Positions 1 through 64,000 of a stretch of DNA of 64,000 nt are shown here, piece by piece. The notes under the pieces are model-generated. The model was not told the DNA's origin, ran no database searches, and worked only from the letters and a program-made list of their open reading frames with translations. A program made the position numbers and the translations under genes. Location: positions 15,167-79,166 of the forward strand of contig JAFSOA010000008.1 in the NCBI GenBank assembly GCA_017447265.1. The letters run 5' to 3'. The stretch is from Bacteroidales bacterium (GTDB lineage Bacteria > Bacteroidota > Bacteroidia > Bacteroidales > UBA932). How positions within the stretch are numbered: position 1 is the stretch's first letter; each line of letters opens with the position of its first letter.

Positions 1-1320
1 CAGGCCGCCGAGATTGCCCGATGCCGCCCCCTTGAACATCGACACAATGCTGCTTCCGGTTTCCTTGAGGGTCTTGGCGCTCATCTTGACACCCCCGATG
101 GTACACGCCGCTTTGTCTTCAGCCTTGTCAGCCACCTGCTTCATGTCACCGTTGATGCCGGCAGCGACGGTGCTGTAGAGCGAAACGTGGCTGTTGTTCC
201 AGGAGCGCATGGTCAGGGTGATGAAGTCATCGGAAAGGTCGATGCCCGGACGGTAGAGAGACAGGTCGATGTCGAAAGCCCACCATCCTGCAGCGGGCAT
301 GACGTACCCCTCGACAGAATAGTTGTTCACCCAGGGTGTGACGTACTGAGTAAAGCCCGAGCCGGTCTGCCCAAGCTGGGCCTTGTCCTTCAGTGTCAGG
401 TCGTTGGGGATGCCGTATCGGATGGGCATCAGTTTGGAAATCTCATCGCCGGTATTCACCTGCCACATGTGGTCGTTGGCGTCGCTGACGTTAAGTCCCT
501 GGGGAATGTAAGTAAAGAAACGCAGGATGCCGGTGTACTTGTTGTAGAGGGCGAAGTAGTTGTAATTCTTCAGGGGCGAGATCCCGCAGTAGTTAAGCGC
601 AAGTTCCCATCCGTTCTCGGGAGTGATGTAGTCGCAGAAGTCCTGGGCCAGATTGCTCTCGCGCTGGTCTTTGTTCCAGGGCAGGGGGATAATGGAGAAC
701 CCGTTCTTTGAAGGATGGTCGGTGCCGTAGCCGTCATAGATGTAGATCCACTCCTCCGTGCGCCATGCAGTGGGAGTAAAGTCTGTATTCGCGGCAAAGT
801 TTGAAGGCGCGAGTCCACCGTTCGCGGCCCAGTCCCATTCTTTGATCAGGGCCGTCATCGCATCGCTGGCCTTGTCCATGGTGAAGCCCGATTTGCCGTC
901 GGAGGCCGTAATGCTTCCTCCTGAGTATGTCATTGTCCAGTTCCTGTAGTAGTCGGCATACTCAATATATGCCTTATCGAAGTTCAACTTGATGCTTCCG
1001 CCGACAGACGTGGTATAAGTCAAACCGGCCACTGATTCACCGCCGATGACATATATGGGATCACCCTCATCGTCATTGAAGAAAAACGTCACCCCATAAC
1101 CGCTGCCGGTTTCGCCAAGGAACACTGCGTTTCCTATCCGGGTGTAATCCGCACCGCCGAAATTTTCCGGCAGGGTACCCTTTTGTTCAATCAGTTTCCA
1201 CCACATGCCGGCGACCTCGGATGCCAGCGGGTTCGGCTCAAGTTCTTTCGCTTTGTCACAAGAGGAAAAACCCAAGACAAGCGGGAACAGCATCATAATG
1301 ATTTGTACAAATCTTTTCAT
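1..1320 (-). CDS. hypothetical lipoprotein; C-terminus runs off the left window edge
   Basis: Manual reverse-strand translation from ATG at 1320 stays open to position 1. It is absent from the ORF track because it is truncated. N-terminus MKRFVQIIMMLFPLVLGFSSC has a lipobox Cys and the composition is ordinary. The + strand ORF 187..711 reads like an antisense shadow. Confidence 0.75.
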   Translation of the reverse strand, partial: MKRFVQIIMMLFPLVLGFSSCDKAKELEPNPLASEVAGMWWKLIEQKGTLPENFGGADYTRIGNAVFLGETGSGYGVTFFFNDDEGDPIYVIGGESVAGLTYTTSVGGSIKLNFDKAYIEYADYYRNWTMTYSGGSITASDGKSGFTMDKASDAMTALIKEWDWAANGGLAPSNFAANTDFTPTAWRTEEWIYIYDGYGTDHPSKNGFSIIPLPWNKDQRESNLAQDFCDYITPENGWELALNYCGISPLKNYNYFALYNKYTGILRFFTYIPQGLNVSDANDHMWQVNTGDEISKLMPIRYGIPNDLTLKDKAQLGQTGSGFTQYVTPWVNNYSVEGYVMPAAGWWAFDIDLSLYRPGIDLSDDFITLTMRSWNNSHVSLYSTVAAGINGDMKQVADKAEDKAACTIGGVKMSAKTLKETGSSIVSMFKGAASGNLGGL

Positions 1321-1490
1321 CTGAAAAAAAATGATTAATTCGCGATGCAAAAATATAAAAAATTCGGGCGTAGCCGTGCGACATTTTTATAAACCTGACG
1401 ACATTTTTCGCGAAGCGGCAGAATTCGGATTCTCAAAGCCACTTTTGTCTCTAAAAAGCCTTAATTTTGTCTTGCAAATACGTTTGATTC

Positions 1491-3161
1491 ATGAGAAAGC
1501 ATCTATATTTCATAGCAACCGTCGTACTGGCCATTTCCTGCTCCTCTCCAGCAGAAAAGGCCGCTGTGGCGGACGAGCAGGCATATTCTCCAGCCCATAT
1601 TCAGTCTCTGGCGCAGACTGACTATGAGGCGGCGATGAAGCTCACGGAAGAAGCGCTCCGAAAAGGCGGGATGAGTCTTTTCACGGCTAGTACGCTCCGA
1701 GCCAATATAACCTATCAGTTCACGGAAGACTATGATGTGGCCGCAGCTTATATGCGGAAGGCCCTTGACCTTGATGAAGCCAAAGACCCCGGCACCCGCT
1801 CAGAACTCCTGTACCACCTGGTCACCATCCTCAGGAACTCCCGTGACTTTACGGCCCTTCTTTCCGCCTGCACGGAAGGAAAGGAATGTGCCCATAGAGC
1901 GGGCAAGGTCTTTGAGGAGTACTCCTTCGACTTTCTTGCCGGCAACTGCCTGTATGACCTGGGAGAAGATGAGACCGGTTTTGAAATGATGCACTCGGCG
2001 CTCTCGGCTGCCGGCAAAACCGCCGCCACGGAAGCGGAATTCGGCCACCTCCTCTACTTTACCAGTCAATACATCAACAGCCTTCGGGGGGATAAGAACT
2101 ACCAGGGCGCACTCACGGCCTGCACCGCCTACGAAGGTTTCATCGACCGGATGGAGCGCTCATTTCCTGATGTCGATCCGGCCTATATTGACCGTTGCCG
2201 CTTCTATCTGGACATCGGCCGCTCCATCTGCAAATCCTATCTGGGAGAGCCGTCAGCTGCGGCCGCATCGTTCAAAAGCGCTCTGGAGCGGAGCTATGCC
2301 GCCACCACCGGCGGAAAATCCTTCCTGGTGGATTATTACGCCGCATCTGCTCAGCCGGACAAGATTCTGGAGCTCTATCAAAATGATTTGCCGTTCACGG
2401 ATGCCGATACCGTGAGCCGGGCTTACCGGCTCCGCATCGCCCGTCTCAAAGAAGCCTTCGTCAATGCCGGGGATCAGGAGAAGGCGCGTCAGTACCAGGC
2501 CATCTATGACTCCCTGAGCCGGAATCTGGAAGCCAAAGAGCAGGCCGAAGGCACCTTGGTGGGTGCGGCCAAATACGATACGCAGCGATATCGCTTCAAA
2601 TTGGAAGACACAACCGAAGTTCTGCGGAAAAACCAGCGTCTTATCCTTGTCCTCATCCTCGCCTTTATCATCACCATCGGCCTCCTCCTGCTGTTGACAG
2701 CGAAAAAAGCACGCCAGCACAGTGAGGAAACCCAGTCGCTGGAGAAAAGCCTTAGTGCCATCAAGCGCCAGGTCTCCATTATCGCTGAAAGAGATTTTCA
2801 CAAAGAGCCCTCTGACCAGAATGAAGAACAGCTTTCCCTCAAGGAGTTGGTAGAAGGTCAGAAACTCTACCTTAACAAGAACCTCAACCGCCAGAGCGCT
2901 GCCGACCTCCTTGGCAAATCATCCTACGAGATAGACAAGATGCTGGAAGAAATCGCCCCCGGCATTAGCTTCCCCGATTACATCAAGAGCCTCCGGATCC
3001 GGCACGCCCTGGAACTCCTGGGGGAAAATCCCGACATCCCCATATCCAAACTTGCCGACCGCTGCGGCTTCTACACAATCCGCACCCTCCAGCGCTCCTT
3101 CCTTGCCGTCACGGGCAAGACTCCCAGCGAATACGCACAAGAATTGAAAGAAAACAAATAA
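1491..3161 (+). CDS. membrane-anchored regulator: lipoprotein signal + TPR-like region + TM helix + AraC-type HTH
   Basis: N-terminus MRKHLYFIATVVLAISC, a helical repeat region, and a TM segment LILVLILAFIITIGLLLLL. C-terminus LRIRHALELL...ISKLADRCGFYTIRTLQRSFLAVTGKTPSEY is typical of an AraC HTH. Confidence 0.8.
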   Translation: MRKHLYFIATVVLAISCSSPAEKAAVADEQAYSPAHIQSLAQTDYEAAMKLTEEALRKGGMSLFTASTLRANITYQFTEDYDVAAAYMRKALDLDEAKDPGTRSELLYHLVTILRNSRDFTALLSACTEGKECAHRAGKVFEEYSFDFLAGNCLYDLGEDETGFEMMHSALSAAGKTAATEAEFGHLLYFTSQYINSLRGDKNYQGALTACTAYEGFIDRMERSFPDVDPAYIDRCRFYLDIGRSICKSYLGEPSAAAASFKSALERSYAATTGGKSFLVDYYAASAQPDKILELYQNDLPFTDADTVSRAYRLRIARLKEAFVNAGDQEKARQYQAIYDSLSRNLEAKEQAEGTLVGAAKYDTQRYRFKLEDTTEVLRKNQRLILVLILAFIITIGLLLLLTAKKARQHSEETQSLEKSLSAIKRQVSIIAERDFHKEPSDQNEEQLSLKELVEGQKLYLNKNLNRQSAADLLGKSSYEIDKMLEEIAPGISFPDYIKSLRIRHALELLGENPDIPISKLADRCGFYTIRTLQRSFLAVTGKTPSEYAQELKENK

Positions 3162-3173
3162 ATGCACTTCATC

Positions 3174-3710
3174 ATGAAAAGAATCACAATCCTTTTTGCA
3201 GCACTTCTCTGCACAGCGGGCTTGTTTGCCCAGTCATCCAAACTTCCCGTAGTCAAGGATATCGTAGTCATTGAAAACGAGAATACCGGACAGGCGGTCA
3301 GCGTCGTAAATATCCCTCTTGACGGAGTAAACCGCTATTTCCTTCACGTGGGAAATATGGGTATCGGCGACAAGATTGTCCAGGTTGAAGTGGATCCGGT
3401 CTATCGCCTTTACATCCCCCTCGGAAACAACATCACCGACGCTGTTGCAAAGATGGAAGAGCTCAAGACTCTCTATAAAGAGCCCAAAGGCACAATGCGT
3501 GAAATCCAGGGCAGCTTCAAGCCCTTCTTCCCCACGGAAGAGACCGAGACCGTGCAGGTTTACAAGTTCAAACTCCTCTTTGAAAACAAGCTCCAGTTCG
3601 TCATCGAGCGTGACGGCTATGAGCGCGTTGCCTACCTTCCCAAATCCGAATTCAACTCCCTCCTCAGAGGTCTGAAATTCCACGGTAAGTTGTATCCTTC
3701 AGAACTGTAG
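3174..3710 (+). CDS. hypothetical exported protein
   Basis: ORF 3162..3710. The second ATG gives a classic signal peptide MKRITILFAALLCTAGLFAQ. Tightly packed behind the regulator gene. An alternative start at 3162 is possible. Confidence 0.7.
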   Translation: MKRITILFAALLCTAGLFAQSSKLPVVKDIVVIENENTGQAVSVVNIPLDGVNRYFLHVGNMGIGDKIVQVEVDPVYRLYIPLGNNITDAVAKMEELKTLYKEPKGTMREIQGSFKPFFPTEETETVQVYKFKLLFENKLQFVIERDGYERVAYLPKSEFNSLLRGLKFHGKLYPSEL

Positions 3711-3713
3711 CAT

Positions 3714-4340
3714 ATGCGAGTAAAATACTTTTTTGCTGCCCTTGCAGCTTTGTTCCTGTCAGGCGCAGCGCTTTCAGCCCAGACACCGGAAGAAATCGTC
3801 CAAAAAATGATTGCCGAAATGGACCGGGGAGACACCGAAGGTTTCTCGATGGATTTTAACATGAAGATTCCCATCGTCGGGACCGTTTATTCGCACAATA
3901 TGGTCCTTGGCGACAAGATGAAAACCCAACTCACCGGCAAAGACAAGTCTTCCACTTCCTGGTCCGATGCCACCACAAAATGGACCTACGACAGCCGTTC
4001 CGGAGAGATAACCATCGAAAACAAAACCTCCTCGGGAAGCGACAACTCGGACACAAAGGCCTTTGACAACATTGCTGACGGCTACCGCCTGACGCTCAAG
4101 AAGGAAACGGCCGATGCCTGGTACATCGTCTGCAAAAAGCTGAAATCGAACAAAAACAAAGACGACGCCAGGAAAATGGAACTCACGGTGTCAAAGGCCA
4201 CGTATCTCCCCATCTGCCTCCGTGCAAAGGCTTCGCTCTTCACCTTCAGCATCGAGAACTACGCCCTTGGTGTCACTGAAGAAAGCGTCACCTTCGACCC
4301 CGCCGCATATCCCAATGCCAACATTATTGATAAGCGGTAA
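3714..4340 (+). CDS. hypothetical exported protein (possibly a LolA-like lipoprotein-sorting fold; guess)
   Basis: Signal peptide MRVKYFFAALAALFLSGAALSAQ. 4-nt gap to the upstream gene and balanced composition. Confidence 0.7.
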   Translation: MRVKYFFAALAALFLSGAALSAQTPEEIVQKMIAEMDRGDTEGFSMDFNMKIPIVGTVYSHNMVLGDKMKTQLTGKDKSSTSWSDATTKWTYDSRSGEITIENKTSSGSDNSDTKAFDNIADGYRLTLKKETADAWYIVCKKLKSNKNKDDARKMELTVSKATYLPICLRAKASLFTFSIENYALGVTEESVTFDPAAYPNANIIDKR

Positions 4341-4342
4341 GG

Positions 4343-5392
4343 ATGAAAAAAAGTTTATTACTCGCCATCGTCTCCTGCTCGGCCATCCTGATTGGCTGTA
4401 GCAAAATTGACCCCGATACCCCCAAGGAGTACTTTACCCAGTGGAACTCCTGCGAGTCGCTGACTGCCCTGCAGGAATATGTCCAGGATGTTACAAATCC
4501 AACCTCGGCCAATTATATCAAGCCTGTGGACCGGATTGCCACCTTCGACATGGACGGCACCTTTGTGGGCGAACTCTATCCAACCTATTTCGAATACAAC
4601 CTGTTGGAATACCGCGTGCTGGATGACCCCGCCTACAAGGACAAGGCTCCTGAGGATGTGAGGGAAACAGCGCAGGAAATCCGTGACTTCGTGCGCAACG
4701 GGACCAAACTTCCTGACCAGTTCGACATGAAGCACGCACGGGCTGCGGCAACCGCTTATGCAGGGATGACCCTTGCCGAATTTGACGCCTATGTCAAGGC
4801 CTACGCCGCCAAGCCGGCAAACGGCTTCATCGGCATGACCTATGGACAGAGTTTCTACAAACCGATGCTGGAGGTCTTTAAATACCTGGAGGCCAACGGC
4901 TTTACATACTACGTGGTTTCCGGGTCGGACCGTTTCATCTGCCGTGCGCTGGTAGAGGCCATCGGCATAGAGCCCAACCGGGTTATCGGAATGGACGTGC
5001 GGCTGGAATCTTCCGGACAGGGCGATGAGGCCGGCGTCAACCACACCTTCGGCAAAGAAGAAGACCTGGTCCGCACCGACGAACTCATCATCAAGAATCT
5101 CAAGACCAATAAAGTCCTTCAGATATCTCAGGAAATCGGCAAGATTCCGGTGCTGTCCTTCGGCAACAGCGGCGGCGACAGCGCCATGCACAACTACTGC
5201 ATGAGCAACACCCTGAAATCAGCCGCCTTCATGCTCATTGCCGACGACCCGGAACGCGATCACGCCAACCGTGAGAAGGCCTTAAAACTGGGCGAGCAGT
5301 GGCGCGAAGCCGGATACTACGTCATTTCGATGCGGGATGATTTCAGAACCATCTACGGCGAGAACGTGAAGACAACAGCGTTTACATTCTGA
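4343..5392 (+). CDS. HAD-superfamily hydrolase-like lipoprotein
   Basis: Lipobox LIGC. HAD motif I FDMDGTF and a late GNSGGDS motif. Confidence 0.75.
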   Translation: MKKSLLLAIVSCSAILIGCSKIDPDTPKEYFTQWNSCESLTALQEYVQDVTNPTSANYIKPVDRIATFDMDGTFVGELYPTYFEYNLLEYRVLDDPAYKDKAPEDVRETAQEIRDFVRNGTKLPDQFDMKHARAAATAYAGMTLAEFDAYVKAYAAKPANGFIGMTYGQSFYKPMLEVFKYLEANGFTYYVVSGSDRFICRALVEAIGIEPNRVIGMDVRLESSGQGDEAGVNHTFGKEEDLVRTDELIIKNLKTNKVLQISQEIGKIPVLSFGNSGGDSAMHNYCMSNTLKSAAFMLIADDPERDHANREKALKLGEQWREAGYYVISMRDDFRTIYGENVKTTAFTF

Positions 5393-5393
5393 T

Positions 5394-6002
5394 ATGAAAA
5401 AAGTATTATCACTCATCGTCGCAATTATTTATACCGTCTGCACTTATGCCCAAGCAGGGGGCGGCGCGGTATTGGAGAAAGAGTACCAACTCTTTGACTT
5501 CTCCCTCAATGCAAGCCGTCTGGAGGCGGGTATCACGGCAGGCCAGGTAGGCTCGTTTACAGACCGCGCCCGCTTCGGGCTCGGAGCTTATGCCATGTAC
5601 AACGGGTTCTATCTGGACTTTATCAAGGCAGACCCGCAGCACAAGTACGACAGTCACCTGACTGAAGAGCAGTATCACGATAACGCCGCCTTCAGCATCC
5701 ATGCAGGGTACCAGATTCCCATTCTGAAATGGCTCAGGATTATGCCTCTGGCGGGCTATACCCAGACCAACGAAGGCGTTACCGACGGTAAATCCCTCAA
5801 TTACGACTATGATTCAGACGGCGGCAGTTCGTGGTACCACGATTACACTGTGACCCCCGGATCCCGCCTCCACTATTTCAACTATGGAGCCGGCCTTTCC
5901 GTTCAGCCAAGCAAATGGTTCAGCATTAACCTTATAGCCTCCAGATATGCGCTATACGGAGGCATAGGGTTGGATATTATGACTATAGCTAAACATCGAT
6001 AA
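5394..6002 (+). CDS. hypothetical exported protein (possible small outer-membrane beta-barrel)
   Basis: Signal peptide MKKVLSLIVAIIYTVCTYAQA. Alternating aromatic/Gly-rich strands. 1-nt gap to neighbours. Confidence 0.65.
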   Translation: MKKVLSLIVAIIYTVCTYAQAGGGAVLEKEYQLFDFSLNASRLEAGITAGQVGSFTDRARFGLGAYAMYNGFYLDFIKADPQHKYDSHLTEEQYHDNAAFSIHAGYQIPILKWLRIMPLAGYTQTNEGVTDGKSLNYDYDSDGGSSWYHDYTVTPGSRLHYFNYGAGLSVQPSKWFSINLIASRYALYGGIGLDIMTIAKHR

Positions 6003-6003
6003 A

Positions 6004-6579
6004 ATGAAACGTATTCTTACCATCATCGTGCTGGCAGCAGCCTGCACCTCGGGCTTTGCACAGAAAGCCCCTCAGAGCGCTTCTTACAGCGAACTCAAGA
6101 ACTACTACAATGCTTCTGACTATGTAAAGAGCGACGTGGATCCCTATTCTGTCTTCTGGATTGGCCTGGAGTCATTCGGAGCTCCGGGTACAGGCCAGCT
6201 CATTATGAAAGAAACCGGCCGCGGCTGGGCATTCCTCGGTACCAGCGTCGCCCTCGGCGCAGTCCAAAGCGTTCTGACCCAGAATGTTGTTGACTTGATT
6301 GAAAAAGGCGCTGACGGCAAATGGAGCATCCCCGAAGCCAACAAAGACAAAGCCCGCGGCTACCTTGCAGCCGTCGGTGGACTTATGCTTGCCCAACTTG
6401 GCCTCGACATCTGGTCTTGCATCGATGCTGTAAAGATCGCCAAAGTCAAGAACCAGTACTACCAGGATACCAAGGGAAAACACGCCTTCTCCGCAGCCGT
6501 TTACCCCTCCATCGACTTGGCTCAAACCGGCACCTCAGTCGTCCCCACAGCCGGTATGACTTTCGCCGTCAGATTCTAA
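6004..6579 (+). CDS. hypothetical exported/membrane protein
   Basis: Signal peptide MKRILTIIVLAAACTSGFAQ plus internal hydrophobic segments. Last gene of the 3174-6579 same-strand run. Confidence 0.65.
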   Translation: MKRILTIIVLAAACTSGFAQKAPQSASYSELKNYYNASDYVKSDVDPYSVFWIGLESFGAPGTGQLIMKETGRGWAFLGTSVALGAVQSVLTQNVVDLIEKGADGKWSIPEANKDKARGYLAAVGGLMLAQLGLDIWSCIDAVKIAKVKNQYYQDTKGKHAFSAAVYPSIDLAQTGTSVVPTAGMTFAVRF

Positions 6580-6612
6580 ACTGTCGAATCAGTAATAATG
6601 CCATCGGAAGGT

Positions 6613-6714
6613 AGCAATTTGACGCGGGACACCCAAATTGAACTCTGAATCAGCCTCTCACGATGCTGTAAGGGCGGTTTTGGTCAGCAGACTGGAAAAG
6701 TGCGGAAAACAGGA
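6613..6714 (+). repeat. 102-bp direct repeat, copy 1
   Basis: AGCAATTTGACGCGGGACACCCAAATTGAACTCTGAATCAGCC... is identical to 10041..10119 over the first 79 nt. The next ~23 nt carry 3 mismatches. Confidence 0.95.
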
Positions 6715-6720
6715 GAGGTA

Positions 6721-6753
6721 TTTGCAATTTTTTCCGGAAAAAGAGTAAATTTG
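6721..6753 (+). promoter_or_regulatory. Bacteroidetes-type promoter with a palindromic spacer
   Basis: TTTG at 6721..6724 and TAAATTTG (TAnnTTTG -7 consensus) at 6746..6753. A perfect 14-bp palindrome TTTTTCCGGAAAAA (6729..6742) sits between them. Confidence 0.5.
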
Positions 6754-6841
6754 CGGCTCGCGAAATGAGGCAACAGCCCTGTACGGAATTGCCCGTATGT
6801 ATTCGCGTCTGCGTAAATATATAAAGCTCAGCCATATAGCC

Positions 6842-6970
6842 ATGGATCAAACTAAAAAAGCTCCGTATCTCTCACCTGAAGTAAGGGTTTTCGAGGTGAA
6901 AACAGAAGGGGTCATCTGTAATAGCGGCCGCGTTCAAGACTACAACTGGAACCAGTACGAAGAAGAGTAA
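6842..6970 (+). CDS. candidate 42-aa small ORF upstream of the large lipoprotein gene
   Basis: ATG..TAA read by hand: MDQTKKAPYLSPEVRVFEVKTEGVICNSGRVQDYNWNQYEEE. Below the ORF-track size cutoff. Lies between the predicted promoter and the 6996 start codon. Confidence 0.35.
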   Translation: MDQTKKAPYLSPEVRVFEVKTEGVICNSGRVQDYNWNQYEEE

Positions 6971-6995
6971 CGCCCAATTTAAAACGAAGGAAGCA

Positions 6996-9881
6996 ATGAA
7001 TAACATAGTGCGATTTTTCGGCATGGCCGCCCTCGTTGCAACGGGCGCTATCCTTTCGGGCTGCTCCAAGAGTGAAATGGAGGAACCGGAAATCAGGAAC
7101 AATTCGGATATTACGGATAACATCGTAACTGTCACCACGACCATCAATCTGGATGAGAATGATGCCACCAGGGCGCTGGCCATTGACTACGATGCAAAGA
7201 CGCTCACGAAGACCTTTGCCGTGGGCGATAAGATTGCTGTCATCTATCAGAACAATAGCGGCAATTTGGATAAGGCTGAGAGCGTGGCCCTTACCGATAG
7301 CGACCTCTTTGGTGGGGGCAAGTCGGCAAAGATTACAGTTTCCCTGACCGACCCGAAGGCCTACGGCAGTGTGAAACTCATCTACCCCGCGTCCATGGCC
7401 GGCACGGACGATGTGGACTATTCCATGCTCAAGAATCAGACAGGCACACTGGCAGGCATCGCCGCATCGTTCGACCTCGCCACCTTTGAAGGCAGTCTGG
7501 ATGGAGGGTATAGACTTCCAGCCTCAGTAAAGCTGGAGAACGAGTTTGCCATCATCGCTTATACACTGAAGAATGAGTCCGGCGCAAACGATATCACCGG
7601 CACTATCACGGGAATGACCATCAACGACGGCACCAACGGATACACCATCTCGGGCCGGGATTCCGACGGCCGCATATACGCAGCCATCCGTCCCACAAGC
7701 CATGCCGGCATCAATTACTTCGCCACCAACGGCACGAAGAACTACAACAAGTCCGTGACTGACAAGACCTACGAGGCCGGACAGTTCTATCAGCTGGGAC
7801 TGAGAATGGCGGAGGCCCCTGTCACCGACCTCTCCACTATCAGTGCCAATTACACGGTTTCAAACGGTGAAACGATCACCGGAACACTGGCTGGCAGCTA
7901 CAAGATTTCCATCGCCGCCGGCGCCACGGTAACGCTGAAGGACATGACCATTGGCGGCACTGACAATTCAGACTACCAGTGGGCCGGCATCACCTGCCTG
8001 GGCGATGCCACCATTTTCCTCAGCGGTACGAACATCGTGAGAGTATACCGAGCTGGAGAGCCGGGCATCCTGGCCGGTCCAAAGGGTACGTCGCTGACCA
8101 TCAGCGGTACAGGTTCACTTGATGTTAGCAGCGATTTCGGAGGTGCAGGCATCGGCAGCGGCACTGACGAATGCGGTGACATCATCATCAGCGGCGGCAC
8201 CATCACCGCAAAGGGTGGCTTCGGCGCACCCGGCATAGGCAGCGGCAGATCAAATTCCTGCGGCAACATTACCATCTGCGGCGGCACCATCACGGCCAAG
8301 GGCGGTGGATATGGAGTAGGTATTGGCGGCGGCTGGGACGGCTCCTGCGGTGACATCACCATCACTGACGGCGTAACCAGCGTCACCGCCATCAAGGGCG
8401 AAGACTCTGTCAACTGCATCGGCGCAGGCATTGACGGCACCTGCGGCACGGTAACCATAGGCGGCGTAGTGAGGGGCAACATCAGCGAGAGCCCTTATTT
8501 TTACCCCGAACCCACCAGACTCTCAACACTCTCATCTGACTACACGGCGGCTGACGGTGAAACGCTCTACGGCACGCTGGCCGGCAACTACAAGATTTCC
8601 ATCGCCGCCGGCGCCACGGTAACGCTGAAGGATGTGACCATCGACGGCAGCGGCAATTATGCCGGCATCAATTGCATGGGCGATGCCACCATCATCCTCG
8701 ACGGCACGAACAACGTAAAGGGATACTCTTCGGACTATCCCGGTATCTATGTGCCACGATATAAAACGCTCACCATCCTGGGTACGGGCTCGCTTACAGC
8801 TGTCGGCAACGACCGTGGCGCGGGCATCGGTGGCAGTTCTGGTGCAGACTGCGGAAACATCGTGATTGAGGGTGGCACCATCGCTGCGACGGGCGGCACC
8901 CATGCTGCCGGTATCGGCAGCGGCGGTTACGGCTCCTGCGGCGACATCACCATCAGCGGCGGAACTGTTACGGCCACAGGCGGAGATGAAGCTGCCGGTA
9001 TTGGCAGCAGTTGGGGTTCCTGCGGCAAAATCACCATCACTGACGGCGTGACCAGCGTCACCGCCACCAAGGGCTTTGACGCCTACAACAGCATCGGCGC
9101 GGGCTATCAAGGCTCCTGCGGCACGGTGACCATAGGCGGCAACGTGGGTGCAATCAGCAAGAGTCCTTACACTTTCCCCGTAATCACCGACCTTTCGACC
9201 GTCGATGGCAACTACACCGCTTTGAACCTGGAAACGCTCACCGGCACGCTGGCCGGCAACTACAAGATTTCCATCGCCGCCGGCGCTACGGTAACGCTGA
9301 AGGACATGACCATTGTCGGCACGGACAATTCAGACTACCAGTGGGCCGGCATCACCTGCGAGGGCAATGCCACCATCATCCTCGAAGGCACGAACAGCGT
9401 GGAGGGATCCTCTTATTATTATCCCGGTATCCATGTGCCGAAGGGCAGCACGCTGACCATACGGGGCACCGGTTCGCTCACTTCCAGCGGCAAAGGCGGC
9501 GGCTCGGGAATAGGCGGCATAGGTGTAAGCGACGGCAATAGATCCTATTGCGGAAACATCACGATTGAAGGCGGCATCATCACTGCCAGGGCCGGCGAAT
9601 ATGCTGCCGGCATCGGCGGCGGCAAAAACTGCAACTGCGGCAATATCACAATCACAGGCGGCACCGTCACGGCCTACGGCGGTACCAAATCAGCCGGCAT
9701 CGGCAGCAGTATGGGAAGTGACTGCGGCAATATCAGAATAACCGACGGCGTGACCAAAGTCACAGTTTACTCCGGTGCCAACTACGCCATAGGGCCAGGC
9801 ATTAACGGCTCCTGTGGCTCCGTGCGCATCGGCAGCAACTCAGGCGGTGTCGCCGGCGCCCCTTACGTCTATCAGCCATAA
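6996..9881 (+). CDS. large surface lipoprotein: fimbrillin-like N-terminal region + three ~225-aa beta-helix-type repeats
   Basis: Lipobox LSGC. Three repeats each open with TGTLAG(N/S)YKISIAAGATVTLKD(M/V)TI, followed by stacked ~24-aa coils G-x-AGIGSG-xxx-CG-x-ITI-x-GGT(I/V)TA. Confidence 0.85.
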   Translation: MNNIVRFFGMAALVATGAILSGCSKSEMEEPEIRNNSDITDNIVTVTTTINLDENDATRALAIDYDAKTLTKTFAVGDKIAVIYQNNSGNLDKAESVALTDSDLFGGGKSAKITVSLTDPKAYGSVKLIYPASMAGTDDVDYSMLKNQTGTLAGIAASFDLATFEGSLDGGYRLPASVKLENEFAIIAYTLKNESGANDITGTITGMTINDGTNGYTISGRDSDGRIYAAIRPTSHAGINYFATNGTKNYNKSVTDKTYEAGQFYQLGLRMAEAPVTDLSTISANYTVSNGETITGTLAGSYKISIAAGATVTLKDMTIGGTDNSDYQWAGITCLGDATIFLSGTNIVRVYRAGEPGILAGPKGTSLTISGTGSLDVSSDFGGAGIGSGTDECGDIIISGGTITAKGGFGAPGIGSGRSNSCGNITICGGTITAKGGGYGVGIGGGWDGSCGDITITDGVTSVTAIKGEDSVNCIGAGIDGTCGTVTIGGVVRGNISESPYFYPEPTRLSTLSSDYTAADGETLYGTLAGNYKISIAAGATVTLKDVTIDGSGNYAGINCMGDATIILDGTNNVKGYSSDYPGIYVPRYKTLTILGTGSLTAVGNDRGAGIGGSSGADCGNIVIEGGTIAATGGTHAAGIGSGGYGSCGDITISGGTVTATGGDEAAGIGSSWGSCGKITITDGVTSVTATKGFDAYNSIGAGYQGSCGTVTIGGNVGAISKSPYTFPVITDLSTVDGNYTALNLETLTGTLAGNYKISIAAGATVTLKDMTIVGTDNSDYQWAGITCEGNATIILEGTNSVEGSSYYYPGIHVPKGSTLTIRGTGSLTSSGKGGGSGIGGIGVSDGNRSYCGNITIEGGIITARAGEYAAGIGGGKNCNCGNITITGGTVTAYGGTKSAGIGSSMGSDCGNIRITDGVTKVTVYSGANYAIGPGINGSCGSVRIGSNSGGVAGAPYVYQP
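7821..9878 (+). repeat. three intragenic tandem repeats (~670-700 bp each)
   Basis: CAAGATTTCCATCGCCGCCGGCGC(C/T)ACGGTAACGCTGAAGGA recurs at 7901, 8591 and 9263. Repeat units are about 7821..8511, 8512..9179 and 9180..9878. Confidence 0.9.
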
Positions 9882-9984
9882 ACTGAGTTCTTATGACCTC
9901 CTGCGGAATTGTTGTCTGAGTTATTGCCTCACGGCTATTTTTCCCTGACCTGTTTCCCGCTCACATGCTCTATCCGGAAATCCA

Positions 9985-10016
9985 GAACGGCGGCTCTGGG
10001 GCCGTTCTTGTTATGC
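9985..10016 (+). terminator. possible terminator of the lipoprotein gene
   Basis: AGAACGGC (9985..9992) pairs with GCCGTTCT (10002..10009), followed by TGTTATGCTT. The T-tract is weak. Confidence 0.3.
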
Positions 10017-10040
10017 TTCCGCCGGACAAACATACTGCGA

Positions 10041-10142
10041 AGCAATTTGACGCGGGACACCCAAATTGAACTCTGAATCAGCCTCTCACGATGCTGTAAG
10101 GGCGGTTTTGGTCAGCAGATTGAAAATGTGCGGAAAACAGGA
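10041..10142 (+). repeat. 102-bp direct repeat, copy 2
   Basis: See 6613..6714. The flanks on both sides of the two copies are unrelated. Confidence 0.95.
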
Positions 10143-11037
10143 AGAGACTCTCCCAGGCCTACGCACGCCAACGCACAGGGCTCTCGCACAATATATACCC
10201 GCCCGCCCTGCGATGGCATCCTCCGGCAGCTGCGCTGCCTCCGGATAGCCCGCTGCCCAGCCAGCCCACTAGCGGATTGCTCCGCTGCTGCGCAGCTCCG
10301 CAACCGCCGGTGTCTCAACCCCTGTCGGCTGCCGCCGACATCCCATTTCAGGGGAAATCGCGGTCATTGAGACCGCGGCGCCGCTCATGGTGCAGGTGTT
10401 GGCTGTTGAGGTAACGCTAGTGCCAGTAGTGATGGAGGTCAATGCCGATGCTGCCAGCGCCAGCGCGGTCCACGTTCCTATAGTATCAGTGCTTATAGTG
10501 CTATTGGGGAAATCGAGACCCCGGGCCGATGTCTTCCATATATACCAGGGAAGGAGACCATTCTTCCTGATGCCGATGATGATATCCGCCTTCGGCGAAA
10601 TTAAGCCCTGTCGGGCTTTTCCTCCTTGCGGCTCGGCATAGCAAACGAGTTTGCTATGCTCTCGCTCGCTGCGTCGGTTTTGGCCGGTGCCGTTCGGGCC
10701 GATGGTGCCAGGCCTCCGTTGTCGGGCACTCACTGCGGCCTGCAGCGTCGGTGCGGTGCGAGGGTAGATCAGCGGTCAGCCGTATTCGGCAGTCCAGCAC
10801 GGCTGGCCAGCCCAATACGTCTGGGTTATATGAGTGCCCGCCAGTCCGCCGTGGCGGCCAGGCCGGCACGATTAAGGGAAAAGCGGTATGGGAGACTGTG
10901 TCAGTTGCTCTCCCCAAAGGGGCCCCTCAGCAACCGCCACAGACTCCCATCCTGTCATCCCCCCGGCCCCCAAGGGAGATAACGCCCGGGAGGCGTCGGA
11001 GCAGTTCGGAGGTCCGTCCTCCGGGGGCCGCTGTCAT

Positions 11038-11172
11038 AACATAACGAGCGCTAAATTGTATAACTTCCTGCATCAGCGGTAGTGCCCCGTCCGGAAATCA
11101 GTTAAAGTGCGAGTATAGGTAACAACGTACAAACGCCTTACACGCAGGAAGTTATACAATTTTCGTTATGTT
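11038..11172. repeat. 29-bp perfect inverted repeat (5-nt bulge) enclosing a 72-nt AT-richer segment
   Basis: AACATAACGA[gcgct]AAATTGTATAACTTCCTGC (11038..11071) is the exact reverse complement of GCAGGAAGTTATACAATTTTCGTTATGTT (11144..11172). Confidence 0.9.
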
Positions 11173-11933
11173 AAAAAAGCTACAACGTTCCAAGTGCGAA
11201 GGCTTTCCCCCTGAACTCCCGGTCGAGGCGGCGGCAGGAGAGGGACTGGCGGCAGTGGCCGGTCCGTCACCGGCCCTTTGCCAGCCCCGCGCCGGGCAGA
11301 GGAATCGGGGCCCCGTACCCCCCAATTCCTCTACCTCGGCGCAGCCCCGCATCAGCGACATCAATATTCCACTGACATCTCCCGCATCAGCATTGGTGCA
11401 GTTCGAGCATCCTGCCGCCTTATGCCCTTCGGGCGGGTCGCTCCGTCTGTGACTCCTTGTGGCCGGGCAAGCCGTCCACAAAGAGTCAAGAGCCTCCGCT
11501 CCAAGGTAGAGTATCACCTGGTCGCTGTTCCGGAAGGCCTTTCCGTCCTTCCGCAGTCGCTACGGTCACACGGGTGCTACGCATCCCGTGTCACCTCCGC
11601 TTTGCTCCAGAACGGAAAAGCCTCCCGGGCGCCCAGGAAGCGGTCCTCCGGCCTGCTGGCGCAGCGTGTGTCAGGACAAGCCAGCCACACCCTGCGCGGT
11701 GGAAACCGTCCCTGCATTGGCTTCGCCGCCAGCGATATCCTTCGATTCAGCCTTGCTATGGGCCGTCCCGGCCCAGGCCCCGGAGGCCGTTTGCCCACCG
11801 CACAGTCCACTGTCTTTGTCGGCGGTCTGGAGCCTAAGGTCTCCAGCCCGTTGGCCCGCCAAAGCCAGTGGCCACCCCACACTTCCAGACCGCCTCCGGG
11901 GCCAACGCTCCAGTCTCTGCGCTCCTTCCGCGT

Positions 11934-12042
11934 CCTTGGTCATTTAGAGACTCAAAGGCCGGCGCCCGCCTCAACGCCGGCAACAATTCCCACGACATCA
12001 CCCGCGCCATCGTCCAGCCTTTGAGACTCTAAACAACCAAGG
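11934..12042. repeat. 24-bp extended inverted repeat (1 mismatch, 2x2 internal loop)
   Basis: CCTTGGT-ca-TTTAGAGACTCAAAGGC (11934..11959) pairs with GCCTTTGAGACTCTAAA-ca-ACCAAGG (12017..12042). Confidence 0.85.
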
Positions 12043-12191
12043 CCACCCTGCTGACGTACGCCCCAACCGCAGTGCTAAAACCACCGCCGTACCCCGCCCG
12101 AGCCGCAGAACATAGAATATATATACCACAAGGAAGCAGCGGCTGGCGCCGCTGCGGTGGCCTTGCGCTTGGATAAGATGCGGATTTTCAG

Positions 12192-12199
12192 TAATTTTG
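12192..12199 (+). promoter_or_regulatory. -7 promoter motif for paralog 1
   Basis: TAATTTTG matches TAnnTTTG, 60 nt upstream of the ATG at 12259. Confidence 0.4.
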
Positions 12200-12258
12200 T
12201 TGAGGCTTTGATGCCTGACTGTTGTTGCCGACCTGACCAAAACACCAAACCTGAACTT

Positions 12259-12981
12259 ATGCCCCTTTTCCGGCCTTCCATACTCTTTTCCGACGCCTAC
12301 GGCTCCACCAAGGACTTCACCTGGTTCCATCGGGGCGGGAAGTGCTTTGTCAAGAGACGGGTGAGGCCCACGTATGTGACAACGCCGGCACGGCAGGAAT
12401 ACCTGGATGTCCACCGGCGGGCGCTGGCCGCCTGGCGTGAACAGGAGCATCAGGTCCAGCTGCAGTGGAACGAACTCGGTCGCTCCGCCATAAGCCACCG
12501 GCCACCCTACGACAACACAACCTGGATATCCGGGCAGAATCTCTTCGTATCGGCCTATCACGGTTTCTACACCCTGGGGAACGAGCATACGCCAGCGCCT
12601 CTGCCATTCGGGCCGTTCCCGGTGTTCGCGATGGAGTTTTCGTCGGCTTCCATCACCGGGAGCGGCGCTTTGTCGTTGAGGTTCCGGGGATATTGCGGCG
12701 GCACCGATTGTCCGGAGCGTTACAGGATCCTGATGAAACTGTATATTACCAGGCCCGGAAGGGGTAAGAGCATGGAGAAGCTGCGTAACGTCCTCGCGTC
12801 TTCCGTCTGCTCCGGGGAGTCCTGCTTCATCGACTTCATCATCCCGGATTATCTGGAGAGGTGGCATCTGGATGCGCTGCCAAGCTACGGCGCCCATTGC
12901 CAGTACATAGTCCTGGACACGCAGACCGGCTACCGGGACCAGTACAGGAGCTACGATTTCCAGTTCGACCTTCCTCAATGA
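12259..12981 (+). CDS. uncharacterised paralog family member 1 (most divergent)
   Basis: Start chosen by alignment to the paralogs: MPLFRPSILFSDAYGSTKDFT versus M..(I/L)PSIAF...SGSAKGVT. Shared W..L....Q..W..L and SG.NL(F/Y) motifs. The listed start 12157 adds 34 unaligned residues. The long antisense ORF 11998..12978 was rejected. Confidence 0.7.
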   Translation: MPLFRPSILFSDAYGSTKDFTWFHRGGKCFVKRRVRPTYVTTPARQEYLDVHRRALAAWREQEHQVQLQWNELGRSAISHRPPYDNTTWISGQNLFVSAYHGFYTLGNEHTPAPLPFGPFPVFAMEFSSASITGSGALSLRFRGYCGGTDCPERYRILMKLYITRPGRGKSMEKLRNVLASSVCSGESCFIDFIIPDYLERWHLDALPSYGAHCQYIVLDTQTGYRDQYRSYDFQFDLPQ

Positions 12982-13087
12982 GGGAGGTTTTTTTGTCTTC
13001 CGGTATAGTTGAGTTAATTAAAGTATAACTTTAGGTAAATACGACTAAAGCGCTGTAATTTAGTTTGCAAATTAGAATTATTTGCAC

Positions 13088-13095
13088 TATCTTTG
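13088..13095 (+). promoter_or_regulatory. -7 promoter motif for paralog 2
   Basis: TATCTTTG lies within the AT-rich 165-bp gap, 56 nt upstream of the ATG at 13151. Confidence 0.4.
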
Positions 13096-13150
13096 TTGAC
13101 AGATAGTTAACCACTGTCACTTGAACCTGTACTTAACCTAAACTTTTCTT

Positions 13151-14203
13151 ATGATCGCTTTACCGTCCATTGCCTTCGGCGGATTCAGCGGCTCCGCGAA
13201 GGGCGTAACGGCCCGCTACCGGGACGGCCGCAGCATCCTGTCCCTGAAGTGCTACCCGACCGGGGAGGCAACCGTCGCACAGATAGCCCGCCGCGTATCC
13301 ATGGCGAGGATCACGAAGTCCTGGAAGAAGCTGACCGACATCCAGCGGCAGGACTGGGACCGCCTGGCAGGTCACGCCAGCGGCCAGAGCGTTTTCGGGC
13401 AGAAGGCGGAACTCTCCGGCATGAACCTCTACGTCCGGCTTAACGTCAACCGCGTCATGGCCGGCGAATCCCTCCTTTCCACGCCTCCTGCAGGCCAGGT
13501 GGCTGTCCCCAATGTCGAGTATGAAAATGTGTCCGTGACTCCGCAGCTGATTGTCTTCGGTGGCATCCGGCACCAGTCCAGCCCCAATAAGTTGGTGGTG
13601 AAGATGTCCGGGAGCCAGTCTGCCGGCATCTCCAATGGCTGGAGCAAGACGGTCATTATTTCTTCCGAGGTGGAGGATGACTGGGGTGAAGCGGATGTGA
13701 CCTCCCTCTATCTCAAGACTATCGGTGTGGAGCCTACGCCCGGCCAGAAGGTCTTCATCGAGTGCTACTGGCTGGACACTTCCACCGGTTTCACGGGGCA
13801 GATCTTCAAGGACAGCGTGATTGTCACTGGAGAGTCCTCCTACACGCCCCGCAAGCGTGTGACTATGGACCGGCTTAACCCGAACTATGAGCAGCACGTA
13901 AGTGCCATTGACGTGGACTTTTCCTCCGGCGCTCCTGTCGTTCAGTATGACGTGATGTGCGAAGGCCATAGCAACGTAGCCTCCTCTGAGGTGAATCTGG
14001 TAGATGAACTGCCGGCTGAACTTCAGGGAACGTCCTGGGCTATTGGCCGTGGCAACGGTGAGGACGGTAAACTTTGCGCCCAGTCCTATGTAATGTGGCT
14101 CTACGGCGCCCGGTATGGCGACCCTGCCAAGATCACCTTCGCGCATCGAGGCGGCTATTATGTCAAACCTACCGAGGTCTTCGGGCCTGGCGTAATCTAC
14201 TAA
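13151..14203 (+). CDS. uncharacterised paralog family member 2 (long C-terminal extension)
   Basis: MIALPSIAFGGFSGSAKGVTARYRDGR...WKKLTDIQRQDWDRLA...LSGMNLYVRLN aligns with 15747..16472 over about the first 110 aa. The antisense ORF 13160..14263 was rejected. Confidence 0.8.
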   Translation: MIALPSIAFGGFSGSAKGVTARYRDGRSILSLKCYPTGEATVAQIARRVSMARITKSWKKLTDIQRQDWDRLAGHASGQSVFGQKAELSGMNLYVRLNVNRVMAGESLLSTPPAGQVAVPNVEYENVSVTPQLIVFGGIRHQSSPNKLVVKMSGSQSAGISNGWSKTVIISSEVEDDWGEADVTSLYLKTIGVEPTPGQKVFIECYWLDTSTGFTGQIFKDSVIVTGESSYTPRKRVTMDRLNPNYEQHVSAIDVDFSSGAPVVQYDVMCEGHSNVASSEVNLVDELPAELQGTSWAIGRGNGEDGKLCAQSYVMWLYGARYGDPAKITFAHRGGYYVKPTEVFGPGVIY

Positions 14204-14210
14204 TAAGGCT

Positions 14211-14954
14211 ATGAACTTCAATTCTTTAGGCAATAATTTTGGGGCTGGCTCCATCAGTTTCAAGTCCCATCAGGAGGAGAATTTCGTAGTCCTGAACGCG
14301 AATTTCACCTACAATCCGGAAAACGCAGACTATCAGGCTGCAGATGTCCTGGAAATCTATGTGCCGGACCTCTCTATAGGTCGTAGTGCCATTGCCGGTG
14401 TGTTCCTCCGGTTCAGCGATGTCAGGGATAGTTACGGTTACACTTGGGATAACAGCGGCGGTACCGTCTTGAAATCCTGGGTAAAGGACAAAAACACGAT
14501 CTGCATCGAGAAGTTCACCAACTTCGACGAGAAAGGAGAGATTACCATCTACATCCTGACTCTCTACACGATGCTGGCCCGGGGCGGAAACCCCATCAAG
14601 GGAACACAGACAAGGCTCCAGACTTCCACTGAAGGCAATTATCTTCGCTGGGGGTATGACTCGTTCTTCGTGGAGTTTGAGCATTGGATCTTCTTGCACA
14701 TGATGTATTCCAGCTGTACTTATGCGTACCGGGATTCCGCTTGGGAATGCAGTCTGGATAACCTGCCGTCCGGCATTACTGCAGACCTTCCGTTCTGTGG
14801 TGGCGGCAACCAGTACAATCCGTCTGTGGATGGTATGTCGGAAGCCCACATTGAGAATGGTGTATTAACCTGTGCAACCCGCACCGCCGGCTTTGATGAC
14901 ACCGGCCACGAGCCTTTCATCTTCGCCTTCCTGGTGCGTGACAGTGAAGAATAA
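14211..14954 (+). CDS. hypothetical protein
   Basis: 247-aa ORF with balanced composition, 7 nt after the upstream stop. No recognisable motif. Confidence 0.65.
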   Translation: MNFNSLGNNFGAGSISFKSHQEENFVVLNANFTYNPENADYQAADVLEIYVPDLSIGRSAIAGVFLRFSDVRDSYGYTWDNSGGTVLKSWVKDKNTICIEKFTNFDEKGEITIYILTLYTMLARGGNPIKGTQTRLQTSTEGNYLRWGYDSFFVEFEHWIFLHMMYSSCTYAYRDSAWECSLDNLPSGITADLPFCGGGNQYNPSVDGMSEAHIENGVLTCATRTAGFDDTGHEPFIFAFLVRDSEE

Positions 14955-14965
14955 CTGACTGCCTT

Positions 14966-15262
14966 ATGTCCGCCAAGAAGAAATACGAGCTCACCCGCCT
15001 GCAGGGCGCAATGTCCATCGCCAGCTTCAGTGCCGGCACGGTCATCTGCATGGTGTGCCTTTTCTTTGTCCCTCCCATCGGTGAAATCTCCAGCACGGCG
15101 ATGATGGCCGTCTCGGAATTCCTGGTTCTCTGCGGCGGGCTGCTTGGCTCCAAGGCCAGCTTCGATATGCGGATGCAGCGCTTTGAAGCCAAGGTGATGA
15201 ACGAGATCCGTAATGCCGATGCTCCCGGCCAGCCCGAAAACGACCACAAAACTGAATTATGA
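14966..15262 (+). CDS. small two-TM membrane protein, holin-like
   Basis: 98 aa with two hydrophobic helices (AMSIASFSAGTVICMVCLFFV and TAMMAVSEFLVLCGGLLG) and a charged C-terminal tail. Stop overlaps the next start (ATGA). Confidence 0.6.
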   Translation: MSAKKKYELTRLQGAMSIASFSAGTVICMVCLFFVPPIGEISSTAMMAVSEFLVLCGGLLGSKASFDMRMQRFEAKVMNEIRNADAPGQPENDHKTEL

Positions 15263-15750
15263 AAAACGCCTCCGCCCATATACCATTGCTCTTGCTCTTC
15301 CTTCTTCCCTGGGTTGCTTCCTGTGGTGTTGTCCAGCCTGTGACAGGTGCAGACAACACCCGGGTGGAGGTCCGTACCGTTACCGAGACCGTCCACGACA
15401 CGGCCTGGGTAGAGCTGCCGGTCATCGTGGAGAAGGTGGCCACTCTCGATACGGCATCAGTCCTGGAGAATAAATACGCCAAATCGGCCGCTTCCGTCTC
15501 CGGAGGTGTTCTGCATCACTCCCTGCAGACAAAGCCCGTCAGGGAGCCCGTGAGCGTCGAGACAAAGATTGTTTACCGCGACTCCCTGGTGTACCGGGAC
15601 AGGATCCGGACAGAGACCGTTGAGGTGGAAAGAAAACTTTCATCCTGGCAGGCCTTCAAGATGAAGACCGGAGGCCTCACACTTACGATATTACTTATTG
15701 CAGTAATTTATATAACCTTATCCATCATCCTAAAACTTAAACCTTTATGA
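15259..15750 (+). CDS. lipoprotein with a C-terminal TM anchor, unimolecular-spanin-like
   Basis: Lipobox LPWVASC at the N-terminus and TM helix LTLTILLIAVIYITLSIILKL at the extreme C-terminus. The middle is beta-strand-rich (VEVRTVTETV, VSVETKIVYRD). ATGA overlaps on both sides. Confidence 0.6.
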   Translation: MKNASAHIPLLLLFLLPWVASCGVVQPVTGADNTRVEVRTVTETVHDTAWVELPVIVEKVATLDTASVLENKYAKSAASVSGGVLHHSLQTKPVREPVSVETKIVYRDSLVYRDRIRTETVEVERKLSSWQAFKMKTGGLTLTILLIAVIYITLSIILKLKPL

Positions 15751-16472
15751 AGTACATTCCAAGCATCGCCTTCGAGGAGATGAGCGGCAGCGCCAAGGGC
15801 GTTACGGCCGCTAAGATGAAAGGTCGCAAGTACATCAAGAACCGCGGCTACGGCAGCGGCATCCGCACCAGCGACCAGGCCAAAATCAAGGGAGTATTCA
15901 AGTCCTTGGTGACCCGCTGGAAGGCCCTTTCCAACGACCAGCTGCTCGCGTGGAACAAACTCGCGCTCAGCCAGGAAGGCCGCAGCGTCCTCGGCACCAA
16001 AGCCAAGATCTCCGGCTTCAACCTCTTCACCCGCCTCAACCACTGGGTCGTGACCCTCGGCGGGGAACTTATGACCACGCCGCCCACCCTAGTCGGCGTA
16101 GAGACTCCTTCCGGAGCCACCATCGTCTGCCAGGGTGACACCTTCACCTTCAAGCTGGACCAGGACCTCTCCGACAACGGAGGCATCTTCCTCATCATCG
16201 AGGCCACCGAAGGCCAGTCCAACGGCGTTTCCCGCGCCCACAGCAAAGCCGTCGAGATCAAGACCGTCGAAGAGCCCGACGACACCGCCATCAACATCCG
16301 TGCGGACTACGTGGCCAAGCATGGCGCCCCCAGCGCAGCTGCCCCGAAGATCTTCTTCCGCTACTACTTCGTCAACAGCGCCACCGGCGAAAAGTCCGTT
16401 TCCATGCTTGCCGAGTGCAAGTGGGAGCCCGCCGCTGCCGTACCCGAAGAGCCCGCTGGCGGCGGAGACTAA
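15747..16472 (+). CDS. uncharacterised paralog family member 3
   Basis: MKYIPSIAFEEMSGSAKGVTAAKMKGRKYIKNRGY...WKALSNDQLLAWNKLA...ISGFNLFTRLN. Basic N-terminal arm and acidic/Pro-rich tail. Translationally coupled to 15259..15750. Confidence 0.8.
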   Translation: MKYIPSIAFEEMSGSAKGVTAAKMKGRKYIKNRGYGSGIRTSDQAKIKGVFKSLVTRWKALSNDQLLAWNKLALSQEGRSVLGTKAKISGFNLFTRLNHWVVTLGGELMTTPPTLVGVETPSGATIVCQGDTFTFKLDQDLSDNGGIFLIIEATEGQSNGVSRAHSKAVEIKTVEEPDDTAINIRADYVAKHGAPSAAAPKIFFRYYFVNSATGEKSVSMLAECKWEPAAAVPEEPAGGGD

Positions 16473-16522
16473 TCATCCAGGCCGGACTCTCTGGCCTACC
16501 TAAAACCTAACCTATGAACCTG

Positions 16523-16556
16523 GCCCTCCACAGTCGCGAGATTCCGGAGGGCTTTT
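16523..16556 (+). terminator. weak terminator after paralog 3
   Basis: GCCCTCC (16523..16529) pairs with GGAGGGC (16546..16552), followed by TTTT. The loop is large at 16 nt. Confidence 0.35.
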
Positions 16557-16575
16557 AATTGTCCGTAACTTTCAC

Positions 16576-16583
16576 TACCTTTG
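16576..16583 (+). promoter_or_regulatory. -7 promoter motif upstream of the truncated paralog copy
   Basis: TACCTTTG matches TAnnTTTG. Confidence 0.4.
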
Positions 16584-16742
16584 CAAACGGGCAGTCAAAC
16601 ACGTAAAGATTCGTCAAACTTTCATTCCAAGAATCTGCCGCCGACACTTCGACGCCCCTTGTTTCTCCCTTGACCCTCTTGGACGGAATATGTACCAAGT
16701 TTGTACCAAACCCTTTGTAATCTATTGATAATCAACAAGTAA

Positions 16743-17273
16743 AAGATTCTTGCCTGGAACAAGCTGGCCCTCTCTCAGGAAGGCCGCAGCGTCCTCGGCT
16801 CCAAGGCCAAGATCTCCGGAGCCAACCTGTTCACCCGCCTTAACTACTGGATTGTCGCTTGCGGCGGCCAGCCTGAGGTGACCCCGCCTGAACTGGTGGG
16901 TGTGGAGAACCCTTCCGGCGCCACCATCGTGTGCCAGGGTGACACCTTCACCTTCAAGCTGGACCAGGCCCTGGCTGACAACGGCGGCATCTTCCTCGTG
17001 ATTGAGGCCACCGAAGGCCAGTCCAATGGTGTGAGCCGTGCTCATGCCAAGGCTTCCGCCGTGAAGCTCGTGGAAGAGCCCACCGATGCCGCCATCGACA
17101 TCCGTGCGGACTACGTGGCCAAGTACGGCGCCCCCAGCGCTGCGGCCCCGAAGATCTTCTTCCGCTACTACTTCGTCAATTCCAGCACCGGCGAGAAGTC
17201 CGGTACCATGCTGGCGGAGTGCAAGTGGGCCGCTGCTGCCGCCCAGAACGCAGACCCCGGCGACGGTGATTAA
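16743..17273 (+). pseudogene. 5'-truncated copy of paralog 3 (C-terminal ~175 codons only)
   Basis: 16749..17273 aligns colinearly with 15945..16472 at roughly 80 percent identity by eye, with substitutions of all types. The frame is open from the TAA at 16740..16742 but has no ATG. The first alternative start is GTG at 16878. Confidence 0.7.
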
Positions 17274-17308
17274 ACCATGTCAGTCCTCGTGACTGAAACC
17301 TGAACCGG

Positions 17309-17341
17309 TCAGCCCTGGCAGACGAACTCTGTCAGGGCTGA
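17309..17341. terminator. hairpin between convergent genes
   Basis: TCAGCCCTGGCAGA / TCTGTCAGGGCTGA form a 14-bp stem with 1 mismatch and a 5-nt loop, between the ends of 17273 (+) and 17366 (-). Confidence 0.5.
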
Positions 17342-17365
17342 TTCGTTAGTGTATAAAAATGGTTT

Positions 17366-17566
17366 TCAGTCGTTCTCGTCCAATTGGAAGATGGACTCAA
17401 CCGGTTTCCCAAAATGACGGGCAATCTTCAAGGCCAATACAGTAGAAGGAAGGTAACGTCCGGATTCAATGGAAATAATGGTGTTACGGCTTACGCCTAC
17501 TGCGTCGGCCAACTGTTGCTGGGTTATGTCCAGAATGGCCCTTTCTACACGAACTGTGTTTTTCAT
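17366..17566 (-). CDS. XRE-family helix-turn-helix transcriptional regulator
   Basis: 66 aa. ITQQQLADAVGVSRNTIISIESGRYLPSTVLALKIARHF is a canonical Cro/C1-type HTH. Confidence 0.9.
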   Translation of the reverse strand: MKNTVRVERAILDITQQQLADAVGVSRNTIISIESGRYLPSTVLALKIARHFGKPVESIFQLDEND

Positions 17567-18018
17567 AAGGCCTGGTCCTTTTTGGATTGACGGAGAAGCA
17601 CGCGGAAGATCAGATAGTATAAGCCAGCACCCGCTATGGGCAGGACAATAAGAAAAAGTTCACTCAAAAATGGGCTTATGGTTCCGACATTACTCGTGAA
17701 TAAATCGAGCAAATGCAACTCTAGTGTAAGGCTCAAGAGTAGGAAAACTACGAAAAGAACATAACCGGTTAGCCCCAGGGCCTTGAGTCGCAGGCCGGAG
17801 ATCATTTCGTCTTCTACCTTCTCCTTGGAGAGGGTAATGAAGAACAGCGAGGCAATGAGAACGAAGTGAGAAGATTTTGCCAGATACCAAGCCACATCAA
17901 TATTATGTGTGGTATATGAGAGGATAATCTTGGCAACTACAATGAGAGCCGTTAGGAGAAGAAGTCACCAGCCAATCTTCTGGCAGGAGTGTGGCATAAG
18001 GATACTTTTGCTATTCAT
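17563..18018 (-). pseudogene. membrane protein gene interrupted by an in-frame TGA at codon 18
   Basis: Manual translation from ATG 18018 gives MNSKSILMPHSCQKIGW*LLLLTALIVVAKIIL... in frame with the listed ORF 17563..17895, which starts at GTG. The promoter motif sits upstream of the 18018 start. Confidence 0.6.
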
Positions 18019-18046
18019 GGCGTTTACTTGAATTGTGTTCCTTGTG

Positions 18047-18054
18047 CAAAGTTA
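18047..18054 (-). promoter_or_regulatory. -7 promoter motif for the membrane-protein/XRE operon
   Basis: The minus strand reads TAACTTTG, 29 nt upstream of ATG 18018. A nearby palindrome ATGCAAA-n6-TTTGCAT (18070..18089) could be an operator. Confidence 0.45.
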
Positions 18055-18218
18055 AGCATATTTTTCATAATGCAAAATAAACTTTGCATATTTCTTATTA
18101 TTTTTTACCATAGCCCCTATGCTCTACTTTTGCCGTGATGGTGGAACGTCCCGCGAACACGGCCGGAACGCGCCAGCGCATACCGTTGCTTTTGTCAGGA
18201 ATTTGCTTTGGCTTTGCT

Positions 18219-18821
18219 TCAGTCCTGGTTGAGGCTGTCCACGTAGGCCTTGATTCCTTCAACGTGCAGCTGGACAATGGCGGCCTTTCCTTCGTCGCTG
18301 AGGAGGAACTCCAGGGACTCCTGGCAATCCATAAATCCTGATTCCGTCAGGCATGCCGCGCAGGCAGTTTTGTGGAGGATGGCGAAGTTTGCTTCCTGGT
18401 CCGGATCTCCGTCGGAATAATCGAAGCGCATCCGATGACCGGGCAGGATCTGGAGGGCGGCAGCACAAAGACAGTTGGCCAGTTTGTCTCCCTCCGTATG
18501 GCCTTTGCTCGTGTAGCAGCACCAGCCGGTGGCGTTATACCATTTGTCGCCGCGTCCGGCAGCGTTCACGTGGATGGAAACCAGACAGACGTTCCGGCGG
18601 CCAAACTCGGAGCAAACGCGGTTGACTCTTTTGCAGCGCTCTGCCAGAGAAATGTCTTCATCTTCAGGAACCAGCAGGGAAGCGTAGAAGTGTTCGGATT
18701 GGAGGGCGGCCACAACACGCCGGGCGATTTCCCGGTTGTAAGACCATTCAAGGAGACGGCCGTCAGGAGAGCGCTTTCCTGCAGTTTCACGGCCGTGTCC
18801 GTTGTCAATCAAGATTTTCAT
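18219..18821 (-). CDS. N-acetylmuramoyl-L-alanine amidase (Amidase_3-like)
   Basis: MKILIDNGHGRETAGKRSP...SIHVNAAG...NFAILHKT...ESGFM matches the zinc-amidase motif pattern. Confidence 0.85.
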   Translation of the reverse strand: MKILIDNGHGRETAGKRSPDGRLLEWSYNREIARRVVAALQSEHFYASLLVPEDEDISLAERCKRVNRVCSEFGRRNVCLVSIHVNAAGRGDKWYNATGWCCYTSKGHTEGDKLANCLCAAALQILPGHRMRFDYSDGDPDQEANFAILHKTACAACLTESGFMDCQESLEFLLSDEGKAAIVQLHVEGIKAYVDSLNQD

Positions 18822-19005
18822 AGGACATAGGGTTTAGGTTGCAGGTCGGCAGACCAAAGATAGTCAAAATTCGGAGGAAAGGGAAAAATTCGTATCTTTG
18901 CAGCGACACGTCGGTTGCCAAGCCGATATGTTAAATTTCGTACGGGGCCGGGCCGCTGTGAAGCTCCTGGCCCTTTTCAGTACACTGCGGAATATCCATT
19001 ATATT

Positions 19006-19228
19006 AGTACATTTTCAGTACATTATCACGAAAAATCAGATATAAAAAACGCCCCTCACGTATGTGAGAGACGTTTTTAGGCGGTGCGGAAGGGACCGCG
19101 AATTACGAAAATCGATATATCAATGATTTTTAGTACATTTTCAGTACATTTTGGCGAAAACTAAAACAAAAAGATGCCCCACAATTGCTTGTAAGGCATC
19201 TTTAAGCGGTGCGGACGAGACTCGAACT
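19006..19228. repeat. tandem ~126-bp duplication: AGTACATTTTCAGTACATT + terminator hairpin + tRNA 3'-end
   Basis: AGTACATTTTCAGTACATT occurs at 19006..19024 and 19132..19150. GCGGTGCGGAagggaccgcgaa (19081..19102) mimics the tRNA-Asp 3' end GCGGTGCGGAcgagactcgaac (19206..19227). Each unit carries its own hairpin. Confidence 0.8.
19160..19203 (-). terminator. rho-independent terminator of tRNA-Asp
   Basis: On the minus strand, AAAGATGCC...GGCATCTTT forms a 9-bp stem followed by TTTTTGTTTT. Confidence 0.6.
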
Positions 19229-19280
19229 CGCGACCTCCGGCGTGACAGGCCGGCATTCTAACCAGCTGAACTACCGCACC
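19207..19280 (-). tRNA. tRNA-Asp (anticodon GTC)
   Basis: Reverse complement is GGTGCGGTAGTTCAGCTGGTTAGAATGCCGGCCTGTCACGCCGGAGGTCGCGAGTTCGAGTCTCGTCCGCACCG. It folds as a cloverleaf with a 7-bp acceptor stem and anticodon loop CTGTCAC. CCA is not encoded. Confidence 0.93.
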
Positions 19281-19458
19281 ATATTTATTCGGGGCTAGCC
19301 CCGAACCCCTCGCTTCGGCCTTGTATTGCGCAGGGCTAACCCTGCCCGGCCTTCGCTAGCGGCTGATGCCGCTCGATTGGGATTGCAAAGATAGAGACTT
19401 TTTTTAAGTGTGCAAACAAAAATCAATATTTTTTTGCAATCCCAACCGGGGCGGATCG

Positions 19459-20598
19459 TCAATACTTGTGCGGGGTGTCCGAGATTTCGTCGGGCGTAAT
19501 CTTCTTCTTGTCCATCTGGCGCCAGGCGTAGATGATGTAGGCAAGCACGAAGGGGATCAACAGTGACACCCAAAACATCACCTGGAGGGTAAATTGACTG
19601 GAAGAGCTGTTGCGGATCGTGAGCGAACTCTGCAAGTCCGTGCAGGACGGGTAGTAGGCCGTGCCGTTGTAGCCGGCTACGAAGAAAACCGCCATCACGA
19701 CGAGCACCGTGCCGATGCCGGCAGGCCAGATACCGCTGCGTGACTTCGTATATCCGCCTTGGAAGATGCCCCAGAGCACCAGCACCACACCGAGCAGGCA
19801 CATCCCCAGCACGGCCGGCATCTGCAGCAGGTTGTGCAGGTATTTGAACTTCTCCAGCGACACTACGCCCGCTTCGTCCACGGCATAGCCCTGCCGTACG
19901 AGCAGGAGGAGGGTCCAGCTCAGAAAGAAAGCCAGGAAGGGGAGGAGACTGATCTTGATGCTGCGTCGCATTTGCGCGTGGATGGCCTTGTCATCCACGT
20001 TGTTCAGGACGTACAGCGCGCCCAGGACCGCGGTCAGGAACATCAGCGAGCAACCGAGCAACAGTGCGTGGTAGTTGACCAGCGCCTCAAGCCCGTGCCA
20101 GCCGTTGCCCCAGGTGCTGATGACCGGTGCGGTAGGGTCGGTGATGGCCGCTTTGTTGACCGTGAAGTCCGAACCCGTGAAGAAGGTGCCGACGGCCGTT
20201 CCGATGAGCAGGGGAGCGAGAATTCCGTTGATCATCAGGAACACGCGGAACGGCTGGCTGCCGATCAGGTTTTCCTTCTTGTTCTGGAACTCATAGGAAA
20301 CGGCCTGGAACACGAACGTGATGAGGATGAGCACCCACACCCAGTAGGCGCCGCCGAAGCTGGTGCTGTAGAAGAGCGGGAAGGAGGCGAAGAACGCGCC
20401 GCCGAAGGTAACCAGGGTGGTGAAGGTCAGCTCCCATTTACGGCCCGTGGAGTTGAGGATCATCCGTTTCTGGAGATCGGACAGGGAGCGGTTGCCCAGG
20501 TGGAGATTGGCGCCCTGCACAAACATCAGGAACACCAGCAGACCGCCCAGCAGGGAGATCAGGAACCACCAGTAATTCTGTAGGAAAGTATAGGACAT
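19459..20598 (-). CDS. cydB: cytochrome bd ubiquinol oxidase subunit II
   Basis: 379-aa polytopic protein directly downstream of cydA. N-terminus LQNYWWFLISLLGGLLVF is typical of CydB. Confidence 0.92.
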   Translation of the reverse strand: MSYTFLQNYWWFLISLLGGLLVFLMFVQGANLHLGNRSLSDLQKRMILNSTGRKWELTFTTLVTFGGAFFASFPLFYSTSFGGAYWVWVLILITFVFQAVSYEFQNKKENLIGSQPFRVFLMINGILAPLLIGTAVGTFFTGSDFTVNKAAITDPTAPVISTWGNGWHGLEALVNYHALLLGCSLMFLTAVLGALYVLNNVDDKAIHAQMRRSIKISLLPFLAFFLSWTLLLLVRQGYAVDEAGVVSLEKFKYLHNLLQMPAVLGMCLLGVVLVLWGIFQGGYTKSRSGIWPAGIGTVLVVMAVFFVAGYNGTAYYPSCTDLQSSLTIRNSSSSQFTLQVMFWVSLLIPFVLAYIIYAWRQMDKKKITPDEISDTPHKY

Positions 20599-20602
20599 GG
20601 CA

Positions 20603-22084
20603 TTATTCGTTAGGGGTTTCAGGACCTTTCCTGATGGCCCCGATCATGATGCGGAGCTCGATGATCAGGAACAGCGAGAAGATGGCCAGGAAGAGAAAGA
20701 AAGTGGTTTTGACCGCGCCGGCGCTCAGGCTGGAAATGGCCACGTTGACAGGGAGGAGGCCCTGGATGGTCCAGGGCTGGCGGCCGACTTCCGCCACGAC
20801 CCAGCCCGCCTGGCCGCAGAGGTAGACCAGCGGGATGCAGAGGATGGCGGCGATGAAGAGCCATTTCTTCCCGTCGAGTTTGTCTTTCCAGGCCAGGAAG
20901 CCTACGACCAGCAATTCCAGCAGCAGCAGCATGCCCAGACCGACCATGAGACGGAAGGCCCAGAACACCACGCCCACGGGCGGAATGACGTCTTCGGGCT
21001 TCTCGAGGTGGCCGTAGCCTATGTACTGTACGTTTTTTTCCAGCGCGTGGCGCGCCTCCGCCTTCTCCGACGGATCATCGGTGGTACGATAGAGAGACAG
21101 GGCGGCCAGTGCTTCCCGTCCCATGGCCATTTTCTCGGACACGGAAGGAATCACGTTGCCCTCGTTGTCGGTGTAGCCGTTCAGGATGTCGTTGATGCCG
21201 GGCACGTAGCCGTTGATGTCGTGCGTGGCCAGGATGGAGAGCATACCGGGAATCTGGATGCCCGGTACGATGGTGAAGGCGGCTCGCCGCCCGCCGTTCT
21301 CAAGCCCCTCGGCGGCTGCCAGTTTCATGGGCTGGAACTCGGCGGCGTGAATGCCGGAGGAGTCGCCGGAGAGCATCACGGCGAAGGAGCCGACGATACC
21401 CACGATGCTGCCGACCAGGATGCTGGCCTTGGCGAATTTACGCTGCCTCTTCTTGAGCAGGTACCAGCAGCTGATGCCCACCACGAAGACGCCGCCGGTC
21501 ACCCAGCCGCTCGTGACGGAGTGGAAGAACTTGCTCACGGCCACCGGATTGGAAATGACTTCCCAGAAAGCGGCGGCCGAGGCCATCTCGCTGCGGACGG
21601 TGTCGGGATTGAAGGTGGTGCCCACGGGGTTCTGCATCCAGCCGTTGGCCACCAGGATCCAGTAAGCGGAGATGGTGGCGCCGATGCCGGTGAGCCAGGT
21701 GGAAACCAGATGGAAGCGCTTGCCGACTTTGTCCCAGCCGAAGAACATCACGGCAAAGAAGGTGGCCTCCATGAAGAAGGCGAGGATACCCTCGATGGCG
21801 AGGGGCGCGCCGAACAGGTCGCCGACGAACCAGGAGTAGTTGCTCCAGTTCGTGCCGAATTCGAATTCCAGGATGATGCCCGTGGCAATGCCGACGGCGA
21901 AGTTGATGGCGAAGAGCTTCATCCAGAATTGGGCTGTTTTCTTCCAGAATTCATCTTCCCTGACCACGTAGAGCGTTTCCATCACGGCCATCACCATCGC
22001 CACCCCGAGGGTGAAAGGAACGAACAGCCAGTGGTAAGCGGCGGTCATTGCAAATTGAAGCCTGGACCATGCAATCACATCCAT
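20603..22084 (-). CDS. cydA: cytochrome bd ubiquinol oxidase subunit I
   Basis: LQFAMTAAYHWLFVPFTLG, EFEFGTNWSNYS and FGAPLAIEGILAFFMEATF are hallmark CydA motifs. Confidence 0.95.
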   Translation of the reverse strand: MDVIAWSRLQFAMTAAYHWLFVPFTLGVAMVMAVMETLYVVREDEFWKKTAQFWMKLFAINFAVGIATGIILEFEFGTNWSNYSWFVGDLFGAPLAIEGILAFFMEATFFAVMFFGWDKVGKRFHLVSTWLTGIGATISAYWILVANGWMQNPVGTTFNPDTVRSEMASAAAFWEVISNPVAVSKFFHSVTSGWVTGGVFVVGISCWYLLKKRQRKFAKASILVGSIVGIVGSFAVMLSGDSSGIHAAEFQPMKLAAAEGLENGGRRAAFTIVPGIQIPGMLSILATHDINGYVPGINDILNGYTDNEGNVIPSVSEKMAMGREALAALSLYRTTDDPSEKAEARHALEKNVQYIGYGHLEKPEDVIPPVGVVFWAFRLMVGLGMLLLLELLVVGFLAWKDKLDGKKWLFIAAILCIPLVYLCGQAGWVVAEVGRQPWTIQGLLPVNVAISSLSAGAVKTTFFLFLAIFSLFLIIELRIMIGAIRKGPETPNE

Positions 22085-22099
22085 AATTGTAGAAGGTAT

Positions 22100-22348
22100 T
22101 TACAGGTTGTACGTAGGGGAATCAGGGGTTTCCGGGGGTGTGGCGATGCGCTCGCCGACGACGCGGCTGCGCTCTTCGTCGCTGAGCCCGGCCATGACAG
22201 GCTTGAAGAAGAAGACGCGCAGGATGGCGAAGAGAATGAAGACCTTCAGCAGGATGAGCCAGATGAGGGGCCGCCCCCAGGTCATGTTCCGGAAGCCGTC
22301 CCGGTAGAAAAGCCAGACCGAGCTCATCATATGGCGTAAGTTTCTCAT
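22100..22348 (-). CDS. small membrane protein upstream of cydAB (DUF4492-like)
   Basis: Internal Met of the listed ORF. VWLFYRDGFRNMTWGRPLIWLILLKVFILFAILRVFFF resembles the small protein that precedes cydAB in Bacteroidetes. A TAAATTTG motif lies just upstream. The start could also be at 22330. Confidence 0.65.
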   Translation of the reverse strand: MRNLRHMMSSVWLFYRDGFRNMTWGRPLIWLILLKVFILFAILRVFFFKPVMAGLSDEERSRVVGERIATPPETPDSPTYNL

Positions 22349-22373
22349 TCTTCCCAAATTTAGGCAATAATTC

Positions 22374-22381
22374 GTATATTT
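22374..22381 (+). promoter_or_regulatory. -7 promoter motif
   Basis: TATATTTG, 23 nt upstream of ATG 22405. Confidence 0.45.
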
Positions 22382-22404
22382 GCAAAAACCAAACACTTGC
22401 TGTG

Positions 22405-23271
22405 ATGAAAAGATCGTTTCGCTCCGCCCTGTTGGCGGCCTTCCTCTGTGGCGTCCTGCTGGCGACCGGCTGCCAGGGGCCCGCACCTGAGATTCGTGTA
22501 ATGAGTTTCAACATCCGCCTTTCTCCCCGGGAAGACTTCGACGGGGACAATTGCTGGAACAACCGCCGTGAGGCCGTGATCCGTATGCTCGAAGCCTCGC
22601 AGCCCGACCTGTTCGGCATTCAGGAAGGTTACATCACGCAGGTGAACTACATGGACGAGCAGCTGCCCGCCTATGAGCGCTACGGCGTGTGCCGCGACGA
22701 CGGCCTGGAGCGGGGAGAGGCCAATGCCATCTTCTGGCGCAAGGACCGCTTCGACATGAAGCAGTGCGACACCTACTGGCTGAGCGAGACGCCCGACACG
22801 GTGTCGCTGGGCTGGGATGGCGCGTGCCGCCGCATCGTGACCTGGGCGCAGCTCTACGACAAGGCGGCAAAGCGCGACGTGTGGTACTTCAATACGCACT
22901 TCGACCACGTGGGCCAAGTGGCCCGCGAAGAGGCCGGCAAGCTCATCATGGAGCGGATGAACGGGATGATGAAGGAGGGGGATGTCGTGTTCCTGACGGG
23001 CGATTTCAATGCCAACTGGGACAATCCGATCCTGCTTCCGATCCGGGCCGAACTGCAGAACTGCCGCGAAACGGCGCCCGTAACGACCGATGCGAATACC
23101 TTCAACGGCTGGGGCAAAAAAGACGTTCCGGCCGGTACGGACATCATTGACCACATTTTCTATCGCGGTGCGGAAGCCGTCTCGTACGAGCTTCTGGACG
23201 GCGATTACGGTGTACCCTTCATCTCCGACCACTGGCCGGTGCTGGGCACCTTCCGCTACGAATCCAAATAA
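22405..23271 (+). CDS. endonuclease/exonuclease/phosphatase (EEP) family lipoprotein
   Basis: Lipobox LATGC. Motifs SFNIR, FGIQE, NTHFDH, GDFN and SDHWPV. Confidence 0.88.
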   Translation: MKRSFRSALLAAFLCGVLLATGCQGPAPEIRVMSFNIRLSPREDFDGDNCWNNRREAVIRMLEASQPDLFGIQEGYITQVNYMDEQLPAYERYGVCRDDGLERGEANAIFWRKDRFDMKQCDTYWLSETPDTVSLGWDGACRRIVTWAQLYDKAAKRDVWYFNTHFDHVGQVAREEAGKLIMERMNGMMKEGDVVFLTGDFNANWDNPILLPIRAELQNCRETAPVTTDANTFNGWGKKDVPAGTDIIDHIFYRGAEAVSYELLDGDYGVPFISDHWPVLGTFRYESK

Positions 23272-23283
23272 GCACTGTTCAAT

Positions 23284-23469
23284 ATGGCAACAATCATCTA
23301 CATTGCCGGCCTGGTCCTGGCAGTCCTCGCCGTCATCGACATCATCAAGAAGCCGATCTCCATGGTCGGCAAGGTTATCTGCTCGGTTATCGTGCTCTGC
23401 ACCAGTTGGCTCGGCCTGGCTGTCTATTATCTCTACGCCAAGAACCACATCACCGACTGGTTCAAATAA
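23284..23469 (+). CDS. small membrane protein (PLD N-terminal-domain-like)
   Basis: 61 aa with two hydrophobic helices. The AVIDIIKKP...W pattern resembles the cardiolipin-synthase N-terminal domain family. Confidence 0.6.
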   Translation: MATIIYIAGLVLAVLAVIDIIKKPISMVGKVICSVIVLCTSWLGLAVYYLYAKNHITDWFK

Positions 23470-23487
23470 CCCACGGCCACCGCAGCT

Positions 23488-24267
23488 TTATTCTTTCGAT
23501 TTCGCCTCGTTCCAGAGGGCGTCCATCTCGGCAAGCGTCATGTCGTTCAGGTCGCGGCCGAGTTCTTTGGCGCGTAGTTCTACATAGGTGAAGCGGCGCT
23601 TGAACTTGAGGTTGGTCTGCTCCAGGGCCGTATCGGGATTGAGATGATAGAGGCGGGCGGCATTGACCACGGAGAAGATGAAATCGCCCAGCTCGGCCTC
23701 CTGGCTTTTTTTCGTGCCGTCCTGCAGCTCGGTCCGGAGTTCTCCGAGTTCCTCCTGCACCTTGTCCCACACGTCTTCCTTCTTCTCCCAGTCGAAGCCG
23801 ACGGCGCGGGCCTTGTCCTGCATGCGGTAGGCCTTGATGAGCGACGGGAGGCTGTTCGGCACGCCGGAGAGGATGGTCTTGTTGCCGTCCTTTTCCTTGC
23901 GCTTGAGCTGTTCCCAGTTCTGGACCACCTGTCCTGCCGTCTCGGCCTGGACGTCGCCATAGACGTGGGGGTGCCGGTAGATAAGCTTGTCGCAAAGCAT
24001 GTTGCAGACGTCGGCGATGTCGAAGTCGCCCGTTTCGGAGCCGATCTTCGCATAGAAGACGACGTGCAGGAGCAGGTCGCCCAGCTCCTTGGCGATATTG
24101 TGCATGTCGTGCGCCAGGATGGCGTCCGCCAGTTCGTAGGTTTCTTCGATGGTGTTGGGGCGCAGGGAATCCAGGGTTTGCTTGCGGTCCCAGGGGCATT
24201 TCTCGCGCAGGTCGTCCATGACATTGAGCAATCGCTCGAACGCCTGCAGTTCTTTTTCTCTGTTCAT
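23488..24267 (-). CDS. mazG: nucleoside triphosphate pyrophosphohydrolase MazG
   Basis: LREKCPWDRKQTLDSLRPNTIEETYELADAI plus a duplicated EEL/GD MazG domain. Confidence 0.92.
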   Translation of the reverse strand: MNREKELQAFERLLNVMDDLREKCPWDRKQTLDSLRPNTIEETYELADAILAHDMHNIAKELGDLLLHVVFYAKIGSETGDFDIADVCNMLCDKLIYRHPHVYGDVQAETAGQVVQNWEQLKRKEKDGNKTILSGVPNSLPSLIKAYRMQDKARAVGFDWEKKEDVWDKVQEELGELRTELQDGTKKSQEAELGDFIFSVVNAARLYHLNPDTALEQTNLKFKRRFTYVELRAKELGRDLNDMTLAEMDALWNEAKSKE

Positions 24268-24290
24268 GGTCGCAAATTTACTAAATTTCT

Positions 24291-24298
24291 TAACTTTG
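24291..24298 (+). promoter_or_regulatory. -7 promoter motif
   Basis: TAACTTTG, 34 nt upstream of ATG 24333. Confidence 0.45.
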
Positions 24299-24332
24299 TA
24301 GGATTAAAGAATCCAATCTAACCCTTTCAGAT

Positions 24333-25631
24333 ATGCAGAATATCAAATTCATCTCCGCCGACGAAGCCGTCAAGGTCGTCAAGAGCGGTGACCACATCCA
24401 CCTGAGCAGCGTGGCCAGCGCGCCCCAGGTCCTCATCCAAGCCCTTTGCCGTCGCGGCGAGGCCGGCGAACTCAAGGATGTCCGCATCCATCACCTCCAC
24501 ACCGAAGGAGAAGCTCCCTACACCGAGGAGCGCTTCCAGGGTACCTTCTTCCACCAGGCCTTCTTCGTGGGCGGCAACGTCCGCAAGAACGTCCAGGCCG
24601 GCTGGGCCGACTACATTCCCATCTTCCTGAGCGAGACGCAGAAACTCTATCGCAGCGGCGTTCTGCCCTGCGACGTGGCCATGATCCAGGTTTCGCCCGT
24701 GGACAAGCACGGTTATGTGTCGCTGGGTACCTCCGTGGACGCCACGCTGGCAGCCATCGAGTGCGCCAAGACCGTGATCGCCGTGGTCAACAAATACGTT
24801 CCCCGCGCCTGGGGCGACGCCGTGATCCCGGCCAGCATGATCGACCTCTTCGTGGAGGACAACACCCCGCTGATGCCGGCGCATTTCTCCGAGCCGTCCG
24901 AGATCGAGACGAAGATCGGTATCAACTGCGCCAACCTCGTGGAAGACGGCGCCTGCCTGCAGATGGGCATCGGCGCCATCCCGAACGCGGTGCTCGCGCA
25001 GCTGGGCAACCACAAGAACCTCGGTATCCACACCGAGATGTTCGCCGACGGTGTCCTGCCGCTTGTCAAGAAAGGCGTCATCAACGGCATGAACAAGAAA
25101 ATTGACAAGGGTAAGATGGTCTCCACGTTCCTGATGGGTTCGCAGGAGGTCTACGACTTCATCGACGACAACCCGATGGTGGCCATGATGGATGTCGGCT
25201 ATACCAACGATCCGTATATCATCGCCAAGAACCCGAAGGTCTGCGCCATCAACTCCGCCCTCCAGGTGGATATCACCGGTCAGGTCTGCGCCGACTCCCT
25301 CGGCACGAAGTTCTACAGCGGTGTCGGCGGCCAGATCGACTTCACCTACGGCGCTTCGCTCTCCGAGGGCGGCAAGGCCATCATCGCCATGCCTTCCGCT
25401 ACGAACAAGGGCGTCAGCAAGATCGCTCCAGTCCTGACCGAGGGCGCCGGCGTCGTTACGACCCGCAACCACATCCACTGGCTGGTCACCGAATACGGTG
25501 CCGTCGATCTCTACGGCAAGAGCCTCCAGGAGCGCGCCAAACTGATCATCAGCATCGCGCACCCCGATGCCCGCGAGTCTCTCGACCGCGCCGCCTTCGA
25601 GCGCTTCGGTCCGCACTACCATAGCTTCTAA
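24333..25631 (+). CDS. acetyl-CoA hydrolase/transferase family protein (4-hydroxybutyrate CoA-transferase-like)
   Basis: 432 aa. GDHIHLSS..A.PQ..I.AL, LQMGIGAIPNAVL and SGVGGQIDF are typical of the family. Confidence 0.88.
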   Translation: MQNIKFISADEAVKVVKSGDHIHLSSVASAPQVLIQALCRRGEAGELKDVRIHHLHTEGEAPYTEERFQGTFFHQAFFVGGNVRKNVQAGWADYIPIFLSETQKLYRSGVLPCDVAMIQVSPVDKHGYVSLGTSVDATLAAIECAKTVIAVVNKYVPRAWGDAVIPASMIDLFVEDNTPLMPAHFSEPSEIETKIGINCANLVEDGACLQMGIGAIPNAVLAQLGNHKNLGIHTEMFADGVLPLVKKGVINGMNKKIDKGKMVSTFLMGSQEVYDFIDDNPMVAMMDVGYTNDPYIIAKNPKVCAINSALQVDITGQVCADSLGTKFYSGVGGQIDFTYGASLSEGGKAIIAMPSATNKGVSKIAPVLTEGAGVVTTRNHIHWLVTEYGAVDLYGKSLQERAKLIISIAHPDARESLDRAAFERFGPHYHSF

Positions 25632-25658
25632 TACCGGGGCTCTGCCCCGAAAAAAAAT

Positions 25659-25705
25659 CGCCATCCTCACCAGATGCTTTCAGTGAGGATGGCGTTCGTT
25701 TTTTT
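25659..25705 (+). terminator. rho-independent terminator
   Basis: CGCCATCCTCAC / GTGAGGATGGCG form a 12-bp stem followed by TTCGTTTTTTT. Confidence 0.7.
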
Positions 25706-25786
25706 GAGGTCCCATCCTCGCTGGTAGCTTCTGATGAGGATAGCGACCGGTTAACTATTTGCTGAATCTTGCGTCCTGTATAGTGT

Positions 25787-26296
25787 ATGGATACCATGAC
25801 GGAGCTGGAATTTGCCCATCTTTCCAAGAGGATCCGGGGAAAACTGACGGCTTTGGCACAGCGTTTCATCCGGGCTTCCGGATTGGAGGTTGAAGCCGAG
25901 GATATCGTGCAGGAGGCGCTGATTGCTCTTTGGCAACTGTCGCAGAAGGGCTATCCGATCCGGGATGCGGAGGCGCTCGCCGTGAGGATTACCAAGAACA
26001 ATTGCGTCGACCGGTATCGGAAACGGCACATCCGGTTCGAGCCGGTCACCGATATGCCCATCGCAGGCGATTTGCGCGCTACAGCCGGTACAGAGCAGAA
26101 GGATATTGAAACGATCCGCACGATCCTGCATCGGGAACTGTCTGAAAGTCAGCGGCAGCTGCTGTATCTTCGCAATGAATGCGGCCTGACGCTCGACGAA
26201 ATGGCAAAGGTTACCGGCCGGCCGAAAGCCAGCATCAAGGTAGCTATCTCCACGGCGCGCAAAGCAATGCTGGATAAGTTGAAAACAATGGGATGA
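25787..26296 (+). CDS. ECF-type RNA polymerase sigma-70 factor
   Basis: Region 2 reads EDIVQEALIALW. Region 4 reads LSESQRQLLYLRNECGLTLDEMAKVTG...STARKAM. Confidence 0.88.
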   Translation: MDTMTELEFAHLSKRIRGKLTALAQRFIRASGLEVEAEDIVQEALIALWQLSQKGYPIRDAEALAVRITKNNCVDRYRKRHIRFEPVTDMPIAGDLRATAGTEQKDIETIRTILHRELSESQRQLLYLRNECGLTLDEMAKVTGRPKASIKVAISTARKAMLDKLKTMG

Positions 26297-26838
26297 CTAT
26301 GGATAGGGAAACACGCAAAGCTCTGATTGAAAAGTATCTCGAGGCAGAGACTACGCCCAGTGAAGAACAGCGGCTCCGGGAGTGGTTCGCTTCTCATCCT
26401 GCTGAGGGGGATGAACGGGAGATCGCCCTGCTCATCGGCCTTTCCGCCCCTTGCGGGCATTGTCTGCCTGAAACGGGCGATGGAGAAGCGGAATTTGACC
26501 GGATTGTGGCAGCCGCAGAAAGCGGGCGCCGTCGCAAGATGGTCCGCTGGCCGCTTTGGACAGCAGCCGCGGCAGCGGCCGTCGCCCTGCTGTTCTGGTT
26601 AGTTCCGACCCGTCGGGGCGCTGCCGATCTGTTGACGCCCATCCAGATTGCCGAAGGCATCCAGCAGATGATGCTGCTCGACATCGGTGACATCGAATCC
26701 ATCGTGGCGACGCCCGCCGGATCTTATGCCATCCTGACGGCTCAACTGAAGGACGGAAGTTCCTGTTCGTATATCCTGACTTGCAATGAGGACGAAGGTA
26801 CCACGTCGCTCCTTGCGTATTCACCAAACAATAACTAA
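26293..26838 (+). CDS. putative anti-sigma factor (single-pass membrane protein)
   Basis: ATGA overlap with the sigma gene. One TM helix (LWTAAAAAAVALLFWLV). Confidence 0.6.
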   Translation: MTMDRETRKALIEKYLEAETTPSEEQRLREWFASHPAEGDEREIALLIGLSAPCGHCLPETGDGEAEFDRIVAAAESGRRRKMVRWPLWTAAAAAAVALLFWLVPTRRGAADLLTPIQIAEGIQQMMLLDIGDIESIVATPAGSYAILTAQLKDGSSCSYILTCNEDEGTTSLLAYSPNNN

Positions 26839-26852
26839 TCAAGATCAAGATC

Positions 26853-27395
26853 ATGAAACGACTTTTCCTGTTCCTTTCCCAGCTGCTGGTTTTTGTCGGC
26901 AGCAGCGGACTCCTGCCAGCGGAAGCTGTTGCTGCAGTCCCCGATACCCTCAACCTTTATGTCATCGATAAGCAGATGGTTTCGCAGTTCGACGGCTCCC
27001 AGCTTGTCGGAAAAAAGATTGTCGCTTATCGGATTACAACGGGGACGCTTACGGCGGGTTCTTCCGGCAAGGATATCGTCCGAATCCACGACATCCAGAC
27101 TGAAGCCGCAAGTACTTCGTCCATGCACGTGCTGGTCGCCCAAACTGCCGACCCGGCTTATGTCATTGATGGCAAGCAGGTTTCAAAAGAAGTCTTCGAA
27201 CAGCTGAAACCTTCGGGCATCCACAGCGTCACGGTCGTCAAGAAAGGCAGCCGGGAAGACGTGAAAAAATACGCAGGTTGGGAAAACGGCGTCATTCTGG
27301 TTACGACCAAAAAAGAGGGCCGCCCCTCGGTGGAGACCGCAGACGGTGATTCCCTGAAGGTGATCACCATCAGGAAAACCAACGCCGCGAAGTAA
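26853..27395 (+). CDS. hypothetical exported protein
   Basis: Has a signal peptide. C-terminus SVTVVKKGSREDVKKYAGWENGVILVTTKK resembles the short plug-like motif of TonB-dependent receptor N-termini. Confidence 0.6.
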   Translation: MKRLFLFLSQLLVFVGSSGLLPAEAVAAVPDTLNLYVIDKQMVSQFDGSQLVGKKIVAYRITTGTLTAGSSGKDIVRIHDIQTEAASTSSMHVLVAQTADPAYVIDGKQVSKEVFEQLKPSGIHSVTVVKKGSREDVKKYAGWENGVILVTTKKEGRPSVETADGDSLKVITIRKTNAAK

Positions 27396-27443
27396 CCCCC
27401 GTCCCAGCTTCTGCTGTCGCCGCAACACGCTGCGCTGCATTTT

Positions 27444-27564
27444 TTTTTCGCTGCAATGTACGCACTTGACTGTCAGTTAATTATGCAAGTTGATCCCCCT
27501 AGATTTGAGGGGGATCAACTTCTGTAAAGCGCTGTATGTCAAGTGCGTACATTGCAGCGAAAAA
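27444..27564. repeat. nested perfect inverted repeats (27-bp outer arms, 12-bp inner arms)
   Basis: TTTTTCGCTGCAATGTACGCACTTGAC (27444..27470) is the exact reverse complement of 27538..27564. The inner arm AGTTGATCCCCC (27488..27499) pairs with GGGGGATCAACT (27509..27520). Confidence 0.95.
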
Positions 27565-27644
27565 GTGGCCGTACGTGACCGGGCGCGACCGTACGTGGCC
27601 GTACGTGGCCGGAAGGGGCCGGGTAGGGCGGGGGGCGTTGGTCG

Positions 27645-28733
27645 TTACTCGCCGGCGGCTTTGAGGCGTTCGGCGTTTTCGGCGATCTGGAGCTGGTCGA
27701 TGACTTCCTGGATATCGCCGTCCATGAAGACGGGGAGGTTGTACATCGTATAGCCGATACGGTGGTCGGTGACGCGCGACTGCGGATAGTTGTAGGTGCG
27801 GATCTTCGCGGAGCGGTCGCCGGTCGAGACCATCGTCTTGCGTTTGGCCGTGATGTCGTTCAGATATTTCTCGTATTCAAGATTGTAGAGACGGGTGCGG
27901 AGTTCGGCCAGCGCCTTGTCGAGGTTCTTCAGCTGGGAGCGTTCGTCTTGGCACTGGACTACGATGCCCGAGGGAATGTGGGTCAGACGGACGGCGGAGT
28001 AGGTGGTGTTCACGCCCTGGCCGCCCGGGCCGGAAGAGCAGAAGAGGTCCTTGCGGACGTCTTTCATGTCGATTTCCACGTCGAACTCGTCGGCTTCCGG
28101 CAGCACGGCCACCGATGCGGCGGAGGTGTGGACGCGGCCCTGGGTCTCCGTCTGGGGGACACGCTGGACGCGGTGCACGCCGCTTTCGTATTTCAGCGTA
28201 CCGTAGACCTTGTCGCCCGATACCTTGCACACGATCTCCTTGTAGCCGCCGGCAGCGCCTTCGCTGACATTGGTTACCTCGCACTTCCACCCCTTGCGCT
28301 CGAAATACTTGGTATACATGCGGAACAGGTCGCCGGCGAAGATGGCGGCTTCGTCGCCGCCCGTGCCGCCGCGGATCTCGAGAATGGCATTCTTGCTGTC
28401 CTGCGGGTCGGCCGGGATGAGCAGGATGCGGATCTCCTCTTCCATCTTCGGAAGTTCTTCTTCCAGGGCGGTGGCTTCCTCCTTGGCCATCTCGCGCAGA
28501 TCCTCGTCCTTCTCGTTGAGGAGGATGTTCTTGGCGTCGGCCAGGTCGCCGACCATCTTGCGGTAGCGGTCGCCCGCCTGGACGACGGGTTCCAGTTCCT
28601 TGTAATCTTTGTTCAGCTGGACATATTTCTTCATGTCGGCAATGACCTCGGGGTCGCCGAGTTGCGTGCCGATGGCCTCGTATTTCGCCTTGAGGCCGTC
28701 CAGTTTTTCGAGCAAATTGTTTTCTGCCATCAC
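27645..28733 (-). CDS. prfA: peptide chain release factor 1
   Basis: GGQ motif SGPGGQGVN and the RF1-type PxT tripeptide context [17 protein letters not shown]. Confidence 0.95.
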
Positions 28734-28778
28734 TTGTGCATTTGGGCTGCAAAGATAATATTTTTTTAAAAAATATTG

Positions 28779-28788
28779 AGGGGGGGGG
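28779..28788. repeat. G10 homopolymer tract between divergent promoters
   Basis: Ten consecutive G counted at 28779..28788. Flanked by the palindrome AATATTTTTT-T-AAAAAATATT (28756..28776). Confidence 0.9.
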
Positions 28789-28808
28789 GTACGTATCTAA
28801 ATATTTTT

Positions 28809-28816
28809 TAAATTTG
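28809..28816 (+). promoter_or_regulatory. -7 promoter motif for the CapD-like gene
   Basis: TAAATTTG, 56 nt upstream of ATG 28872. The prfA-side motif TATCTTTG is on the minus strand at 28749..28756. Confidence 0.45.
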
Positions 28817-28871
28817 CATGGGAAACTGACCCCGATTGTAAACAAAAGTCTATCGTTTAGCTAACAATTTA

Positions 28872-30770
28872 ATGAATAATAAGTTCCGTCAACTCTTCGA
28901 CAGGTTCGTGTCCCGCTACGTAAGTACCGGATTCATCTTCCTGATGGATGTGGCCCTGTCGTTCATTTCGGCGCTGCTGGTCAGTGTGGCCGTGCAGTAT
29001 CTGGCCGATGCCGGAGATTTGCCACCCACCGGTTTTTTCTCCTGGGCCTGGCTCTTGATTTCCACCCTTTCGGCCGCCCTGATGTTCTGGCTCTTCAAGA
29101 GCTACCGCATCATTATCCGTCATTCCTCGATGTCCGATATTTTCCGCTTCGGAGTGGCCGTATTCTGTGCAGCCGTGCTGGACGGACTGATCCTGTTCAT
29201 CGCAGGCAGATGGTTTTCATTCACGCTGCTGATCCTGGTCTTCTATGTCGTCCTTTGCCTTTTCCTGCTGATTTCCTTCCGCGTGGTGATGATCCGCGTC
29301 TATGAGGAGATGCAGCGCCGGTTCCGGGTCCGGAAGCAGAATGTCCTCCGCGTCCTGATCTATGGTACCGGAGACAAATGCATCGCCCTGGAGACGCGCC
29401 TGCGCAACTCCGGGCACTACGAAGTCGTGGGCTACCTGACCGATGTTTCGTCCGAGCAGAATATGACAACCCACAAGCTGCCGGCTTTCTTGTTTGAGAC
29501 GACCCATGATTTGAAGGAAATCATCAATAAACGGAATATCTCCGGCATCATCTTCGCCCGCGACTCCGATATCCGGAAAGAATCCAGGCGCCTGCTTCCC
29601 TTTGCCACGGAAAACAAACTCCGTCTGCTGGTGGCGCCGTCCATCGACGAATATTCGAATGTGACGGCCCAGAGTGTCCGGAATGTGAAGGTGGAAGACC
29701 TTTTGGGCCGCGACGAGATTGCCATTTCGATGGACAAGATCAGGGAGCGCTTCGCCGGCAAGGTGGTGATGGTGACCGGCGCTTCCGGCTCCATCGGCTC
29801 CGAGCTCTGCCGCCAGCTGGCCCGTTTCGGGATCAAGAAGCTTGTGTTGTACGACAATGCCGAGACCCCCATGCACAACCTCCGGCTCGAGCTGGAAGAC
29901 AAATACAAGGACCTGCATTTCGTGCCGGTGATCGGCGACGTGCGCCAGCTTCCCCGGCTCGACTATGTGTTCCGGACCTGGCATCCGCAGGTGGTGTTCC
30001 ATGCCGCTGCCTACAAGCATGTGCCCCTGATGGAGGACAATCCCTGCGAAGCGGTGCTGGTCAACCTGATCGGCTCGCGCAACGTGGCCGACAAGTGCAT
30101 CGAATACGGCGCAGAGATGATGGTGATGATCTCCACGGACAAGGCGGTCAACCCTACGAACATCATGGGATGCACCAAGCGCCTGGCTGAAATCTACGTC
30201 CAGTCCATCAACAACGACAAGACCAAGTTCGTCACCACGCGCTTCGGCAATGTGCTGGGTTCCAACGGCTCGGTGATCCCGCGTTTCCGCGAGCAGATCG
30301 AGAAGGGCGGTCCGGTAACCGTGACCCACAAGGATATTACGCGCTACTTCATGACCATTCCGGAAGCCTGCCGCCTGGTGTTGGAGGCTGCCACGATGTC
30401 GGCGGGCAAGGACATTTTCGTCTTCGACATGGGCAAACCCGTGAAGATCGACAAATTGGCGCGCCGCATGATCGAACTGGCCGGTTTTGTGCCCGACGAA
30501 GATATCAAGATTGTCTATACCGGCCTCCGGCCGGGCGAAAAGCTCTATGAAGAAGTGCTTTCCGACAAGGAGAACACCCTTCCGACACAGCACGACCGCA
30601 TCCGCATCGCCCATGTCCGCCAGTACGCCTACGAGGATGCCCGCCGCTTTGTCGGTGAACTGGAGGTTCTCTCTCGCGAAGTGCGCATCCCCGAGATGGT
30701 CAGGGAGATGAAGAGGATCGTACCTGAGTTCAAGTCGAACAACTCAAAATTCGAGGAGTACGACAAATGA
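28872..30770 (+). CDS. polysaccharide biosynthesis protein, CapD/WbpM-like membrane-bound NDP-sugar 4,6-dehydratase
   Basis: N-terminal TM helices. Rossmann motifs YGTGDKC and VMVTGASGSIGSEL, plus AAYKHVP. Confidence 0.9.
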   Translation: MNNKFRQLFDRFVSRYVSTGFIFLMDVALSFISALLVSVAVQYLADAGDLPPTGFFSWAWLLISTLSAALMFWLFKSYRIIIRHSSMSDIFRFGVAVFCAAVLDGLILFIAGRWFSFTLLILVFYVVLCLFLLISFRVVMIRVYEEMQRRFRVRKQNVLRVLIYGTGDKCIALETRLRNSGHYEVVGYLTDVSSEQNMTTHKLPAFLFETTHDLKEIINKRNISGIIFARDSDIRKESRRLLPFATENKLRLLVAPSIDEYSNVTAQSVRNVKVEDLLGRDEIAISMDKIRERFAGKVVMVTGASGSIGSELCRQLARFGIKKLVLYDNAETPMHNLRLELEDKYKDLHFVPVIGDVRQLPRLDYVFRTWHPQVVFHAAAYKHVPLMEDNPCEAVLVNLIGSRNVADKCIEYGAEMMVMISTDKAVNPTNIMGCTKRLAEIYVQSINNDKTKFVTTRFGNVLGSNGSVIPRFREQIEKGGPVTVTHKDITRYFMTIPEACRLVLEAATMSAGKDIFVFDMGKPVKIDKLARRMIELAGFVPDEDIKIVYTGLRPGEKLYEEVLSDKENTLPTQHDRIRIAHVRQYAYEDARRFVGELEVLSREVRIPEMVREMKRIVPEFKSNNSKFEEYDK

Positions 30771-31753
30771 AGCCGGGTTGGGTAATCGCCCTCTTTGTGG
30801 TCCTGTTCGCCGCTGTGGGCTATCTCTTCTGGGAGACGCGTCCCGCGGTCCGGCTGACCCGTGAGGGCGTTGCCGTGGCCGAGGTGGCGGGGGATTCCGT
30901 GATCATCATCGAGCGTACCGTTTCCCGGGAAAACATCTTGGTGCCCGGTGTGCCGGACTATATCGTTTTTGCCAGCGACACCATCCGCTTCGACCGCGTG
31001 GACATGCGGGAACGCATGGACCGCGAGCTGATCGCCTTTACCTACAGCCATTCCAACTCGCTGCTCATGCTCAAGCGCTCGACCCGCATCTTCCCGCAGG
31101 TGGAGCCACTGCTGGCCGCCAACGGCGTTCCCGACGACCTGAAATACCTGATGGCTATTGAGAGCAATGTCAGTGAAAACGCCGTTTCCCTGGCGGGCGC
31201 GGCGGGTCTGTGGCAGTTCATGCGCGACGTGGGGCGGGAGTACGGCCTCGAGGTGACGGCGACGGTGGACGAGCGCTACAATATCCGGAAAGAGACGATC
31301 GCCGCCTGCGATTACCTCAAGAAATCCTATGCCCGTTTCGGCGACTGGATGACCGTGGCCGCCAGCTACAACGGCGGCATCAACGGCATCGCCCGCAAGC
31401 GGGAACAGCAGCAGCAGTCCAGGGCACTCGACCTTCAGCTCGTGGAGGAAACGTCCCGCTATATGTTCCGCATCCTGGTGGCCAAGCTCTTTTTTGAAGA
31501 TCCGGAAAGTTTCGGCTTCCAGCTCGATGAAAAGGATTATTACCCCTATTTCCCGCCGAAGCGGACAGTCTTCGTCAGTGAATCCATCGACGACCTGGCG
31601 GCATTCGCGGCGCGCTATGGCCTGACATATGCCCAGCTGCGCCGGGCCAATCCCTGGCTGCGCGACATGAAACTGGCGGCCAAGACCGGAAAGACCTACG
31701 AAATCCTGATTCCTGACCTGGAGGCAGAAAGAAATTATTTCTTACATTTGTAG
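30767..31753 (+). CDS. lytic transglycosylase domain protein (SLT + LysM-like C-terminus)
   Basis: LMAIESNVSENAVSLAGAAGLWQFM. C-terminal YGLTYAQLRRANPWL...GKTYEILIP. Confidence 0.82.
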   Translation: MKPGWVIALFVVLFAAVGYLFWETRPAVRLTREGVAVAEVAGDSVIIIERTVSRENILVPGVPDYIVFASDTIRFDRVDMRERMDRELIAFTYSHSNSLLMLKRSTRIFPQVEPLLAANGVPDDLKYLMAIESNVSENAVSLAGAAGLWQFMRDVGREYGLEVTATVDERYNIRKETIAACDYLKKSYARFGDWMTVAASYNGGINGIARKREQQQQSRALDLQLVEETSRYMFRILVAKLFFEDPESFGFQLDEKDYYPYFPPKRTVFVSESIDDLAAFAARYGLTYAQLRRANPWLRDMKLAAKTGKTYEILIPDLEAERNYFLHL

Positions 31754-31774
31754 GCAGTAATTTCTTTTGACCCC

Positions 31775-34402
31775 ATGACCCGAAAAATGTTTTTGATGGC
31801 GGCGGCCCTTCTGCTGGCCGGCTGCCTGACCGCCGTGGCGGACGGCTTCCGCCACCCTGCCAAAGAAATTGAAGAACTTACGCTGGCCAGCCCGCTGCCG
31901 TCCGTCGTATTCGACAGAGACTACGCGAAGGCTGTGATGGGCTATCGCGCCTGCCGCCAGGTGCCCATTGCCGAGCTCGCCGCGAGCGAGGCCCGCATCG
32001 CCGGCGTACGTGTGGACCCGCGCAACTTCAGCGAGACCCGCGAGAACTATTTCGACCGCCTGGAGCTGCTCGACGTGGCGACGGGCCGGACCCGCCGCAT
32101 CGAGGGCCTGTCCGCCGGCCTGCGGGCCAAGTTCCTGACCTGGTCGCCCAGCGGCAGGAAGCTCGCCTTCACCCTTTCCTTCCCCGACCATGTGGAACTC
32201 TGGTGCGTCGATGCTACGGCTGCTGAACCCGTGGCCGTCCGGCTCACCGATCTGCGGGTGAACACCATCTTCGGCTCGCCTTTCTTCTTCCTCGACGATA
32301 ACCGCATCCTCTTCAAGTCCGTTCCCGCTGCGCACCGCCAGGCTCCCGCGCCGCAGATCGCGCAGTCGTCCATCGTGCAGGACGTGAAAGGGGAGAAGCT
32401 TTCCATCCGTACCTACCAGGACCTGCTGACGGGTCCGCAGGACGAGGCACTGTATGATTATTGCTGCACCAGCCAGCTGGCCGTGTGGACGCCCGACGGC
32501 GTTCGCTTCGTGGGAGAGCCGGCCATCTACCGTTCCCTCGATCCGTCGCCCGACGGCCGTTATGCAATGGTTGTGACGGAGCACCATCCGTATTCCTATG
32601 TGCAATCGCACAATTCGTTCCCGAGCAAGCAGTTCATCATGGACCTGGCCGATGGCAGCCTGGTCCGTATGCTGCGCGACGGCACGGTCAAGGAGGAAAA
32701 GAAAGCCCCGGCCGATCCGAACGACGACAAAGCCCCGAAGGAACCGAAGAAACCGCGTCCCGCCGGTTTCGGCTGGCGTCCCGACCTGCCCGCGACCCTG
32801 TACTGGTCCGAATCGGAGAACGGCGGCATGGGCCCGATGGGCTTTGGCGGCCCGGGCCCGATGGGTCCGCCGCCGGGTGATAAAGCTGCCGACAAGGATA
32901 CGACGAAAGGCAAGGAACAGGAAAAACCCGAAAAGACCTATACGGACAAACTGTTCCAGTGCCAGGCTCCCTTTGATTTCGAGCATGACAAGCAGCTGCT
33001 GCTGGCACCCGAATACCGCATGGGCCGCATCACCTGGTGTGATCCGTCCCTGGCTTTCTTCGAGGAGAGTTCGTCCAAGCAGCACTTCCGCAGGCTGGTC
33101 GCTTTCGTGCCGGGCGATACCCTCGTGCCGCGCCGCGTGCTCTTCACCCAGAGTACCGAGACCGACACCCTCGGCAATTTCCCGAGCTATGGCCGCCTCT
33201 ATCTGGTACGCAACGCCTTCAACCGTCTGGTGGCCTGGAGCGATGCCCCGCACAACCGCGTGTTCCTGACCGGCACCGACCGGCGTGACGCCGAAGGCTT
33301 CGCCCACAGTTTCGTCGACCAGGTGACCCTCAAGAACGGAAAGATCGAGAACGTATGGCTCTCGTCGGGCGACTGCAAGGAGACCCTGACCGCCATTACC
33401 GACTTTACGCCCAGGAAGATCAAGCTGCTGGGCCGCCGTGAGGCTTTCGGCGTGGTGCCCGACTACTGGGCGTTCGACCTGCGCAAGCATACGGCCCGCC
33501 AGCTCACGCATCTCGAGAATCCCGTGCCGCAGCTCGCCGAGCTGGTGACCGACCAGTATGTGACCTATACGCGCAAAGACGGCTTGAAGTGCTTCGCCCA
33601 TCTCTATCTGCCCGCCGGCTACGACCCGGAACGGGACGGCAGGCTGCCGGTCTTCATGTGGACCTATCCCTATGAGTTCAAGTGCTTTGCCGAGAGTGAG
33701 AAGGCCCGCCCCGAAAAGCATAAGTTCACCAAGCCGACCTATGGCTCGGCCATGATCTGGGCCACCCAGGGCTATGCCGTGCTCGACGAGTTCACGATGG
33801 CCATCATCGCTGCCGACAAGGACTCCCTGCCGAACGACCGCTTCCTGGAGCAGCTGGTCATGAGCGCCGAAGCCGCCATTGATTTCGTCTGTGACAGCGC
33901 GGGTGTGGGCGACCGCGAGCGCATCGGCGTCGGCGGCCACTCCTACGGCGGTTTCATGACGGCCAACCTGCTGGCGCACACGCGTCTTTTCCGCGCTGGT
34001 GTCGCCCGCAGTGGCGCTTACAACCGCAGCCTGACGCCGTTCGGCTTCCAGAGCGAGCGCCGCAACTACTGGAAGGCCAAGGAGGTCTACGACCAGATGT
34101 CCCCGTTCAACTATGCCGACAAGATCAAGGATGCCCTGATGCTCATCCACGGTCAGCAGGACAACAACACGGGTACTTTCCCGGTCCAGTCGGAACGTCT
34201 CTACCAGGCGCTGGTCTATTTCGGCGCCACCGCCCGCTATGTGCAGCTCCCGTATGAGAGCCACGGCTACCAGGGCATCGAGACCAGCCTCGACATGCTC
34301 TATGAGACGGGCGCCTGGCTCGACCAGTACGTGAAGAATGCCGAGCCGCGCAAAAAACCGAAGGAAAAAGCTGAAAAACAAGCAGAAGAATCCAAAAAAT
34401 AA
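31775..34402 (+). CDS. S9 family serine peptidase (prolyl oligopeptidase/dipeptidyl peptidase-like)
   Basis: Beta-propeller-length N-terminal region and nucleophile elbow GVGGHSYGGFM. The antisense ORF 31742..34381 was rejected. Confidence 0.88.
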   Translation: MTRKMFLMAAALLLAGCLTAVADGFRHPAKEIEELTLASPLPSVVFDRDYAKAVMGYRACRQVPIAELAASEARIAGVRVDPRNFSETRENYFDRLELLDVATGRTRRIEGLSAGLRAKFLTWSPSGRKLAFTLSFPDHVELWCVDATAAEPVAVRLTDLRVNTIFGSPFFFLDDNRILFKSVPAAHRQAPAPQIAQSSIVQDVKGEKLSIRTYQDLLTGPQDEALYDYCCTSQLAVWTPDGVRFVGEPAIYRSLDPSPDGRYAMVVTEHHPYSYVQSHNSFPSKQFIMDLADGSLVRMLRDGTVKEEKKAPADPNDDKAPKEPKKPRPAGFGWRPDLPATLYWSESENGGMGPMGFGGPGPMGPPPGDKAADKDTTKGKEQEKPEKTYTDKLFQCQAPFDFEHDKQLLLAPEYRMGRITWCDPSLAFFEESSSKQHFRRLVAFVPGDTLVPRRVLFTQSTETDTLGNFPSYGRLYLVRNAFNRLVAWSDAPHNRVFLTGTDRRDAEGFAHSFVDQVTLKNGKIENVWLSSGDCKETLTAITDFTPRKIKLLGRREAFGVVPDYWAFDLRKHTARQLTHLENPVPQLAELVTDQYVTYTRKDGLKCFAHLYLPAGYDPERDGRLPVFMWTYPYEFKCFAESEKARPEKHKFTKPTYGSAMIWATQGYAVLDEFTMAIIAADKDSLPNDRFLEQLVMSAEAAIDFVCDSAGVGDRERIGVGGHSYGGFMTANLLAHTRLFRAGVARSGAYNRSLTPFGFQSERRNYWKAKEVYDQMSPFNYADKIKDALMLIHGQQDNNTGTFPVQSERLYQALVYFGATARYVQLPYESHGYQGIETSLDMLYETGAWLDQYVKNAEPRKKPKEKAEKQAEESKK

Positions 34403-34481
34403 CTATATTTGCAGCCCCGTTCGGACAACGGGATTATAAATAAAGTCTAACTACTTATTGTTTAACGATTTATTAACCATT

Positions 34482-36356
34482 ATGTCTGAAGAGATCATCA
34501 ACCCTGCCGTTGAAAGCGCAGAAGAGATCGAAGAGCAGGTGATCGTAAAACCTGCAAACAAAAAAAGCAATGCCTCCGTCGACAACGACAAGTTCGACTG
34601 GGATGCATTCGAAAATGACGGCTTCGATGCAGCCGAGAAAGCCGCCAATGAAGAAAGTTACAGCAAGAGCCTCAGCCGTATCAACGAGAATGAGGTCGTG
34701 GAAGGTACTGTTACCTCCATCAACAAGCGCGAAGTAATCGTCAACATCGGTTACAAGAGCGAAGGTGTCATCAGCATCAACGAATTCCGCTACAATCCTG
34801 ACCTCGCCGTGGGCGACACCGTGGAAGTGTACGTGGAGAACGCTGAAGACAAGAAAGGCCAGCTGATCCTCTCCCACAAGCGCGCCCGCGCCGTCAAGTC
34901 CTGGGACCGTGTCAACGAAGCCTTCGAGAAAGACGAAATCGTCAAAGGTTACATCAAATGCCGCACGAAGGGTGGCATGATCGTCGACGTGTTCGGTATC
35001 GAGGCCTTCCTACCGGGCAGCCAGATCGACGTGAAGCCCATCCGCGACTACGATGTGTACGTCAACAAGACCATGGAATTCAAGATCGTCAAGATCAACC
35101 AGGAATTCCGCAACGTGGTCGTTTCCCACAAAGCCCTCATCGAAGCTGAGATCGAGGCCCAGAAGGCCGACATCATCGGCAAGCTCGAGAAAGGCCAGGT
35201 GCTGGAAGGCACGGTCAAGAACATCACTTCCTACGGTGTGTTCGTCGACCTGGGCGGTGTGGACGGTCTGATCCACATCACCGACCTGAGCTGGGGCCGC
35301 ATCAACCATCCGGAAGAAGTGGTTTCCCTCGACCAGAAGATCAACGTGGTGATCCTCGACTTCGACGACACGAAGAAGCGCATCGCCCTCGGTCTGAAAC
35401 AGCTGAACCCGCACCCTTGGGATGCGCTCGATCCGAACCTCAAGGTGGGCGACAAGGTGAAAGGCAAAGTGGTCGTCATCGCCGACTACGGTGCATTCGT
35501 CGAAGTGCAGCCGGGTGTCGAAGGTCTGATCCACGTCTCCGAAATGAGCTGGAGCCTGCACCTCCGCAGCGCCCAGGACTTCCTCAAGGTGGGCGAAGAG
35601 GTGGAGGCCGTGATCCTCACCCTCGACCGCGAGGAGCGCAAGATGAGCCTCGGTATCAAGCAGCTGAAACCCGATCCGTGGGCTACCATCACCGAGAAGT
35701 ACCCCATCAACTCGAAGCATACCGCTACGGTCCGCAACTTCACCAACTTCGGTGTGTTCGTGGAGCTGGAAGAAGGTGTCGACGGTCTGGTCCACATCAG
35801 CGACCTGAGCTGGACCAAGAAGATCAAACACCCGTCCGAGTTCACCTCCATCGGTGAGCCGATCGAGGTCGTCGTCCTCGAAGTCGACCAGGAGAACCGT
35901 CGTCTGAGCCTCGGCCACAAGCAGCTCGAAGAGAACCCTTGGAACGAGTACGAGAACACCTACTCCGTGGGCTCCGTCCACGAGGGTACCGTGACCGCCA
36001 TCGTCGAGAAGGGCGCCACCATCACTTTCGCCGACGGCGTGACGGGCTTCTGCTCGAACCGCAACCTGGTGAAGGAAGACGGCACGACCGCCAAGGAAGG
36101 TGAGACCCTCCCGTTCAAGGTGACCGAATTCAACAAGGGCAGCAAGAAGATCACCCTCTCGCACACCCGTACGTTCGAAGAAGTCAAACGCGAAGAGGCC
36201 AAGAAGGAAGCCCGCGAGAAAGACGCCGAGGCCAACTCCACGCAGAAGGCTGTCCGCAAGCTGAAGGACAACCTGGAGAAGACCACCCTCGGTGACATCT
36301 CCGACCTGGCTGACCTCAAGAGCCGCCTCGAAGCCGAAGAAAAAGCGAGCAAATAG
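34482..36356 (+). CDS. rpsA: 30S ribosomal protein S1
   Basis: Six S1-domain repeats of the form G.V.G.V..I...G.FV.L. The first ATG in frame is at 34482. Confidence 0.95.
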   Translation: MSEEIINPAVESAEEIEEQVIVKPANKKSNASVDNDKFDWDAFENDGFDAAEKAANEESYSKSLSRINENEVVEGTVTSINKREVIVNIGYKSEGVISINEFRYNPDLAVGDTVEVYVENAEDKKGQLILSHKRARAVKSWDRVNEAFEKDEIVKGYIKCRTKGGMIVDVFGIEAFLPGSQIDVKPIRDYDVYVNKTMEFKIVKINQEFRNVVVSHKALIEAEIEAQKADIIGKLEKGQVLEGTVKNITSYGVFVDLGGVDGLIHITDLSWGRINHPEEVVSLDQKINVVILDFDDTKKRIALGLKQLNPHPWDALDPNLKVGDKVKGKVVVIADYGAFVEVQPGVEGLIHVSEMSWSLHLRSAQDFLKVGEEVEAVILTLDREERKMSLGIKQLKPDPWATITEKYPINSKHTATVRNFTNFGVFVELEEGVDGLVHISDLSWTKKIKHPSEFTSIGEPIEVVVLEVDQENRRLSLGHKQLEENPWNEYENTYSVGSVHEGTVTAIVEKGATITFADGVTGFCSNRNLVKEDGTTAKEGETLPFKVTEFNKGSKKITLSHTRTFEEVKREEAKKEAREKDAEANSTQKAVRKLKDNLEKTTLGDISDLADLKSRLEAEEKASK

Positions 36357-37126
36357 TGAATTTTACCCTGACAACCCTTGGCACGGCATCCGCACGGCCG
36401 ATGGTTGACCAACACCAAAGCGCCCACGTATTCAACTTGCATGGGCGCTTGTTTTTGGTCGACTGCGGCGAGAATGCCCAGGTGCAGCTCAAGCGCTACA
36501 AGATCTCGAAGGCGCGGCTCGACAACATCCTGATCTCCCACCTCCACGGCGACCACATTTTCGGTATCTTCGGGATGCTTTCGACCATGGCGCTGGACGG
36601 GCGGACGGCACCGCTCTACATCTACGCTCCGCGTGATTTCGGATCCGTCCTTCACTTCTTCCTCGGTCATTTCGGGGAAGGCGTGAAGTATGAGATCCAC
36701 CACATTCCGCTGGGCATGAAGGAGCCGGAGCGCATCATCACGCTGCGCAACTGCGAGGTCTGGGCCTTCCCGCTGCAGCACCGCATCGACTGTTTCGGCT
36801 ATCAGATCCGTTATCTCAAGACCGGCCAGTCGGCGGCATATTGCTCCGATACCGCCGTGTTCCCGGAGGAGGCGGAGTGGCTGAAAGGGACCGACCTGAT
36901 CTACCACGAAGCCACTTTTGCGGACGAACATGTCGATCTGGCACACAAAATGTTTCATTCTACGGCGCGCGAGGCGGCACAGGTCGCGGCGGCTGCCGGA
37001 GCGAAGAAACTGGTCCTCGGCCATTTCTCCTCCCGGTATCAGGACCTGAACCTGCTGCTGTCGCAGGCCCGGGAGGTTTTCCCCGAGACCTGGCTCGCCG
37101 AAGAAGGAAAAGTATTTGAAATATGA
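36356..37126 (+). CDS. rnz: ribonuclease Z / MBL-fold hydrolase
   Basis: LVDCGE and the HLHGDH motif. GTG start overlaps the rpsA stop. Confidence 0.8.
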   Translation: MNFTLTTLGTASARPMVDQHQSAHVFNLHGRLFLVDCGENAQVQLKRYKISKARLDNILISHLHGDHIFGIFGMLSTMALDGRTAPLYIYAPRDFGSVLHFFLGHFGEGVKYEIHHIPLGMKEPERIITLRNCEVWAFPLQHRIDCFGYQIRYLKTGQSAAYCSDTAVFPEEAEWLKGTDLIYHEATFADEHVDLAHKMFHSTAREAAQVAAAAGAKKLVLGHFSSRYQDLNLLLSQAREVFPETWLAEEGKVFEI

Positions 37127-38706
37127 AACGTCTCAGTATCATCGCTTTGTTGCTGCTCTGCTGCCTGCCGTCGCAGGCGCAGGTCTCATCCATGCGCCGC
37201 AACGCCGAAAAGATTGCCAGCGCCCTTTTCTACATCCAGACACGTTATGTCGATTCCGTGGATTTCGACAAGGCTGTCGACGCCATGATGATGGGGCTGA
37301 TGGATCAGCTCGACCCGCATTCCACCTATATCCCGGCATCGCAGGTGTCTGCGGCCAATGAACAGCTGGAAGGCTCGTTCGAAGGCGTGGGCATCGAATA
37401 TGTGATGCTCTACGACACCCTGACCATCCAGGCGGTGGTCGTGGGCGGCCCGTCGGAAGCGGTGGGCCTGCGGGCTGGCGACAAGATCGTGGCGATTGAC
37501 GGCGAGACGGTTGCCGGAGTCGGGCTCGCCGCCGAGGCGATGAAGCCGCGTCTGCGTGGACCCAAAGGCAGCCATGTGACGGTGACGGCCCTGCGGGACG
37601 GTCAGGCGCGGGACTATGTGATCCGGCGCGACAAGATTCCCATCGAGAGCATCGAGGCGGCCTATACGCCAGAACCCGGCATCGTCTATATCAAGCTCAG
37701 CCGTTTTGCACAGAACTCGGCCGAGGAATTCCTCGACGCACTGCGTCAGAACGCCGAAACCCGGCCCAAGGGGATGATCATCGACCTGCGGGGAAATGGC
37801 GGCGGCTTCATGCATGTGGCCATCTTTCTGGCCAACCTGTTCCTGCAAGACGGGCAGACGATTGTGCGTACGGAAGGGAAAGGCATCAACCGTGAGGACC
37901 ATGCCCGCGGTGACGGCCTGTATGAGAAAGGTCCGCTGGTCATCCTGGTCGATGAGGACAGCGCCAGTGCCAGCGAGATCCTGGCCGGTGCCCTGCAGGA
38001 CTGGGACCGCGCCGTGATCGTCGGCCGCCGTACCTTTGGAAAAGGACTGGTGCAGCAGTCGTACTCGCTCTCCGATGGATCGGAGATGCGCCTGACGGTG
38101 GGCCGCTACCACACGCCTTCGGGCCGCGTGGTGCAATCGCCCTATGAAAATGGCAAGCGACAGGACTATTTCCGGCAGGCCCGTGAACGCTACTCACATG
38201 GCGAATCGTTCAGCGCCGACAGTATCTCGTTCCCTGATTCTTTGAAATACAAGACATTGCGCCTTGGCCGCACGGTCTATGGCGGTGGTGGCATCATGCC
38301 CGATGTCTTTGTTCCGTACGATACGACGGGCATCAACCGCTATGTCCTGCGTGCCATCAACGGCGGCCTGCTGTCGGAGTTCTATTATGATTATAGTGAC
38401 AAGCACCGCGATGCCCTGGCGTCGAAGGACCTGGCCGAATTCGACAGCCGTTGGGAGAAGCTGGAGCCAGCCGTGTTCGACGAGATGATTGCTTTCTTCG
38501 GGACGAAAGGTCTGAAAGCCGAGAACGAAGAGGAGTTGCGCGTCGCCGCACCGATGCTCAAGACACGCCTGAAAGCCCTGCTGGCACGCAGCGTGCTGGG
38601 CACGTCGGCTTACTGGCAGGTGATCAACCGGGAAGTCGATCCTGCGTTCCAGGAGGCGATACGAATCGTCAAAAACTGGTCCGGGGACTTTCCTGAGCTG
38701 CCTTAG
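37123..38706 (+). CDS. S41 family C-terminal processing peptidase
   Basis: PDZ segment GGPSEAVGLRAGDKIVAIDGE, plus IIDLRGNGGG and SASASEILAGALQD. Confidence 0.92.
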   Translation: MKRLSIIALLLLCCLPSQAQVSSMRRNAEKIASALFYIQTRYVDSVDFDKAVDAMMMGLMDQLDPHSTYIPASQVSAANEQLEGSFEGVGIEYVMLYDTLTIQAVVVGGPSEAVGLRAGDKIVAIDGETVAGVGLAAEAMKPRLRGPKGSHVTVTALRDGQARDYVIRRDKIPIESIEAAYTPEPGIVYIKLSRFAQNSAEEFLDALRQNAETRPKGMIIDLRGNGGGFMHVAIFLANLFLQDGQTIVRTEGKGINREDHARGDGLYEKGPLVILVDEDSASASEILAGALQDWDRAVIVGRRTFGKGLVQQSYSLSDGSEMRLTVGRYHTPSGRVVQSPYENGKRQDYFRQARERYSHGESFSADSISFPDSLKYKTLRLGRTVYGGGGIMPDVFVPYDTTGINRYVLRAINGGLLSEFYYDYSDKHRDALASKDLAEFDSRWEKLEPAVFDEMIAFFGTKGLKAENEEELRVAAPMLKTRLKALLARSVLGTSAYWQVINREVDPAFQEAIRIVKNWSGDFPELP

Positions 38707-39739
38707 CCCGCATTTCTGCACTGAGTGCCCGCTGGTAACGGCGGGCATTTTCATTGTGGGCCGACAGGGTCTTGGCGAAGACATGCTGGCCGTCGAAGCT
38801 GTCTTTGGCGCAGAAATACAGATAGTCGTGGTGCTCGTAGTTCAGTACCGCGTCAATGGCGGCCACCGGCGGCATGGTGATGGGCCCCGGCGGAAGACCG
38901 GCATACTTATAGGTATTGTAGGGAGAATCCACGTCCAGGTGCTTGTTGAGCACCCGTTTGAGCCCCGGATCGCCCACGGCGTAGATGACGGTGGGGTCGG
39001 CTTGCAGCGGCATGTCTTTGTTGAGGCGGTTGATGTAGACGCCGGCGATACGGGGCAGTTCCGGTTCGTACTTGCTCTCTTCGATAACGATGGCGGCCAG
39101 GGTGCTGACTTCCTGCCGCGTCATGCCGAGGGCGGCGGCTTTGGCGTCGCGCTCGGGCGTCCAGAATTTCAGATATTCCTGGTGCATGCGCTCCAGAAAC
39201 TCGTCGGGCGTGACAGTCCACCACACTTCGTAGGTGTTGGGAATGAACATGCCGAGGAAGGTTTCGGGCGTGAAACCGTACCGGGCGGCCTTCTGGCTGT
39301 CGTGGAGCGCCTGGTCGAAGTCGGCTGCGGAAGCTTCCAGCTGTTCGCCCAGAAAGTCCGCAAAGCGGTCGAGGCTGCGGTAATAGCCGGGGATGACCAG
39401 CCGTACCGGCGTCTGCCAGCCTTTCTGAAGGCTGCGCACCAGCGCCTTGTTGCCCATGCCCTGGCGGAACTTGTACTGGCCGGGCTTGAAGCGGTCCTGC
39501 AGTTTCATGAAGCGGGCCGCCCGGAGGAAGGTCCTGGGGTTGTCGATGGCGCCGCTCTGCAGGACGGCGTTCATCATCTGCTCGTAGTTGTAACTGCGGG
39601 GGATCTGGATGACGGGCTGCTTTTCCAGCCCGGAGATATTGTCAGCATAGAAAGTACCGTAGAAATTGAGGGCGGCCAGAATGCCGGCGAACAGCAGGAC
39701 CACGAAGGTCAGCAGGAGCGTGCGGGTGCGTTTTTTCAT
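38669..39739 (-). CDS. mltG: endolytic murein transglycosylase MltG (YceG-like)
   Basis: N-terminal TM helix. SPYNTYKYAGLPPGPI and the DYLYFCA motif. Confidence 0.92.
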   Translation of the reverse strand: MKKRTRTLLLTFVVLLFAGILAALNFYGTFYADNISGLEKQPVIQIPRSYNYEQMMNAVLQSGAIDNPRTFLRAARFMKLQDRFKPGQYKFRQGMGNKALVRSLQKGWQTPVRLVIPGYYRSLDRFADFLGEQLEASAADFDQALHDSQKAARYGFTPETFLGMFIPNTYEVWWTVTPDEFLERMHQEYLKFWTPERDAKAAALGMTRQEVSTLAAIVIEESKYEPELPRIAGVYINRLNKDMPLQADPTVIYAVGDPGLKRVLNKHLDVDSPYNTYKYAGLPPGPITMPPVAAIDAVLNYEHHDYLYFCAKDSFDGQHVFAKTLSAHNENARRYQRALSAEMRAKAAQESPRTSF

Positions 39740-40707
39740 CGGGGTTTGCGGAGCAGGAGGATGGTGCCGGGCTCGGGTTCAGTGCCCGGACGCAGGTGGT
39801 TGTATTCGTAGAGTTTCTTCATCTTCACCGCGTAGCGCTGGGCCAGCTGGCGCATGGTTTCGCCTTCCTCCACGACGTGCTTGTCGAGGTTCGGGGCGCT
39901 CTCGCGCTTCTTGGCCTCCAGGTACACGACTTCGCCTTCCTGCAGGGCGACCTTGCGCTTGCGGTCGTTGAAGCGGAGGAGTTCGCGGGTGAAGAGATTG
40001 TATTCTTTCGCGAGGCCGGCGTACGTGTCACCGGCGCGGGCCCGGATCCAGGGAACGCCGTTGGTAGAGCGGATTTCCCGGCTCAAGGAAGCGACATAAA
40101 GCTTATGGCCGGGGAGCGGCTTGAACTGCTTGCTGACTTCCGCCTGGAGCGGGGTGGGAGGGAGTTCCTGCCGGGCGACGGGATCGAGCTGGTCGTAGCG
40201 CCAGAGCTCGTTCTCTTCGATGATCTGGATGAGGCGGGTGGCATAATCGGGCGCTGTGGCGTATCCGGCCTTCTTCAGGCCGTATGCCCAGCCCTTGTAG
40301 TCGGTGGGCTCCAGGTCGAAGAGAAAGGCGTAGCGGTCGCGGTAGCGCAGGAAGTCGCTGTGGTCGCGGAACGATTCGTCGACGTTCGGGTAGCTGCGGA
40401 AGCACTCGTTCCGGGCGTCGTCGTCCTGGTGGAAGGTCTTGCCGGTCCAGTTGTTGTGGCACTTGATGCCGAAATGGTTGTTAGCCTGCCTGGCCAGGGT
40501 GCTGTTGCCGTTGCCCGATTCCAGGCAGCCCTGGGCCAGCGTGATGCTGGCGGGAATACCCGTGCTTTTCATCTCGCGCACGGCTGTCGCCGCGTATTTC
40601 TCGACGTACTGCGCGCGCGTCATCTTCTGTCCCCACGCCGTCCCGGCGCAGAGCAGCAAAATCAGCATGCCAGTCAGAAACCGTTTCATCTTGACAAAGA
40701 TAATCAT
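39736..40707 (-). CDS. glucosaminidase-domain peptidoglycan hydrolase with LysM repeats
   Basis: ITLAQGCLESGNGNSTLARQANNHFGIKC, plus two LysM-like segments. Confidence 0.88.
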   Translation of the reverse strand: MIIFVKMKRFLTGMLILLLCAGTAWGQKMTRAQYVEKYAATAVREMKSTGIPASITLAQGCLESGNGNSTLARQANNHFGIKCHNNWTGKTFHQDDDARNECFRSYPNVDESFRDHSDFLRYRDRYAFLFDLEPTDYKGWAYGLKKAGYATAPDYATRLIQIIEENELWRYDQLDPVARQELPPTPLQAEVSKQFKPLPGHKLYVASLSREIRSTNGVPWIRARAGDTYAGLAKEYNLFTRELLRFNDRKRKVALQEGEVVYLEAKKRESAPNLDKHVVEEGETMRQLAQRYAVKMKKLYEYNHLRPGTEPEPGTILLLRKPR

Positions 40708-40807
40708 TATTTCTGCAAGTGCTGTTCGGGACGCATGGGTTCAAGGGTATGTTTTTTTTGTATCTTTGCGCCCCGAAAACAATCAATCGACTAATAATTA
40801 CGATACT

Positions 40808-41581
40808 ATGAAGCGTACATTCCTTTTATTCGCAGCCGTATTGTTTGCACTGACAGCCTGCAATACGAACTCGATCACCGTCCGTTACGACATCCTTACC
40901 GTGGACATCGAATTCCCTTACAGCGAAGGCGGCCAGCAGCGGCTCGAACTCGACGCCGAGGCGCAGTTCCCGAATTCGGGCTTCAGCGCCGAGGCGCTTC
41001 CGCGCGCCTGCGAGATCATCCGCGCGGCCTGCTTCGGCGACGAATACAGGAACTTCTCCGGTTCCCTCGAAGAACTGGGTGAAACCTGGCGTGACAATTG
41101 GCACGACAAATACATGACCACCTGCGCCGAACGCCTCAAGGAAGCGAATGTCAGCGAAGCCGACGCTCCCTTCCTCAATTGGGACATCAAGGCCAAGGGT
41201 ACCTTCGGCGATTTCTATCAGGACGGCTACATCAACTACAATGTGGAAATCTCCCAGTTCATGGGTGGTGCCAACGGCCAGAACAGTGTAACGCCGCTGG
41301 TTTTCGACCTGAATACCGGCAACGCGGTGAACTACAATGTCTTTACCGGCAATGCCTCCCCGGCGCTGCTCAGCGGACTGCTCGACAAACACAAGTTCGA
41401 CGACATCGAACTTCCCAAGGGTTTCGACAAAAGCCAGGTCTTCTCCGTAACGACCATCGAGCCGAGCCGTCACTTCTCCGTCGACGATGAGGGCATCACC
41501 TTCTACTATCAGCCCGCCGTCATCGCGCCCGCTTCCTTTGGCGTGATCGAAATCCCGATTCCCTGGGACGAACTGAAGTAA
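40808..41581 (+). CDS. lipoprotein, DUF3298/RsiV-like family (paralog of 52546..53319)
   Basis: Start at MKRTFLLFAAVLFALTAC. Shares FPxSGF, GSLxELGxxWRD, APFLNW, GGAxG and YYQPxxxAPxxFGVIxxPxPWxEL with 52546..53319. Confidence 0.8.
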   Translation: MKRTFLLFAAVLFALTACNTNSITVRYDILTVDIEFPYSEGGQQRLELDAEAQFPNSGFSAEALPRACEIIRAACFGDEYRNFSGSLEELGETWRDNWHDKYMTTCAERLKEANVSEADAPFLNWDIKAKGTFGDFYQDGYINYNVEISQFMGGANGQNSVTPLVFDLNTGNAVNYNVFTGNASPALLSGLLDKHKFDDIELPKGFDKSQVFSVTTIEPSRHFSVDDEGITFYYQPAVIAPASFGVIEIPIPWDELK

Positions 41582-41604
41582 TCGTTTCCTGTCACGCGGC
41601 AATG

Positions 41605-41655
41605 CAGCACGCCATCCAGGTTTTCGTCCGATAACTTGGATGGCGTGCTGTTTTT
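41605..41655 (+). terminator. rho-independent terminator
   Basis: CAGCACGCCATCCA / TGGATGGCGTGCTG form a 14-bp stem followed by TTTTT. Confidence 0.7.
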
Positions 41656-41669
41656 CCGGTTAGAATTGT

Positions 41670-41677
41670 TATCTTTG
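41670..41677 (+). promoter_or_regulatory. -7 promoter motif for cdd
   Basis: TATCTTTG, 28 nt upstream of ATG 41706. Confidence 0.45.
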
Positions 41678-41705
41678 TAGGATACAACCAACCAATCCCT
41701 CGTCT

Positions 41706-42179
41706 ATGGAAAAGAAAACACTGACCATTCCATACGAAGAATACAGCTCGATCGAGGAGTTGCCGTCGGAGGACCGCGCCTTGCTGGAGGCGGCGATCGA
41801 CGCCATGAAAGGGTCCTATGCGCCGTATTCCCATTTCAATGTGGGTGCTGCGGTGCGGCTGGAGGACGGGACGGTCGTCAAGGGAGCCAATCAGGAGAAC
41901 GCAGCCTACCCCTCGGGGCTCTGTGCCGAGCGTACCGCCATGTTTGCGGCAAGCTCCCAGTATCCGAAGGTGCCCATGGAAGCCCTGGCCGTGGTCTGCG
42001 CGCGAGACGGCTCGCTGATGATCAATCCGGGCTCACCCTGCGGCGCCTGCCGGCAGGTCATGTCCCAGTACGAGCGTCTGTCCCGAAAGCCTCTGCGCAT
42101 CATCCTGGGCAGCGGCGGCCCCATTCTCGTCTTTACAGGCGTGGAATCGCTGATGCCGTTCATGTTCAATGACTTGTAG
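41706..42179 (+). CDS. cdd: cytidine deaminase
   Basis: Zinc motifs CAERTA and PCGACRQ. Confidence 0.92.
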   Translation: MEKKTLTIPYEEYSSIEELPSEDRALLEAAIDAMKGSYAPYSHFNVGAAVRLEDGTVVKGANQENAAYPSGLCAERTAMFAASSQYPKVPMEALAVVCARDGSLMINPGSPCGACRQVMSQYERLSRKPLRIILGSGGPILVFTGVESLMPFMFNDL

Positions 42180-42214
42180 AGAAATGGAATCCTTCGGGAA
42201 AGGGCACGAAAAAA

Positions 42215-42311
42215 GGGTAAGCTTGATATATCGCACCGCTACAACCACCTACCCTTGCTGCCTTCCGACCCTGGGGGAGTTCAGTGGGAGCTGGTCGTAT
42301 ACGACTTACCC
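42215..42311 (-). ncRNA. ffs: signal recognition particle RNA (4.5S-type)
   Basis: The minus strand reads GGGUAAG...CCCCCAGGGUCGGAAGGCAGCAAGGGUAGG...CUUACCC. It has a conserved domain IV-like GGAA tetraloop context and closing terminal helix. A TACCTTTG promoter motif sits at 42317..42324 (-) and a T-run follows the 3' end. Confidence 0.8.
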
Positions 42312-42341
42312 CGGCACAAAGGTAAGCATTTTTTTGAATAA

Positions 42342-43526
42342 ATGAACAAGAAAGCCAAGATCTGCATCGGACTCTCCGGCGGCGTCGATTCGAGCGTGGC
42401 CGCTCTGCTGCTGAAACAGCAGGGCTGCGACGTGTTTGCGCTTTTCATGCAGAACTGGCACGACACCACCGGCACGCTCCATGGTGAATGCGAGTGGGAG
42501 GAAGACCGCGCGGTGGCCGAAATGGTGGCCCGCAAGATCGGCATTCCTTTCCATTTCGTAGACCTGAGCGACGAATACCGGCAGCGGGTGGTGGACTACA
42601 TGTTCGGTGAATACGAGAAGGGCCGCACGCCCAATCCCGACGTCCTGTGCAACCGCGAGATCAAGTTCGACGCGTTCTGGAAGGCTGCCCAGGCCCTGGG
42701 CGCCGATTATGTCGCCACCGGGCATTATTGCCGCAAGGACAGTTTCACAGCGCCTGACGACCGGACCATCTATCGGATCCTCGCCGGCAGCGATCCCAAC
42801 AAGGACCAGAGCTATTTTCTCTGCCAGCTGTCGCAGGCACAGCTCGCGACGGCCCTGTTCCCCATCGGGGACATTACCAAGCCCGAAGTGCGGCGTATCG
42901 CCCGGGAAGCCGGCCTGCCCAGCGCCGGGAAGAAGGACAGCCAGGGCATCTGCTTCGTAGGCAAGGTCGACCTGCCGGTGTTCCTGCAGCAGAAGCTCAA
43001 GAGCCGCGAAGGCGACATCGTGGAGATTCCCCGCAGCTTCTACGAAGGCCGTCCGGAGCCGCAGACGCTCGAGGAAATGGCCGCGCCCATCCGTTACCGG
43101 CGCGAAGACGGCCGGGTCATCGGCAGGCACATCGGTGCGCAATATTACACCATCGGTCAGCGGAAGGGACTGGGCATCGGCGGACACGCTGCGTCCTGCT
43201 TCCTGATCGCCAACGACATCGACCGGAACCTCATCTTCGTCGGCGAAGGTGACAGCCACCCCGGCCTCTGGCGCCGGGCCCTGCACATCCGTTCCGAAGA
43301 AATCCACTGGATCCGCCCGGACCTCACGCTGGAGCCGGGCGAAACCCTGCGCTGCCAGGTACGCATCCGCTACCGGCAGCCCCTGCAGGACGCCGTGCTC
43401 CACCGGCGCGACGACGGCATGTATATTTTGTTTGACCAGCCGCAGCGCGGCATTACCCCCGGCCAGTTTGCCGTCTGGTACGCCGAGGACGGGGAGATGC
43501 TGGGCAGCGGCGTCATTGACCAATAA
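42342..43526 (+). CDS. mnmA: tRNA 2-thiouridine(34) synthase
   Basis: PP-loop GLSGGVDSS, plus NPDVLCN and ATGHY motifs. Confidence 0.95.
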   Translation: MNKKAKICIGLSGGVDSSVAALLLKQQGCDVFALFMQNWHDTTGTLHGECEWEEDRAVAEMVARKIGIPFHFVDLSDEYRQRVVDYMFGEYEKGRTPNPDVLCNREIKFDAFWKAAQALGADYVATGHYCRKDSFTAPDDRTIYRILAGSDPNKDQSYFLCQLSQAQLATALFPIGDITKPEVRRIAREAGLPSAGKKDSQGICFVGKVDLPVFLQQKLKSREGDIVEIPRSFYEGRPEPQTLEEMAAPIRYRREDGRVIGRHIGAQYYTIGQRKGLGIGGHAASCFLIANDIDRNLIFVGEGDSHPGLWRRALHIRSEEIHWIRPDLTLEPGETLRCQVRIRYRQPLQDAVLHRRDDGMYILFDQPQRGITPGQFAVWYAEDGEMLGSGVIDQ

Positions 43527-43532
43527 AACACC

Positions 43533-45047
43533 ATGGGTACGAAACGTAAACTGTTTTCCGCTTGGCTGACCGCCGTGGCCGTGCTCTTTGCGCTGGCCGC
43601 CTGTGAAACGCCTGAACCCGAGCCCCCGCAGGAGCCCGATCTGAGCGACAAGGCGTCGCTTCAGCATTTCTCCTTCACCACCAGCGACAACCCCACCCTC
43701 GAGACCGGGTCCGCCGCCGTGCTGGCCAACGACTACTACTGCATCACCGTGCCGGAGGGTGCGGACCGTTCCCGTCTGGTGCCCAGCATCTCCGTCTCGG
43801 AAGGTGCCTCGGTCTTCATCGAGGACCAGCCTTTTGAAAAAGGCAGGGCTTACGACTTCTCGGGCAATGTGCAGCAGATCAAGGTCGTTTCCGAATCCGG
43901 CAAGCGCACATCCACCTACAAGCTGCTCGTCAAACATGGCATCCCCTATGTCGACAACCAGGTGTATCAGTTCATGAATGATTTCCATGTGCCCGGCGTG
44001 TCGATCTCGATCATGCAGGGCACCGAGGTCAAATATTCCAGCGGCTTCGGCTTTGCCGACAACGCCACCCGGACTCGTGTCACGCCGGACCATCTTTTCC
44101 GCATGGCCAGTATTTCCAAGCAGTTCTGCACGATGTGCATCATGATGCTCAGGGAGCAGGGCCGCCTTCAACTCGACCAGCCGGTTTTCGGCGAGAACGG
44201 CATCCTCAAGGGCCTTTACGCCAATGTCACTCCGTATCATGAAGGTATCACCGTCCGTCATTTGCTGAGCCACAGCAGCGGCATCTGCAAGGGCCTGAGC
44301 GACCCGGCTTTCACCTGGTCGTACCGCATGTATTCCAATGGCTCGCCGGTTCCCACCGACACGTTGATCCAGCGCACGCTCAACGACCGCCAGCAGCCCT
44401 ACAGCGACGGCACGATGACCTGGAGCCCCGGCATGGGTTACAACTACAGCAACGTGGGCTTCTGTATCCTGCACCGCATCGTGGAAGTCGTCAGCGGCAA
44501 AGACTACGAAAGTTTCCTGAAGGAAGACGTGCTGGAGCCGATGGGCGTCACCGACACCCATATCGGCGGCTACGAATCCGAGCGGCGTCCCAATGAATGC
44601 GTCTACTACATGCAGGAGGGCACCAACGGCTATGCGAACCCGCTCCGGGAACTGGCCGGCGCGGCGGGCATCATCACCTCCACCAACCAGATGATGCGGG
44701 TGCTGACCTACATGGACGGCGACGATACGGTGCCGGATATCTTCAGTTACGAGACGCTCCAGGAGATGTACTCGCCGTACGTGTATCAGGGAAGCGGCAC
44801 CTATGGCTCGAACTACAAGCGGTACGGACTGGGCTGGCGCATGAACCATTCCTCGCTCTTCCAGGGCGCCCATTATCACGGTGGCAACATCGCGGGTACG
44901 GCGACACTCTGGGCGGGCAACACCGATCAGCACATGAGCGGCGCGTTCGTCTGCAATTCGCGCGCCTATAACAGCAACTCCTCGGGCGACATCGATGACA
45001 ACATGTACATCCTGCTCGACCGCTTCTTGAAGTTCTTCCAGGAGTGA
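43533..45047 (+). CDS. serine hydrolase, beta-lactamase/PBP4*-like family lipoprotein
   Basis: Lipobox LAAC. SxxK motif SISKQF and YSN motif. Confidence 0.85.
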   Translation: MGTKRKLFSAWLTAVAVLFALAACETPEPEPPQEPDLSDKASLQHFSFTTSDNPTLETGSAAVLANDYYCITVPEGADRSRLVPSISVSEGASVFIEDQPFEKGRAYDFSGNVQQIKVVSESGKRTSTYKLLVKHGIPYVDNQVYQFMNDFHVPGVSISIMQGTEVKYSSGFGFADNATRTRVTPDHLFRMASISKQFCTMCIMMLREQGRLQLDQPVFGENGILKGLYANVTPYHEGITVRHLLSHSSGICKGLSDPAFTWSYRMYSNGSPVPTDTLIQRTLNDRQQPYSDGTMTWSPGMGYNYSNVGFCILHRIVEVVSGKDYESFLKEDVLEPMGVTDTHIGGYESERRPNECVYYMQEGTNGYANPLRELAGAAGIITSTNQMMRVLTYMDGDDTVPDIFSYETLQEMYSPYVYQGSGTYGSNYKRYGLGWRMNHSSLFQGAHYHGGNIAGTATLWAGNTDQHMSGAFVCNSRAYNSNSSGDIDDNMYILLDRFLKFFQE

Positions 45048-46291
45048 TGCGTGACAGCCTGGCCATTGTGGGCGGCGGTCCCGCCGGCATGATGGCGGCC
45101 ATCCGGGCCGCCGAAGTGCTCGGCGACGGGCGTCGCGTGGTCCTGTTCGACAAGAACGAGCGCCTCGGCCGCAAGATCTACCTGACCGGCAAGGGCCGTT
45201 GCAACCTGACCAACCGGCGTGGCTGGGAAGAATTCGCACCGCACATCCATCCGAACCAGGGTTTTTTGAAGAATGCCTTCCGGGCCTTCTCGAACGAGGA
45301 TGTGATCCGTTTCTTCGAAGAGGAATTGGATGTACCAACCGTCACGCAGCAGGGACAACGGGTCTATCCGGCTTCCCTCGTGGCGGGCGACGTAGCGCGG
45401 GCTCTCGAGCGCCGGGTGCAGGAGCTGGGCGTGGATGTCCGCCGCGGGGTGACAGTCGCTTCGCTGGCGGAGCTGGCCGGCTTCGGCGCCGTCATCATCG
45501 CCACGGGAGGAAAATCCTATCCGGTGACGGGCTCTACAGGCGACGGTTACCGTTTTGCCGAAGAGGCCGGACATACCGTTACGCCCGTTTTTCCGAGCGA
45601 GACCGCACTGTTTCCGAAAGACTATGATCCGGGACTGCCGGGCATTGAGATGAAGAACGTGGGGCTGCATCTCTATGTGGACCGTACGCTGGTCGAGAGC
45701 GACCAGGGAGATTTCAACTTCACGGGCGACGGCCTGGAAAGCGGTATCGCCTACCACCTGAGCCGCCGCGCGGTCTGGGCCCTCTGCAACGGTCAGCGCG
45801 TCGACATCGTCCTGGACCTCAAGCCGGCACTGACCGAAGATCAATTGAAAAACCGTCTGCAACGGGAGAAGCTAGCGGGTGGTTTTTGGGACCGCGAGCA
45901 TTTTTCTGCGAGCGGAACAAAAACCAGAGCAGCGGAGCCCGTTGCAGATCGTCCGTTCAGGAATCTGTTGCGGCGTTTTTTACCGGAAACCCTCGTCGCA
46001 CCCTTCCTGCGCGCCAACCCGGACCTGACGGCCGAAAACCTTCCCCGGCGGCTGAAAAACTGGAATTTCCGCATCATCGATTACAAAGGCTTCGACCGCG
46101 CCGTCGTCACGGCCGGCGGCGTCAGCCTCAAGGAGATCGTCCCCAAGACCATGGCCTCGCGCCTGCGGCCGGGCCTCTACTTCTGCGGGGAAGTCCTCGA
46201 CCTCGACGGCGACACCGGTGGCTACAATCTCCAGATCGCCTTCTCCACCGGCTCCCTCGCCGGCCTCTCCGCAGCGAAATACCTGCTATAG
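45044..46291 (+). CDS. HI0933/BaiN-like FAD-dependent oxidoreductase
   Basis: IVGGGPAGMMAA dinucleotide motif and C-terminal CGEVLDLDGDTGGYNLQ. Confidence 0.88.
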   Translation: MMRDSLAIVGGGPAGMMAAIRAAEVLGDGRRVVLFDKNERLGRKIYLTGKGRCNLTNRRGWEEFAPHIHPNQGFLKNAFRAFSNEDVIRFFEEELDVPTVTQQGQRVYPASLVAGDVARALERRVQELGVDVRRGVTVASLAELAGFGAVIIATGGKSYPVTGSTGDGYRFAEEAGHTVTPVFPSETALFPKDYDPGLPGIEMKNVGLHLYVDRTLVESDQGDFNFTGDGLESGIAYHLSRRAVWALCNGQRVDIVLDLKPALTEDQLKNRLQREKLAGGFWDREHFSASGTKTRAAEPVADRPFRNLLRRFLPETLVAPFLRANPDLTAENLPRRLKNWNFRIIDYKGFDRAVVTAGGVSLKEIVPKTMASRLRPGLYFCGEVLDLDGDTGGYNLQIAFSTGSLAGLSAAKYLL

Positions 46292-47749
46292 GATTCCCAT
46301 CTCCGTCGCCTTGTGGATCATGTCCGTTACATTCCGGACTTCCATCTTGGAATAGATGCGCTGGCGATGGGTATTGACCGTATGGACGCTCAGGAACGTG
46401 CGCTCGGCGATCTGGGCGGCCGTCAGGCCCTCGGCGCTGAGGCGGATGATTTGGATTTCGCGCGGGGAGAGACCGATATCTGCGATTTTCCGGCTCCGCT
46501 CCACGAGAAGATCGCCGACGTATTGTGCGACGTCCGTATTGATTTCCTGTGCATTGCGCGCCAACTCCTGGCATTTCTTCCGGATTTCTTCCGGAGGAAG
46601 CGTGGCGGCGCTGGACGAAAGGCCGGCAATCTTGCCCGCCATTGTGTTGGCCGGATTCTTCAAATCTTTGGACAAGACTTCGATGATCTGCTCCTTGGCA
46701 TCGCTCAGGCGCTGCAGTTCCGCACTGCGGCGACGGGCCTTGCGGAGGTGGATGGCTACGATGGCGATGATGGCCCCGGCCAGCAGGAGAGCCAGGACGA
46801 GAAGCCCGATCTGGTAGCCACGACGCTCGATTTCCCGTTCTTTTTCCTGCACTTCGAAGCGAGTTTCCATCTCCTGCAGCGTTTCATCGGCCTTTTGCTG
46901 CATATACAACTGCATTTGATAGACGTAGTCGTCGTGGGCCTCCTGCGCCTTTTCATGATCGCCCAGGCGTCCGTACAGGCGGACCAGCCGGTCATCGAGG
47001 CTGGCAGCCGTCAGATGGTCCCTCTCTTTCAGTCCGGCCAGGACCTGCGTAAAGTACAGGACGGCTTCCTCGTTGCGGTTCCCCTGCTGGAACCAGCGGG
47101 AGCGGAACAGGATTCCGTTCCTGCGAAGACGCGGTATATCATAGGTTTCGGCCAGCGACTGCCCTCTGTCCAGGTATTCTCCCGCCGTCTGATAGATTTG
47201 GGGTTCGATGGGATCGTTCCAGCGATTCTTATTGATATAGAGCGAAGCAATCACGTAGCAAGCTTCGCATTGCCGCTCATGATCGTTCGTCTCTTCTGCC
47301 AGTGAAAGCGCTTCGAAGGCATACTCCAGTCCTTCTTCGTTTCTCCCGGTCTCGGGCGATATCTCTGCATAGGAACAGAGTTTTGCCTTGGAAATAAGGA
47401 TTCCCGCGAGTTCCTCCTTGAATCCGTTCACCCGCGCGATTGTCTCGGCCTCCAGCGCTTTTCCCCACGCATCGGCATCCCGGCTGGTCATGATGTCGAT
47501 GCCAATGATACAGTCCAGCGCTTGAACCTTGAGCAGCGGGGCATTCGCCGCATCGGCAATGGCCAGTGCCTCCAACGCCTTTTCCATCGCCGCATCAAAA
47601 TGCTGTGCTGTGACATCCTCTCCGGCCTTCTCGAGCAAAGCGGACACTTTCTCGGTTTCCACATTTTCGAGCACGCTGTTTTCGGGCCGGCAGGAAAGCA
47701 AATGCAGGCACAGCAAAAGGGATAGAAAGGATAAAAACGCTGTTTTCAC
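46286..47749 (-). CDS. membrane-anchored TPR-like sensor fused to a LuxR-type HTH regulator
   Basis: Signal/lipobox LLSC, a helical repeat region and a TM helix LLVLALLLAGAIIAIVAI. C-terminus LSPREIQIIRLSAEGLTAAQIAERTFLSVHTVNTHRQRIYSKM. Confidence 0.85.
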   Translation of the reverse strand: MKTAFLSFLSLLLCLHLLSCRPENSVLENVETEKVSALLEKAGEDVTAQHFDAAMEKALEALAIADAANAPLLKVQALDCIIGIDIMTSRDADAWGKALEAETIARVNGFKEELAGILISKAKLCSYAEISPETGRNEEGLEYAFEALSLAEETNDHERQCEACYVIASLYINKNRWNDPIEPQIYQTAGEYLDRGQSLAETYDIPRLRRNGILFRSRWFQQGNRNEEAVLYFTQVLAGLKERDHLTAASLDDRLVRLYGRLGDHEKAQEAHDDYVYQMQLYMQQKADETLQEMETRFEVQEKEREIERRGYQIGLLVLALLLAGAIIAIVAIHLRKARRRSAELQRLSDAKEQIIEVLSKDLKNPANTMAGKIAGLSSSAATLPPEEIRKKCQELARNAQEINTDVAQYVGDLLVERSRKIADIGLSPREIQIIRLSAEGLTAAQIAERTFLSVHTVNTHRQRIYSKMEVRNVTDMIHKATEMGIL

Positions 47750-47841
47750 AGTTTTTCAGTAGCATCGAGGCCCAAAATTACTGAAAAATCATCAATCCGG
47801 AGTCATGGCTACAGTGTAATTTTGCACCGTAAAACGACACA

Positions 47842-48954
47842 ATGATGAAACGCTTTCAAATGATTGCCGGAATGCTGGTGACGATGGTCATCGCTCTGAG
47901 CGCGGGTATGGCCCCGTACGAAAAGAAATTTGATGTGGATTACTCCAAAGCCCGCCACACGGAATGGAATTATACCTCGGGTGGTGCGACCGTGGAAGCC
48001 GACCTGGCCTACTGGATGAAGCGGCTGGCGGAATCGCTGGACGCGGAAGATCCGGAGCGGATAGACTACGAGGCGGCCTTTCGCCTGAACACGGGCAAAC
48101 CCAGCTTTGATTTCCTCGACAAGACCTATCATCTCTGGGATGGCGAGAAGCTCACCGACTATGAAGCGGAGCAATGGCAGTTTGAACGGAAGGAAGTCCT
48201 GAAGCGGATGCAGCAGATCGAGGCCATCGGTCTTCCCGAAAGTCCTGACTACAGCGGCGACGACAAGGAAGCCAAAGCCCGCAAACTGGGGCAGTACATG
48301 GTGACCAAGGCCAATGCCCAGCTGGCCCGTGCGCTGAAGAGCGACAACCCCGCCACGCGCATGTTCCATCTCTATCGGGCATTCGGCAGCCTTTCGACAG
48401 GTGTCACGATGAAATGGACGAATGGCTCGGAAGAGGGATTTTCCGAAATGGCCGGCAACATGAAGAAACTCTATGACGAGCTTTCGGAAGAATGCAAGAT
48501 CGATTTCCCGGCATCTTTCGATATCGCTTCGCTGCAGGCTTTCGATGCAGAACGCAAGGCGGCCGCCAAGGAGAAAAAGCCCAATGCTGAAATCCTGAAA
48601 ATGAAGAAAGGCGCTTTGCTGACGCAATATCGGACCACCAGAGACAAGGGGGAGAAACACGAGAATTTCGCTGGCCATGTGGCCTGGCTGGAGCAGGCCG
48701 TCAAGGATAACTGCCCGGAATGGGGCACGCCCAAGGCAGCGCGGGTCTTCTCGGACTACAAAGTTGAAGTGAATGCGCTGGGCGTCCCCGTCTACCGCAC
48801 ATTCACCGCCGAGGTGATCTGTGAAGACCAGGGCTTCACGGTCTGCCACGAGGTGTTTCTGAAACAGGATTACGCCGGTGGCAAGTACGGCGCCAGCGAA
48901 GTCCGTCCCGGCGGCCTCAAATGGAACGACCGCTGCACGATCGTCAACCCGTAA
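47842..48954 (+). CDS. hypothetical exported protein
   Basis: 370-aa ORF with an N-terminal hydrophobic signal and balanced composition. Confidence 0.65.
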   Translation: MMKRFQMIAGMLVTMVIALSAGMAPYEKKFDVDYSKARHTEWNYTSGGATVEADLAYWMKRLAESLDAEDPERIDYEAAFRLNTGKPSFDFLDKTYHLWDGEKLTDYEAEQWQFERKEVLKRMQQIEAIGLPESPDYSGDDKEAKARKLGQYMVTKANAQLARALKSDNPATRMFHLYRAFGSLSTGVTMKWTNGSEEGFSEMAGNMKKLYDELSEECKIDFPASFDIASLQAFDAERKAAAKEKKPNAEILKMKKGALLTQYRTTRDKGEKHENFAGHVAWLEQAVKDNCPEWGTPKAARVFSDYKVEVNALGVPVYRTFTAEVICEDQGFTVCHEVFLKQDYAGGKYGASEVRPGGLKWNDRCTIVNP

Positions 48955-49002
48955 GATTCTTTCCGGCGTCGCGTAATACCAGCTTTTCTGGCATCTCGCT
49001 CC

Positions 49003-49154
49003 AACCCGAAAATCGTTGTCCTGCGTCAGTGCTGTTTAACGGCATCAGGCGCAGGACGACCTGCTCAACGGGGCCTGAAAGGCGGGGTTGTCCAGAGAGA
49101 TCGCCCTCCGAGGTGATCACAATGGTATGTTGCCTGGACAACGTTTTTCGGGTT
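49003..49154 (+). mobile_element. 152-bp TIR element (MITE/REP-like), copy A
   Basis: Termini are AACCCGAAAATCGTTGTCC ... GGACAACGTTTTTCGGGTT (18/19 complementary). The interior matches the reverse complement of copy B over about the first 90 nt. Confidence 0.85.
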
Positions 49155-49287
49155 AAACCCTTGGGAACTATTTCGTCTCGGACCGGATAACCTTGATGTC
49201 GCCGGACCTGACGGTAATCGTTTGTTTCTGGTCGCCCTGAATGACGGTGATGGTTTGCGGAGTTGGTATAGACGGATACACGTTTGA

Positions 49288-50202
49288 TCAGTTGCAGGGA
49301 GATTCGTCGGCGCAGGGGTGGCCTTCCTGCTCGGTCTCAAGCGTAGCATGGTGGATGCCAGCCTTGTGCAGGGCGTGCTTGACGTCGTGGACGATGGCCT
49401 CGGGATCGCTTTCCCGGGCGATGACCAGATGGGCCGTCAGCGCCGTCTCGGTGGTGCTGATGGGCCAGATGTGAAGATGGTGGACGCTGCAGACACCTTC
49501 CGCTGCTTCCATCTGCTGCCGTATCTCTTCAGGATGAATGCCTTCCGGGACGGCGTCCATGCTCATGCTGATGCTTTCTGCCAGCAACTGCCAGGTGCTC
49601 ACCAGGATGACGAGGGCGATGACGATGCCGATGACAGGATCGATGAACGTCCAGCCGGTCAGCGAGATGACGATGCCTGAAATGACCACGCCAACGGACA
49701 CCAGCGTATCGGAAGCCATGTGCAGGAAGGCCCCGCGGGTATTGATGTCGTTCTTCTGGTGGCGCATCAGCAGCCAGGCCGTCAGGCCGTTGATTATGAT
49801 ACCCACGCCCGCCGTCCAGGCCACGGCACCGCCGTCGATGGCTACGGGATTGCGGAGTTTATGGATACTTTCGACGATGATGGCGCCAACGGCCACCAGC
49901 AGGATGACGGCGTTGAGCAGCGAGATCAAAATCGACCCCTTCTTGTAGCCATACGTAAACTTTTCCGTACTGTGGGACGCGGCGAGCCGGAAAGCGATCA
50001 GCGCCAGCACCAGCGAAAAGACATCGCTCAGGTTGTGCCCGGCATCGGACAACAGGCCCAGCGACCCTTTCCACAGACCGACGACCGCCTCGACCAGCAC
50101 GAAAGCCAGGTTCAAGGCGATGGAGATCCAATAGATGCCTCGCAGCGACGCCACGTCCTGCGCCGCCGCGTGGTGATGGTGATGATGATGCGCGTGTTCC
50201 AT
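49288..50202 (-). CDS. cation diffusion facilitator family metal efflux transporter
   Basis: His-rich N-terminus MEHAHHHHHHH, plus LLSDAGHNLSDV and HMASD motifs. A TACCTTTG motif lies just upstream. Confidence 0.9.
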   Translation of the reverse strand: MEHAHHHHHHHAAAQDVASLRGIYWISIALNLAFVLVEAVVGLWKGSLGLLSDAGHNLSDVFSLVLALIAFRLAASHSTEKFTYGYKKGSILISLLNAVILLVAVGAIIVESIHKLRNPVAIDGGAVAWTAGVGIIINGLTAWLLMRHQKNDINTRGAFLHMASDTLVSVGVVISGIVISLTGWTFIDPVIGIVIALVILVSTWQLLAESISMSMDAVPEGIHPEEIRQQMEAAEGVCSVHHLHIWPISTTETALTAHLVIARESDPEAIVHDVKHALHKAGIHHATLETEQEGHPCADESPCN

Positions 50203-50309
50203 TTTCAATGGCAAAGGTAGCACGAATTCCGATGCCCGTCCATCCCCATTTGTTGGGATAATAATCAATAATGAGGGAGAATAGCCTTGACAAGCGGCCT
50301 TTGATGTAT

Positions 50310-50317
50310 TATCTTTG
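50310..50317 (+). promoter_or_regulatory. -7 promoter motif for the HUH transposase-like gene
   Basis: TATCTTTG, 34 nt upstream of ATG 50352. Confidence 0.45.
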
Positions 50318-50351
50318 CAAACGAGCAGCCATTAGCGGCGCTGGATTTGAG

Positions 50352-51320
50352 ATGAAGATTAAACAAGAACTGCTCAGGCAAATCATTGCCGACCTGGGGA
50401 TTGACATCCCTTTCTCCAAAGGACAAAAGATTGCTGTCAAAAACTGCTGGCATTTCAACACGGACGGAAATGCCGTCGAAGAAATGTTTCTCGACGATGA
50501 CGATTTCATTGCCGGGATGAACCGCATCTATGTCACTGTCAGGGGATACCGTGTCATCATTCTTGCTTTCTGCCTGATGGATACACACATCCATTTCGTC
50601 CTGTATGGAGAATTCGATGAATGCAATCGCTTCGTGCACGACTATGTCTGCAGGACATCCCGCCATATCGCTCTGCGCCACCGAGAGAACAATAAACTGG
50701 CTAATGTCCCCATCCGTCACCAAGTCGTGGATGACGATTTCTATCTGAAGGTTGTCATCTGCTATACCATCAAAAATGCCCCTGTGGGAGGTATTTCGTA
50801 TATGGCTTGGGACTATCCCTGGTGCAGTGGTCCGCTTTATTTTCGCCGGTCGGGTTTGTGGAGTTCCCCGGCCTGGATTGAACCGGAAGAGCCAGAATGC
50901 ACACTTGCAGACCTGAGCCGCGAACAGCAGCGATCGTTTCTGCGTACGCGAAGTCTTCTTGAAGAGGACACTCCGATGATAGGACAGTTGGTTTTCCCGG
51001 GCGCATACGTGGCCTATGAATTGGTCGAAAGAATCTACAAGACCTGCAAGAGTTTCAACTATTTCTTCTGCATTACCAAGGAAGACGACGTGGAAGCACG
51101 CGGCGGCCAACTCTCGCTGCTTTCCATCCCCATGCAGGAGATGCGGCAACACAAGAATGAACTTTGCCAAGAGTTGTTCGGCGTGAAGAGTATTAAGACT
51201 TTGTCTGTACAACAACGTGTCCGGCTGGCGAGAACCCTCCGCGCCCGTTACAACAGTTCACTCAAGCAAATCATACGGCTCTGCGGCCTGGTCTATGACG
51301 AAGTGAGAGACCAATTCTGA
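50352..51320 (+). CDS. HUH/Y1 (IS200-like, RAYT-like) transposase-domain protein with a C-terminal HTH-like tail
   Basis: HUH motif LMDTHIHFVL. Tyr motif CYTIKNAPVGG resembles the YxxxNP of IS200/RAYT enzymes. Flanked by inverted TIR elements. Confidence 0.6.
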   Translation: MKIKQELLRQIIADLGIDIPFSKGQKIAVKNCWHFNTDGNAVEEMFLDDDDFIAGMNRIYVTVRGYRVIILAFCLMDTHIHFVLYGEFDECNRFVHDYVCRTSRHIALRHRENNKLANVPIRHQVVDDDFYLKVVICYTIKNAPVGGISYMAWDYPWCSGPLYFRRSGLWSSPAWIEPEEPECTLADLSREQQRSFLRTRSLLEEDTPMIGQLVFPGAYVAYELVERIYKTCKSFNYFFCITKEDDVEARGGQLSLLSIPMQEMRQHKNELCQELFGVKSIKTLSVQQRVRLARTLRARYNSSLKQIIRLCGLVYDEVRDQF

Positions 51321-51322
51321 TC

Positions 51323-51475
51323 AACCCGAAAATCGTTGTCCAGACAGCAAACCATTTTATTAACATCAGGCGGGGGTCAGTCTGGACAACCTCGCCTTTA
51401 AGGCCCCGTTGAGCAGGCTGTCCTGCGTCTGATGCCGATTAAGCGGCTCTGACGCAGGACAACGTTTTTCGGGTT
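51323..51475 (-). mobile_element. 153-bp TIR element, copy B (inverted relative to copy A)
   Basis: Same termini as copy A. Starts 2 nt after the stop codon of 50352..51320. Confidence 0.85.
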
Positions 51476-51494
51476 GGCGAAGGGATGCGAAAGG

Positions 51495-52124
51495 CTACCA
51501 GCGGTCGTAGTGGATGTTGTCGGGGTTCCACTTGTCCTTGGGCGAGGGGGTCTCAGCGGGATAGCCGACGGGGACGATGGCGAGCGGGGTTACGTCCGCG
51601 GGGATGCCGAGATAGGCTCGGATGCGGTCGACGATGCGTTCGGATGGGTAGCAGGAGAGCCAGACGGCGCCCAGGTCGAGGGCCGTGGCGGCCAGCAGCA
51701 GGTTTTCGGTGGCAGCGGAGCAGTCTTCGAACCAGTATTTGTTGGGCCGTTCGACCAGCTCGGCATCGTCCGGTGCATCATGGGGCTTGATCATGCGGGT
51801 GGTTTCGCCGCAGACGACGATCACGGCGCCGGCCGTGGTGACCATCTTCTTGTGGACTTCGCCCTGATACAGGCCGGCCTTGATCTCGTCGTCGGTGATG
51901 ACGATAAAACGCCAGGGGCGGACGTCGACGGCCGTCGGCGCAGCCATTGCCGCATCCAGCAGCGTATGGATCTGCTGTTCGGTGAGTTTTTCACCCGTGA
52001 AACTCCGGATGCTCGTTCGGGCCTTGATGACTTCCAGGGCGCTTTTATCCTTCGGCGCTTCGTTCTTGCAGCAGGCGGTCGCCAGGACCAGCAGGGCTGC
52101 GCACAGGCAAATTAGCTGCTTCAT
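51495..52124 (-). CDS. nitroreductase family protein with lipoprotein signal
   Basis: Lipobox LATAC, plus RTSIRSFTGEKL and PWRFIVI motifs. Confidence 0.85.
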   Translation of the reverse strand: MKQLICLCAALLVLATACCKNEAPKDKSALEVIKARTSIRSFTGEKLTEQQIHTLLDAAMAAPTAVDVRPWRFIVITDDEIKAGLYQGEVHKKMVTTAGAVIVVCGETTRMIKPHDAPDDAELVERPNKYWFEDCSAATENLLLAATALDLGAVWLSCYPSERIVDRIRAYLGIPADVTPLAIVPVGYPAETPSPKDKWNPDNIHYDRW

Positions 52125-52533
52125 TGCTTTGTTGCTTCTTCTTGTTTTTTATTGGGGAGGATGATATTCAGCAGGATGGCAATCAGTGCCGCCGGGACGA
52201 TGCCGGCGCCCAATTTCGGGAAGAGACCGGCAAGCACGAGGATCCCGGCGCCCGTCGCGATGGAAGGGAAGCCCTTGAAACCAAACTGGAAGAACAGGAT
52301 GGAAGCCAGGGTGATGAAGCCCAGCAGCAAGTTCGGCCCGCTACCATAGTCAGGCGCAACGCACCCAATCCTTCACCGGCGGTGATGCCGCAGATGCCCA
52401 TGATTATGAGCAGGGGCGATAAATTGCCGACAAACATGGCCAGCACGTGCTGCAGACCCAGCGGCACCGCCTTACCGAGTGGCAGACGTCCGTCGAGGTT
52501 GTACGGCGAAGAATATTGTTTTTCTTTCTTCAT
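52121..52533 (-). pseudogene. remnant of a nucleobase:cation symporter (NCS2) permease with most of the interior deleted
   Basis: ORF 52183..52533 begins with the family N-terminus PLGKAVPLGLQHVLAMFVGN. ORF 52121..52330, in another frame, ends like the family C-terminus IVPAALIAILLNIILP. About 300 codons are missing. Confidence 0.7.
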
Positions 52534-52545
52534 GGGCCCGGTTCG

Positions 52546-53319
52546 TTATTGCAATTCAGCCCACGGCACCGGAACGGTGATGACACCGAAGACGTAAGGG
52601 GCCAGGTCGTACGGCTGGTAGTAGAAGGTGAGACCTTCGTTGTCGACGGAGAACCAGGGACTGGGTTCGATGGTTTCTGAGAAGAAGATGTTCGTTTCAT
52701 CGATGCCTTCCTCCGCATCGACCATGTCTTTTATGTCATCCATCCTGTGCTTGAGCAGCAGAGCGCACATTTTTTCTTCGGAAACACCAGGAGCCACAAC
52801 AGTCCAGTCGACCAACTGCCCGTCCGACAGTCTGAATACGAACGGGAATGTGCCATTCATGCCGTGGGCGCCTCCCAGATACTGGTACTGTTCGACGAAG
52901 TAATTGACATAATCCTTGTACGTTACGCCGAAACTGCCCTTGTAGTCATAACCCCAGTTGAGAAAAGGTGCGTCTTCTTCCGCCATTCCCATTTCTTCGA
53001 GCATGCCTGTGTTGGTATCGATGTAATCTACGGCGATGGCGTCCCGCCATGCCTTTCCAAGTTCAGCCAGTGACCCGGTGAATTCAGTATAGTTCTCACC
53101 AAGCGTGTGGGCGCGGATGGCTTTTCGGACTTCTTCCAGGGCTTCCTTCGGGAAACCGGAAACCGGGAAGTCGATATCCAGGTTGAGGTCCAGGTGGTTT
53201 TCACTGCCTTCACGGAACGGAATGTCCTCTTCGAGTCTGAGTGTTTCCGTCTTGATATCTTGGGTGCAGGATGTCAGGGCGAACAGAGCCGCCGTAATGA
53301 TCAGAAGAGTGCGTTTCAT
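52546..53319 (-). CDS. lipoprotein, DUF3298/RsiV-like family (paralog of 40808..41581)
   Basis: Lipobox LTSC. Shares motifs with 40808..41581. Confidence 0.8.
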   Translation of the reverse strand: MKRTLLIITAALFALTSCTQDIKTETLRLEEDIPFREGSENHLDLNLDIDFPVSGFPKEALEEVRKAIRAHTLGENYTEFTGSLAELGKAWRDAIAVDYIDTNTGMLEEMGMAEEDAPFLNWGYDYKGSFGVTYKDYVNYFVEQYQYLGGAHGMNGTFPFVFRLSDGQLVDWTVVAPGVSEEKMCALLLKHRMDDIKDMVDAEEGIDETNIFFSETIEPSPWFSVDNEGLTFYYQPYDLAPYVFGVITVPVPWAELQ

Positions 53320-55121
53320 TATTTTAATGTGTTGATTACCAGTTTGTTGATTTCGCGGATGCGGGGGATGTCGACCTTGTCGACACGGCGGTCGTAGGTC
53401 ATCAGGCCGTTGACCTCGATTTCCACGTCGGTGGTCTGCGTATAGACGGCGGCGGAGAATCCGCGGACGACCATGTCTTTCAGTTGCCGGGCATACTTGA
53501 CATATTCTTCCGTCACTTCGGCCGGGGTCGTGAATTTGATGTAGCCCCAGTTGCGGTCGGGCGTCCAGAGGTGGCCTTCCACCGGCATGCCGATGCCGCC
53601 GTACTCGCCCAGGACATTGACGCGCCGGGTGTCAAAGAGGTACATGTCGGGCTGTGGATAGTTGTGCAGGTCGAGCATGTCGCCGGCCGTCAGGAAGTGG
53701 TTGCCGCCGCTGGCCGAGTTGACGAGGCGCGACGGATCGTGCTGCTTGGTCCAGTCCGTGATCTCGACGGTCTTGAACTGGCCCCATCCTTCGTTGAAGG
53801 GGACCCAGGCCACGATGCAGGGATAGCTGTACAGATAGTCCATGATTTCCCGCCATTCCTTGCGGTAGCAGGCTTCGGAGGCGGCGCTGCGCACGAATTC
53901 CGTCCCCTGGTACCAGCGGGTGTTCTGCCAGCTTCCGTGGAGGTCTCCGCTGGGCATATCCTGCCATACGAGGATGCCGAGGCGGTCGCAGTGATAGTAC
54001 CAGCGGGCCGGTTCCACTTTCACGTGCTTGCGGATGAGGTTGAAGCCCCAGTCCTTGGTTTTCTGCACATCGAAGGCGAGGGCCTCGTCGGTGGGGGCGG
54101 TGTAGAGGCCGTCGGGCCACCAGCCCTGGTCGAGCGGGCCGTACATGAAGATGGGCTTTCCGTTGAGGGTCATGCGAAGGATCCCGCCCTTGTCGGCGGC
54201 GACGCCGACCTTGCGCATCGCGCAATAGCTCTTGACCCGGTCGACGGTCTTTCCGTCACGGATCAACTTGACTTCCAGGTCGTAGAGATAGGGATCGTCC
54301 GGGGTCCAGCAGCGGGCGTCCGGAACGGCGAGTTCCGCTTCGGCGCCAGCGAGGGCGCGGGCGGATGCGACGCGCCGGCCGTCTGCCAGCAGGTTGACTT
54401 CCACCAGTCCGCCCGTCACGCCGACCGCCTGTACGCGGATGCATCCGGCATCCAGGTCGGGGGTGGTGCGGAGGTCTGCGATATACTGCTGCGGTACCGG
54501 TTCCAGCCAGACCGTCTGCCAGATGCCCGTAACGGAGGTGTACCAGATGCCGCCGGGTTTGCGGACCTGCTTGCCGCGGGGCTGGAAGCCGGTGTCGGTG
54601 CCATCCCAGACCCGGACGGTCAAGCTGTTTTCACCGGCTTGGAGAGCGTCGGTAATATCCAGGCTGAAAGGCGTGTAACCGCCCGTATGCGTGCCGGCCT
54701 TCACCCCGTTCACCCAGACGTCGGCTTGCCAGTCCACGCCGCCGAAATGCAGCAGGACGCGCTGCCCTTTCCACGCTTTCGGCACGGTGAAGCTGCGCCG
54801 GTACCACAGATGCTGGCCGGTTCCTACCGTCTTGCCCACGCCGGAGAGGCTGGATTCGATGCAGTAGGGGACAAGGATCTGGCCGTCGGCTTTCTCAAAA
54901 GGGACGTTGAGGGGCAGTATGGCGTAGTCCCAGAGGCCGTTGAGGTTCATCCAGTCGTCGCGCTGCAGCAGTGGGCGGGGATATTCGGGCAGGGGCGCCT
55001 TCGGATCGACTTGTTCCGCCCAGGGAGTCCGGATATGGCTGCCGGCCGGCGACCAGGCCTGGGCCGTGGCTGAGACACAGAAAAAGAGCGTTGCGATAAG
55101 GAGGAAAGCTATTTTTTTCAT
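53319..55121 (-). CDS. glycoside hydrolase family 2 protein
   Basis: Start at MKKIAFLLIATLFFCVSATAQA. Motifs include the GLWDY context, VWVNG, NLIRKH and WVPFNEGWGQ (acid/base NE). Confidence 0.85.
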   Translation of the reverse strand: MKKIAFLLIATLFFCVSATAQAWSPAGSHIRTPWAEQVDPKAPLPEYPRPLLQRDDWMNLNGLWDYAILPLNVPFEKADGQILVPYCIESSLSGVGKTVGTGQHLWYRRSFTVPKAWKGQRVLLHFGGVDWQADVWVNGVKAGTHTGGYTPFSLDITDALQAGENSLTVRVWDGTDTGFQPRGKQVRKPGGIWYTSVTGIWQTVWLEPVPQQYIADLRTTPDLDAGCIRVQAVGVTGGLVEVNLLADGRRVASARALAGAEAELAVPDARCWTPDDPYLYDLEVKLIRDGKTVDRVKSYCAMRKVGVAADKGGILRMTLNGKPIFMYGPLDQGWWPDGLYTAPTDEALAFDVQKTKDWGFNLIRKHVKVEPARWYYHCDRLGILVWQDMPSGDLHGSWQNTRWYQGTEFVRSAASEACYRKEWREIMDYLYSYPCIVAWVPFNEGWGQFKTVEITDWTKQHDPSRLVNSASGGNHFLTAGDMLDLHNYPQPDMYLFDTRRVNVLGEYGGIGMPVEGHLWTPDRNWGYIKFTTPAEVTEEYVKYARQLKDMVVRGFSAAVYTQTTDVEIEVNGLMTYDRRVDKVDIPRIREINKLVINTLK

Positions 55122-55155
55122 AACTTTGAATTTATCTATCAAAATTAGCGAATCC

Positions 55156-56142
55156 ATGAGGATAATCAAAATATTTTGCACGGCCCTTCTGCTGTCCGCG
55201 GTCCTGTGCGGCTGTGGGAAGGCGGCGGAAGACCAGACCTTTACCATCCGCAACGAGAACGGTATGAGCGCCACCTTCACTTCGTACGGCGCCCGCCTCC
55301 TGCGCCTTGAGGTGCCGGCGAAAGACGGCTCCCTGAAGAACGTGGTCTGGAGCTGTGCCGACCCTGCGGAGGCGCGGAAGGATGCCGACTATCGCCAGCC
55401 CGTCGTGGGGCGTTACGGCAACCGCATCGCCAAGGGCCGTTTCGCGCTCGACGGCTATACCTATCAGCTCTCGCAGAACGAAGGTGAAAACCATCTGCAT
55501 GGCGGCAAAGGCGGCTTCGACAAGCGGGAGTGGACGATCCAGCCGCTCTCCGAAAACGCCCTGCTGATGACGCGCGTGTCGCCGGACGGCGAAGAGGGCT
55601 ATCCGGGCAACCTGGAGATCTCGGTGCTCTGCACGCTTACCGACAAAAACGAGCTGGTGCTGCAGTACAGCGCCCGTACCGACGCGCCGACCATCCTCAA
55701 TCCGACGCTGCACGCCTGGTTCAACCTGCACGGGGACGGGGAGGGGCTAACGACGAGCCACATCCTGAAAATCAATGCGGATTACTATACACCCGTCGAT
55801 GCGGAACTGATTCCCACGGGCGAAATAGCACCAGTAGCGGGTACGGCGTTCGATTTCCGGGCCGGAAAGCCGGTGACACCGGAATTCGACCACAACTTCG
55901 TGCTGCGCGGGGCATCGCGCGAGCCGGCGCTCGAGTTATACGAGCCGTCCACGGGCATCCTGCTGAAAGTCTATACCGACCAGCCCGGCCTGCAGATGTT
56001 CAGCGGCAAACCCGACTGCGGCCTGGTGCTCGAGACGCAGCATTTCCCTGATTCGCCGAACCATCCGGACTTCCCGTCCACGGAGCTCAGGCCCGGTGAA
56101 AACTATACGCAGACAACGCTCTATTGTTTTGAAATCAAATAA
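55156..56142 (+). CDS. galM: aldose 1-epimerase (galactose mutarotase) lipoprotein
   Basis: Lipobox LCGC, plus GRYGNRI and NHLHGGKGGFDKREW motifs. Confidence 0.85.
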   Translation: MRIIKIFCTALLLSAVLCGCGKAAEDQTFTIRNENGMSATFTSYGARLLRLEVPAKDGSLKNVVWSCADPAEARKDADYRQPVVGRYGNRIAKGRFALDGYTYQLSQNEGENHLHGGKGGFDKREWTIQPLSENALLMTRVSPDGEEGYPGNLEISVLCTLTDKNELVLQYSARTDAPTILNPTLHAWFNLHGDGEGLTTSHILKINADYYTPVDAELIPTGEIAPVAGTAFDFRAGKPVTPEFDHNFVLRGASREPALELYEPSTGILLKVYTDQPGLQMFSGKPDCGLVLETQHFPDSPNHPDFPSTELRPGENYTQTTLYCFEIK

Positions 56143-56151
56143 TCTTTCAAT

Positions 56152-57522
56152 ATGGACAACAAGAAGATGAATCGTCGCGACGCGATCCGAGCCATGATGC
56201 TGGCAGGTGCCGGCCTGGCCGCCAGTACCAGCCTGGCTGCTCCGCTGCGGGCAGCAGGCGCTGTGCCCCAGAACTGGAAATTCACTGAACCCGCCAAGGG
56301 TGACCAGGTCATCCACCGTACGTGGAAGTCACTGGGCAACGAGAGCATCAGCCTGCTCGGCATGGGATGCATGCGCTTCCCGCGCAAACCCGGTGCCGGC
56401 CGCCGTGCTCCGCTTGACCAGGAGGCCATCAATATGATGATTGACTACGCCCTGGATCACGGCATCAACTATTTCGACACGGCGCCGGCCTATGGCGATT
56501 CCGAGCGTGCCACGGGCGAGGCGCTCAGCCGCCACAGCCGGAAAGACTACCTCATCGCGACCAAAATGTCGAATTTCTCCAACGCGGAACTGGAAGCCTG
56601 CAAGGCCATGTTCGCCAATTCGCTGAAGAATCTGCGTACCGACTATGTGGATTACTTCCTGCTCCATTCCATCGGCAGCGTGGAGGATTTCAACAAGCGC
56701 TTCAAGGACAATGGCCTGCTTCCCTGGCTGCAGGAGCTCCGCAAGAAGGGGACGATCCGCCATCTGGGCTTTTCGTTCCACGGATCGAACGCGGCGATGA
56801 AGGAATTGCTGGCGATGCCCTATACCTGGGAGTTCGTGCAGATTCAGCTGAACTATGTGGACTGGAAGAACATGCCGCTGGAAGACAGTGACGAGGCCTG
56901 CGATTCCGAGACGCTCTACAACATGCTGGCGGAGAAGAACATACCGGTCGTCATCATGGAGCCGATCCGCGGTGGCGCGCTGGCCAATGTGCCGGAGGGC
57001 CTGAAAGGCAGGCTGGCGGAGCGTTTCCCGCACCTGTCCCCGGCCGGCGTGGCCCTGACCTACGCCTCCACGTTCCCGGGCGTGATGTGCTCCCTCAGCG
57101 GCATGAGCAACATGCAGCAACTGATGGAGAACGTATACACCTTCAGCCATTTCAAGCCCTTCAACGCGCAGGACAACGAATACATGATGGAGATGGCGCG
57201 GCTCTACAACGCCAATCCGCATATCCCGTGCACGGCCTGCCGTTACTGCATGCCCTGCCCGCGCGGCGTGGACATCCCGGGCGTCTTCGGCGTCTACAAC
57301 GCCATCAGCGACGAGCTGATGCTGCCCGACCCGGCCAACAGGAAGGAGAAGGGCTACAAGCAGAAGAGAGATGCCTTCCTGAAGCGTTATGCAACCCTCG
57401 CGAAGGACAGCGACGCCTCGGCCTGCGTCATGTGCAACGCCTGCCTCCCGAAGTGCCCGCAACGCATCCGCATCCCCGATCAGATGCGCAAGATCCACAA
57501 GCTGGTCAAGGACCTGGGTTAA
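56152..57522 (+). CDS. aldo/keto reductase with Tat-type signal and C-terminal 4Fe-4S cysteine motifs
   Basis: RRDAIRAMMLAGAGLAA, NYFDTAPAYG, CTACRYCMPCP and CVMCNACLPKCP. Confidence 0.85.
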   Translation: MDNKKMNRRDAIRAMMLAGAGLAASTSLAAPLRAAGAVPQNWKFTEPAKGDQVIHRTWKSLGNESISLLGMGCMRFPRKPGAGRRAPLDQEAINMMIDYALDHGINYFDTAPAYGDSERATGEALSRHSRKDYLIATKMSNFSNAELEACKAMFANSLKNLRTDYVDYFLLHSIGSVEDFNKRFKDNGLLPWLQELRKKGTIRHLGFSFHGSNAAMKELLAMPYTWEFVQIQLNYVDWKNMPLEDSDEACDSETLYNMLAEKNIPVVIMEPIRGGALANVPEGLKGRLAERFPHLSPAGVALTYASTFPGVMCSLSGMSNMQQLMENVYTFSHFKPFNAQDNEYMMEMARLYNANPHIPCTACRYCMPCPRGVDIPGVFGVYNAISDELMLPDPANRKEKGYKQKRDAFLKRYATLAKDSDASACVMCNACLPKCPQRIRIPDQMRKIHKLVKDLG

Positions 57523-57553
57523 GCGGTTTGAAGAAACTGAAACTCTTGCCGGC

Positions 57554-58447
57554 TTATTTTCCCAGGAATTCCGTCGGCGTGATGCCGGTCACCTTCTTGA
57601 AAAGACGGGTGAAGTGATGCGGGAACTCAAAACCCAGGAGGTGAGCGGTTTCACCTATGTTGTGCCCGTTCATCAGGAGGTTCTTTCCCTGTTCGACCAG
57701 GAAGGTGTGGATGTAGCCGATGGCCGTGCCGCCGGTGGATTTGTGGATCACATCGCCCAGATAGCGGGGCGAATAGGCCAGCTGCTCAGCACAGTACTGG
57801 ACGGAGGGTACGCCGAGATCCATCTGCCGGCCGTTCAGATAGTATTGCCGGAGAAGTCCGTGGAAGCGTTTGAGAATATCCGATGAGTTTTTGTCTTCCT
57901 TTGAGAGCTGGCGCAGATAGATTCGCTGACAGTACTCCAGAATAAGGCGTATGTATCCCTGGATGACGTTCCGTAGTGCAGGTGTATCCTCATTCTCCTG
58001 CAGTTCGTGCTTGAGCTGCGTGAGCAGCTGGGTGATGCGGCTCCATTCCGAAGACTCCATTTTCAAAGTCTCGACGGCGAAATAGGAGAAGAAGGGATAG
58101 TCTTTCATCCATGCCTCCAGGTCGGTTCTCCGGAAGAGTTCCGGTGAGAACAGCAATGCCCATCCGCTGATATAAATATCCTCGCCGTCGTCTTCCCTGC
58201 CGCCGATCTGGCCCGGTTCCACGGCAATGATGGAGCCATCGGCGGCGTCGAACATCTTCATGCCATAGGTGAGATTTTTGGGGAAATTCTTCTGGATGAA
58301 AAGACCATAGACGCCGTAATGATTCAGGCTGGAGTGGATGGGCGACACCTCGTCGTAGTGGATGACGCTCACCAGGGGATGCAACTCCCGGGCGCCCACG
58401 AAACGGGCGTAAACATTGGGGGTAGAGACGCGCAGAATGTTCTTCAT
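57554..58447 (-). CDS. AraC family transcriptional regulator
   Basis: C-terminal IGETAHLLGFEFPHHFTRLFKKVTGITPTEF. The internal Met start at 58447 removes an implausible leader. Confidence 0.88.
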   Translation of the reverse strand: MKNILRVSTPNVYARFVGARELHPLVSVIHYDEVSPIHSSLNHYGVYGLFIQKNFPKNLTYGMKMFDAADGSIIAVEPGQIGGREDDGEDIYISGWALLFSPELFRRTDLEAWMKDYPFFSYFAVETLKMESSEWSRITQLLTQLKHELQENEDTPALRNVIQGYIRLILEYCQRIYLRQLSKEDKNSSDILKRFHGLLRQYYLNGRQMDLGVPSVQYCAEQLAYSPRYLGDVIHKSTGGTAIGYIHTFLVEQGKNLLMNGHNIGETAHLLGFEFPHHFTRLFKKVTGITPTEFLGK

Positions 58448-58574
58448 GACGCTTGAAAAGGTATAACTTTTTGCGAAAATACGCAAAATTCTGCGAAATT
58501 GGTAGAATCTTGGCAAAAATCGGTAAAAGAATCTCCAGAAGACCGCCTACCTTTGCATCATCAACACAAACGAT

Positions 58575-59627
58575 ATGAATATCAAATCTATCCTTGCAGT
58601 CTGCGCCGCATCCCTGATGCTGCTTGCCTGCAAAACAAACACGAACGACAATATGTGTACCCTGAGTCTGACCCGGGAGTGGGACAAGACCTTCCCCAAA
58701 TCCGAAAAGGTGAACCACAGCAAGGTAACCTTCCACAACCGCTATGGCATCGAGTTGGCGGCCGATATGTATGTCCCCAAGAACGCGGAAGGCAAGCTTC
58801 CCGCCATTGCCGTGAGCGGTCCCTTTGGCGCCGTTAAGGAGCAGAGCAGCGGACTTTATGCCCAGCATATGGCCGAGCGCGGCTTCCTGGCCCTTGCCTT
58901 CGACCCCTCCTTTACCGGTGAATCCGGCGGTGAGCCGCGCCGGATGGCCTCCCCGGACATCAACACGGAGGACTTTCTGGCGGCGGTGGACTTCCTTTCC
59001 ACCCATGACCTTGTCGATCCGGAGCGCATCGGCATCATCGGCATTTGCGGCTTCGGCGGCATGGCGATCAATGCAGCCGCGCTTGATCCGCGCATCAAAG
59101 CCACGGTGACTTCCACCATGTACGATATGAGCAAAGTCAATGTGGAAGGCTATTTCGCCAGCGAGGATACGCCCGCCCAGCGGATGGAAAAACGCAAGGC
59201 CCTGGCCGCGCAGCGCACGAAAGACTATGCAACAGGCACTTATGAGCGTGCAGGCGGTGTCATCGACCCGCTTCCGGAGGATGCGCCCTGGTTCGTCAAA
59301 GACTATCACGCCTACTACAAGACCCCTCGCGGCTACCATGCGCGCAGCGGCAACTCCACCGACGGTTGGAACATCATCGGCTGCCAGAGTTTCCTGAACC
59401 AGCCCCTGCTGGCCTGGGCCGGAGAAATTGGGGCCCCCGTGCTCCTTATCCATGGCGAGAAGGCCCACAGCCGCTATTTCAGCGAATACGCCTTCGGGCT
59501 CCTGAACGGCACGAACAAGGAACTCATGATCATCCCCGGCGCTTCTCATGTGGACCTCTACGACGATGTCGCCGGCGTAATTCCCTACGACAAGATGGAG
59601 CAGTTCTTTAAAGACAATCTTCGATAA
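58575..59627 (+). CDS. alpha/beta hydrolase lipoprotein (Cys-nucleophile, dienelactone-hydrolase-like)
   Basis: Lipobox LLAC and nucleophile elbow GICGFGG. Confidence 0.8.
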   Translation: MNIKSILAVCAASLMLLACKTNTNDNMCTLSLTREWDKTFPKSEKVNHSKVTFHNRYGIELAADMYVPKNAEGKLPAIAVSGPFGAVKEQSSGLYAQHMAERGFLALAFDPSFTGESGGEPRRMASPDINTEDFLAAVDFLSTHDLVDPERIGIIGICGFGGMAINAAALDPRIKATVTSTMYDMSKVNVEGYFASEDTPAQRMEKRKALAAQRTKDYATGTYERAGGVIDPLPEDAPWFVKDYHAYYKTPRGYHARSGNSTDGWNIIGCQSFLNQPLLAWAGEIGAPVLLIHGEKAHSRYFSEYAFGLLNGTNKELMIIPGASHVDLYDDVAGVIPYDKMEQFFKDNLR

Positions 59628-59686
59628 CAGGAGGCTTCTAGCAAGCCGGGAAAAAGGAAATAATTCCGTAACTTTATCCCTGTAAT

Positions 59687-60094
59687 ATGAAATCGAAGAA
59701 AATCCTTTGTTTACTTGTCTTTCTTTTTGGGCTGGCTGTCCTGCAAGGCCATGCGCAGCAGCTGACGATCAACATCCGTTATACCGGGCAGGACGGCAAT
59801 GCCCGCAAATATGTGGAAGAGATGGAATCCAGCGGCATTGCCGACCGCATCAGGGCCATCGAAGGCTGTCTGGGCTATGATTACTTCTTTCCGGCCGATG
59901 ACCCTGAAGGACTGCTGCTCATCGACAGCTGGGCGAATCAGGAAGCCCTGAACCGTTATCACGCCTCTCCGGTCATGCAGGAGGCGGCCGCTCTCCGCGA
60001 GAAATATGGCCTCGGCGGGCGGACCGTCCGGATGTTTACGCCGATGGTACCGGGAGGGCGGCAGGATCCTCCCGAAAAGAACTATCAGAAGTGA
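59687..60094 (+). CDS. exported antibiotic-biosynthesis-monooxygenase (ABM) domain protein
   Basis: Has a signal peptide. The LLIDSWANQEALNRYHASP pattern is typical of ABM domains. Confidence 0.75.
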   Translation: MKSKKILCLLVFLFGLAVLQGHAQQLTINIRYTGQDGNARKYVEEMESSGIADRIRAIEGCLGYDYFFPADDPEGLLLIDSWANQEALNRYHASPVMQEAAALREKYGLGGRTVRMFTPMVPGGRQDPPEKNYQK

Positions 60095-61425
60095 AAAAGG
60101 TGTTCGTCTTTTTGATGGCTATGTCAATGACAGCGAGCGGGCTTTGGGCACAGATCGATGTCCACAGCCATGCCATTACCGCCTCCTATATGGAATTCGT
60201 CCGGGCGAACGGGGCCGAAATGGACGAAGGCTTTCCCATTCCGTCCTGGAATGTGGAAGCGCATCTCGCCTTTATGGACGAGGCCGGAATCGAGACTTCG
60301 GTCCTGACCATGCCCGCACCTCAGCCGTGGTTTGGAGACGGGACGGAATCGGCCGCCATCTGCCGCAAGTACAACGAAGCGTGCGCTGCGCTCAAGGCAC
60401 AGTATCCCGGGCGTTTCCTTTTCTGTGCCTCGGTACCGCTGCCGGATGTGGAACGTGCCGTCGAAGAGGCGGTCTACGCGCTGGATGTGCTGGGTGCCGA
60501 CGGAGTCAAGCTGGCCACCAACAGCTATGGCCAGTATCTGGGAGACCCTGCCCTGGAGCCGCTGATGGCGGTGCTGGATGCGCGCAAGGCTGTCATCATC
60601 GCCCATCCGCACAAGCCGTCGGCCGTGAACGACCGGCTCATTGCCGATGTTCCGCTGGCATCGTACGAGTACCTGGCCGAGACCACGAGAGCCATTCTCA
60701 ATATGGTGGCTCATGATGTCCTGGTCCGCTATCCGGAGCTCAAGGTGGTCGTCCCGCACTGCGGCTCCTTCCTGCCCAACGCGCTCCCGCGTTTCAAGGG
60801 CCTTCTTCCCGTCATGGTGGGGCAGGGTTATATGCAGCCGGTGGATGTGGAGGCCAATGTCTCCCGCCTTTATTTTGATCTCGCGGGCGCCGCTACGGAC
60901 GATGTGATCCGCGCGCTGCTTACCGTCACCACGGCCGACCATCTGCTGTATGGCTCCGACTATCCTTATGTGGCCGCACCGGCGCTGGTGGCGGCGAAAT
61001 CATCCCTTCAACAGCGTCTTCCGGCTTTGGGCCTGGACCCGCTGGCTGTCCTCTCGGACAACGCGCGAAGGCTGTTCGGGGCCGACGTCCCCGTACGGGC
61101 GTATGGAGAAAGGGTGGTCCGCCTTGCCGAGATCGAAATTGTCCCGGAGAAGCTGTCAGCATATCTGGAATATGCTGCGGAGGTGGGCCGCGTGTCCATG
61201 GCAACGGAGCCCGGCGTCGTCGCCCTGTTCTCCATGCAGGACAAAGCGGATCCCTGCAAGGTTTATATCCTGGAAGTATATGCCGACCGGCAGGCCTACG
61301 AGGCTCATATCCGGACGGCGCATTTCCGGAAATACAAGGACGGTACCGCCGATATGGTCCGTTCCCTCAAACTCATTGATACCCTGCCGCTGGTTATGGC
61401 GGATTTTCTCAAAAAAGCACAATAA
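60091..61425 (+). CDS. exported amidohydrolase fused to a C-terminal ABM domain
   Basis: Has a signal peptide and the HxH metal motif IDVHSHAI. The C-terminal ~95 aa read [24 protein letters not shown]. Confidence 0.8.
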
Positions 61426-61427
61426 AG

Positions 61428-61979
61428 ATGAAAAGAATGATCCTTTCCGTGATGATGCTCTCGGCCCTGGCGCTGACGGCCTGCGGACAGACCAAAAACA
61501 GTCATGCAATGAAAACATTAGTAGCCTATTTTTCCGCCACGGGAACGACCAAGGCCGTGGCAAAGGACCTCGCCGAAGTGACGGGTGCCACCCTCTATGA
61601 AATCAAGCCGGAAGTAAAATACACCGCCGCCGATCTCGACTGGCACAACAAGGAATCCCGCAGCAGCGTGGAAATGGCGGACAGGCATTCCCGCCCCGCC
61701 TTCGTAAAAGACCTCAAGGATGCTGACAGTTTCGATGTTGTCTTTATCGGCTTCCCCGTCTGGTGGTACACGGCTCCTACGATCATCAACACCTTCATCG
61801 AGGCCTACGGTTTCGAGGGCAAGACCGTCATTTTCTTTGCCACCTCCGGCGGCAGCAGCATCGTCAAGGCTAACCAGGACTTCAAGGCGCAGTATCCGAA
61901 GATCGACTGGAAAGCCGGAAAGACGCTGAATGGTGCGTCGAAAGCTGAAATCAAAGCCTGGGTTGACGGATTGAAGTAG
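61428..61979 (+). CDS. flavodoxin-family protein with lipoprotein signal
   Basis: Lipobox LTAC and FMN-loop-like [10 protein letters not shown]. Confidence 0.8.
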
Positions 61980-62034
61980 GCGGTATCATGCCCTGGCGGA
62001 GGCGATGACGCCGTGACGGTGATAGATGCCCTGC

Positions 62035-62211
62035 TCAAGGCAGAAGCATGTCAAATCCTGTCATTTTCAAGATTTTCTCTACCTCGGGCTGGATATGGAA
62101 GATCTTAAAGCAGTTCGAGTCTTTTACGGACTTCCGCATGATCAATAGCACACGGAGACCGGCCGATGACAGATAAGGCATTTTCTCCCTATCCAGTTCT
62201 TTGTCGTCCAT
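62035..62211 (-). pseudogene. STAS-domain (anti-sigma antagonist-like) C-terminal fragment
   Basis: Manual translation: MDDKELDREKMPYLSSAGLRVLLIMRKSVKDSNCFKIFHIQPEVEKILKMTGFDMLLP. The N-terminal half of a normal STAS domain is absent. Confidence 0.4.
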
Positions 62212-62671
62212 GATACATCCGTTGCTTAAAGTCCAAAGATAAACATTTTTATAGGGGTCATCGCAAAATCAGGTTGAAAAGTGTGCTGATTATTTATTGC
62301 TTTAAGTAAGACAGTCGTCTTATTGCTTATGTGCCTCGTGGGCGACAAGCGAAAGGTGTTGACCTTCACCCTCCCGCTCAAAAACGGTAAGATTTACCAC
62401 ATCGAAGTTACCATATAAGGCAAGTCTGTCGTCATTCTGAATACTGTGAGCAGTGACGACACGGCTTATCATTTCGAAGAGAAATCGTACGTTGTATAAT
62501 CGGAATTGGCGAAAGTGCAGGTAACGTCCCATTCTATGGGACGTCTCCCGCAAATTAGGCCGTTTATGACGGTATCGTCCCTGTTTTTGGGACGTTACCC
62601 GCACTAAAGAGAAAGGCGATCATCCGCTTTTTCCGCTGATCCGTTCCCACCACCTGCGACGGAAGGTGCTT

Positions 62672-62706
62672 TACAAAACAAAAAACCCGCTGAAAATCAG
62701 CGGGTT
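62672..62706 (-). terminator. orphan terminator-like hairpin
   Basis: AACCCGCTGA-aaa-TCAGCGGGTT forms a 10-bp stem, and a T-run follows on the minus strand. No intact minus-strand gene lies upstream of it. Confidence 0.4.
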
Positions 62707-62875
62707 ACTGTGGTGCTGGGAATAAAGTATATTTGAGTATAACTCGATATGTATCAGTTTATTAGAACGTATTTGCGAGCGAAATTGTGTTGCCTCTACT
62801 GCAAACATGCCAAGAAAGGAGGATTATGATGATGTCGCTGAAAATGATTATTTTTACACTATTAAATCTGACTTT

Positions 62876-63172
62876 ATGGCTTCTAATCCTGATTTTGTAC
62901 AATACATAGCAGACCAGTGTGCTGGGGCCGGAGAAATCGCTGTTAAGAAGATGATGGGAGACTATTGCATTTACTGTGATGGCGTCCTGTTCGGTTTGAT
63001 CTGCGACAACAACTTCTATATCAAAGTGACCGACCCCGGAAAGACTCTGCTGAAGGAGGTTATCCTTCGCCCGCCTTATGACGGTGCCAAAGACTATTTC
63101 TATATCAGTGATGTGGATGACCGGGATTATTTGGTTGCTCTGATCAAGGGCACAATTCCGGCGCTAAAGTAA
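62876..63172 (+). CDS. TfoX/Sxy N-terminal domain protein
   Basis: FVQYIADQCAGAGEIAVKKMMGDYCIYCDGVLFGLICDNNFYIK. The listed start 62807 is an alternative. Confidence 0.7.
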   Translation: MASNPDFVQYIADQCAGAGEIAVKKMMGDYCIYCDGVLFGLICDNNFYIKVTDPGKTLLKEVILRPPYDGAKDYFYISDVDDRDYLVALIKGTIPALK

Positions 63173-63251
63173 CTTTTTTCATTTTTCTCTTGACTCGTAC
63201 CCTACGGCATGTATTATCTTTACCCCCGGATAACAAAGGTGCACAATTGTT

Positions 63252-64000
63252 ATGGGTAAAAACAAGTTGAAAATAGGGGAGTTTTCCCGCCTTGGCAGGG
63301 TGACCGTAAGGGCCCTCAGGCATTACGAGGAGATTGACCTGCTGGTCCCGGAGATTGTGGACCGGGACACGGGTTATCGCTATTATGCCGTGGGGCAACT
63401 GCAGAAGATCCAGAGCATCACCACACTCAAGAGTCTCGGCTATTCGTTGGAAGAGATTCGGGACCTGTGGGATGACGAGAGTCATTTCCCTTCCGTGGAA
63501 TCACTTGAGCAGAAGATACTTGCGTGCGAAGAGGAACTGGCGGTGCTCAAGGAACGGCGGCGCATGCTGCGGGCGGTGGTGGCTTCCCAAAAGAAATTGC
63601 ACAAAATGGAAAAAGTTTACTTCGAAGCGCTGCCCGCCATCACGGTGGCCAGCCATCGCACCATCATCCCTTCCTTCCAGGACCTCGGCCGCCTCTGCTG
63701 CGAGGTCATCGGCCCGGAAATGGCCCGCCTGGGCTGCGAATGTCCGGAACCCGGCTACTGCTACACCATCGAACACGGCGGCTACAAGCCGCAGGACATC
63801 GACATCGAATATTGTGAGAAAGTGACGAGGAAAGGCACCGACTCGGCCATCATCCAGTTCAAGGACATTCCGGAGGTGCCGCTGGCCGCCTGCCTGAAGG
63901 TCTTCGGCCCGTATGACAGGCTGTATCAGTCCTATCTGGACCTTTTCGCCTTCCTGGAAAAGGAGGGCTACAGCATCGTCGGAGCGCCCCGAGCCTGTTA
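63252..64000 (+). CDS. MerR family regulator with GyrI-like effector domain; runs off the right edge
   Basis: Manual translation MGKNKLKIGEFSRLGRVTVRALRHYEEIDLLVP...YRYY stays open to the window end. It is absent from the ORF track because it is truncated. Confidence 0.85.
   Translation, partial: MGKNKLKIGEFSRLGRVTVRALRHYEEIDLLVPEIVDRDTGYRYYAVGQLQKIQSITTLKSLGYSLEEIRDLWDDESHFPSVESLEQKILACEEELAVLKERRRMLRAVVASQKKLHKMEKVYFEALPAITVASHRTIIPSFQDLGRLCCEVIGPEMARLGCECPEPGYCYTIEHGGYKPQDIDIEYCEKVTRKGTDSAIIQFKDIPEVPLAACLKVFGPYDRLYQSYLDLFAFLEKEGYSIVGAPRAC

Follow-up and report, generated by a model that had tools for sequence, protein, structure and literature searches.

A conserved, highly base-paired non-coding element of about 1.3 kb beside an unannotated gene cluster in Bacteroidales

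What occupies a gap of more than 2 kb in a Bacteroidales contig in which no gene is predicted? The window analysed here is a stretch of 64,000 nt, and in it the gap separates a 961-aa beta-helix gene, which ends at 9881, from a 240-aa gene (gp1), which starts at 12259. The original prediction, made from the sequence of this stretch, placed a very large structured RNA in the tract 10143-12191. The gap is in fact more than one object, a conserved right-hand element and a separate left part. For the right-hand element (10873-12198) the prediction of a structured RNA is borne out by covariation and by non-coding character, but not for the left portion of the tract (10143-10872), which is weakly structured (MFE z only -2.3).

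9882..12258 (2,377 nt), no strand assigned: whole gene-free gap from the beta-helix gene to gp1, based on gene calls and Pfam
10873..12198 (1,326 nt), most likely minus: family-conserved structured element, a candidate ncRNA of ~1.3 kb, based on profile nhmmer searches, covariation and strand evidence
9882..10872, no strand assigned: left part of the gap, outside the family, holding copy 2 of a 102-nt repeat

A gene-free gap and its conserved element

Gene callers predicted no gene in 9882-12258 on three 100%-identical metagenome contigs, and none of the ten ORFs inside the gap has a credible Pfam match: nine have no match, and the tenth has a weak, sub-threshold one (E 0.17). The claim that the tract holds no credible ORF is therefore confirmed. 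The tract was also said to be richer in GC than its flanks, which it is (0.61-0.62 versus 0.58), but other parts of the window reach 0.63-0.65.

The start of the tract, which had been set at the 102-nt repeat, has to be moved. Copy 2 of this repeat lies at 10041-10142, within the left part, whereas the element starts at 10873, which excludes the first 730-990 nt. The left part (9882-10872) shows no family-wide conservation and is absent from the family profile. It carries two extra ATATATACC sites and, at 10602-10686, a two-hairpin module of 85 nt common to locus L055; the hairpins quoted earlier at 10324-10339, 10359-10377 and 10637 are present in the sequence as written.

Family-wide conservation in the gap is confined to 10873-12198 (nhmmer profile positions 1-1307), and this segment is one copy of a previously undescribed, highly base-paired non-coding element family. 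The element is present in 65 related loci, 65 of 92 sequences being hit by single-sequence and profile searches, and searching with the RNA gave copies in 65 metagenome stretches. The carriers are many uncultured rumen and gut Bacteroidales, the family is abundant in rumen and gut metagenomes, and its members range from about 0.8 to 1.6 kb. Conserved blocks of the element keep at least 90% identity in comparisons in which gp1 retains only 45-50%. We found no description of the RNA or of the adjacent gene cluster in the literature.

Heavily decayed pseudogene DNA had been named as the main alternative, and together with a gene in an alternative genetic code it would explain why the C-rich strand has long stop-free frames in about half of the family members. 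The element is considered non-coding, and not decayed coding DNA, because its substitutions show no codon periodicity (mismatch counts are equal in codon phases 1-3) and its indels are mostly 1 nt and not multiples of three; the same two observations rule out a coding reading of the open frames on the C-rich strand. The alternative code was dropped after a stop-codon census, which found all three stop types in almost every one of the six frames of the element. Considering also that no credible Pfam match exists and that conservation of the element tracks its helices, with compensatory changes, the probability of this explanation is close to negligible.

Fold, strand and ends of the element

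Excess structure is confined to 10873-12198, where the MFE z is -18.3 for the minus strand and -6.9 for the plus strand; coding controls range from -2.8 to +1.4. A covariation check on aligned homologues, which the original prediction had proposed, supports a conserved fold in both orientations. In the plus-orientation alignment (23 sequences) the fold comprises 297 pairs, with a paired fraction of 91.4% (slid controls reach 37-42%) and double changes at 131/297 pairs, and none of 500 shuffles was equally good (0/500). The minus-orientation alignment (27 sequences) yields 323 pairs, 91.0% paired, with double changes at 157/323 and a covariation score of 0.279 against 0.05-0.07; this fold has 54 helices, and covariation is dense over 1.2 kb. 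Compensatory changes above controls and the absence of a coding signal are what is generally looked for in a structured ncRNA, and the element shows both. The main structural features and the signals at the two ends are as follows.

10873..10887, minus: U-rich tail ACCGCUUUUCCCUUAA at the exact conservation boundary, from layout comparison across the family
10888..10951, minus: long hairpin preceding the U-tail, a terminator-like 3' end; the stem sequence varies, the hairpin is kept
11037..11173, minus: long hairpin whose A/U-rich stem, UAACAUAA / UUAUGUUA, is invariant and whose inner stem covaries
11776..11903, minus: domain closed by an 18-bp helix (helix 12; 8 double-change pairs, 95% paired)
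11934..12042, minus: domain of a 27-bp helix (helix 8; double changes at 16/27 pairs, 98% paired)
12114..12127, no strand assigned: conserved A/T-rich palindrome, family consensus GTATATATTTATAC (minus)
12137..12156, minus: conserved GC hairpin GCAGCGGC-N4-GCCGCUGC at the cluster-proximal end (helices 1-2), terminator-like on the minus strand
12192..12199, plus: -7 box of gp1, TAATTTTG (Bacteroidetes type), outside the structured core, position conserved

The hairpin at 11037..11173 (helices 48-49) combines 8 invariant pairs with 13 pairs that show double changes, and it is also seen in pairwise comparison. The domains of the element fold locally. Since covariation is missing from the long-range closing helices, the element may be several RNAs or a chain of domains that fold separately. 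A rival reading takes it for small RNAs, terminators or repeat-type hairpins that are independent of one another and conserved as a string; the short family versions (L006-L009), retaining only three modules, and an internal terminator-like site (11641-11620) could also be assigned to it. However, the order of the modules is colinear across all members, the modules are not repeats of each other, no internal promoter boxes were found within the element, and a single terminator-like end coincides exactly with the limit of conservation, which makes such a string highly improbable.

The functional strand of the element is most likely the minus strand, in line with its lower MFE z. The alignment fold energy is -659.9 for minus and -603.7 for plus, although G-rich strands generally fold better, a bias that the shuffle-corrected z lessens and does not remove. 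Among the 249 pairs common to both folds, G·U pairs number 128 for the minus strand and 83 for the plus strand. G-richness of the minus strand holds in 23/23 members tested, inverted copies included, and the strand asymmetry travels with the element.

A minus-strand transcript would start near the conserved hairpin and the A/T palindrome, at about 12.11-12.16 kb, and would end at the hairpin and U-tract, 10951-10873. The layout of hairpin and tail recurs in family members with a complete end and is another feature that favours the minus strand. The tail of this candidate terminator, ACCGCUUUUCCUUUAU, is U-rich and interrupted by C; a simple terminator scanner missed the hairpin because its stem and loop exceed the length rules of the scanner. 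The palindrome is embedded among GC-rich helices and is possibly a promoter or operator; no canonical Bacteroidetes TAnnTTTG promoter was found for the minus strand. The recurrence of the AT-rich ATATATACC at 10191, 10538 and 12119 that had been pointed out is verified, three occurrences against 0.02 expected in the window, and when the 5' module was searched as a mini-profile, the two sites in the left part did not come up as further copies.

Taken together, the explanation that we prefer, at a probability of about 0.6, is that 10873-12198 would encode a stable minus-strand RNA of ~1.25-1.3 kb from an undescribed family, as a fixed component of an island, with the proviso that a single-stranded DNA would read alike by sequence.

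The adjacent gene cluster and the island

The element is followed by a cluster of genes, gp1-gp6, and by a short lysis-related group on the opposite strand.

12259..12981, plus: gp1, 240 aa, not annotated to any family; its link to the element is tighter than that of any other gene
13151..14203, plus: gp2, 350 aa, paralog of gp1 and gp6 over the N-terminal ~110 aa
14211..14954, plus: gp3, 247 aa, unannotated
14966..15750, plus: gp4, 98 aa, with two hydrophobic segments, and gp5, 163 aa; gene order conserved
15747..16472, plus: gp6, 241-aa paralog
17366..18821, minus: Xre-type HTH gene, 110-aa membrane protein and Amidase_3 endolysin-like gene
19206..19280, minus: tRNA-Asp at the island border, arranged likewise in L012

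Whether the search starts from gp1 or from the RNA, the element is linked to gp1 or gp6. It always lies 8-715 nt from the gp1 start or adjoins gp6, and in the RNA-first search gp1 or gp6 stood at the same end in 54/57 informative metagenome copies. This proximity, and the fact that the element and the -7 box of gp1 share one intergenic region, could point to a cis-acting or antisense regulator of gp1 and the cluster, acting as a giant leader or, transcribed divergently, as an antisense RNA that controls the gp1 promoter. The tract does end at the promoter of the first paralog, as was predicted (TAATTTTG at 12192). However, this promoter lies downstream of the element, which therefore falls outside the gp1 5' UTR, and in the second arrangement the element comes after gp6 rather than before gp1. 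Moreover, 1.3 kb of covarying structure is too large for known leaders, and the strand evidence is directed away from gp1. A regulatory role is thus quite improbable; in particular, a leader running into the paralog genes does not agree with a strand that is most likely minus and divergent from them.

Searches of Pfam, PHROGs, NCBIfam, PADLOC and PDB sequences assigned no function to gp1-gp6, and the PADLOC defence models matched only the Xre HTH gene, through generic regulator models. AF2 predicted Ig-like folds for gp1 and gp2, with low model confidence in their N-terminal segments; gp1, gp2 and gp6 would share a layout of a low-confidence N-terminal arm, a helical domain and Ig/FN3-like sandwiches. 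Direct reading of the translations shows basic residues in the N-terminal arms of the paralogs. Foldseek returned only generic Ig/FN3 sandwiches at TM of at most 0.29 (gp1 against PDB and BFVD, gp2 against PDB only), and the fold searches of both proteins gave neither a capsid nor an RNA-binding match. Judged by sequence only, gp4 and gp5 appear holin- and spanin-like, the latter having a lipoprotein signal and a transmembrane segment at the C-terminus. A partial duplicate of gp6 is found at 16878-17273.

The stable RNA would be a fixed part of a small island of uncultured Bacteroidales that consists of the three paralogs, gp3 and a lysis-type module, sometimes with an integrase or repeats. 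Genes for tRNA flank the cluster in some loci. A unit of 5.5 kb in L048 is bounded by 30-nt tRNA-derived direct repeats, and L025 has 42-nt repeats, while in the window only a 15-nt copy is present, at a distance of 125 nt from tRNA-Asp, and the island is not bracketed by repeats of the 3' end of that tRNA. A Bacteroidetes-type tyrosine integrase occurs in L025, L090, L093 and L059-type loci; neither the window island nor the L048 unit has one. Excision of the island is putative, because many copies lack an integrase or flanking repeats.

The phage-like setting of the original prediction holds only in a loose sense, as far as lysis genes and tRNA-associated integrative islands are concerned, but neither the element RNA nor gp2 has a match in 50,697 phage records, and gp2 is found on only 3 IMG/VR contigs. 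The only phage-like genes of the island are the amidase and the Xre gene. A prophage or virus was rejected, given no PHROG match for gp1-gp6, no capsid fold and no phage-record match.

How, then, would an island multiply whose minimal 5.5-kb repeat-flanked unit has no recognisable replication gene? One answer is that the element serves the excised island in replication, priming or packaging, as a G-rich primer like ColE1 RNA II that forms an R-loop at the origin or as a folded single-stranded DNA. Such a region would also be consistent with the location of the element at the island end, near the far att repeat, with the consistent G-richness of the functional strand and with the conserved A/T-rich palindrome amid GC-rich helices. 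A folded strand, as in ColE1 RNA II or in filamentous phages with their intergenic regions, enables a small replicon to do without an initiator of its own, and the element resembles these regions in being a strand-specific folded nucleic acid. Those regions, however, are 0.3-0.55 kb long with a handful of hairpins, and 54 helices, with dense covariation over 1.2 kb, go far beyond what a known primer RNA or single-strand origin needs. Among the loci, circular or extrachromosomal contigs and terminal overlaps were not seen, no equivalent of the antisense RNA I, origin or circular form was found for the element, the phage records searched lack the RNA and both phage and plasmid records lack gp2, and many copies, that of the window included, have neither integrase nor flanking repeats. 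We consider a replication function unlikely, though it is the strongest competitor, and retain the stable minus-strand RNA as the preferred reading.

Relation to known RNAs and a possible role

The kinship with named large RNA classes that had been suggested did not emerge from the covariance-model scan proposed with it. On both strands of the tract, cmscan gave only miRNA-like hairpin noise even at E<=10, and at gathering thresholds Rfam reported only tRNA and SRP in the window and 13 family loci. GOLLD, ROOL, OLE, HEARO, raiA and other named Rfam large RNAs were rejected on this ground, and a group I/II intron likewise, as there was no Rfam intron match and the neighbour genes lack an RT or maturase domain. 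The claim of greater length was correct: at about 1.3 kb the element is longer than GOLLD, ROOL, OLE and HEARO, and it exceeds any named bacterial non-coding RNA except ribosomal RNA.

GOLLD and ROOL often lie in prophages near tRNA genes, and ROOL was first seen in rumen metagenomes. The element resembles these two in its very large size, intricate fold and many conserved helices, and in its location next to tRNA genes, in DNA that is mobile or associated with lysis. It differs from them in being about 1.5-2 times longer, in its Bacteroidales host and in matching no Rfam model; in addition, it is tied to one protein cluster instead of assorted phage genes and is absent from phage records. Both are classes of large ornate bacterial RNA (PMC12286853). 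OLE RNA is a large structured RNA that works with the adjacently encoded proteins OapA, OapB and OapC (PMC9723947, PMC12054373), and the element likewise adjoins genes of candidate partner proteins, which is the basis for suggesting an RNP. The two RNAs have no homology: OLE is ~600 nt long, belongs to Bacillota and is chromosomal, off mobile islands. Compared with the OLE RNP, the pairing of element and gp1 is putative and drawn from synteny alone.

The synteny and the generic features of the proteins lead us to suggest that the RNA may act in trans with the cluster proteins, as a scaffold or structural partner for them or as cargo that they package, with gp1 as the first candidate, a reading that we put somewhat below an even chance. 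More doubtful is the possibility that the RNA and gp1-gp6 form a new small mobile element that releases itself by lysis, whose paralogs assemble around or package the 1.3-kb RNA; the product would then be a particle or RNP centred on RNA, encoded by a tRNA-targeting island in which capsid and replication genes are not recognisable. In a weaker form, the RNA by itself would represent a structured RNA class larger than any other non-ribosomal one so far found in bacteria, and its biochemical role would be new.

Ornate RNAs of large size are rare in bacteria, and RNase P, group II introns, OLE, GOLLD and ROOL each revealed new RNA biochemistry or architecture; compared with these named non-ribosomal classes, the present family is about double in size. 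It supplies more than 150 covarying pairs from just 27 sequences and fixed candidate protein partners. Because of these pairs, these partners and its abundance, structure determination, pull-downs and metatranscriptome mapping could start directly.

The island resembles small tRNA-targeting islands and phage satellites of Bacteroidota in being tRNA-adjacent, with repeats in L048 and L025 and some integrases, and is unlike them in that none of its cargo genes belongs to a matched family of phages, satellites or defence systems and many copies, including that of the window, lack an integrase. A guide-like match between the att core of L048 and its own RNA amounted to a 9-mer, which is at chance level. 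Neighbours of the island include restriction-modification, pAgo and ATPase genes, and genes of the gp1 and gp2 type are located in integrative islands and defence hotspots. The family also points to gp1 and gp2 as a widespread unannotated Bacteroidales gene set, gp1 being represented by >780 protein clusters and gp2 by >1,100, with gp2 80-93% identical in >120 clusters.

A conserved structured element in the gene-free gap

The gap at 9882-12258 (2,377 nt), flanked by a 961-aa beta-helix repeat gene and the 240-aa gp1, has no called genes on three metagenome contigs matching it at 100% identity, and Pfam gave nothing credible for ten ORFs inside it (nine without a match, one weak and sub-threshold, E 0.17), as expected from the original prediction of a large structured RNA in a tract lacking credible ORFs. 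The sequence contains the hairpins quoted in that prediction, a copy of the 102-nt repeat (10041-10142) and the -7 box of gp1 (12192); the GC content does exceed that of the flanks, if only slightly.

The gap is two separate things. From an alignment of 26 homologous clusters of gp1, 79 loci were retrieved from GTDB species genomes, nearly all of uncultured rumen or gut Bacteroidales, and the gap sequence as an nhmmer query matches more than 45 of them, exclusively through its right-hand ~1.4 kb. With a profile made from 23 copies the element maps to 10873-12198, as a single copy in the window; the profile finds it in 65 of 92 sequences, among which the related loci L006-L009 carry short versions of ~800 nt. 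Element blocks are at least 90% identical even where gp1 of the locus is only 45-50% identical. Covariation across the related loci, on which the idea of a structured RNA depended, is strong in both orientations.

Folding of the element alignments
Plus orientation, 23 sequences: 297 pairs in 49 helices; 91.4% of cells paired (slid controls 37-42%); double changes in 131 of 297 pairs; covariation score 0.241 (against ~0.05); 0 of 500 shuffles as good
Minus orientation, 27 sequences: 323 pairs in 54 helices; 91.0% of cells paired (slid controls 37-44%); double changes in 157 of 323 pairs; covariation score 0.279 (against 0.05-0.07); 0 of 500 shuffles as good

Sixteen covarying pairs lie in a 27-bp helix at 11934-12042, and in the long hairpin at 11037-11173 the stem UAACAUAA/UUAUGUUA is invariant and the inner stem covaries. 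Decayed and recoded genes are excluded, because mismatches are spread equally over the three codon phases (14 sequence pairs), indels are mostly of 1 nt and mixed stop codons are present in all frames; this exclusion holds despite the long stop-free frames of the C-rich strand. It is a solid conclusion that 10873-12198 belongs to a family of structured non-coding elements of ~1.3 kb that is both new and widespread, and a string of separate small RNAs is considered as an alternative to a single RNA.

The element resembles GOLLD and ROOL in being large, ornate and located in tRNA-adjacent, lysis-associated DNA, and OLE in being encoded next to candidate partner proteins. Membership in these three families is rejected for lack of a covariance-model match; the Rfam models gave no match to any class named in the original prediction, and no prior description of the element was found in the literature searched.

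Functional strand and ends

The minus strand is most probably the functional one, as indicated by the alignment fold energy (-659.9 against -603.7 for plus), the G·U pairs among the 249 pairs common to both folds (128 against 83, several on the minus strand nearly invariant), the shuffle-corrected MFE z (-18.3 against -6.9; coding controls -2.8 to +1.4) and the G-richness of that strand in 23 of 23 members, copies inverted relative to the genes included. The layout at the 3' end is consistent over family members with a complete end, and conservation ends precisely there.

Terminal features of the element, minus-strand reading
12137-12156: conserved GC hairpin, 5' side
12114-12127: A/T palindrome, 5' side
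10951-10873: 3' end, long hairpin with sequence-variable stem, then ACCGCUUUUCCUUUAU

On a rival reading, the element would serve the island's replication, priming or packaging. The A/T palindrome, the G-rich strand and an island without a replication gene agree with this; the 54 covarying helices fit it poorly, and no circular forms were seen. No TAnnTTTG box was found for minus-strand transcription of the element. Such a box lies immediately upstream of a Bacteroidales small SRP RNA at 42211-42318 (minus strand, 108 bits), which confirms the lineage of the host and the kind of promoter that RNA genes usually have in this genome.

The candidate RNA, its neighbouring proteins and the island

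The usual order is RNA, gp1 (240 aa), gp2 (350 aa), gp3 (247 aa), sometimes gp4 and gp5, then gp6 (241 aa); alternatively, gp1 through gp6 precede an inverted RNA, and some loci have only the RNA and gp1, then an integrase. Linkage was tested from the opposite side by an RNA-first metagenome scan, in which 65 of 76 pattern matches carry the element; among the 57 copies with enough flank, gp1 lies 8-715 nt from the same element end in 51, and gp6 or a fragment of it is found there in three. Another rival reading makes the element a regulator of gp1, in cis or antisense. From synteny that holds in both search directions, N-terminal arms that are flexible and carry basic residues, and the lysis module, we infer a stable RNA that would act together with the proteins of the cluster, be it as scaffold, cargo or RNP.

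gp1 is without annotation although its homologs fill more than 780 protein clusters, and its N-terminal ~110 residues are common to gp2 and gp6. The AF2 models of gp1 and gp2 have an N-terminal arm at low confidence, a short hairpin, three helices and then Ig/FN3-like sandwiches (one in gp1, two in gp2), with no capsid or RNA-binding match found; the basic residues of the arms were read from the translations. Judged from sequence alone, gp4 resembles a holin, and gp5 a lipoprotein anchored in the membrane at its C-terminus. The amidase near the cluster matches PHROG endolysins, gp6 of the related locus L048 ends in a CHB_HEX_C_1/Fn3_assoc domain, and the cluster proteins match no defence models. 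Constraint within the cluster is very uneven: in more than 120 protein clusters gp2 (13151-14203) has exactly 350 aa and 80-93% identity, and the adjacent gp1 is only 45-50% identical in most listed homologs. gp6 has a duplicate of its C-terminal half (15940-16239 and 16744-17043, 79% identity), which yields a 131-aa fragment ORF at 16878-17273.

Equally solid is the element's place as an integral component of a small Bacteroidales island. Many clusters are bordered by tRNA-Phe, -Ser, -Arg or -Asp genes. The gp1-gp2-gp3-gp6-RNA unit of L048, 5.5 kb and without integrase, is enclosed by a 30-nt repeat that takes in the tRNA-Arg 3' end; L025 has a 42-nt repeat, and in L090 and L093 an integrase adjoins gp1 with the RNA at the opposite end. 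Frequent neighbours are defence and mobile-element genes (AAA_21/RloB, MmeI, DpnII restriction-modification, Piwi). The RNA is absent from phage records and gp2 from phage and plasmid records, with only three gp2 contigs in IMG/VR. The island in the window spans the RNA to tRNA-Asp, and neither integrase nor bracketing repeat was found for it. Next to this tRNA, ~126 nt are duplicated in tandem (19004-19090, 19130-19215); within the duplication, 19076-19090 repeats 15 nt of the tRNA 3' end, and the whole resembles a small att-like scar.

Gene order also varies (L039, L042, L096; L052-L076 group): some genomes have the gp2-gp3-gp6 block inverted relative to RNA-gp1, and in 12 loci gp1 is immediately followed by a conserved tyrosine integrase, with gp2-gp6 not detected in the retrieved flank. 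Inversion of blocks, or insertion at one fixed site past gp1, is suggested by this. In L096 (6504-10711), on a 560-kb contig, the RNA-gp1 pair comes directly after a gene with a Piwi domain (prokaryotic Argonaute) and a restriction-modification system of DpnII type, and lies between two elements that each bear a primase and an integrase; the site is a defence or mobile-element hotspot. The L085 island (2400-8400), in a MAG labelled Bacillota, has 45-59% GC against ~30% in its flanks, a sign of horizontal transfer or else of mis-binning; gp1 there is preceded by a structured tract of ~0.9 kb (z -4.9), GC-rich and C-skewed, that the element profile does not detect.

The left part of the gap and its repeats

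The left part (9882-10872) lies outside the element family, with a fold z of -2.3 and weak colinear similarity to L054. A two-hairpin module of 85 nt (10602-10686) is common to the distant locus L055 (1-85), 82% identical; both its stems show compensatory changes, and its first hairpin with UUUUCC looks like a plus-strand terminator. The recurrence of ATATATACC was confirmed, with three copies against 0.02 expected (10191, 10538 and 12119), all on the plus strand and within the gap, each followed by a hairpin within ~10-25 nt; the site at 12119 is the sole copy in the conserved family module.

The 102-nt direct repeat (6613-6714 and 10041-10142, 97% identical) stands on either side of the 961-aa beta-helix gene and may be the mark of a duplication or insertion of that gene, or a small regulatory element. 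After its first copy come a -7 box (6746) and a 42-aa ORF (6843-6971), after its second the non-conserved portion of the gap.

Follow-up and report, generated by a model that had tools for sequence, protein, structure and literature searches.

Paralogous proteins with a common N-terminal module in a mobile gene module of Bacteroidales, possibly structural components of a small tail-less phage-like element

Introduction

In double-jelly-roll major capsid proteins (Bamfordvirae), a single chain forms two upright jelly rolls of eight strands each. An FtsK/HerA-type packaging ATPase accompanies the double-stranded DNA members, while the single-stranded DNA members FLiP and PhiCjT23 are without it. 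Large ornate RNAs such as GOLLD and ROOL are frequent in prophages. DUF6266 is an uncharacterised protein family confined to Bacteroidota.

Sequence or profile similarity among the known double-jelly-roll capsid proteins themselves is often undetectable, and the smallest of them are those of PhiCjT23 (239 aa) and PM2 (269 aa) (PMC9719478). The spike protein P13 of PhiCjT23 has a non-canonical, capsid-integral N-terminal domain of 91 aa, followed by a hinge and external domains, and the spike and penton proteins of PRD1 have their penton base in common (PMC9719478). The module described here resembles the small tail-less, membrane-containing phages, which are 7-10 kb in size, temperate, found in Bacteroidota and sometimes without an integrase or packaging ATPase of their own (PMC9719478). 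It differs from them in that a rolling-circle Rep and the series of small membrane proteins are absent, replication genes are missing altogether from many copies, and virions have not been seen.

Here we analysed a window of 64,000 nucleotides from a Bacteroidales bacterium (GTDB UBA932; assembly GCA_017447265.1, contig JAFSOA010000008.1, positions 15,167 to 79,166). All coordinates are those of the window (Table 1).

Table 1. Features of the module and its surroundings in the window
Feature	Position	Strand	Description
RNA element	10870..12160	+	conserved, ORF-free, about 1.3-1.35 kb; terminal GC-rich hairpin at 12136-12155
TAATTTTG	12192..12199	+	Bacteroidetes -7-type promoter motif, 60 nt before the g1 start codon
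g1	12259..12981	+	240 aa; most divergent paralog; N-module weakly basic; apparently monocistronic
TATCTTTG	13088..13095	+	promoter motif ahead of the g2 operon
g2	13151..14203	+	350 aa; basic N-module, Ig/Fn3-like sandwich (residues 126-225), second beta-sandwich (235-350)
p247	14211..14954	+	247 aa; acidic (net charge -13); predicted all-beta, two barrels
holin-like	14966..15262	+	98 aa; two transmembrane segments, predicted from sequence
u-spanin-like (unimolecular spanin)	15259..15750	+	N-terminal lipobox VASC and extreme C-terminal transmembrane helix, likewise predicted
g3	15747..16472	+	241 aa; most basic N-module (+13), one Ig-like sandwich
second g3 copy, 5'-truncated	16743..17273	+	equals codons 64-241 of g3; first half of the N-module missing
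N-acetylmuramoyl-L-alanine amidase	18219..18821	-	endolysin type, no signal peptide

Results

Three paralogs with a common N-terminal module

The three open reading frames of the original prediction were confirmed, and alignments recovered the motif series that it had described, in an N-terminal module (N-module) of about 113 aa common to g1, g2 and g3. BLASTP connected g1 with g2 (E 4e-8), g1 with g3 (E 3e-11) and g2 with g3 (E 9e-29), and profile-profile comparison of the N-modules alone gave E values from 3e-12 to 1e-49 among the three. The N-module had also been called basic. This applies to g2 and g3, which had median net charges of +8 and +13 over 113 aa and pI values above 10, but g1 reached merely +2. 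The distal domains are acidic, with net charges of -11 in g2 and -3 in g3. As read from the sequences, all three proteins are without a signal peptide. The N-module of g1 contains conserved C13/H24/C29/H52, which are specific to the g1 family, and a terminator-like hairpin with a T-run lies at 12967-12989.

The C-termini had been described as unrelated and completely divergent. The comparison of g2 with g3 contradicts this, as their homology runs on to about residue 230 with 31% identity, and their C-domain profiles alone matched at E 4e-34. Only residues 235-350, the third domain, are unique to g2. The C-domain of g1 showed a weak in-register match to the last 40 residues of g3 (E 5e-4, probability 30%), with the motif DY...Y-x-L/V-D/N-x-x-T-G. 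In each orthologous family, conservation of the N-module equals or exceeds that of the distal domains. The homologs of g2 show 80-93% identity, and its length is constant, each of the 120 nearest protein clusters having exactly 350 aa. Some g3 homologs elsewhere carry extra C-terminal adhesin-type repeats.

A profile search with the N-module found 3,931 clusters at 50% identity, and in almost all of the best 150 of these the module occupied residues 1-114. Among the matches listed, protein lengths lay near 230 or 350 aa or reached up to 600 aa, the long ones carrying either Flg_new_2 / Listeria-Bacteroides repeats or Fn3_assoc together with CHB_HEX_C_1. When 81 diverse N-module proteins were compared with Pfam, the only recurrent matches were Flg_new_2 and Flg_new, both in C-terminal extensions. 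The profile search, the protein lengths and these extensions support the predicted architecture, in which a constant module precedes distal domains of greater variability. A suggested relation to DUF6266 was not borne out: hmmscan against Pfam-A gave no match for g1, g2 or g3 at E <= 0.1, and neither DUF6266 nor any other Pfam-A model matched the N-module of the 81 diverse members at E <= 0.01. The family had no match in any profile library searched, and the N-module appears to be a new, strongly basic N-terminal domain of these sister genes. No toxin or enzymatic domain was found in any N-module protein by Pfam in g1-g3 and the 81 members or by Foldseek with g2.

In the AlphaFold model of g2 (pLDDT 81.9) the N-module is predicted as a beta-hairpin with three helices, followed by two beta-sandwiches. 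Foldseek returned only weak matches, namely tandem Fn3 domains, Fn3 domains of phage tail or receptor-binding proteins and fibre heads of adenovirus and siadenovirus; the TM scores against BFVD and PDB were about 0.2-0.46, at the level of generic Fn3/Ig or fibre-head sandwiches. No enzyme was found among these structural neighbours.

A fourth gene related to the N-module family, overlooked in the original prediction, is the 5'-truncated second copy of g3, and a TACCTTTG motif is located upstream of it at 16576. The copy has an open frame of 177 codons and differs from g3 by a dS of 0.64 and a dN of 0.158 (dN/dS 0.25). In two DNA runs, about 15-20% of the depth came from a contig variant that lacks this copy (joint 16471>17283).

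The partner protein p247 and the lysis-type genes

The gene p247 lies between g2 and g3 as their invariant partner and comes after g2 in all of 84 loci. Its AlphaFold model (pLDDT 92.2, pTM 0.90) shows two all-beta halves, for which the best Foldseek results against PDB were weak bicupin matches (E ~1e-3, TM 0.1-0.24); the top 50 PDB matches included no double-jelly-roll capsid protein. No family, PHROG or PDB sequence match was obtained for p247. By hhalign, the p247 profile reached a probability of 0.2% against PM2 P2 and the FLiP capsid protein, and the g2/g3 paralog profile showed no similarity to the PM2 spike. With its 247 aa, p247 lies within the size range of the capsid proteins of PhiCjT23 and PM2. 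We regard it as a candidate shell subunit.

The holin-like and u-spanin-like genes were detected in 58 and 59 of 84 modules, respectively, and the start and stop codons of the latter overlap the adjoining genes. Both proteins had no family match and were assigned by topology alone; alternatively, they could be membrane proteins of a particle. The amidase matched Pfam Amidase_3 (E 8e-21) and PHROG 435 'endolysin' (E 9.5e-35). At many further loci it adjoins the module, arranged as g3 (+) followed by amidase (-) or as amidase (+) followed by g2 (+). The set resembles a phage lysis cassette of class II holin, T1 gp11-type spanin and endolysin: one small protein has two transmembrane segments and a charged tail, another combines a lipobox with a C-terminal transmembrane helix, and the Amidase_3 enzyme has no signal peptide. 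Unlike in such a cassette, the amidase is located here 2.5 kb away on the opposite strand.

A putative structured RNA linked to g1

Bacteroidetes -7-type motifs were found 41 times in the window by pattern search, with 15 expected by chance. Upstream of the g1 promoter motif lies an ORF-free element that we interpret as the gene of a structured RNA. Of the first 87 loci, 38 contained it by nhmmer (E values down to 1e-139), and it is also present in many more metagenome loci. Codon periodicity is absent (0.385/0.379/0.403, compared with 0.225/0.165/0.518 for g2), and RNAalifold predicted 80 pairs in its 3' 460 nt, 25 of them with compensatory changes. It had no Rfam match.

The RNA element and g1 were both present in 23 of 23 and both absent in 8 of 8 fully covered loci, with no discordant case. 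In some loci the RNA element is located downstream on the opposite strand and is still linked with g1; therefore, it cannot simply be the leader of this gene. As a very large, GC-rich and covarying non-coding RNA beside phage-like structural and lysis genes, it is similar to GOLLD and ROOL. It differs from them by its length of about 1.3 kb, the missing Rfam family, its occurrence in Bacteroidales and its strict association with the paralog g1.

Gene order, distribution and mobility of the module

The module is widespread and unannotated in rumen and gut Bacteroidales. In about 150 loci the gene order was fixed as [RNA, g1] g2, p247, [holin-like, u-spanin-like], g3, [amidase], where brackets indicate optional members; g3 was present in 83 of 84 modules. 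The holin-like and spanin-like genes occurred in about 70% of the modules, the amidase was often adjacent, and the RNA was found in part of the loci.

The flanks of the module are unrelated from locus to locus, and several metagenome-assembled genomes (MAGs) contain more than one copy. Some modules adjoin AAA_25 and DUF6371 primase/helicase genes, with a common block of about 7 kb, and others a PriCT_2-DUF3987 primase or an integrase. The unrelated flanks, the multi-copy MAGs and these neighbours indicate that the module is mobile DNA. In many loci, including the window, no replication or integration gene is located near the module. In all-against-all ORF clustering of the first 87 loci and the first 30 kb of the window, recurrent families were confined to the module itself, the amidase and the primase/helicase genes, and the flanks contained neither a packaging ATPase nor another recurrent gene for morphogenesis. 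Of 167 loci, none was on a circular contig. No excision joint was found in four DNA runs, where depth was even across the island, which is a weak test since the contigs are assembled. Searches by tblastn gave no match for p247 or g3 in 50,697 phage genomes, and IMG/VR contained only three matches, none on a contig with recognisable virion genes.

Discussion

Our tentative interpretation, with a probability of roughly 0.4, is that the paralogs g1, g2 and g3 are structural proteins of a small phage-like element without a tail, or of its domesticated remnant. The phage-like structural reading originally proposed is supported by the context, as the module contains holin-like and u-spanin-like genes and an amidase and frequently has primase/helicase or integrase neighbours. 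The N-module, predicted as a beta-hairpin and three helices, would be a constant, inward-facing anchor that places each paralog at the same kind of site in the particle, and it may contact nucleic acid or the acidic two-barrel p247. A Pro-rich linker would then lead to acidic Ig/Fn3-like domains facing outward. These distal domains would carry specificity, as suggested by the extra knob-like domain of g2, the adhesin-type repeats of g3 homologs and the faster evolution of the distal parts. The invariant trio of g2, p247 and g3 may form the core of the particle, and lysis by the holin-like and u-spanin-like proteins together with the amidase would set it free. The function of the optional paralog g1 would be tied to the adjacent structured RNA.

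The proposed arrangement is similar to that of PhiCjT23 P13, PM2 P1 and PRD1/PR772 P5-P31, with an N-terminal anchor of about 90-110 aa, a flexible Pro/Gly hinge and variable external domains. In PRD1 two proteins with one penton-forming N-terminal domain co-assemble, which may be compared with three paralogs having one N-module. As in PRD1, at least two proteins of one element have a common N-terminal domain, putatively for assembly, and differ distally. The paralogs show no sequence or profile similarity to the vertex proteins of PhiCjT23, PM2 and PRD1. The N-module is neither a jelly roll, its fold as predicted for g2 not being a jelly-roll penton domain, nor the six-stranded fold of PhiCjT23.

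An RNA-protein particle, in which the paralogs, with or without p247, would assemble on or around the RNA, is unlikely. The basic N-modules would bind the RNA, g1 would be an RNA-specific adaptor, and the RNA itself would act as scaffold, as cargo or, like phi29 pRNA, as a cofactor of assembly or packaging. This idea, already raised in the original prediction, is still speculative and has gained one real support, the exceptionless co-occurrence of g1 and the RNA element (23 joint presences, 8 joint absences), which persists when the RNA is downstream on the opposite strand. The covariation without coding signal, the pI above 10 of the g2 and g3 N-modules and the family-specific C13/H24/C29/H52 of g1 are also in agreement with it. 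However, the trio of g2, p247 and g3 is found without the RNA in all primase-linked modules, so that the RNA is dispensable for the core function. Moreover, g1 has the least basic N-module, an RNA-binding fold was not recognised, and the co-occurrence could equally mean that g1 is regulated by the RNA or the reverse.

The resemblance of g2 to tail, receptor-binding and fibre proteins, its closest structural neighbours in the viral library, would also fit a host-range cassette of a satellite. The fibre or receptor-binding proteins g2 and g3, with p247 as adaptor or chaperone, would use the N-module to attach to virions of an unrelated helper phage and retarget its particles for a small integrated element. 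The variable adhesin-type C-terminal repeats and the position of the module at the edge of small elements with primase/helicase but without capsid genes are consistent with this reading, which is nevertheless quite improbable. The Foldseek matches were weak and to generic Ig/Fn3 folds (TM ~0.2), no PHROG match indicated fibre or receptor-binding homology for g1-g3, and p247 and g3 were not found in the phage genomes searched. A strongly basic anchor would be atypical of fibre attachment, and the high identity and fixed length of g2 do not fit a host-range determinant.

It is highly doubtful that the paralogs are non-viral released or surface proteins of a lectin-, adhesin- or bacteriocin-like type, freed by the linked lysis genes like colicins and using the N-module for uptake or targeting. 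A constant N-terminus with variable C-terminal binding repeats, the lack of signal peptides beside a lysis-type gene set and the chromosomal copies without replication genes would agree with this, but no member has a toxin or enzymatic domain, no immunity-like gene is evident, g2 is highly conserved with a fixed length, about 30% of the modules are without the holin/spanin pair, and the invariant p247 is not accounted for. Anti-phage defence or abortive infection on mobile islands, where the lysis genes would serve for suicide and the paralogs would sense phage structural proteins or act as their decoys, is very improbable: type I restriction-modification, reverse transcriptase and AbiE genes are often found around the module but differ by locus and are not recurrent, PADLOC models matched none of the three paralogs, p247 and the holin-like and spanin-like proteins, and three abundant structural-type proteins are atypical of known defence systems.

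Returning to the particle, a further-reaching form, which we consider distinctly unlikely, is that the module is a chromosomal, horizontally mobile RNA-protein particle, with p247 and the paralogs as shell or coat, the N-modules holding the RNA and g1 as adaptor. If true, these Bacteroidales would encode in their DNA an RNA-containing virus-like particle or RNA-scaffolded nanostructure that is self-released by its lysis genes.

Conservation of the N-module among g1, g2 and g3

The three open reading frames g1, g2 and g3 (240, 350 and 241 aa; see table) share the N-terminal motif series described in the original prediction, and their first ~113 residues (the N-module) can be aligned over it. 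The relationship was detected by pairwise BLASTP (g1/g2 E 4e-8, g1/g3 3e-11, g2/g3 9e-29) and by family profiles of about 50-80 orthologs per paralog, which matched each other at E of 3e-12, 2e-14 and 1e-49 when trimmed to the N-module. The module had been described as basic, which is correct for g2 and g3 (median net charge over 113 residues +8 and +13, pI >10), but g1 is only weakly so (+2). The distal parts of the paralogs are acidic. C13, H24, C29 and H52 are conserved in the N-module of the g1 family and absent from g2 and g3; by conjecture, they could form a zinc site.

The C-termini had been regarded as unrelated and completely divergent. This was not borne out for g2 and g3, which are homologous up to about residue 230 (31% identity) and whose C-domain profiles alone match at E 4e-34. 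The C-domain of g1 displayed a weak in-register match over the last 40 residues (E 5e-4, probability 30%; motif DY...Y-x-L/V-D/N-x-x-T-G), and unique sequence is limited to residues 235-350 of g2. Within every orthologous family the N-module is conserved at least as well as the distal domains (g3, 0.77 vs 0.61; g1, 0.59 vs 0.44; g2, 0.68 for the N-module, then 0.68 and 0.59 for its two distal domains).

Features in and around the module
Feature	Position	Remarks
961-aa lipoprotein	6996-9881	just upstream of the RNA tract
Promoter-type motif TAnnTTTG	12192	before g1
g1	12259-12981	
Hairpin and T-run	12967-12989	after g1
Promoter-type motif TAnnTTTG	13088	before g2
g2	13151-14203	
g3	15747-16472	
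5'-truncated g3 copy	16743-17273	codons 64-241, first 63 codons missing; 270 bp downstream of g3
66-aa XRE-type HTH and 110-aa membrane protein genes	17366-17895	- strand; between truncated g3 copy and amidase
Amidase	18219-18821	Amidase_3 E 8e-21; endolysin PHROG 435 E 9.5e-35; no signal peptide
tRNA-Asp	19206-19280	
Bacteroidales small SRP RNA	42211-42318	

Family size and distribution

A profile of the three N-modules was searched against 1.84 billion representative proteins clustered at 50% identity, and 3,931 proteins were obtained at E <= 1e-3 and 320 at E <= 1e-10. In nearly all of the best 150 of the 3,931 clusters the match covered residues 1-114. The constant module with variable distal domains is supported: the N-module is nearly always N-terminal, and lengths (clustering near 230 and 350 aa, up to 600 aa) and C-terminal repeats differ. 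Among 81 diverse members the long ones carried C-terminal Flg_new_2/Listeria-Bacteroides repeats, and some g3 homologs contained Fn3_assoc and CHB_HEX_C_1. More than 1,100 close clusters were found for g2 and likewise for g3, all of them unnamed. The best 120 g2 clusters were 80-93% identical and every one exactly 350 aa long; more distant homologs had 348-354 aa.

Relatives were encoded on at least 413 stretches of GTDB species representatives, with two or three copies in several MAGs and many copies at contig ends. The hosts were nearly all uncultured rumen or gut Bacteroidales (Cryptobacteroides, Paludibacteraceae, Muribaculaceae, Rikenellaceae), and metagenome matches added anaerobic digesters, activated sludge and the human gut as habitats.

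A resemblance to DUF6266 had been suggested. Since g1-g3 gave zero matches to Pfam, PHROGs, NCBIfam and PADLOC, neither this nor another named family is supported; the N-module of the 81 diverse members likewise lacked any Pfam domain, and no paper on DUF6266 was found. PDB sequence searches with profiles of the full paralogs, the N-module and p247 (the acidic 247-aa protein encoded between g2 and g3) returned nothing. Across the protein libraries and literature searched, no description was found of this protein family, of the module or of the pairing of g1 with an RNA.

Predicted structures of g2 and p247

The g2 model from AlphaFold2 (52 aligned sequences, pLDDT 81.9) consists of a short, low-confidence N-terminal beta-sheet (residues 14-32), three helices (42-59, 63-75, 90-103), a linker terminating in conserved prolines and two beta-sandwiches (126-225 and 235-350). 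Foldseek against PDB and BFVD gave weak matches (TM 0.2-0.46) to tandem Fn3/Ig domains, Fn3-containing phage tail or receptor-binding proteins and the fibre heads of siadenovirus and adenovirus. Enzymes did not occur among these matches.

The very confident p247 model (pLDDT 92.2, pTM 0.90) displayed two all-beta halves. The protein has a net charge of -13 and no conserved His/Glu cluster; an internal duplication was not significant (E 0.11). Against PDB, Foldseek gave only weak matches to bicupins such as vicilins, oxalate decarboxylase and BacB (E about 1e-3, TM 0.1-0.24), and no double-jelly-roll capsid protein was among the best 50. The p247 profile also showed no similarity to PM2 P2 or the FLiP capsid protein. 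In length p247 (235-263 aa in the family) is comparable to the smallest known double-jelly-roll capsid proteins, those of Flavobacterium phage PhiCjT23 (239 aa) and PM2 (269 aa) (PMC9719478). Because neither the fold nor the profile comparison returned a capsid protein, we infer a capsid role only from size, two-barrel architecture and context, and p247 is a putative rather than a demonstrated member of that class.

A p247 variant of about 370 aa with a C-terminal extension occurs in one sublineage (loci L021, L029, L034, L037, L048, L061, L063, L076, L078, L082 and L083). Downstream of it, this sublineage encodes another p247 paralog, about 240 aa long and highly divergent (22-27% identity).

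Gene order, lysis-type genes and genomic context

A total of 167 loci from the encoding-contig search, IMG/VR, GTDB genomes and metagenomes were analyzed. The homologs were located in a module of fixed order at about 150 of them, centred on g2: [RNA element, g1], g2, p247, [second p247 paralog], [holin-like, u-spanin-like], g3, [amidase], with brackets marking optional parts. Among the 84 loci with at least 3.6 kb available downstream of g2, p247 followed in all 84 and g3 was present in 83, a holin-like gene in 58 and a spanin-like gene in 59. Two hydrophobic segments and a charged tail characterise the 98-aa holin-like protein; the 163-aa u-spanin-like protein combines a lipobox (VASC) with a transmembrane helix at its C-terminus. 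Amidase homologs adjoin the module in many loci. The promoter-type motifs before g1 and g2 and the hairpin after g1 suggest that g1 is probably monocistronic; g2 to g3 probably form one tightly packed operon.

Upstream of g2, among 77 loci with at least 3 kb available, g1 was found in 48, a divergent block of DUF3853, AAA_25 helicase, Zn-ribbon-DUF6371 primase and HTH_17 genes in 11, a PriCT_2-DUF3987 primase followed by an amidase in 7, and none of these in 11. The AAA_25-type block and the module constitute a common segment of about 7 kb in differing chromosomal flanks. In four loci (L003, L004, L009 and L028, about 6500-13680) this segment, from HTH_17 through DUF3853, g2, p247 and the holin-like and spanin-like genes to g3, displayed 84-92% nucleotide identity; the right flanks were unlike between loci and the left flanks carried differing restriction-modification or reverse-transcriptase cargo. 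It contained no integrase, and no att-like direct repeats flanked its ends. An integrase was located immediately upstream of the module in one IMG/VR locus. When ORFs of the first 87 loci and the first 30 kb of the window were clustered, no further gene recurred, and neither a packaging ATPase nor a portal or tail gene was among the recurrent families.

The window belongs to a Bacteroidales genome, in line with its small SRP RNA. In it, the neighbours are ordinary chromosomal genes (AraC-type regulator, beta-helix lipoprotein, cytochrome bd), and no replication or integration gene is near. The 961-aa lipoprotein has three long internal repeats and Beta_helix_3 repeats, and metagenome contigs contained length variants of these, with joints skipping 680-1393 bases. 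The HTH gene overlaps the stop codon of the membrane protein gene; PADLOC matches of its product were limited to HTH/control-protein models. No sign of an extrachromosomal or excised form was found: terminal overlaps and circular contigs were absent among the examined contigs, and four DNA runs, at the level of assembled contigs only, showed even depth without excision joints. Two complete or partial modules lay inverted within 17 kb in some contigs (L016:9150-17209; L037; L032), and a 486-kb contig carried two modules separated by 250 kb (L125, L126), of which one is g1/RNA-type and the other primase-type.

The truncated g3 copy is open over 177 codons and differs from g3 with dS 0.64, dN 0.158 and dN/dS 0.25. 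These values and the open frame indicate that it is what remains of another functional allele, or a stored copy of one, rather than a recent duplicate in decay. In two metagenome runs, about 15-20% of depth came from contigs without it (joint 16471>17283). Other lineages also have partial g3 copies that lack the N-module (L098, L132/L136, L161); that of L136 is part of a tandem segmental duplication in which a nucleotidyltransferase gene was duplicated too. A diversity-generating retroelement or cassette was rejected as the source of the second copy, given the window without reverse transcriptase, differences of all base types, dN/dS at this dS, and the ordinary segmental duplication in another lineage.

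The RNA element and its pairing with g1

Upstream of g1 lies an ORF-free tract whose right-hand 1.3 kb (10870-12160) is read as a structured RNA gene. Using window positions 9882-12258 as nhmmer query, the segment 10870-12250 was detected in 38 of the first 87 loci (E down to 1e-139) and in many metagenome loci. Three other readings were rejected: a hidden coding sequence, since codon periodicity is absent (0.385/0.379/0.403 vs 0.225/0.165/0.518 for g2); the remains of a replication gene, since tblastn with the primase, helicase, DUF3853 and HTH proteins had no match in the tract; and membership of an established RNA family, since Rfam gave no match up to E <= 1. RNAalifold on the last 460 nt of 14 sequences gave 80 pairs, 25 with compensatory changes and few broken. 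In the window and in relatives such as L110:18056-18503, the element terminates in a conserved GC hairpin (GCAGCGGC-loop-GCCGCTGC), followed by a terminator-like T-run in some relatives though not in the window. The middle of a long helix (alignment columns 201-313) accepts a variable insertion of about 45 nt.

Of the 31 loci with coverage on both sides, 23 had both g1 and the RNA element and eight had neither; none was discordant (first set, 14 present and 8 absent). Primase-linked modules have neither. Usually the element immediately precedes g1, on the same strand. Several loci have it downstream of g3 on the opposite strand, with g1 still upstream of g2; therefore, it is more than a leader of g1.

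Interpretation of the module

The combined features point to structural proteins of a released particle, and not to enzymes or Sec-exported envelope proteins. They comprise the lack of signal peptides; an N-module that is basic, folded and strictly N-terminal, with a Pro-rich linker after it and then acidic, faster-evolving Ig-like domains that acquire adhesin-type repeats; the invariant acidic two-barrel partner p247; the linked lysis-type genes; and primase/helicase and integrase genes found repeatedly alongside the module, in unrelated flanks. Our best, still tentative, explanation (probability about 0.4) is that g1-g3 are structural proteins of a small tail-less phage-like element. In design they come closest to the vertex proteins of small tail-less phages of Bacteroidota and Proteobacteria. 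In the PhiCjT23 spike a non-canonical 91-aa N-terminal capsid-integral domain is followed by a hinge and external domains, and in PRD1 a penton-forming domain is common to a spike and a penton protein (PMC9719478).

The phage structural role originally proposed is supported by context, through the lysis-type linkage and the primase/helicase/integrase association. The evidence against a tail-less phage-like element is substantial. No capsid fold was recognised, and the reading is further weakened by the lack of a packaging ATPase, the many copies without replication genes, the lack of circular contigs and the even depth without excision joints (assembled contigs only). In addition, p247 and g3 had no match in 50,697 phage genomes, and only three matches were found in IMG/VR.

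Among the alternatives, an RNA-protein particle is unlikely; the joint occurrence of g1 and the RNA element speaks for it, and the primase-linked modules with neither speak against it. A host-range cassette encoded by a satellite for a helper phage is less likely still; the weak receptor-binding-like matches of g2 favour it, and the missing matches in phage genomes do not. Slightly less probable again are adhesin- or bacteriocin-like proteins released by lysis; the adhesin-type repeats and lysis-type genes favour them, but p247 would be left unexplained. A defence module is improbable; restriction-modification cargo in some left flanks speaks for it, and the lack of any PADLOC match of g1-g3 against it.

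If the module does encode the structural proteins of a tail-less phage-like element, it would represent an abundant viral or virus-derived lineage missed almost entirely by current phage catalogues and virus-prediction tools. The paralogs themselves would then be spike-like virion proteins with a common anchoring domain, a kind already known; an RNA that is part of the particle would be categorically new. Through its strict pairing with a 1.35-kb structured RNA, g1 gives a giant bacterial RNA a specific protein partner that can be tested; GOLLD, ROOL and similar RNAs lack one. With about 4,000 clusters at 50% identity, the family defined by the N-module is large, yet nameless in Pfam, NCBIfam, PHROGs and PADLOC; with p247 it makes up one of the best-conserved unannotated gene modules of rumen, gut and digester Bacteroidales.
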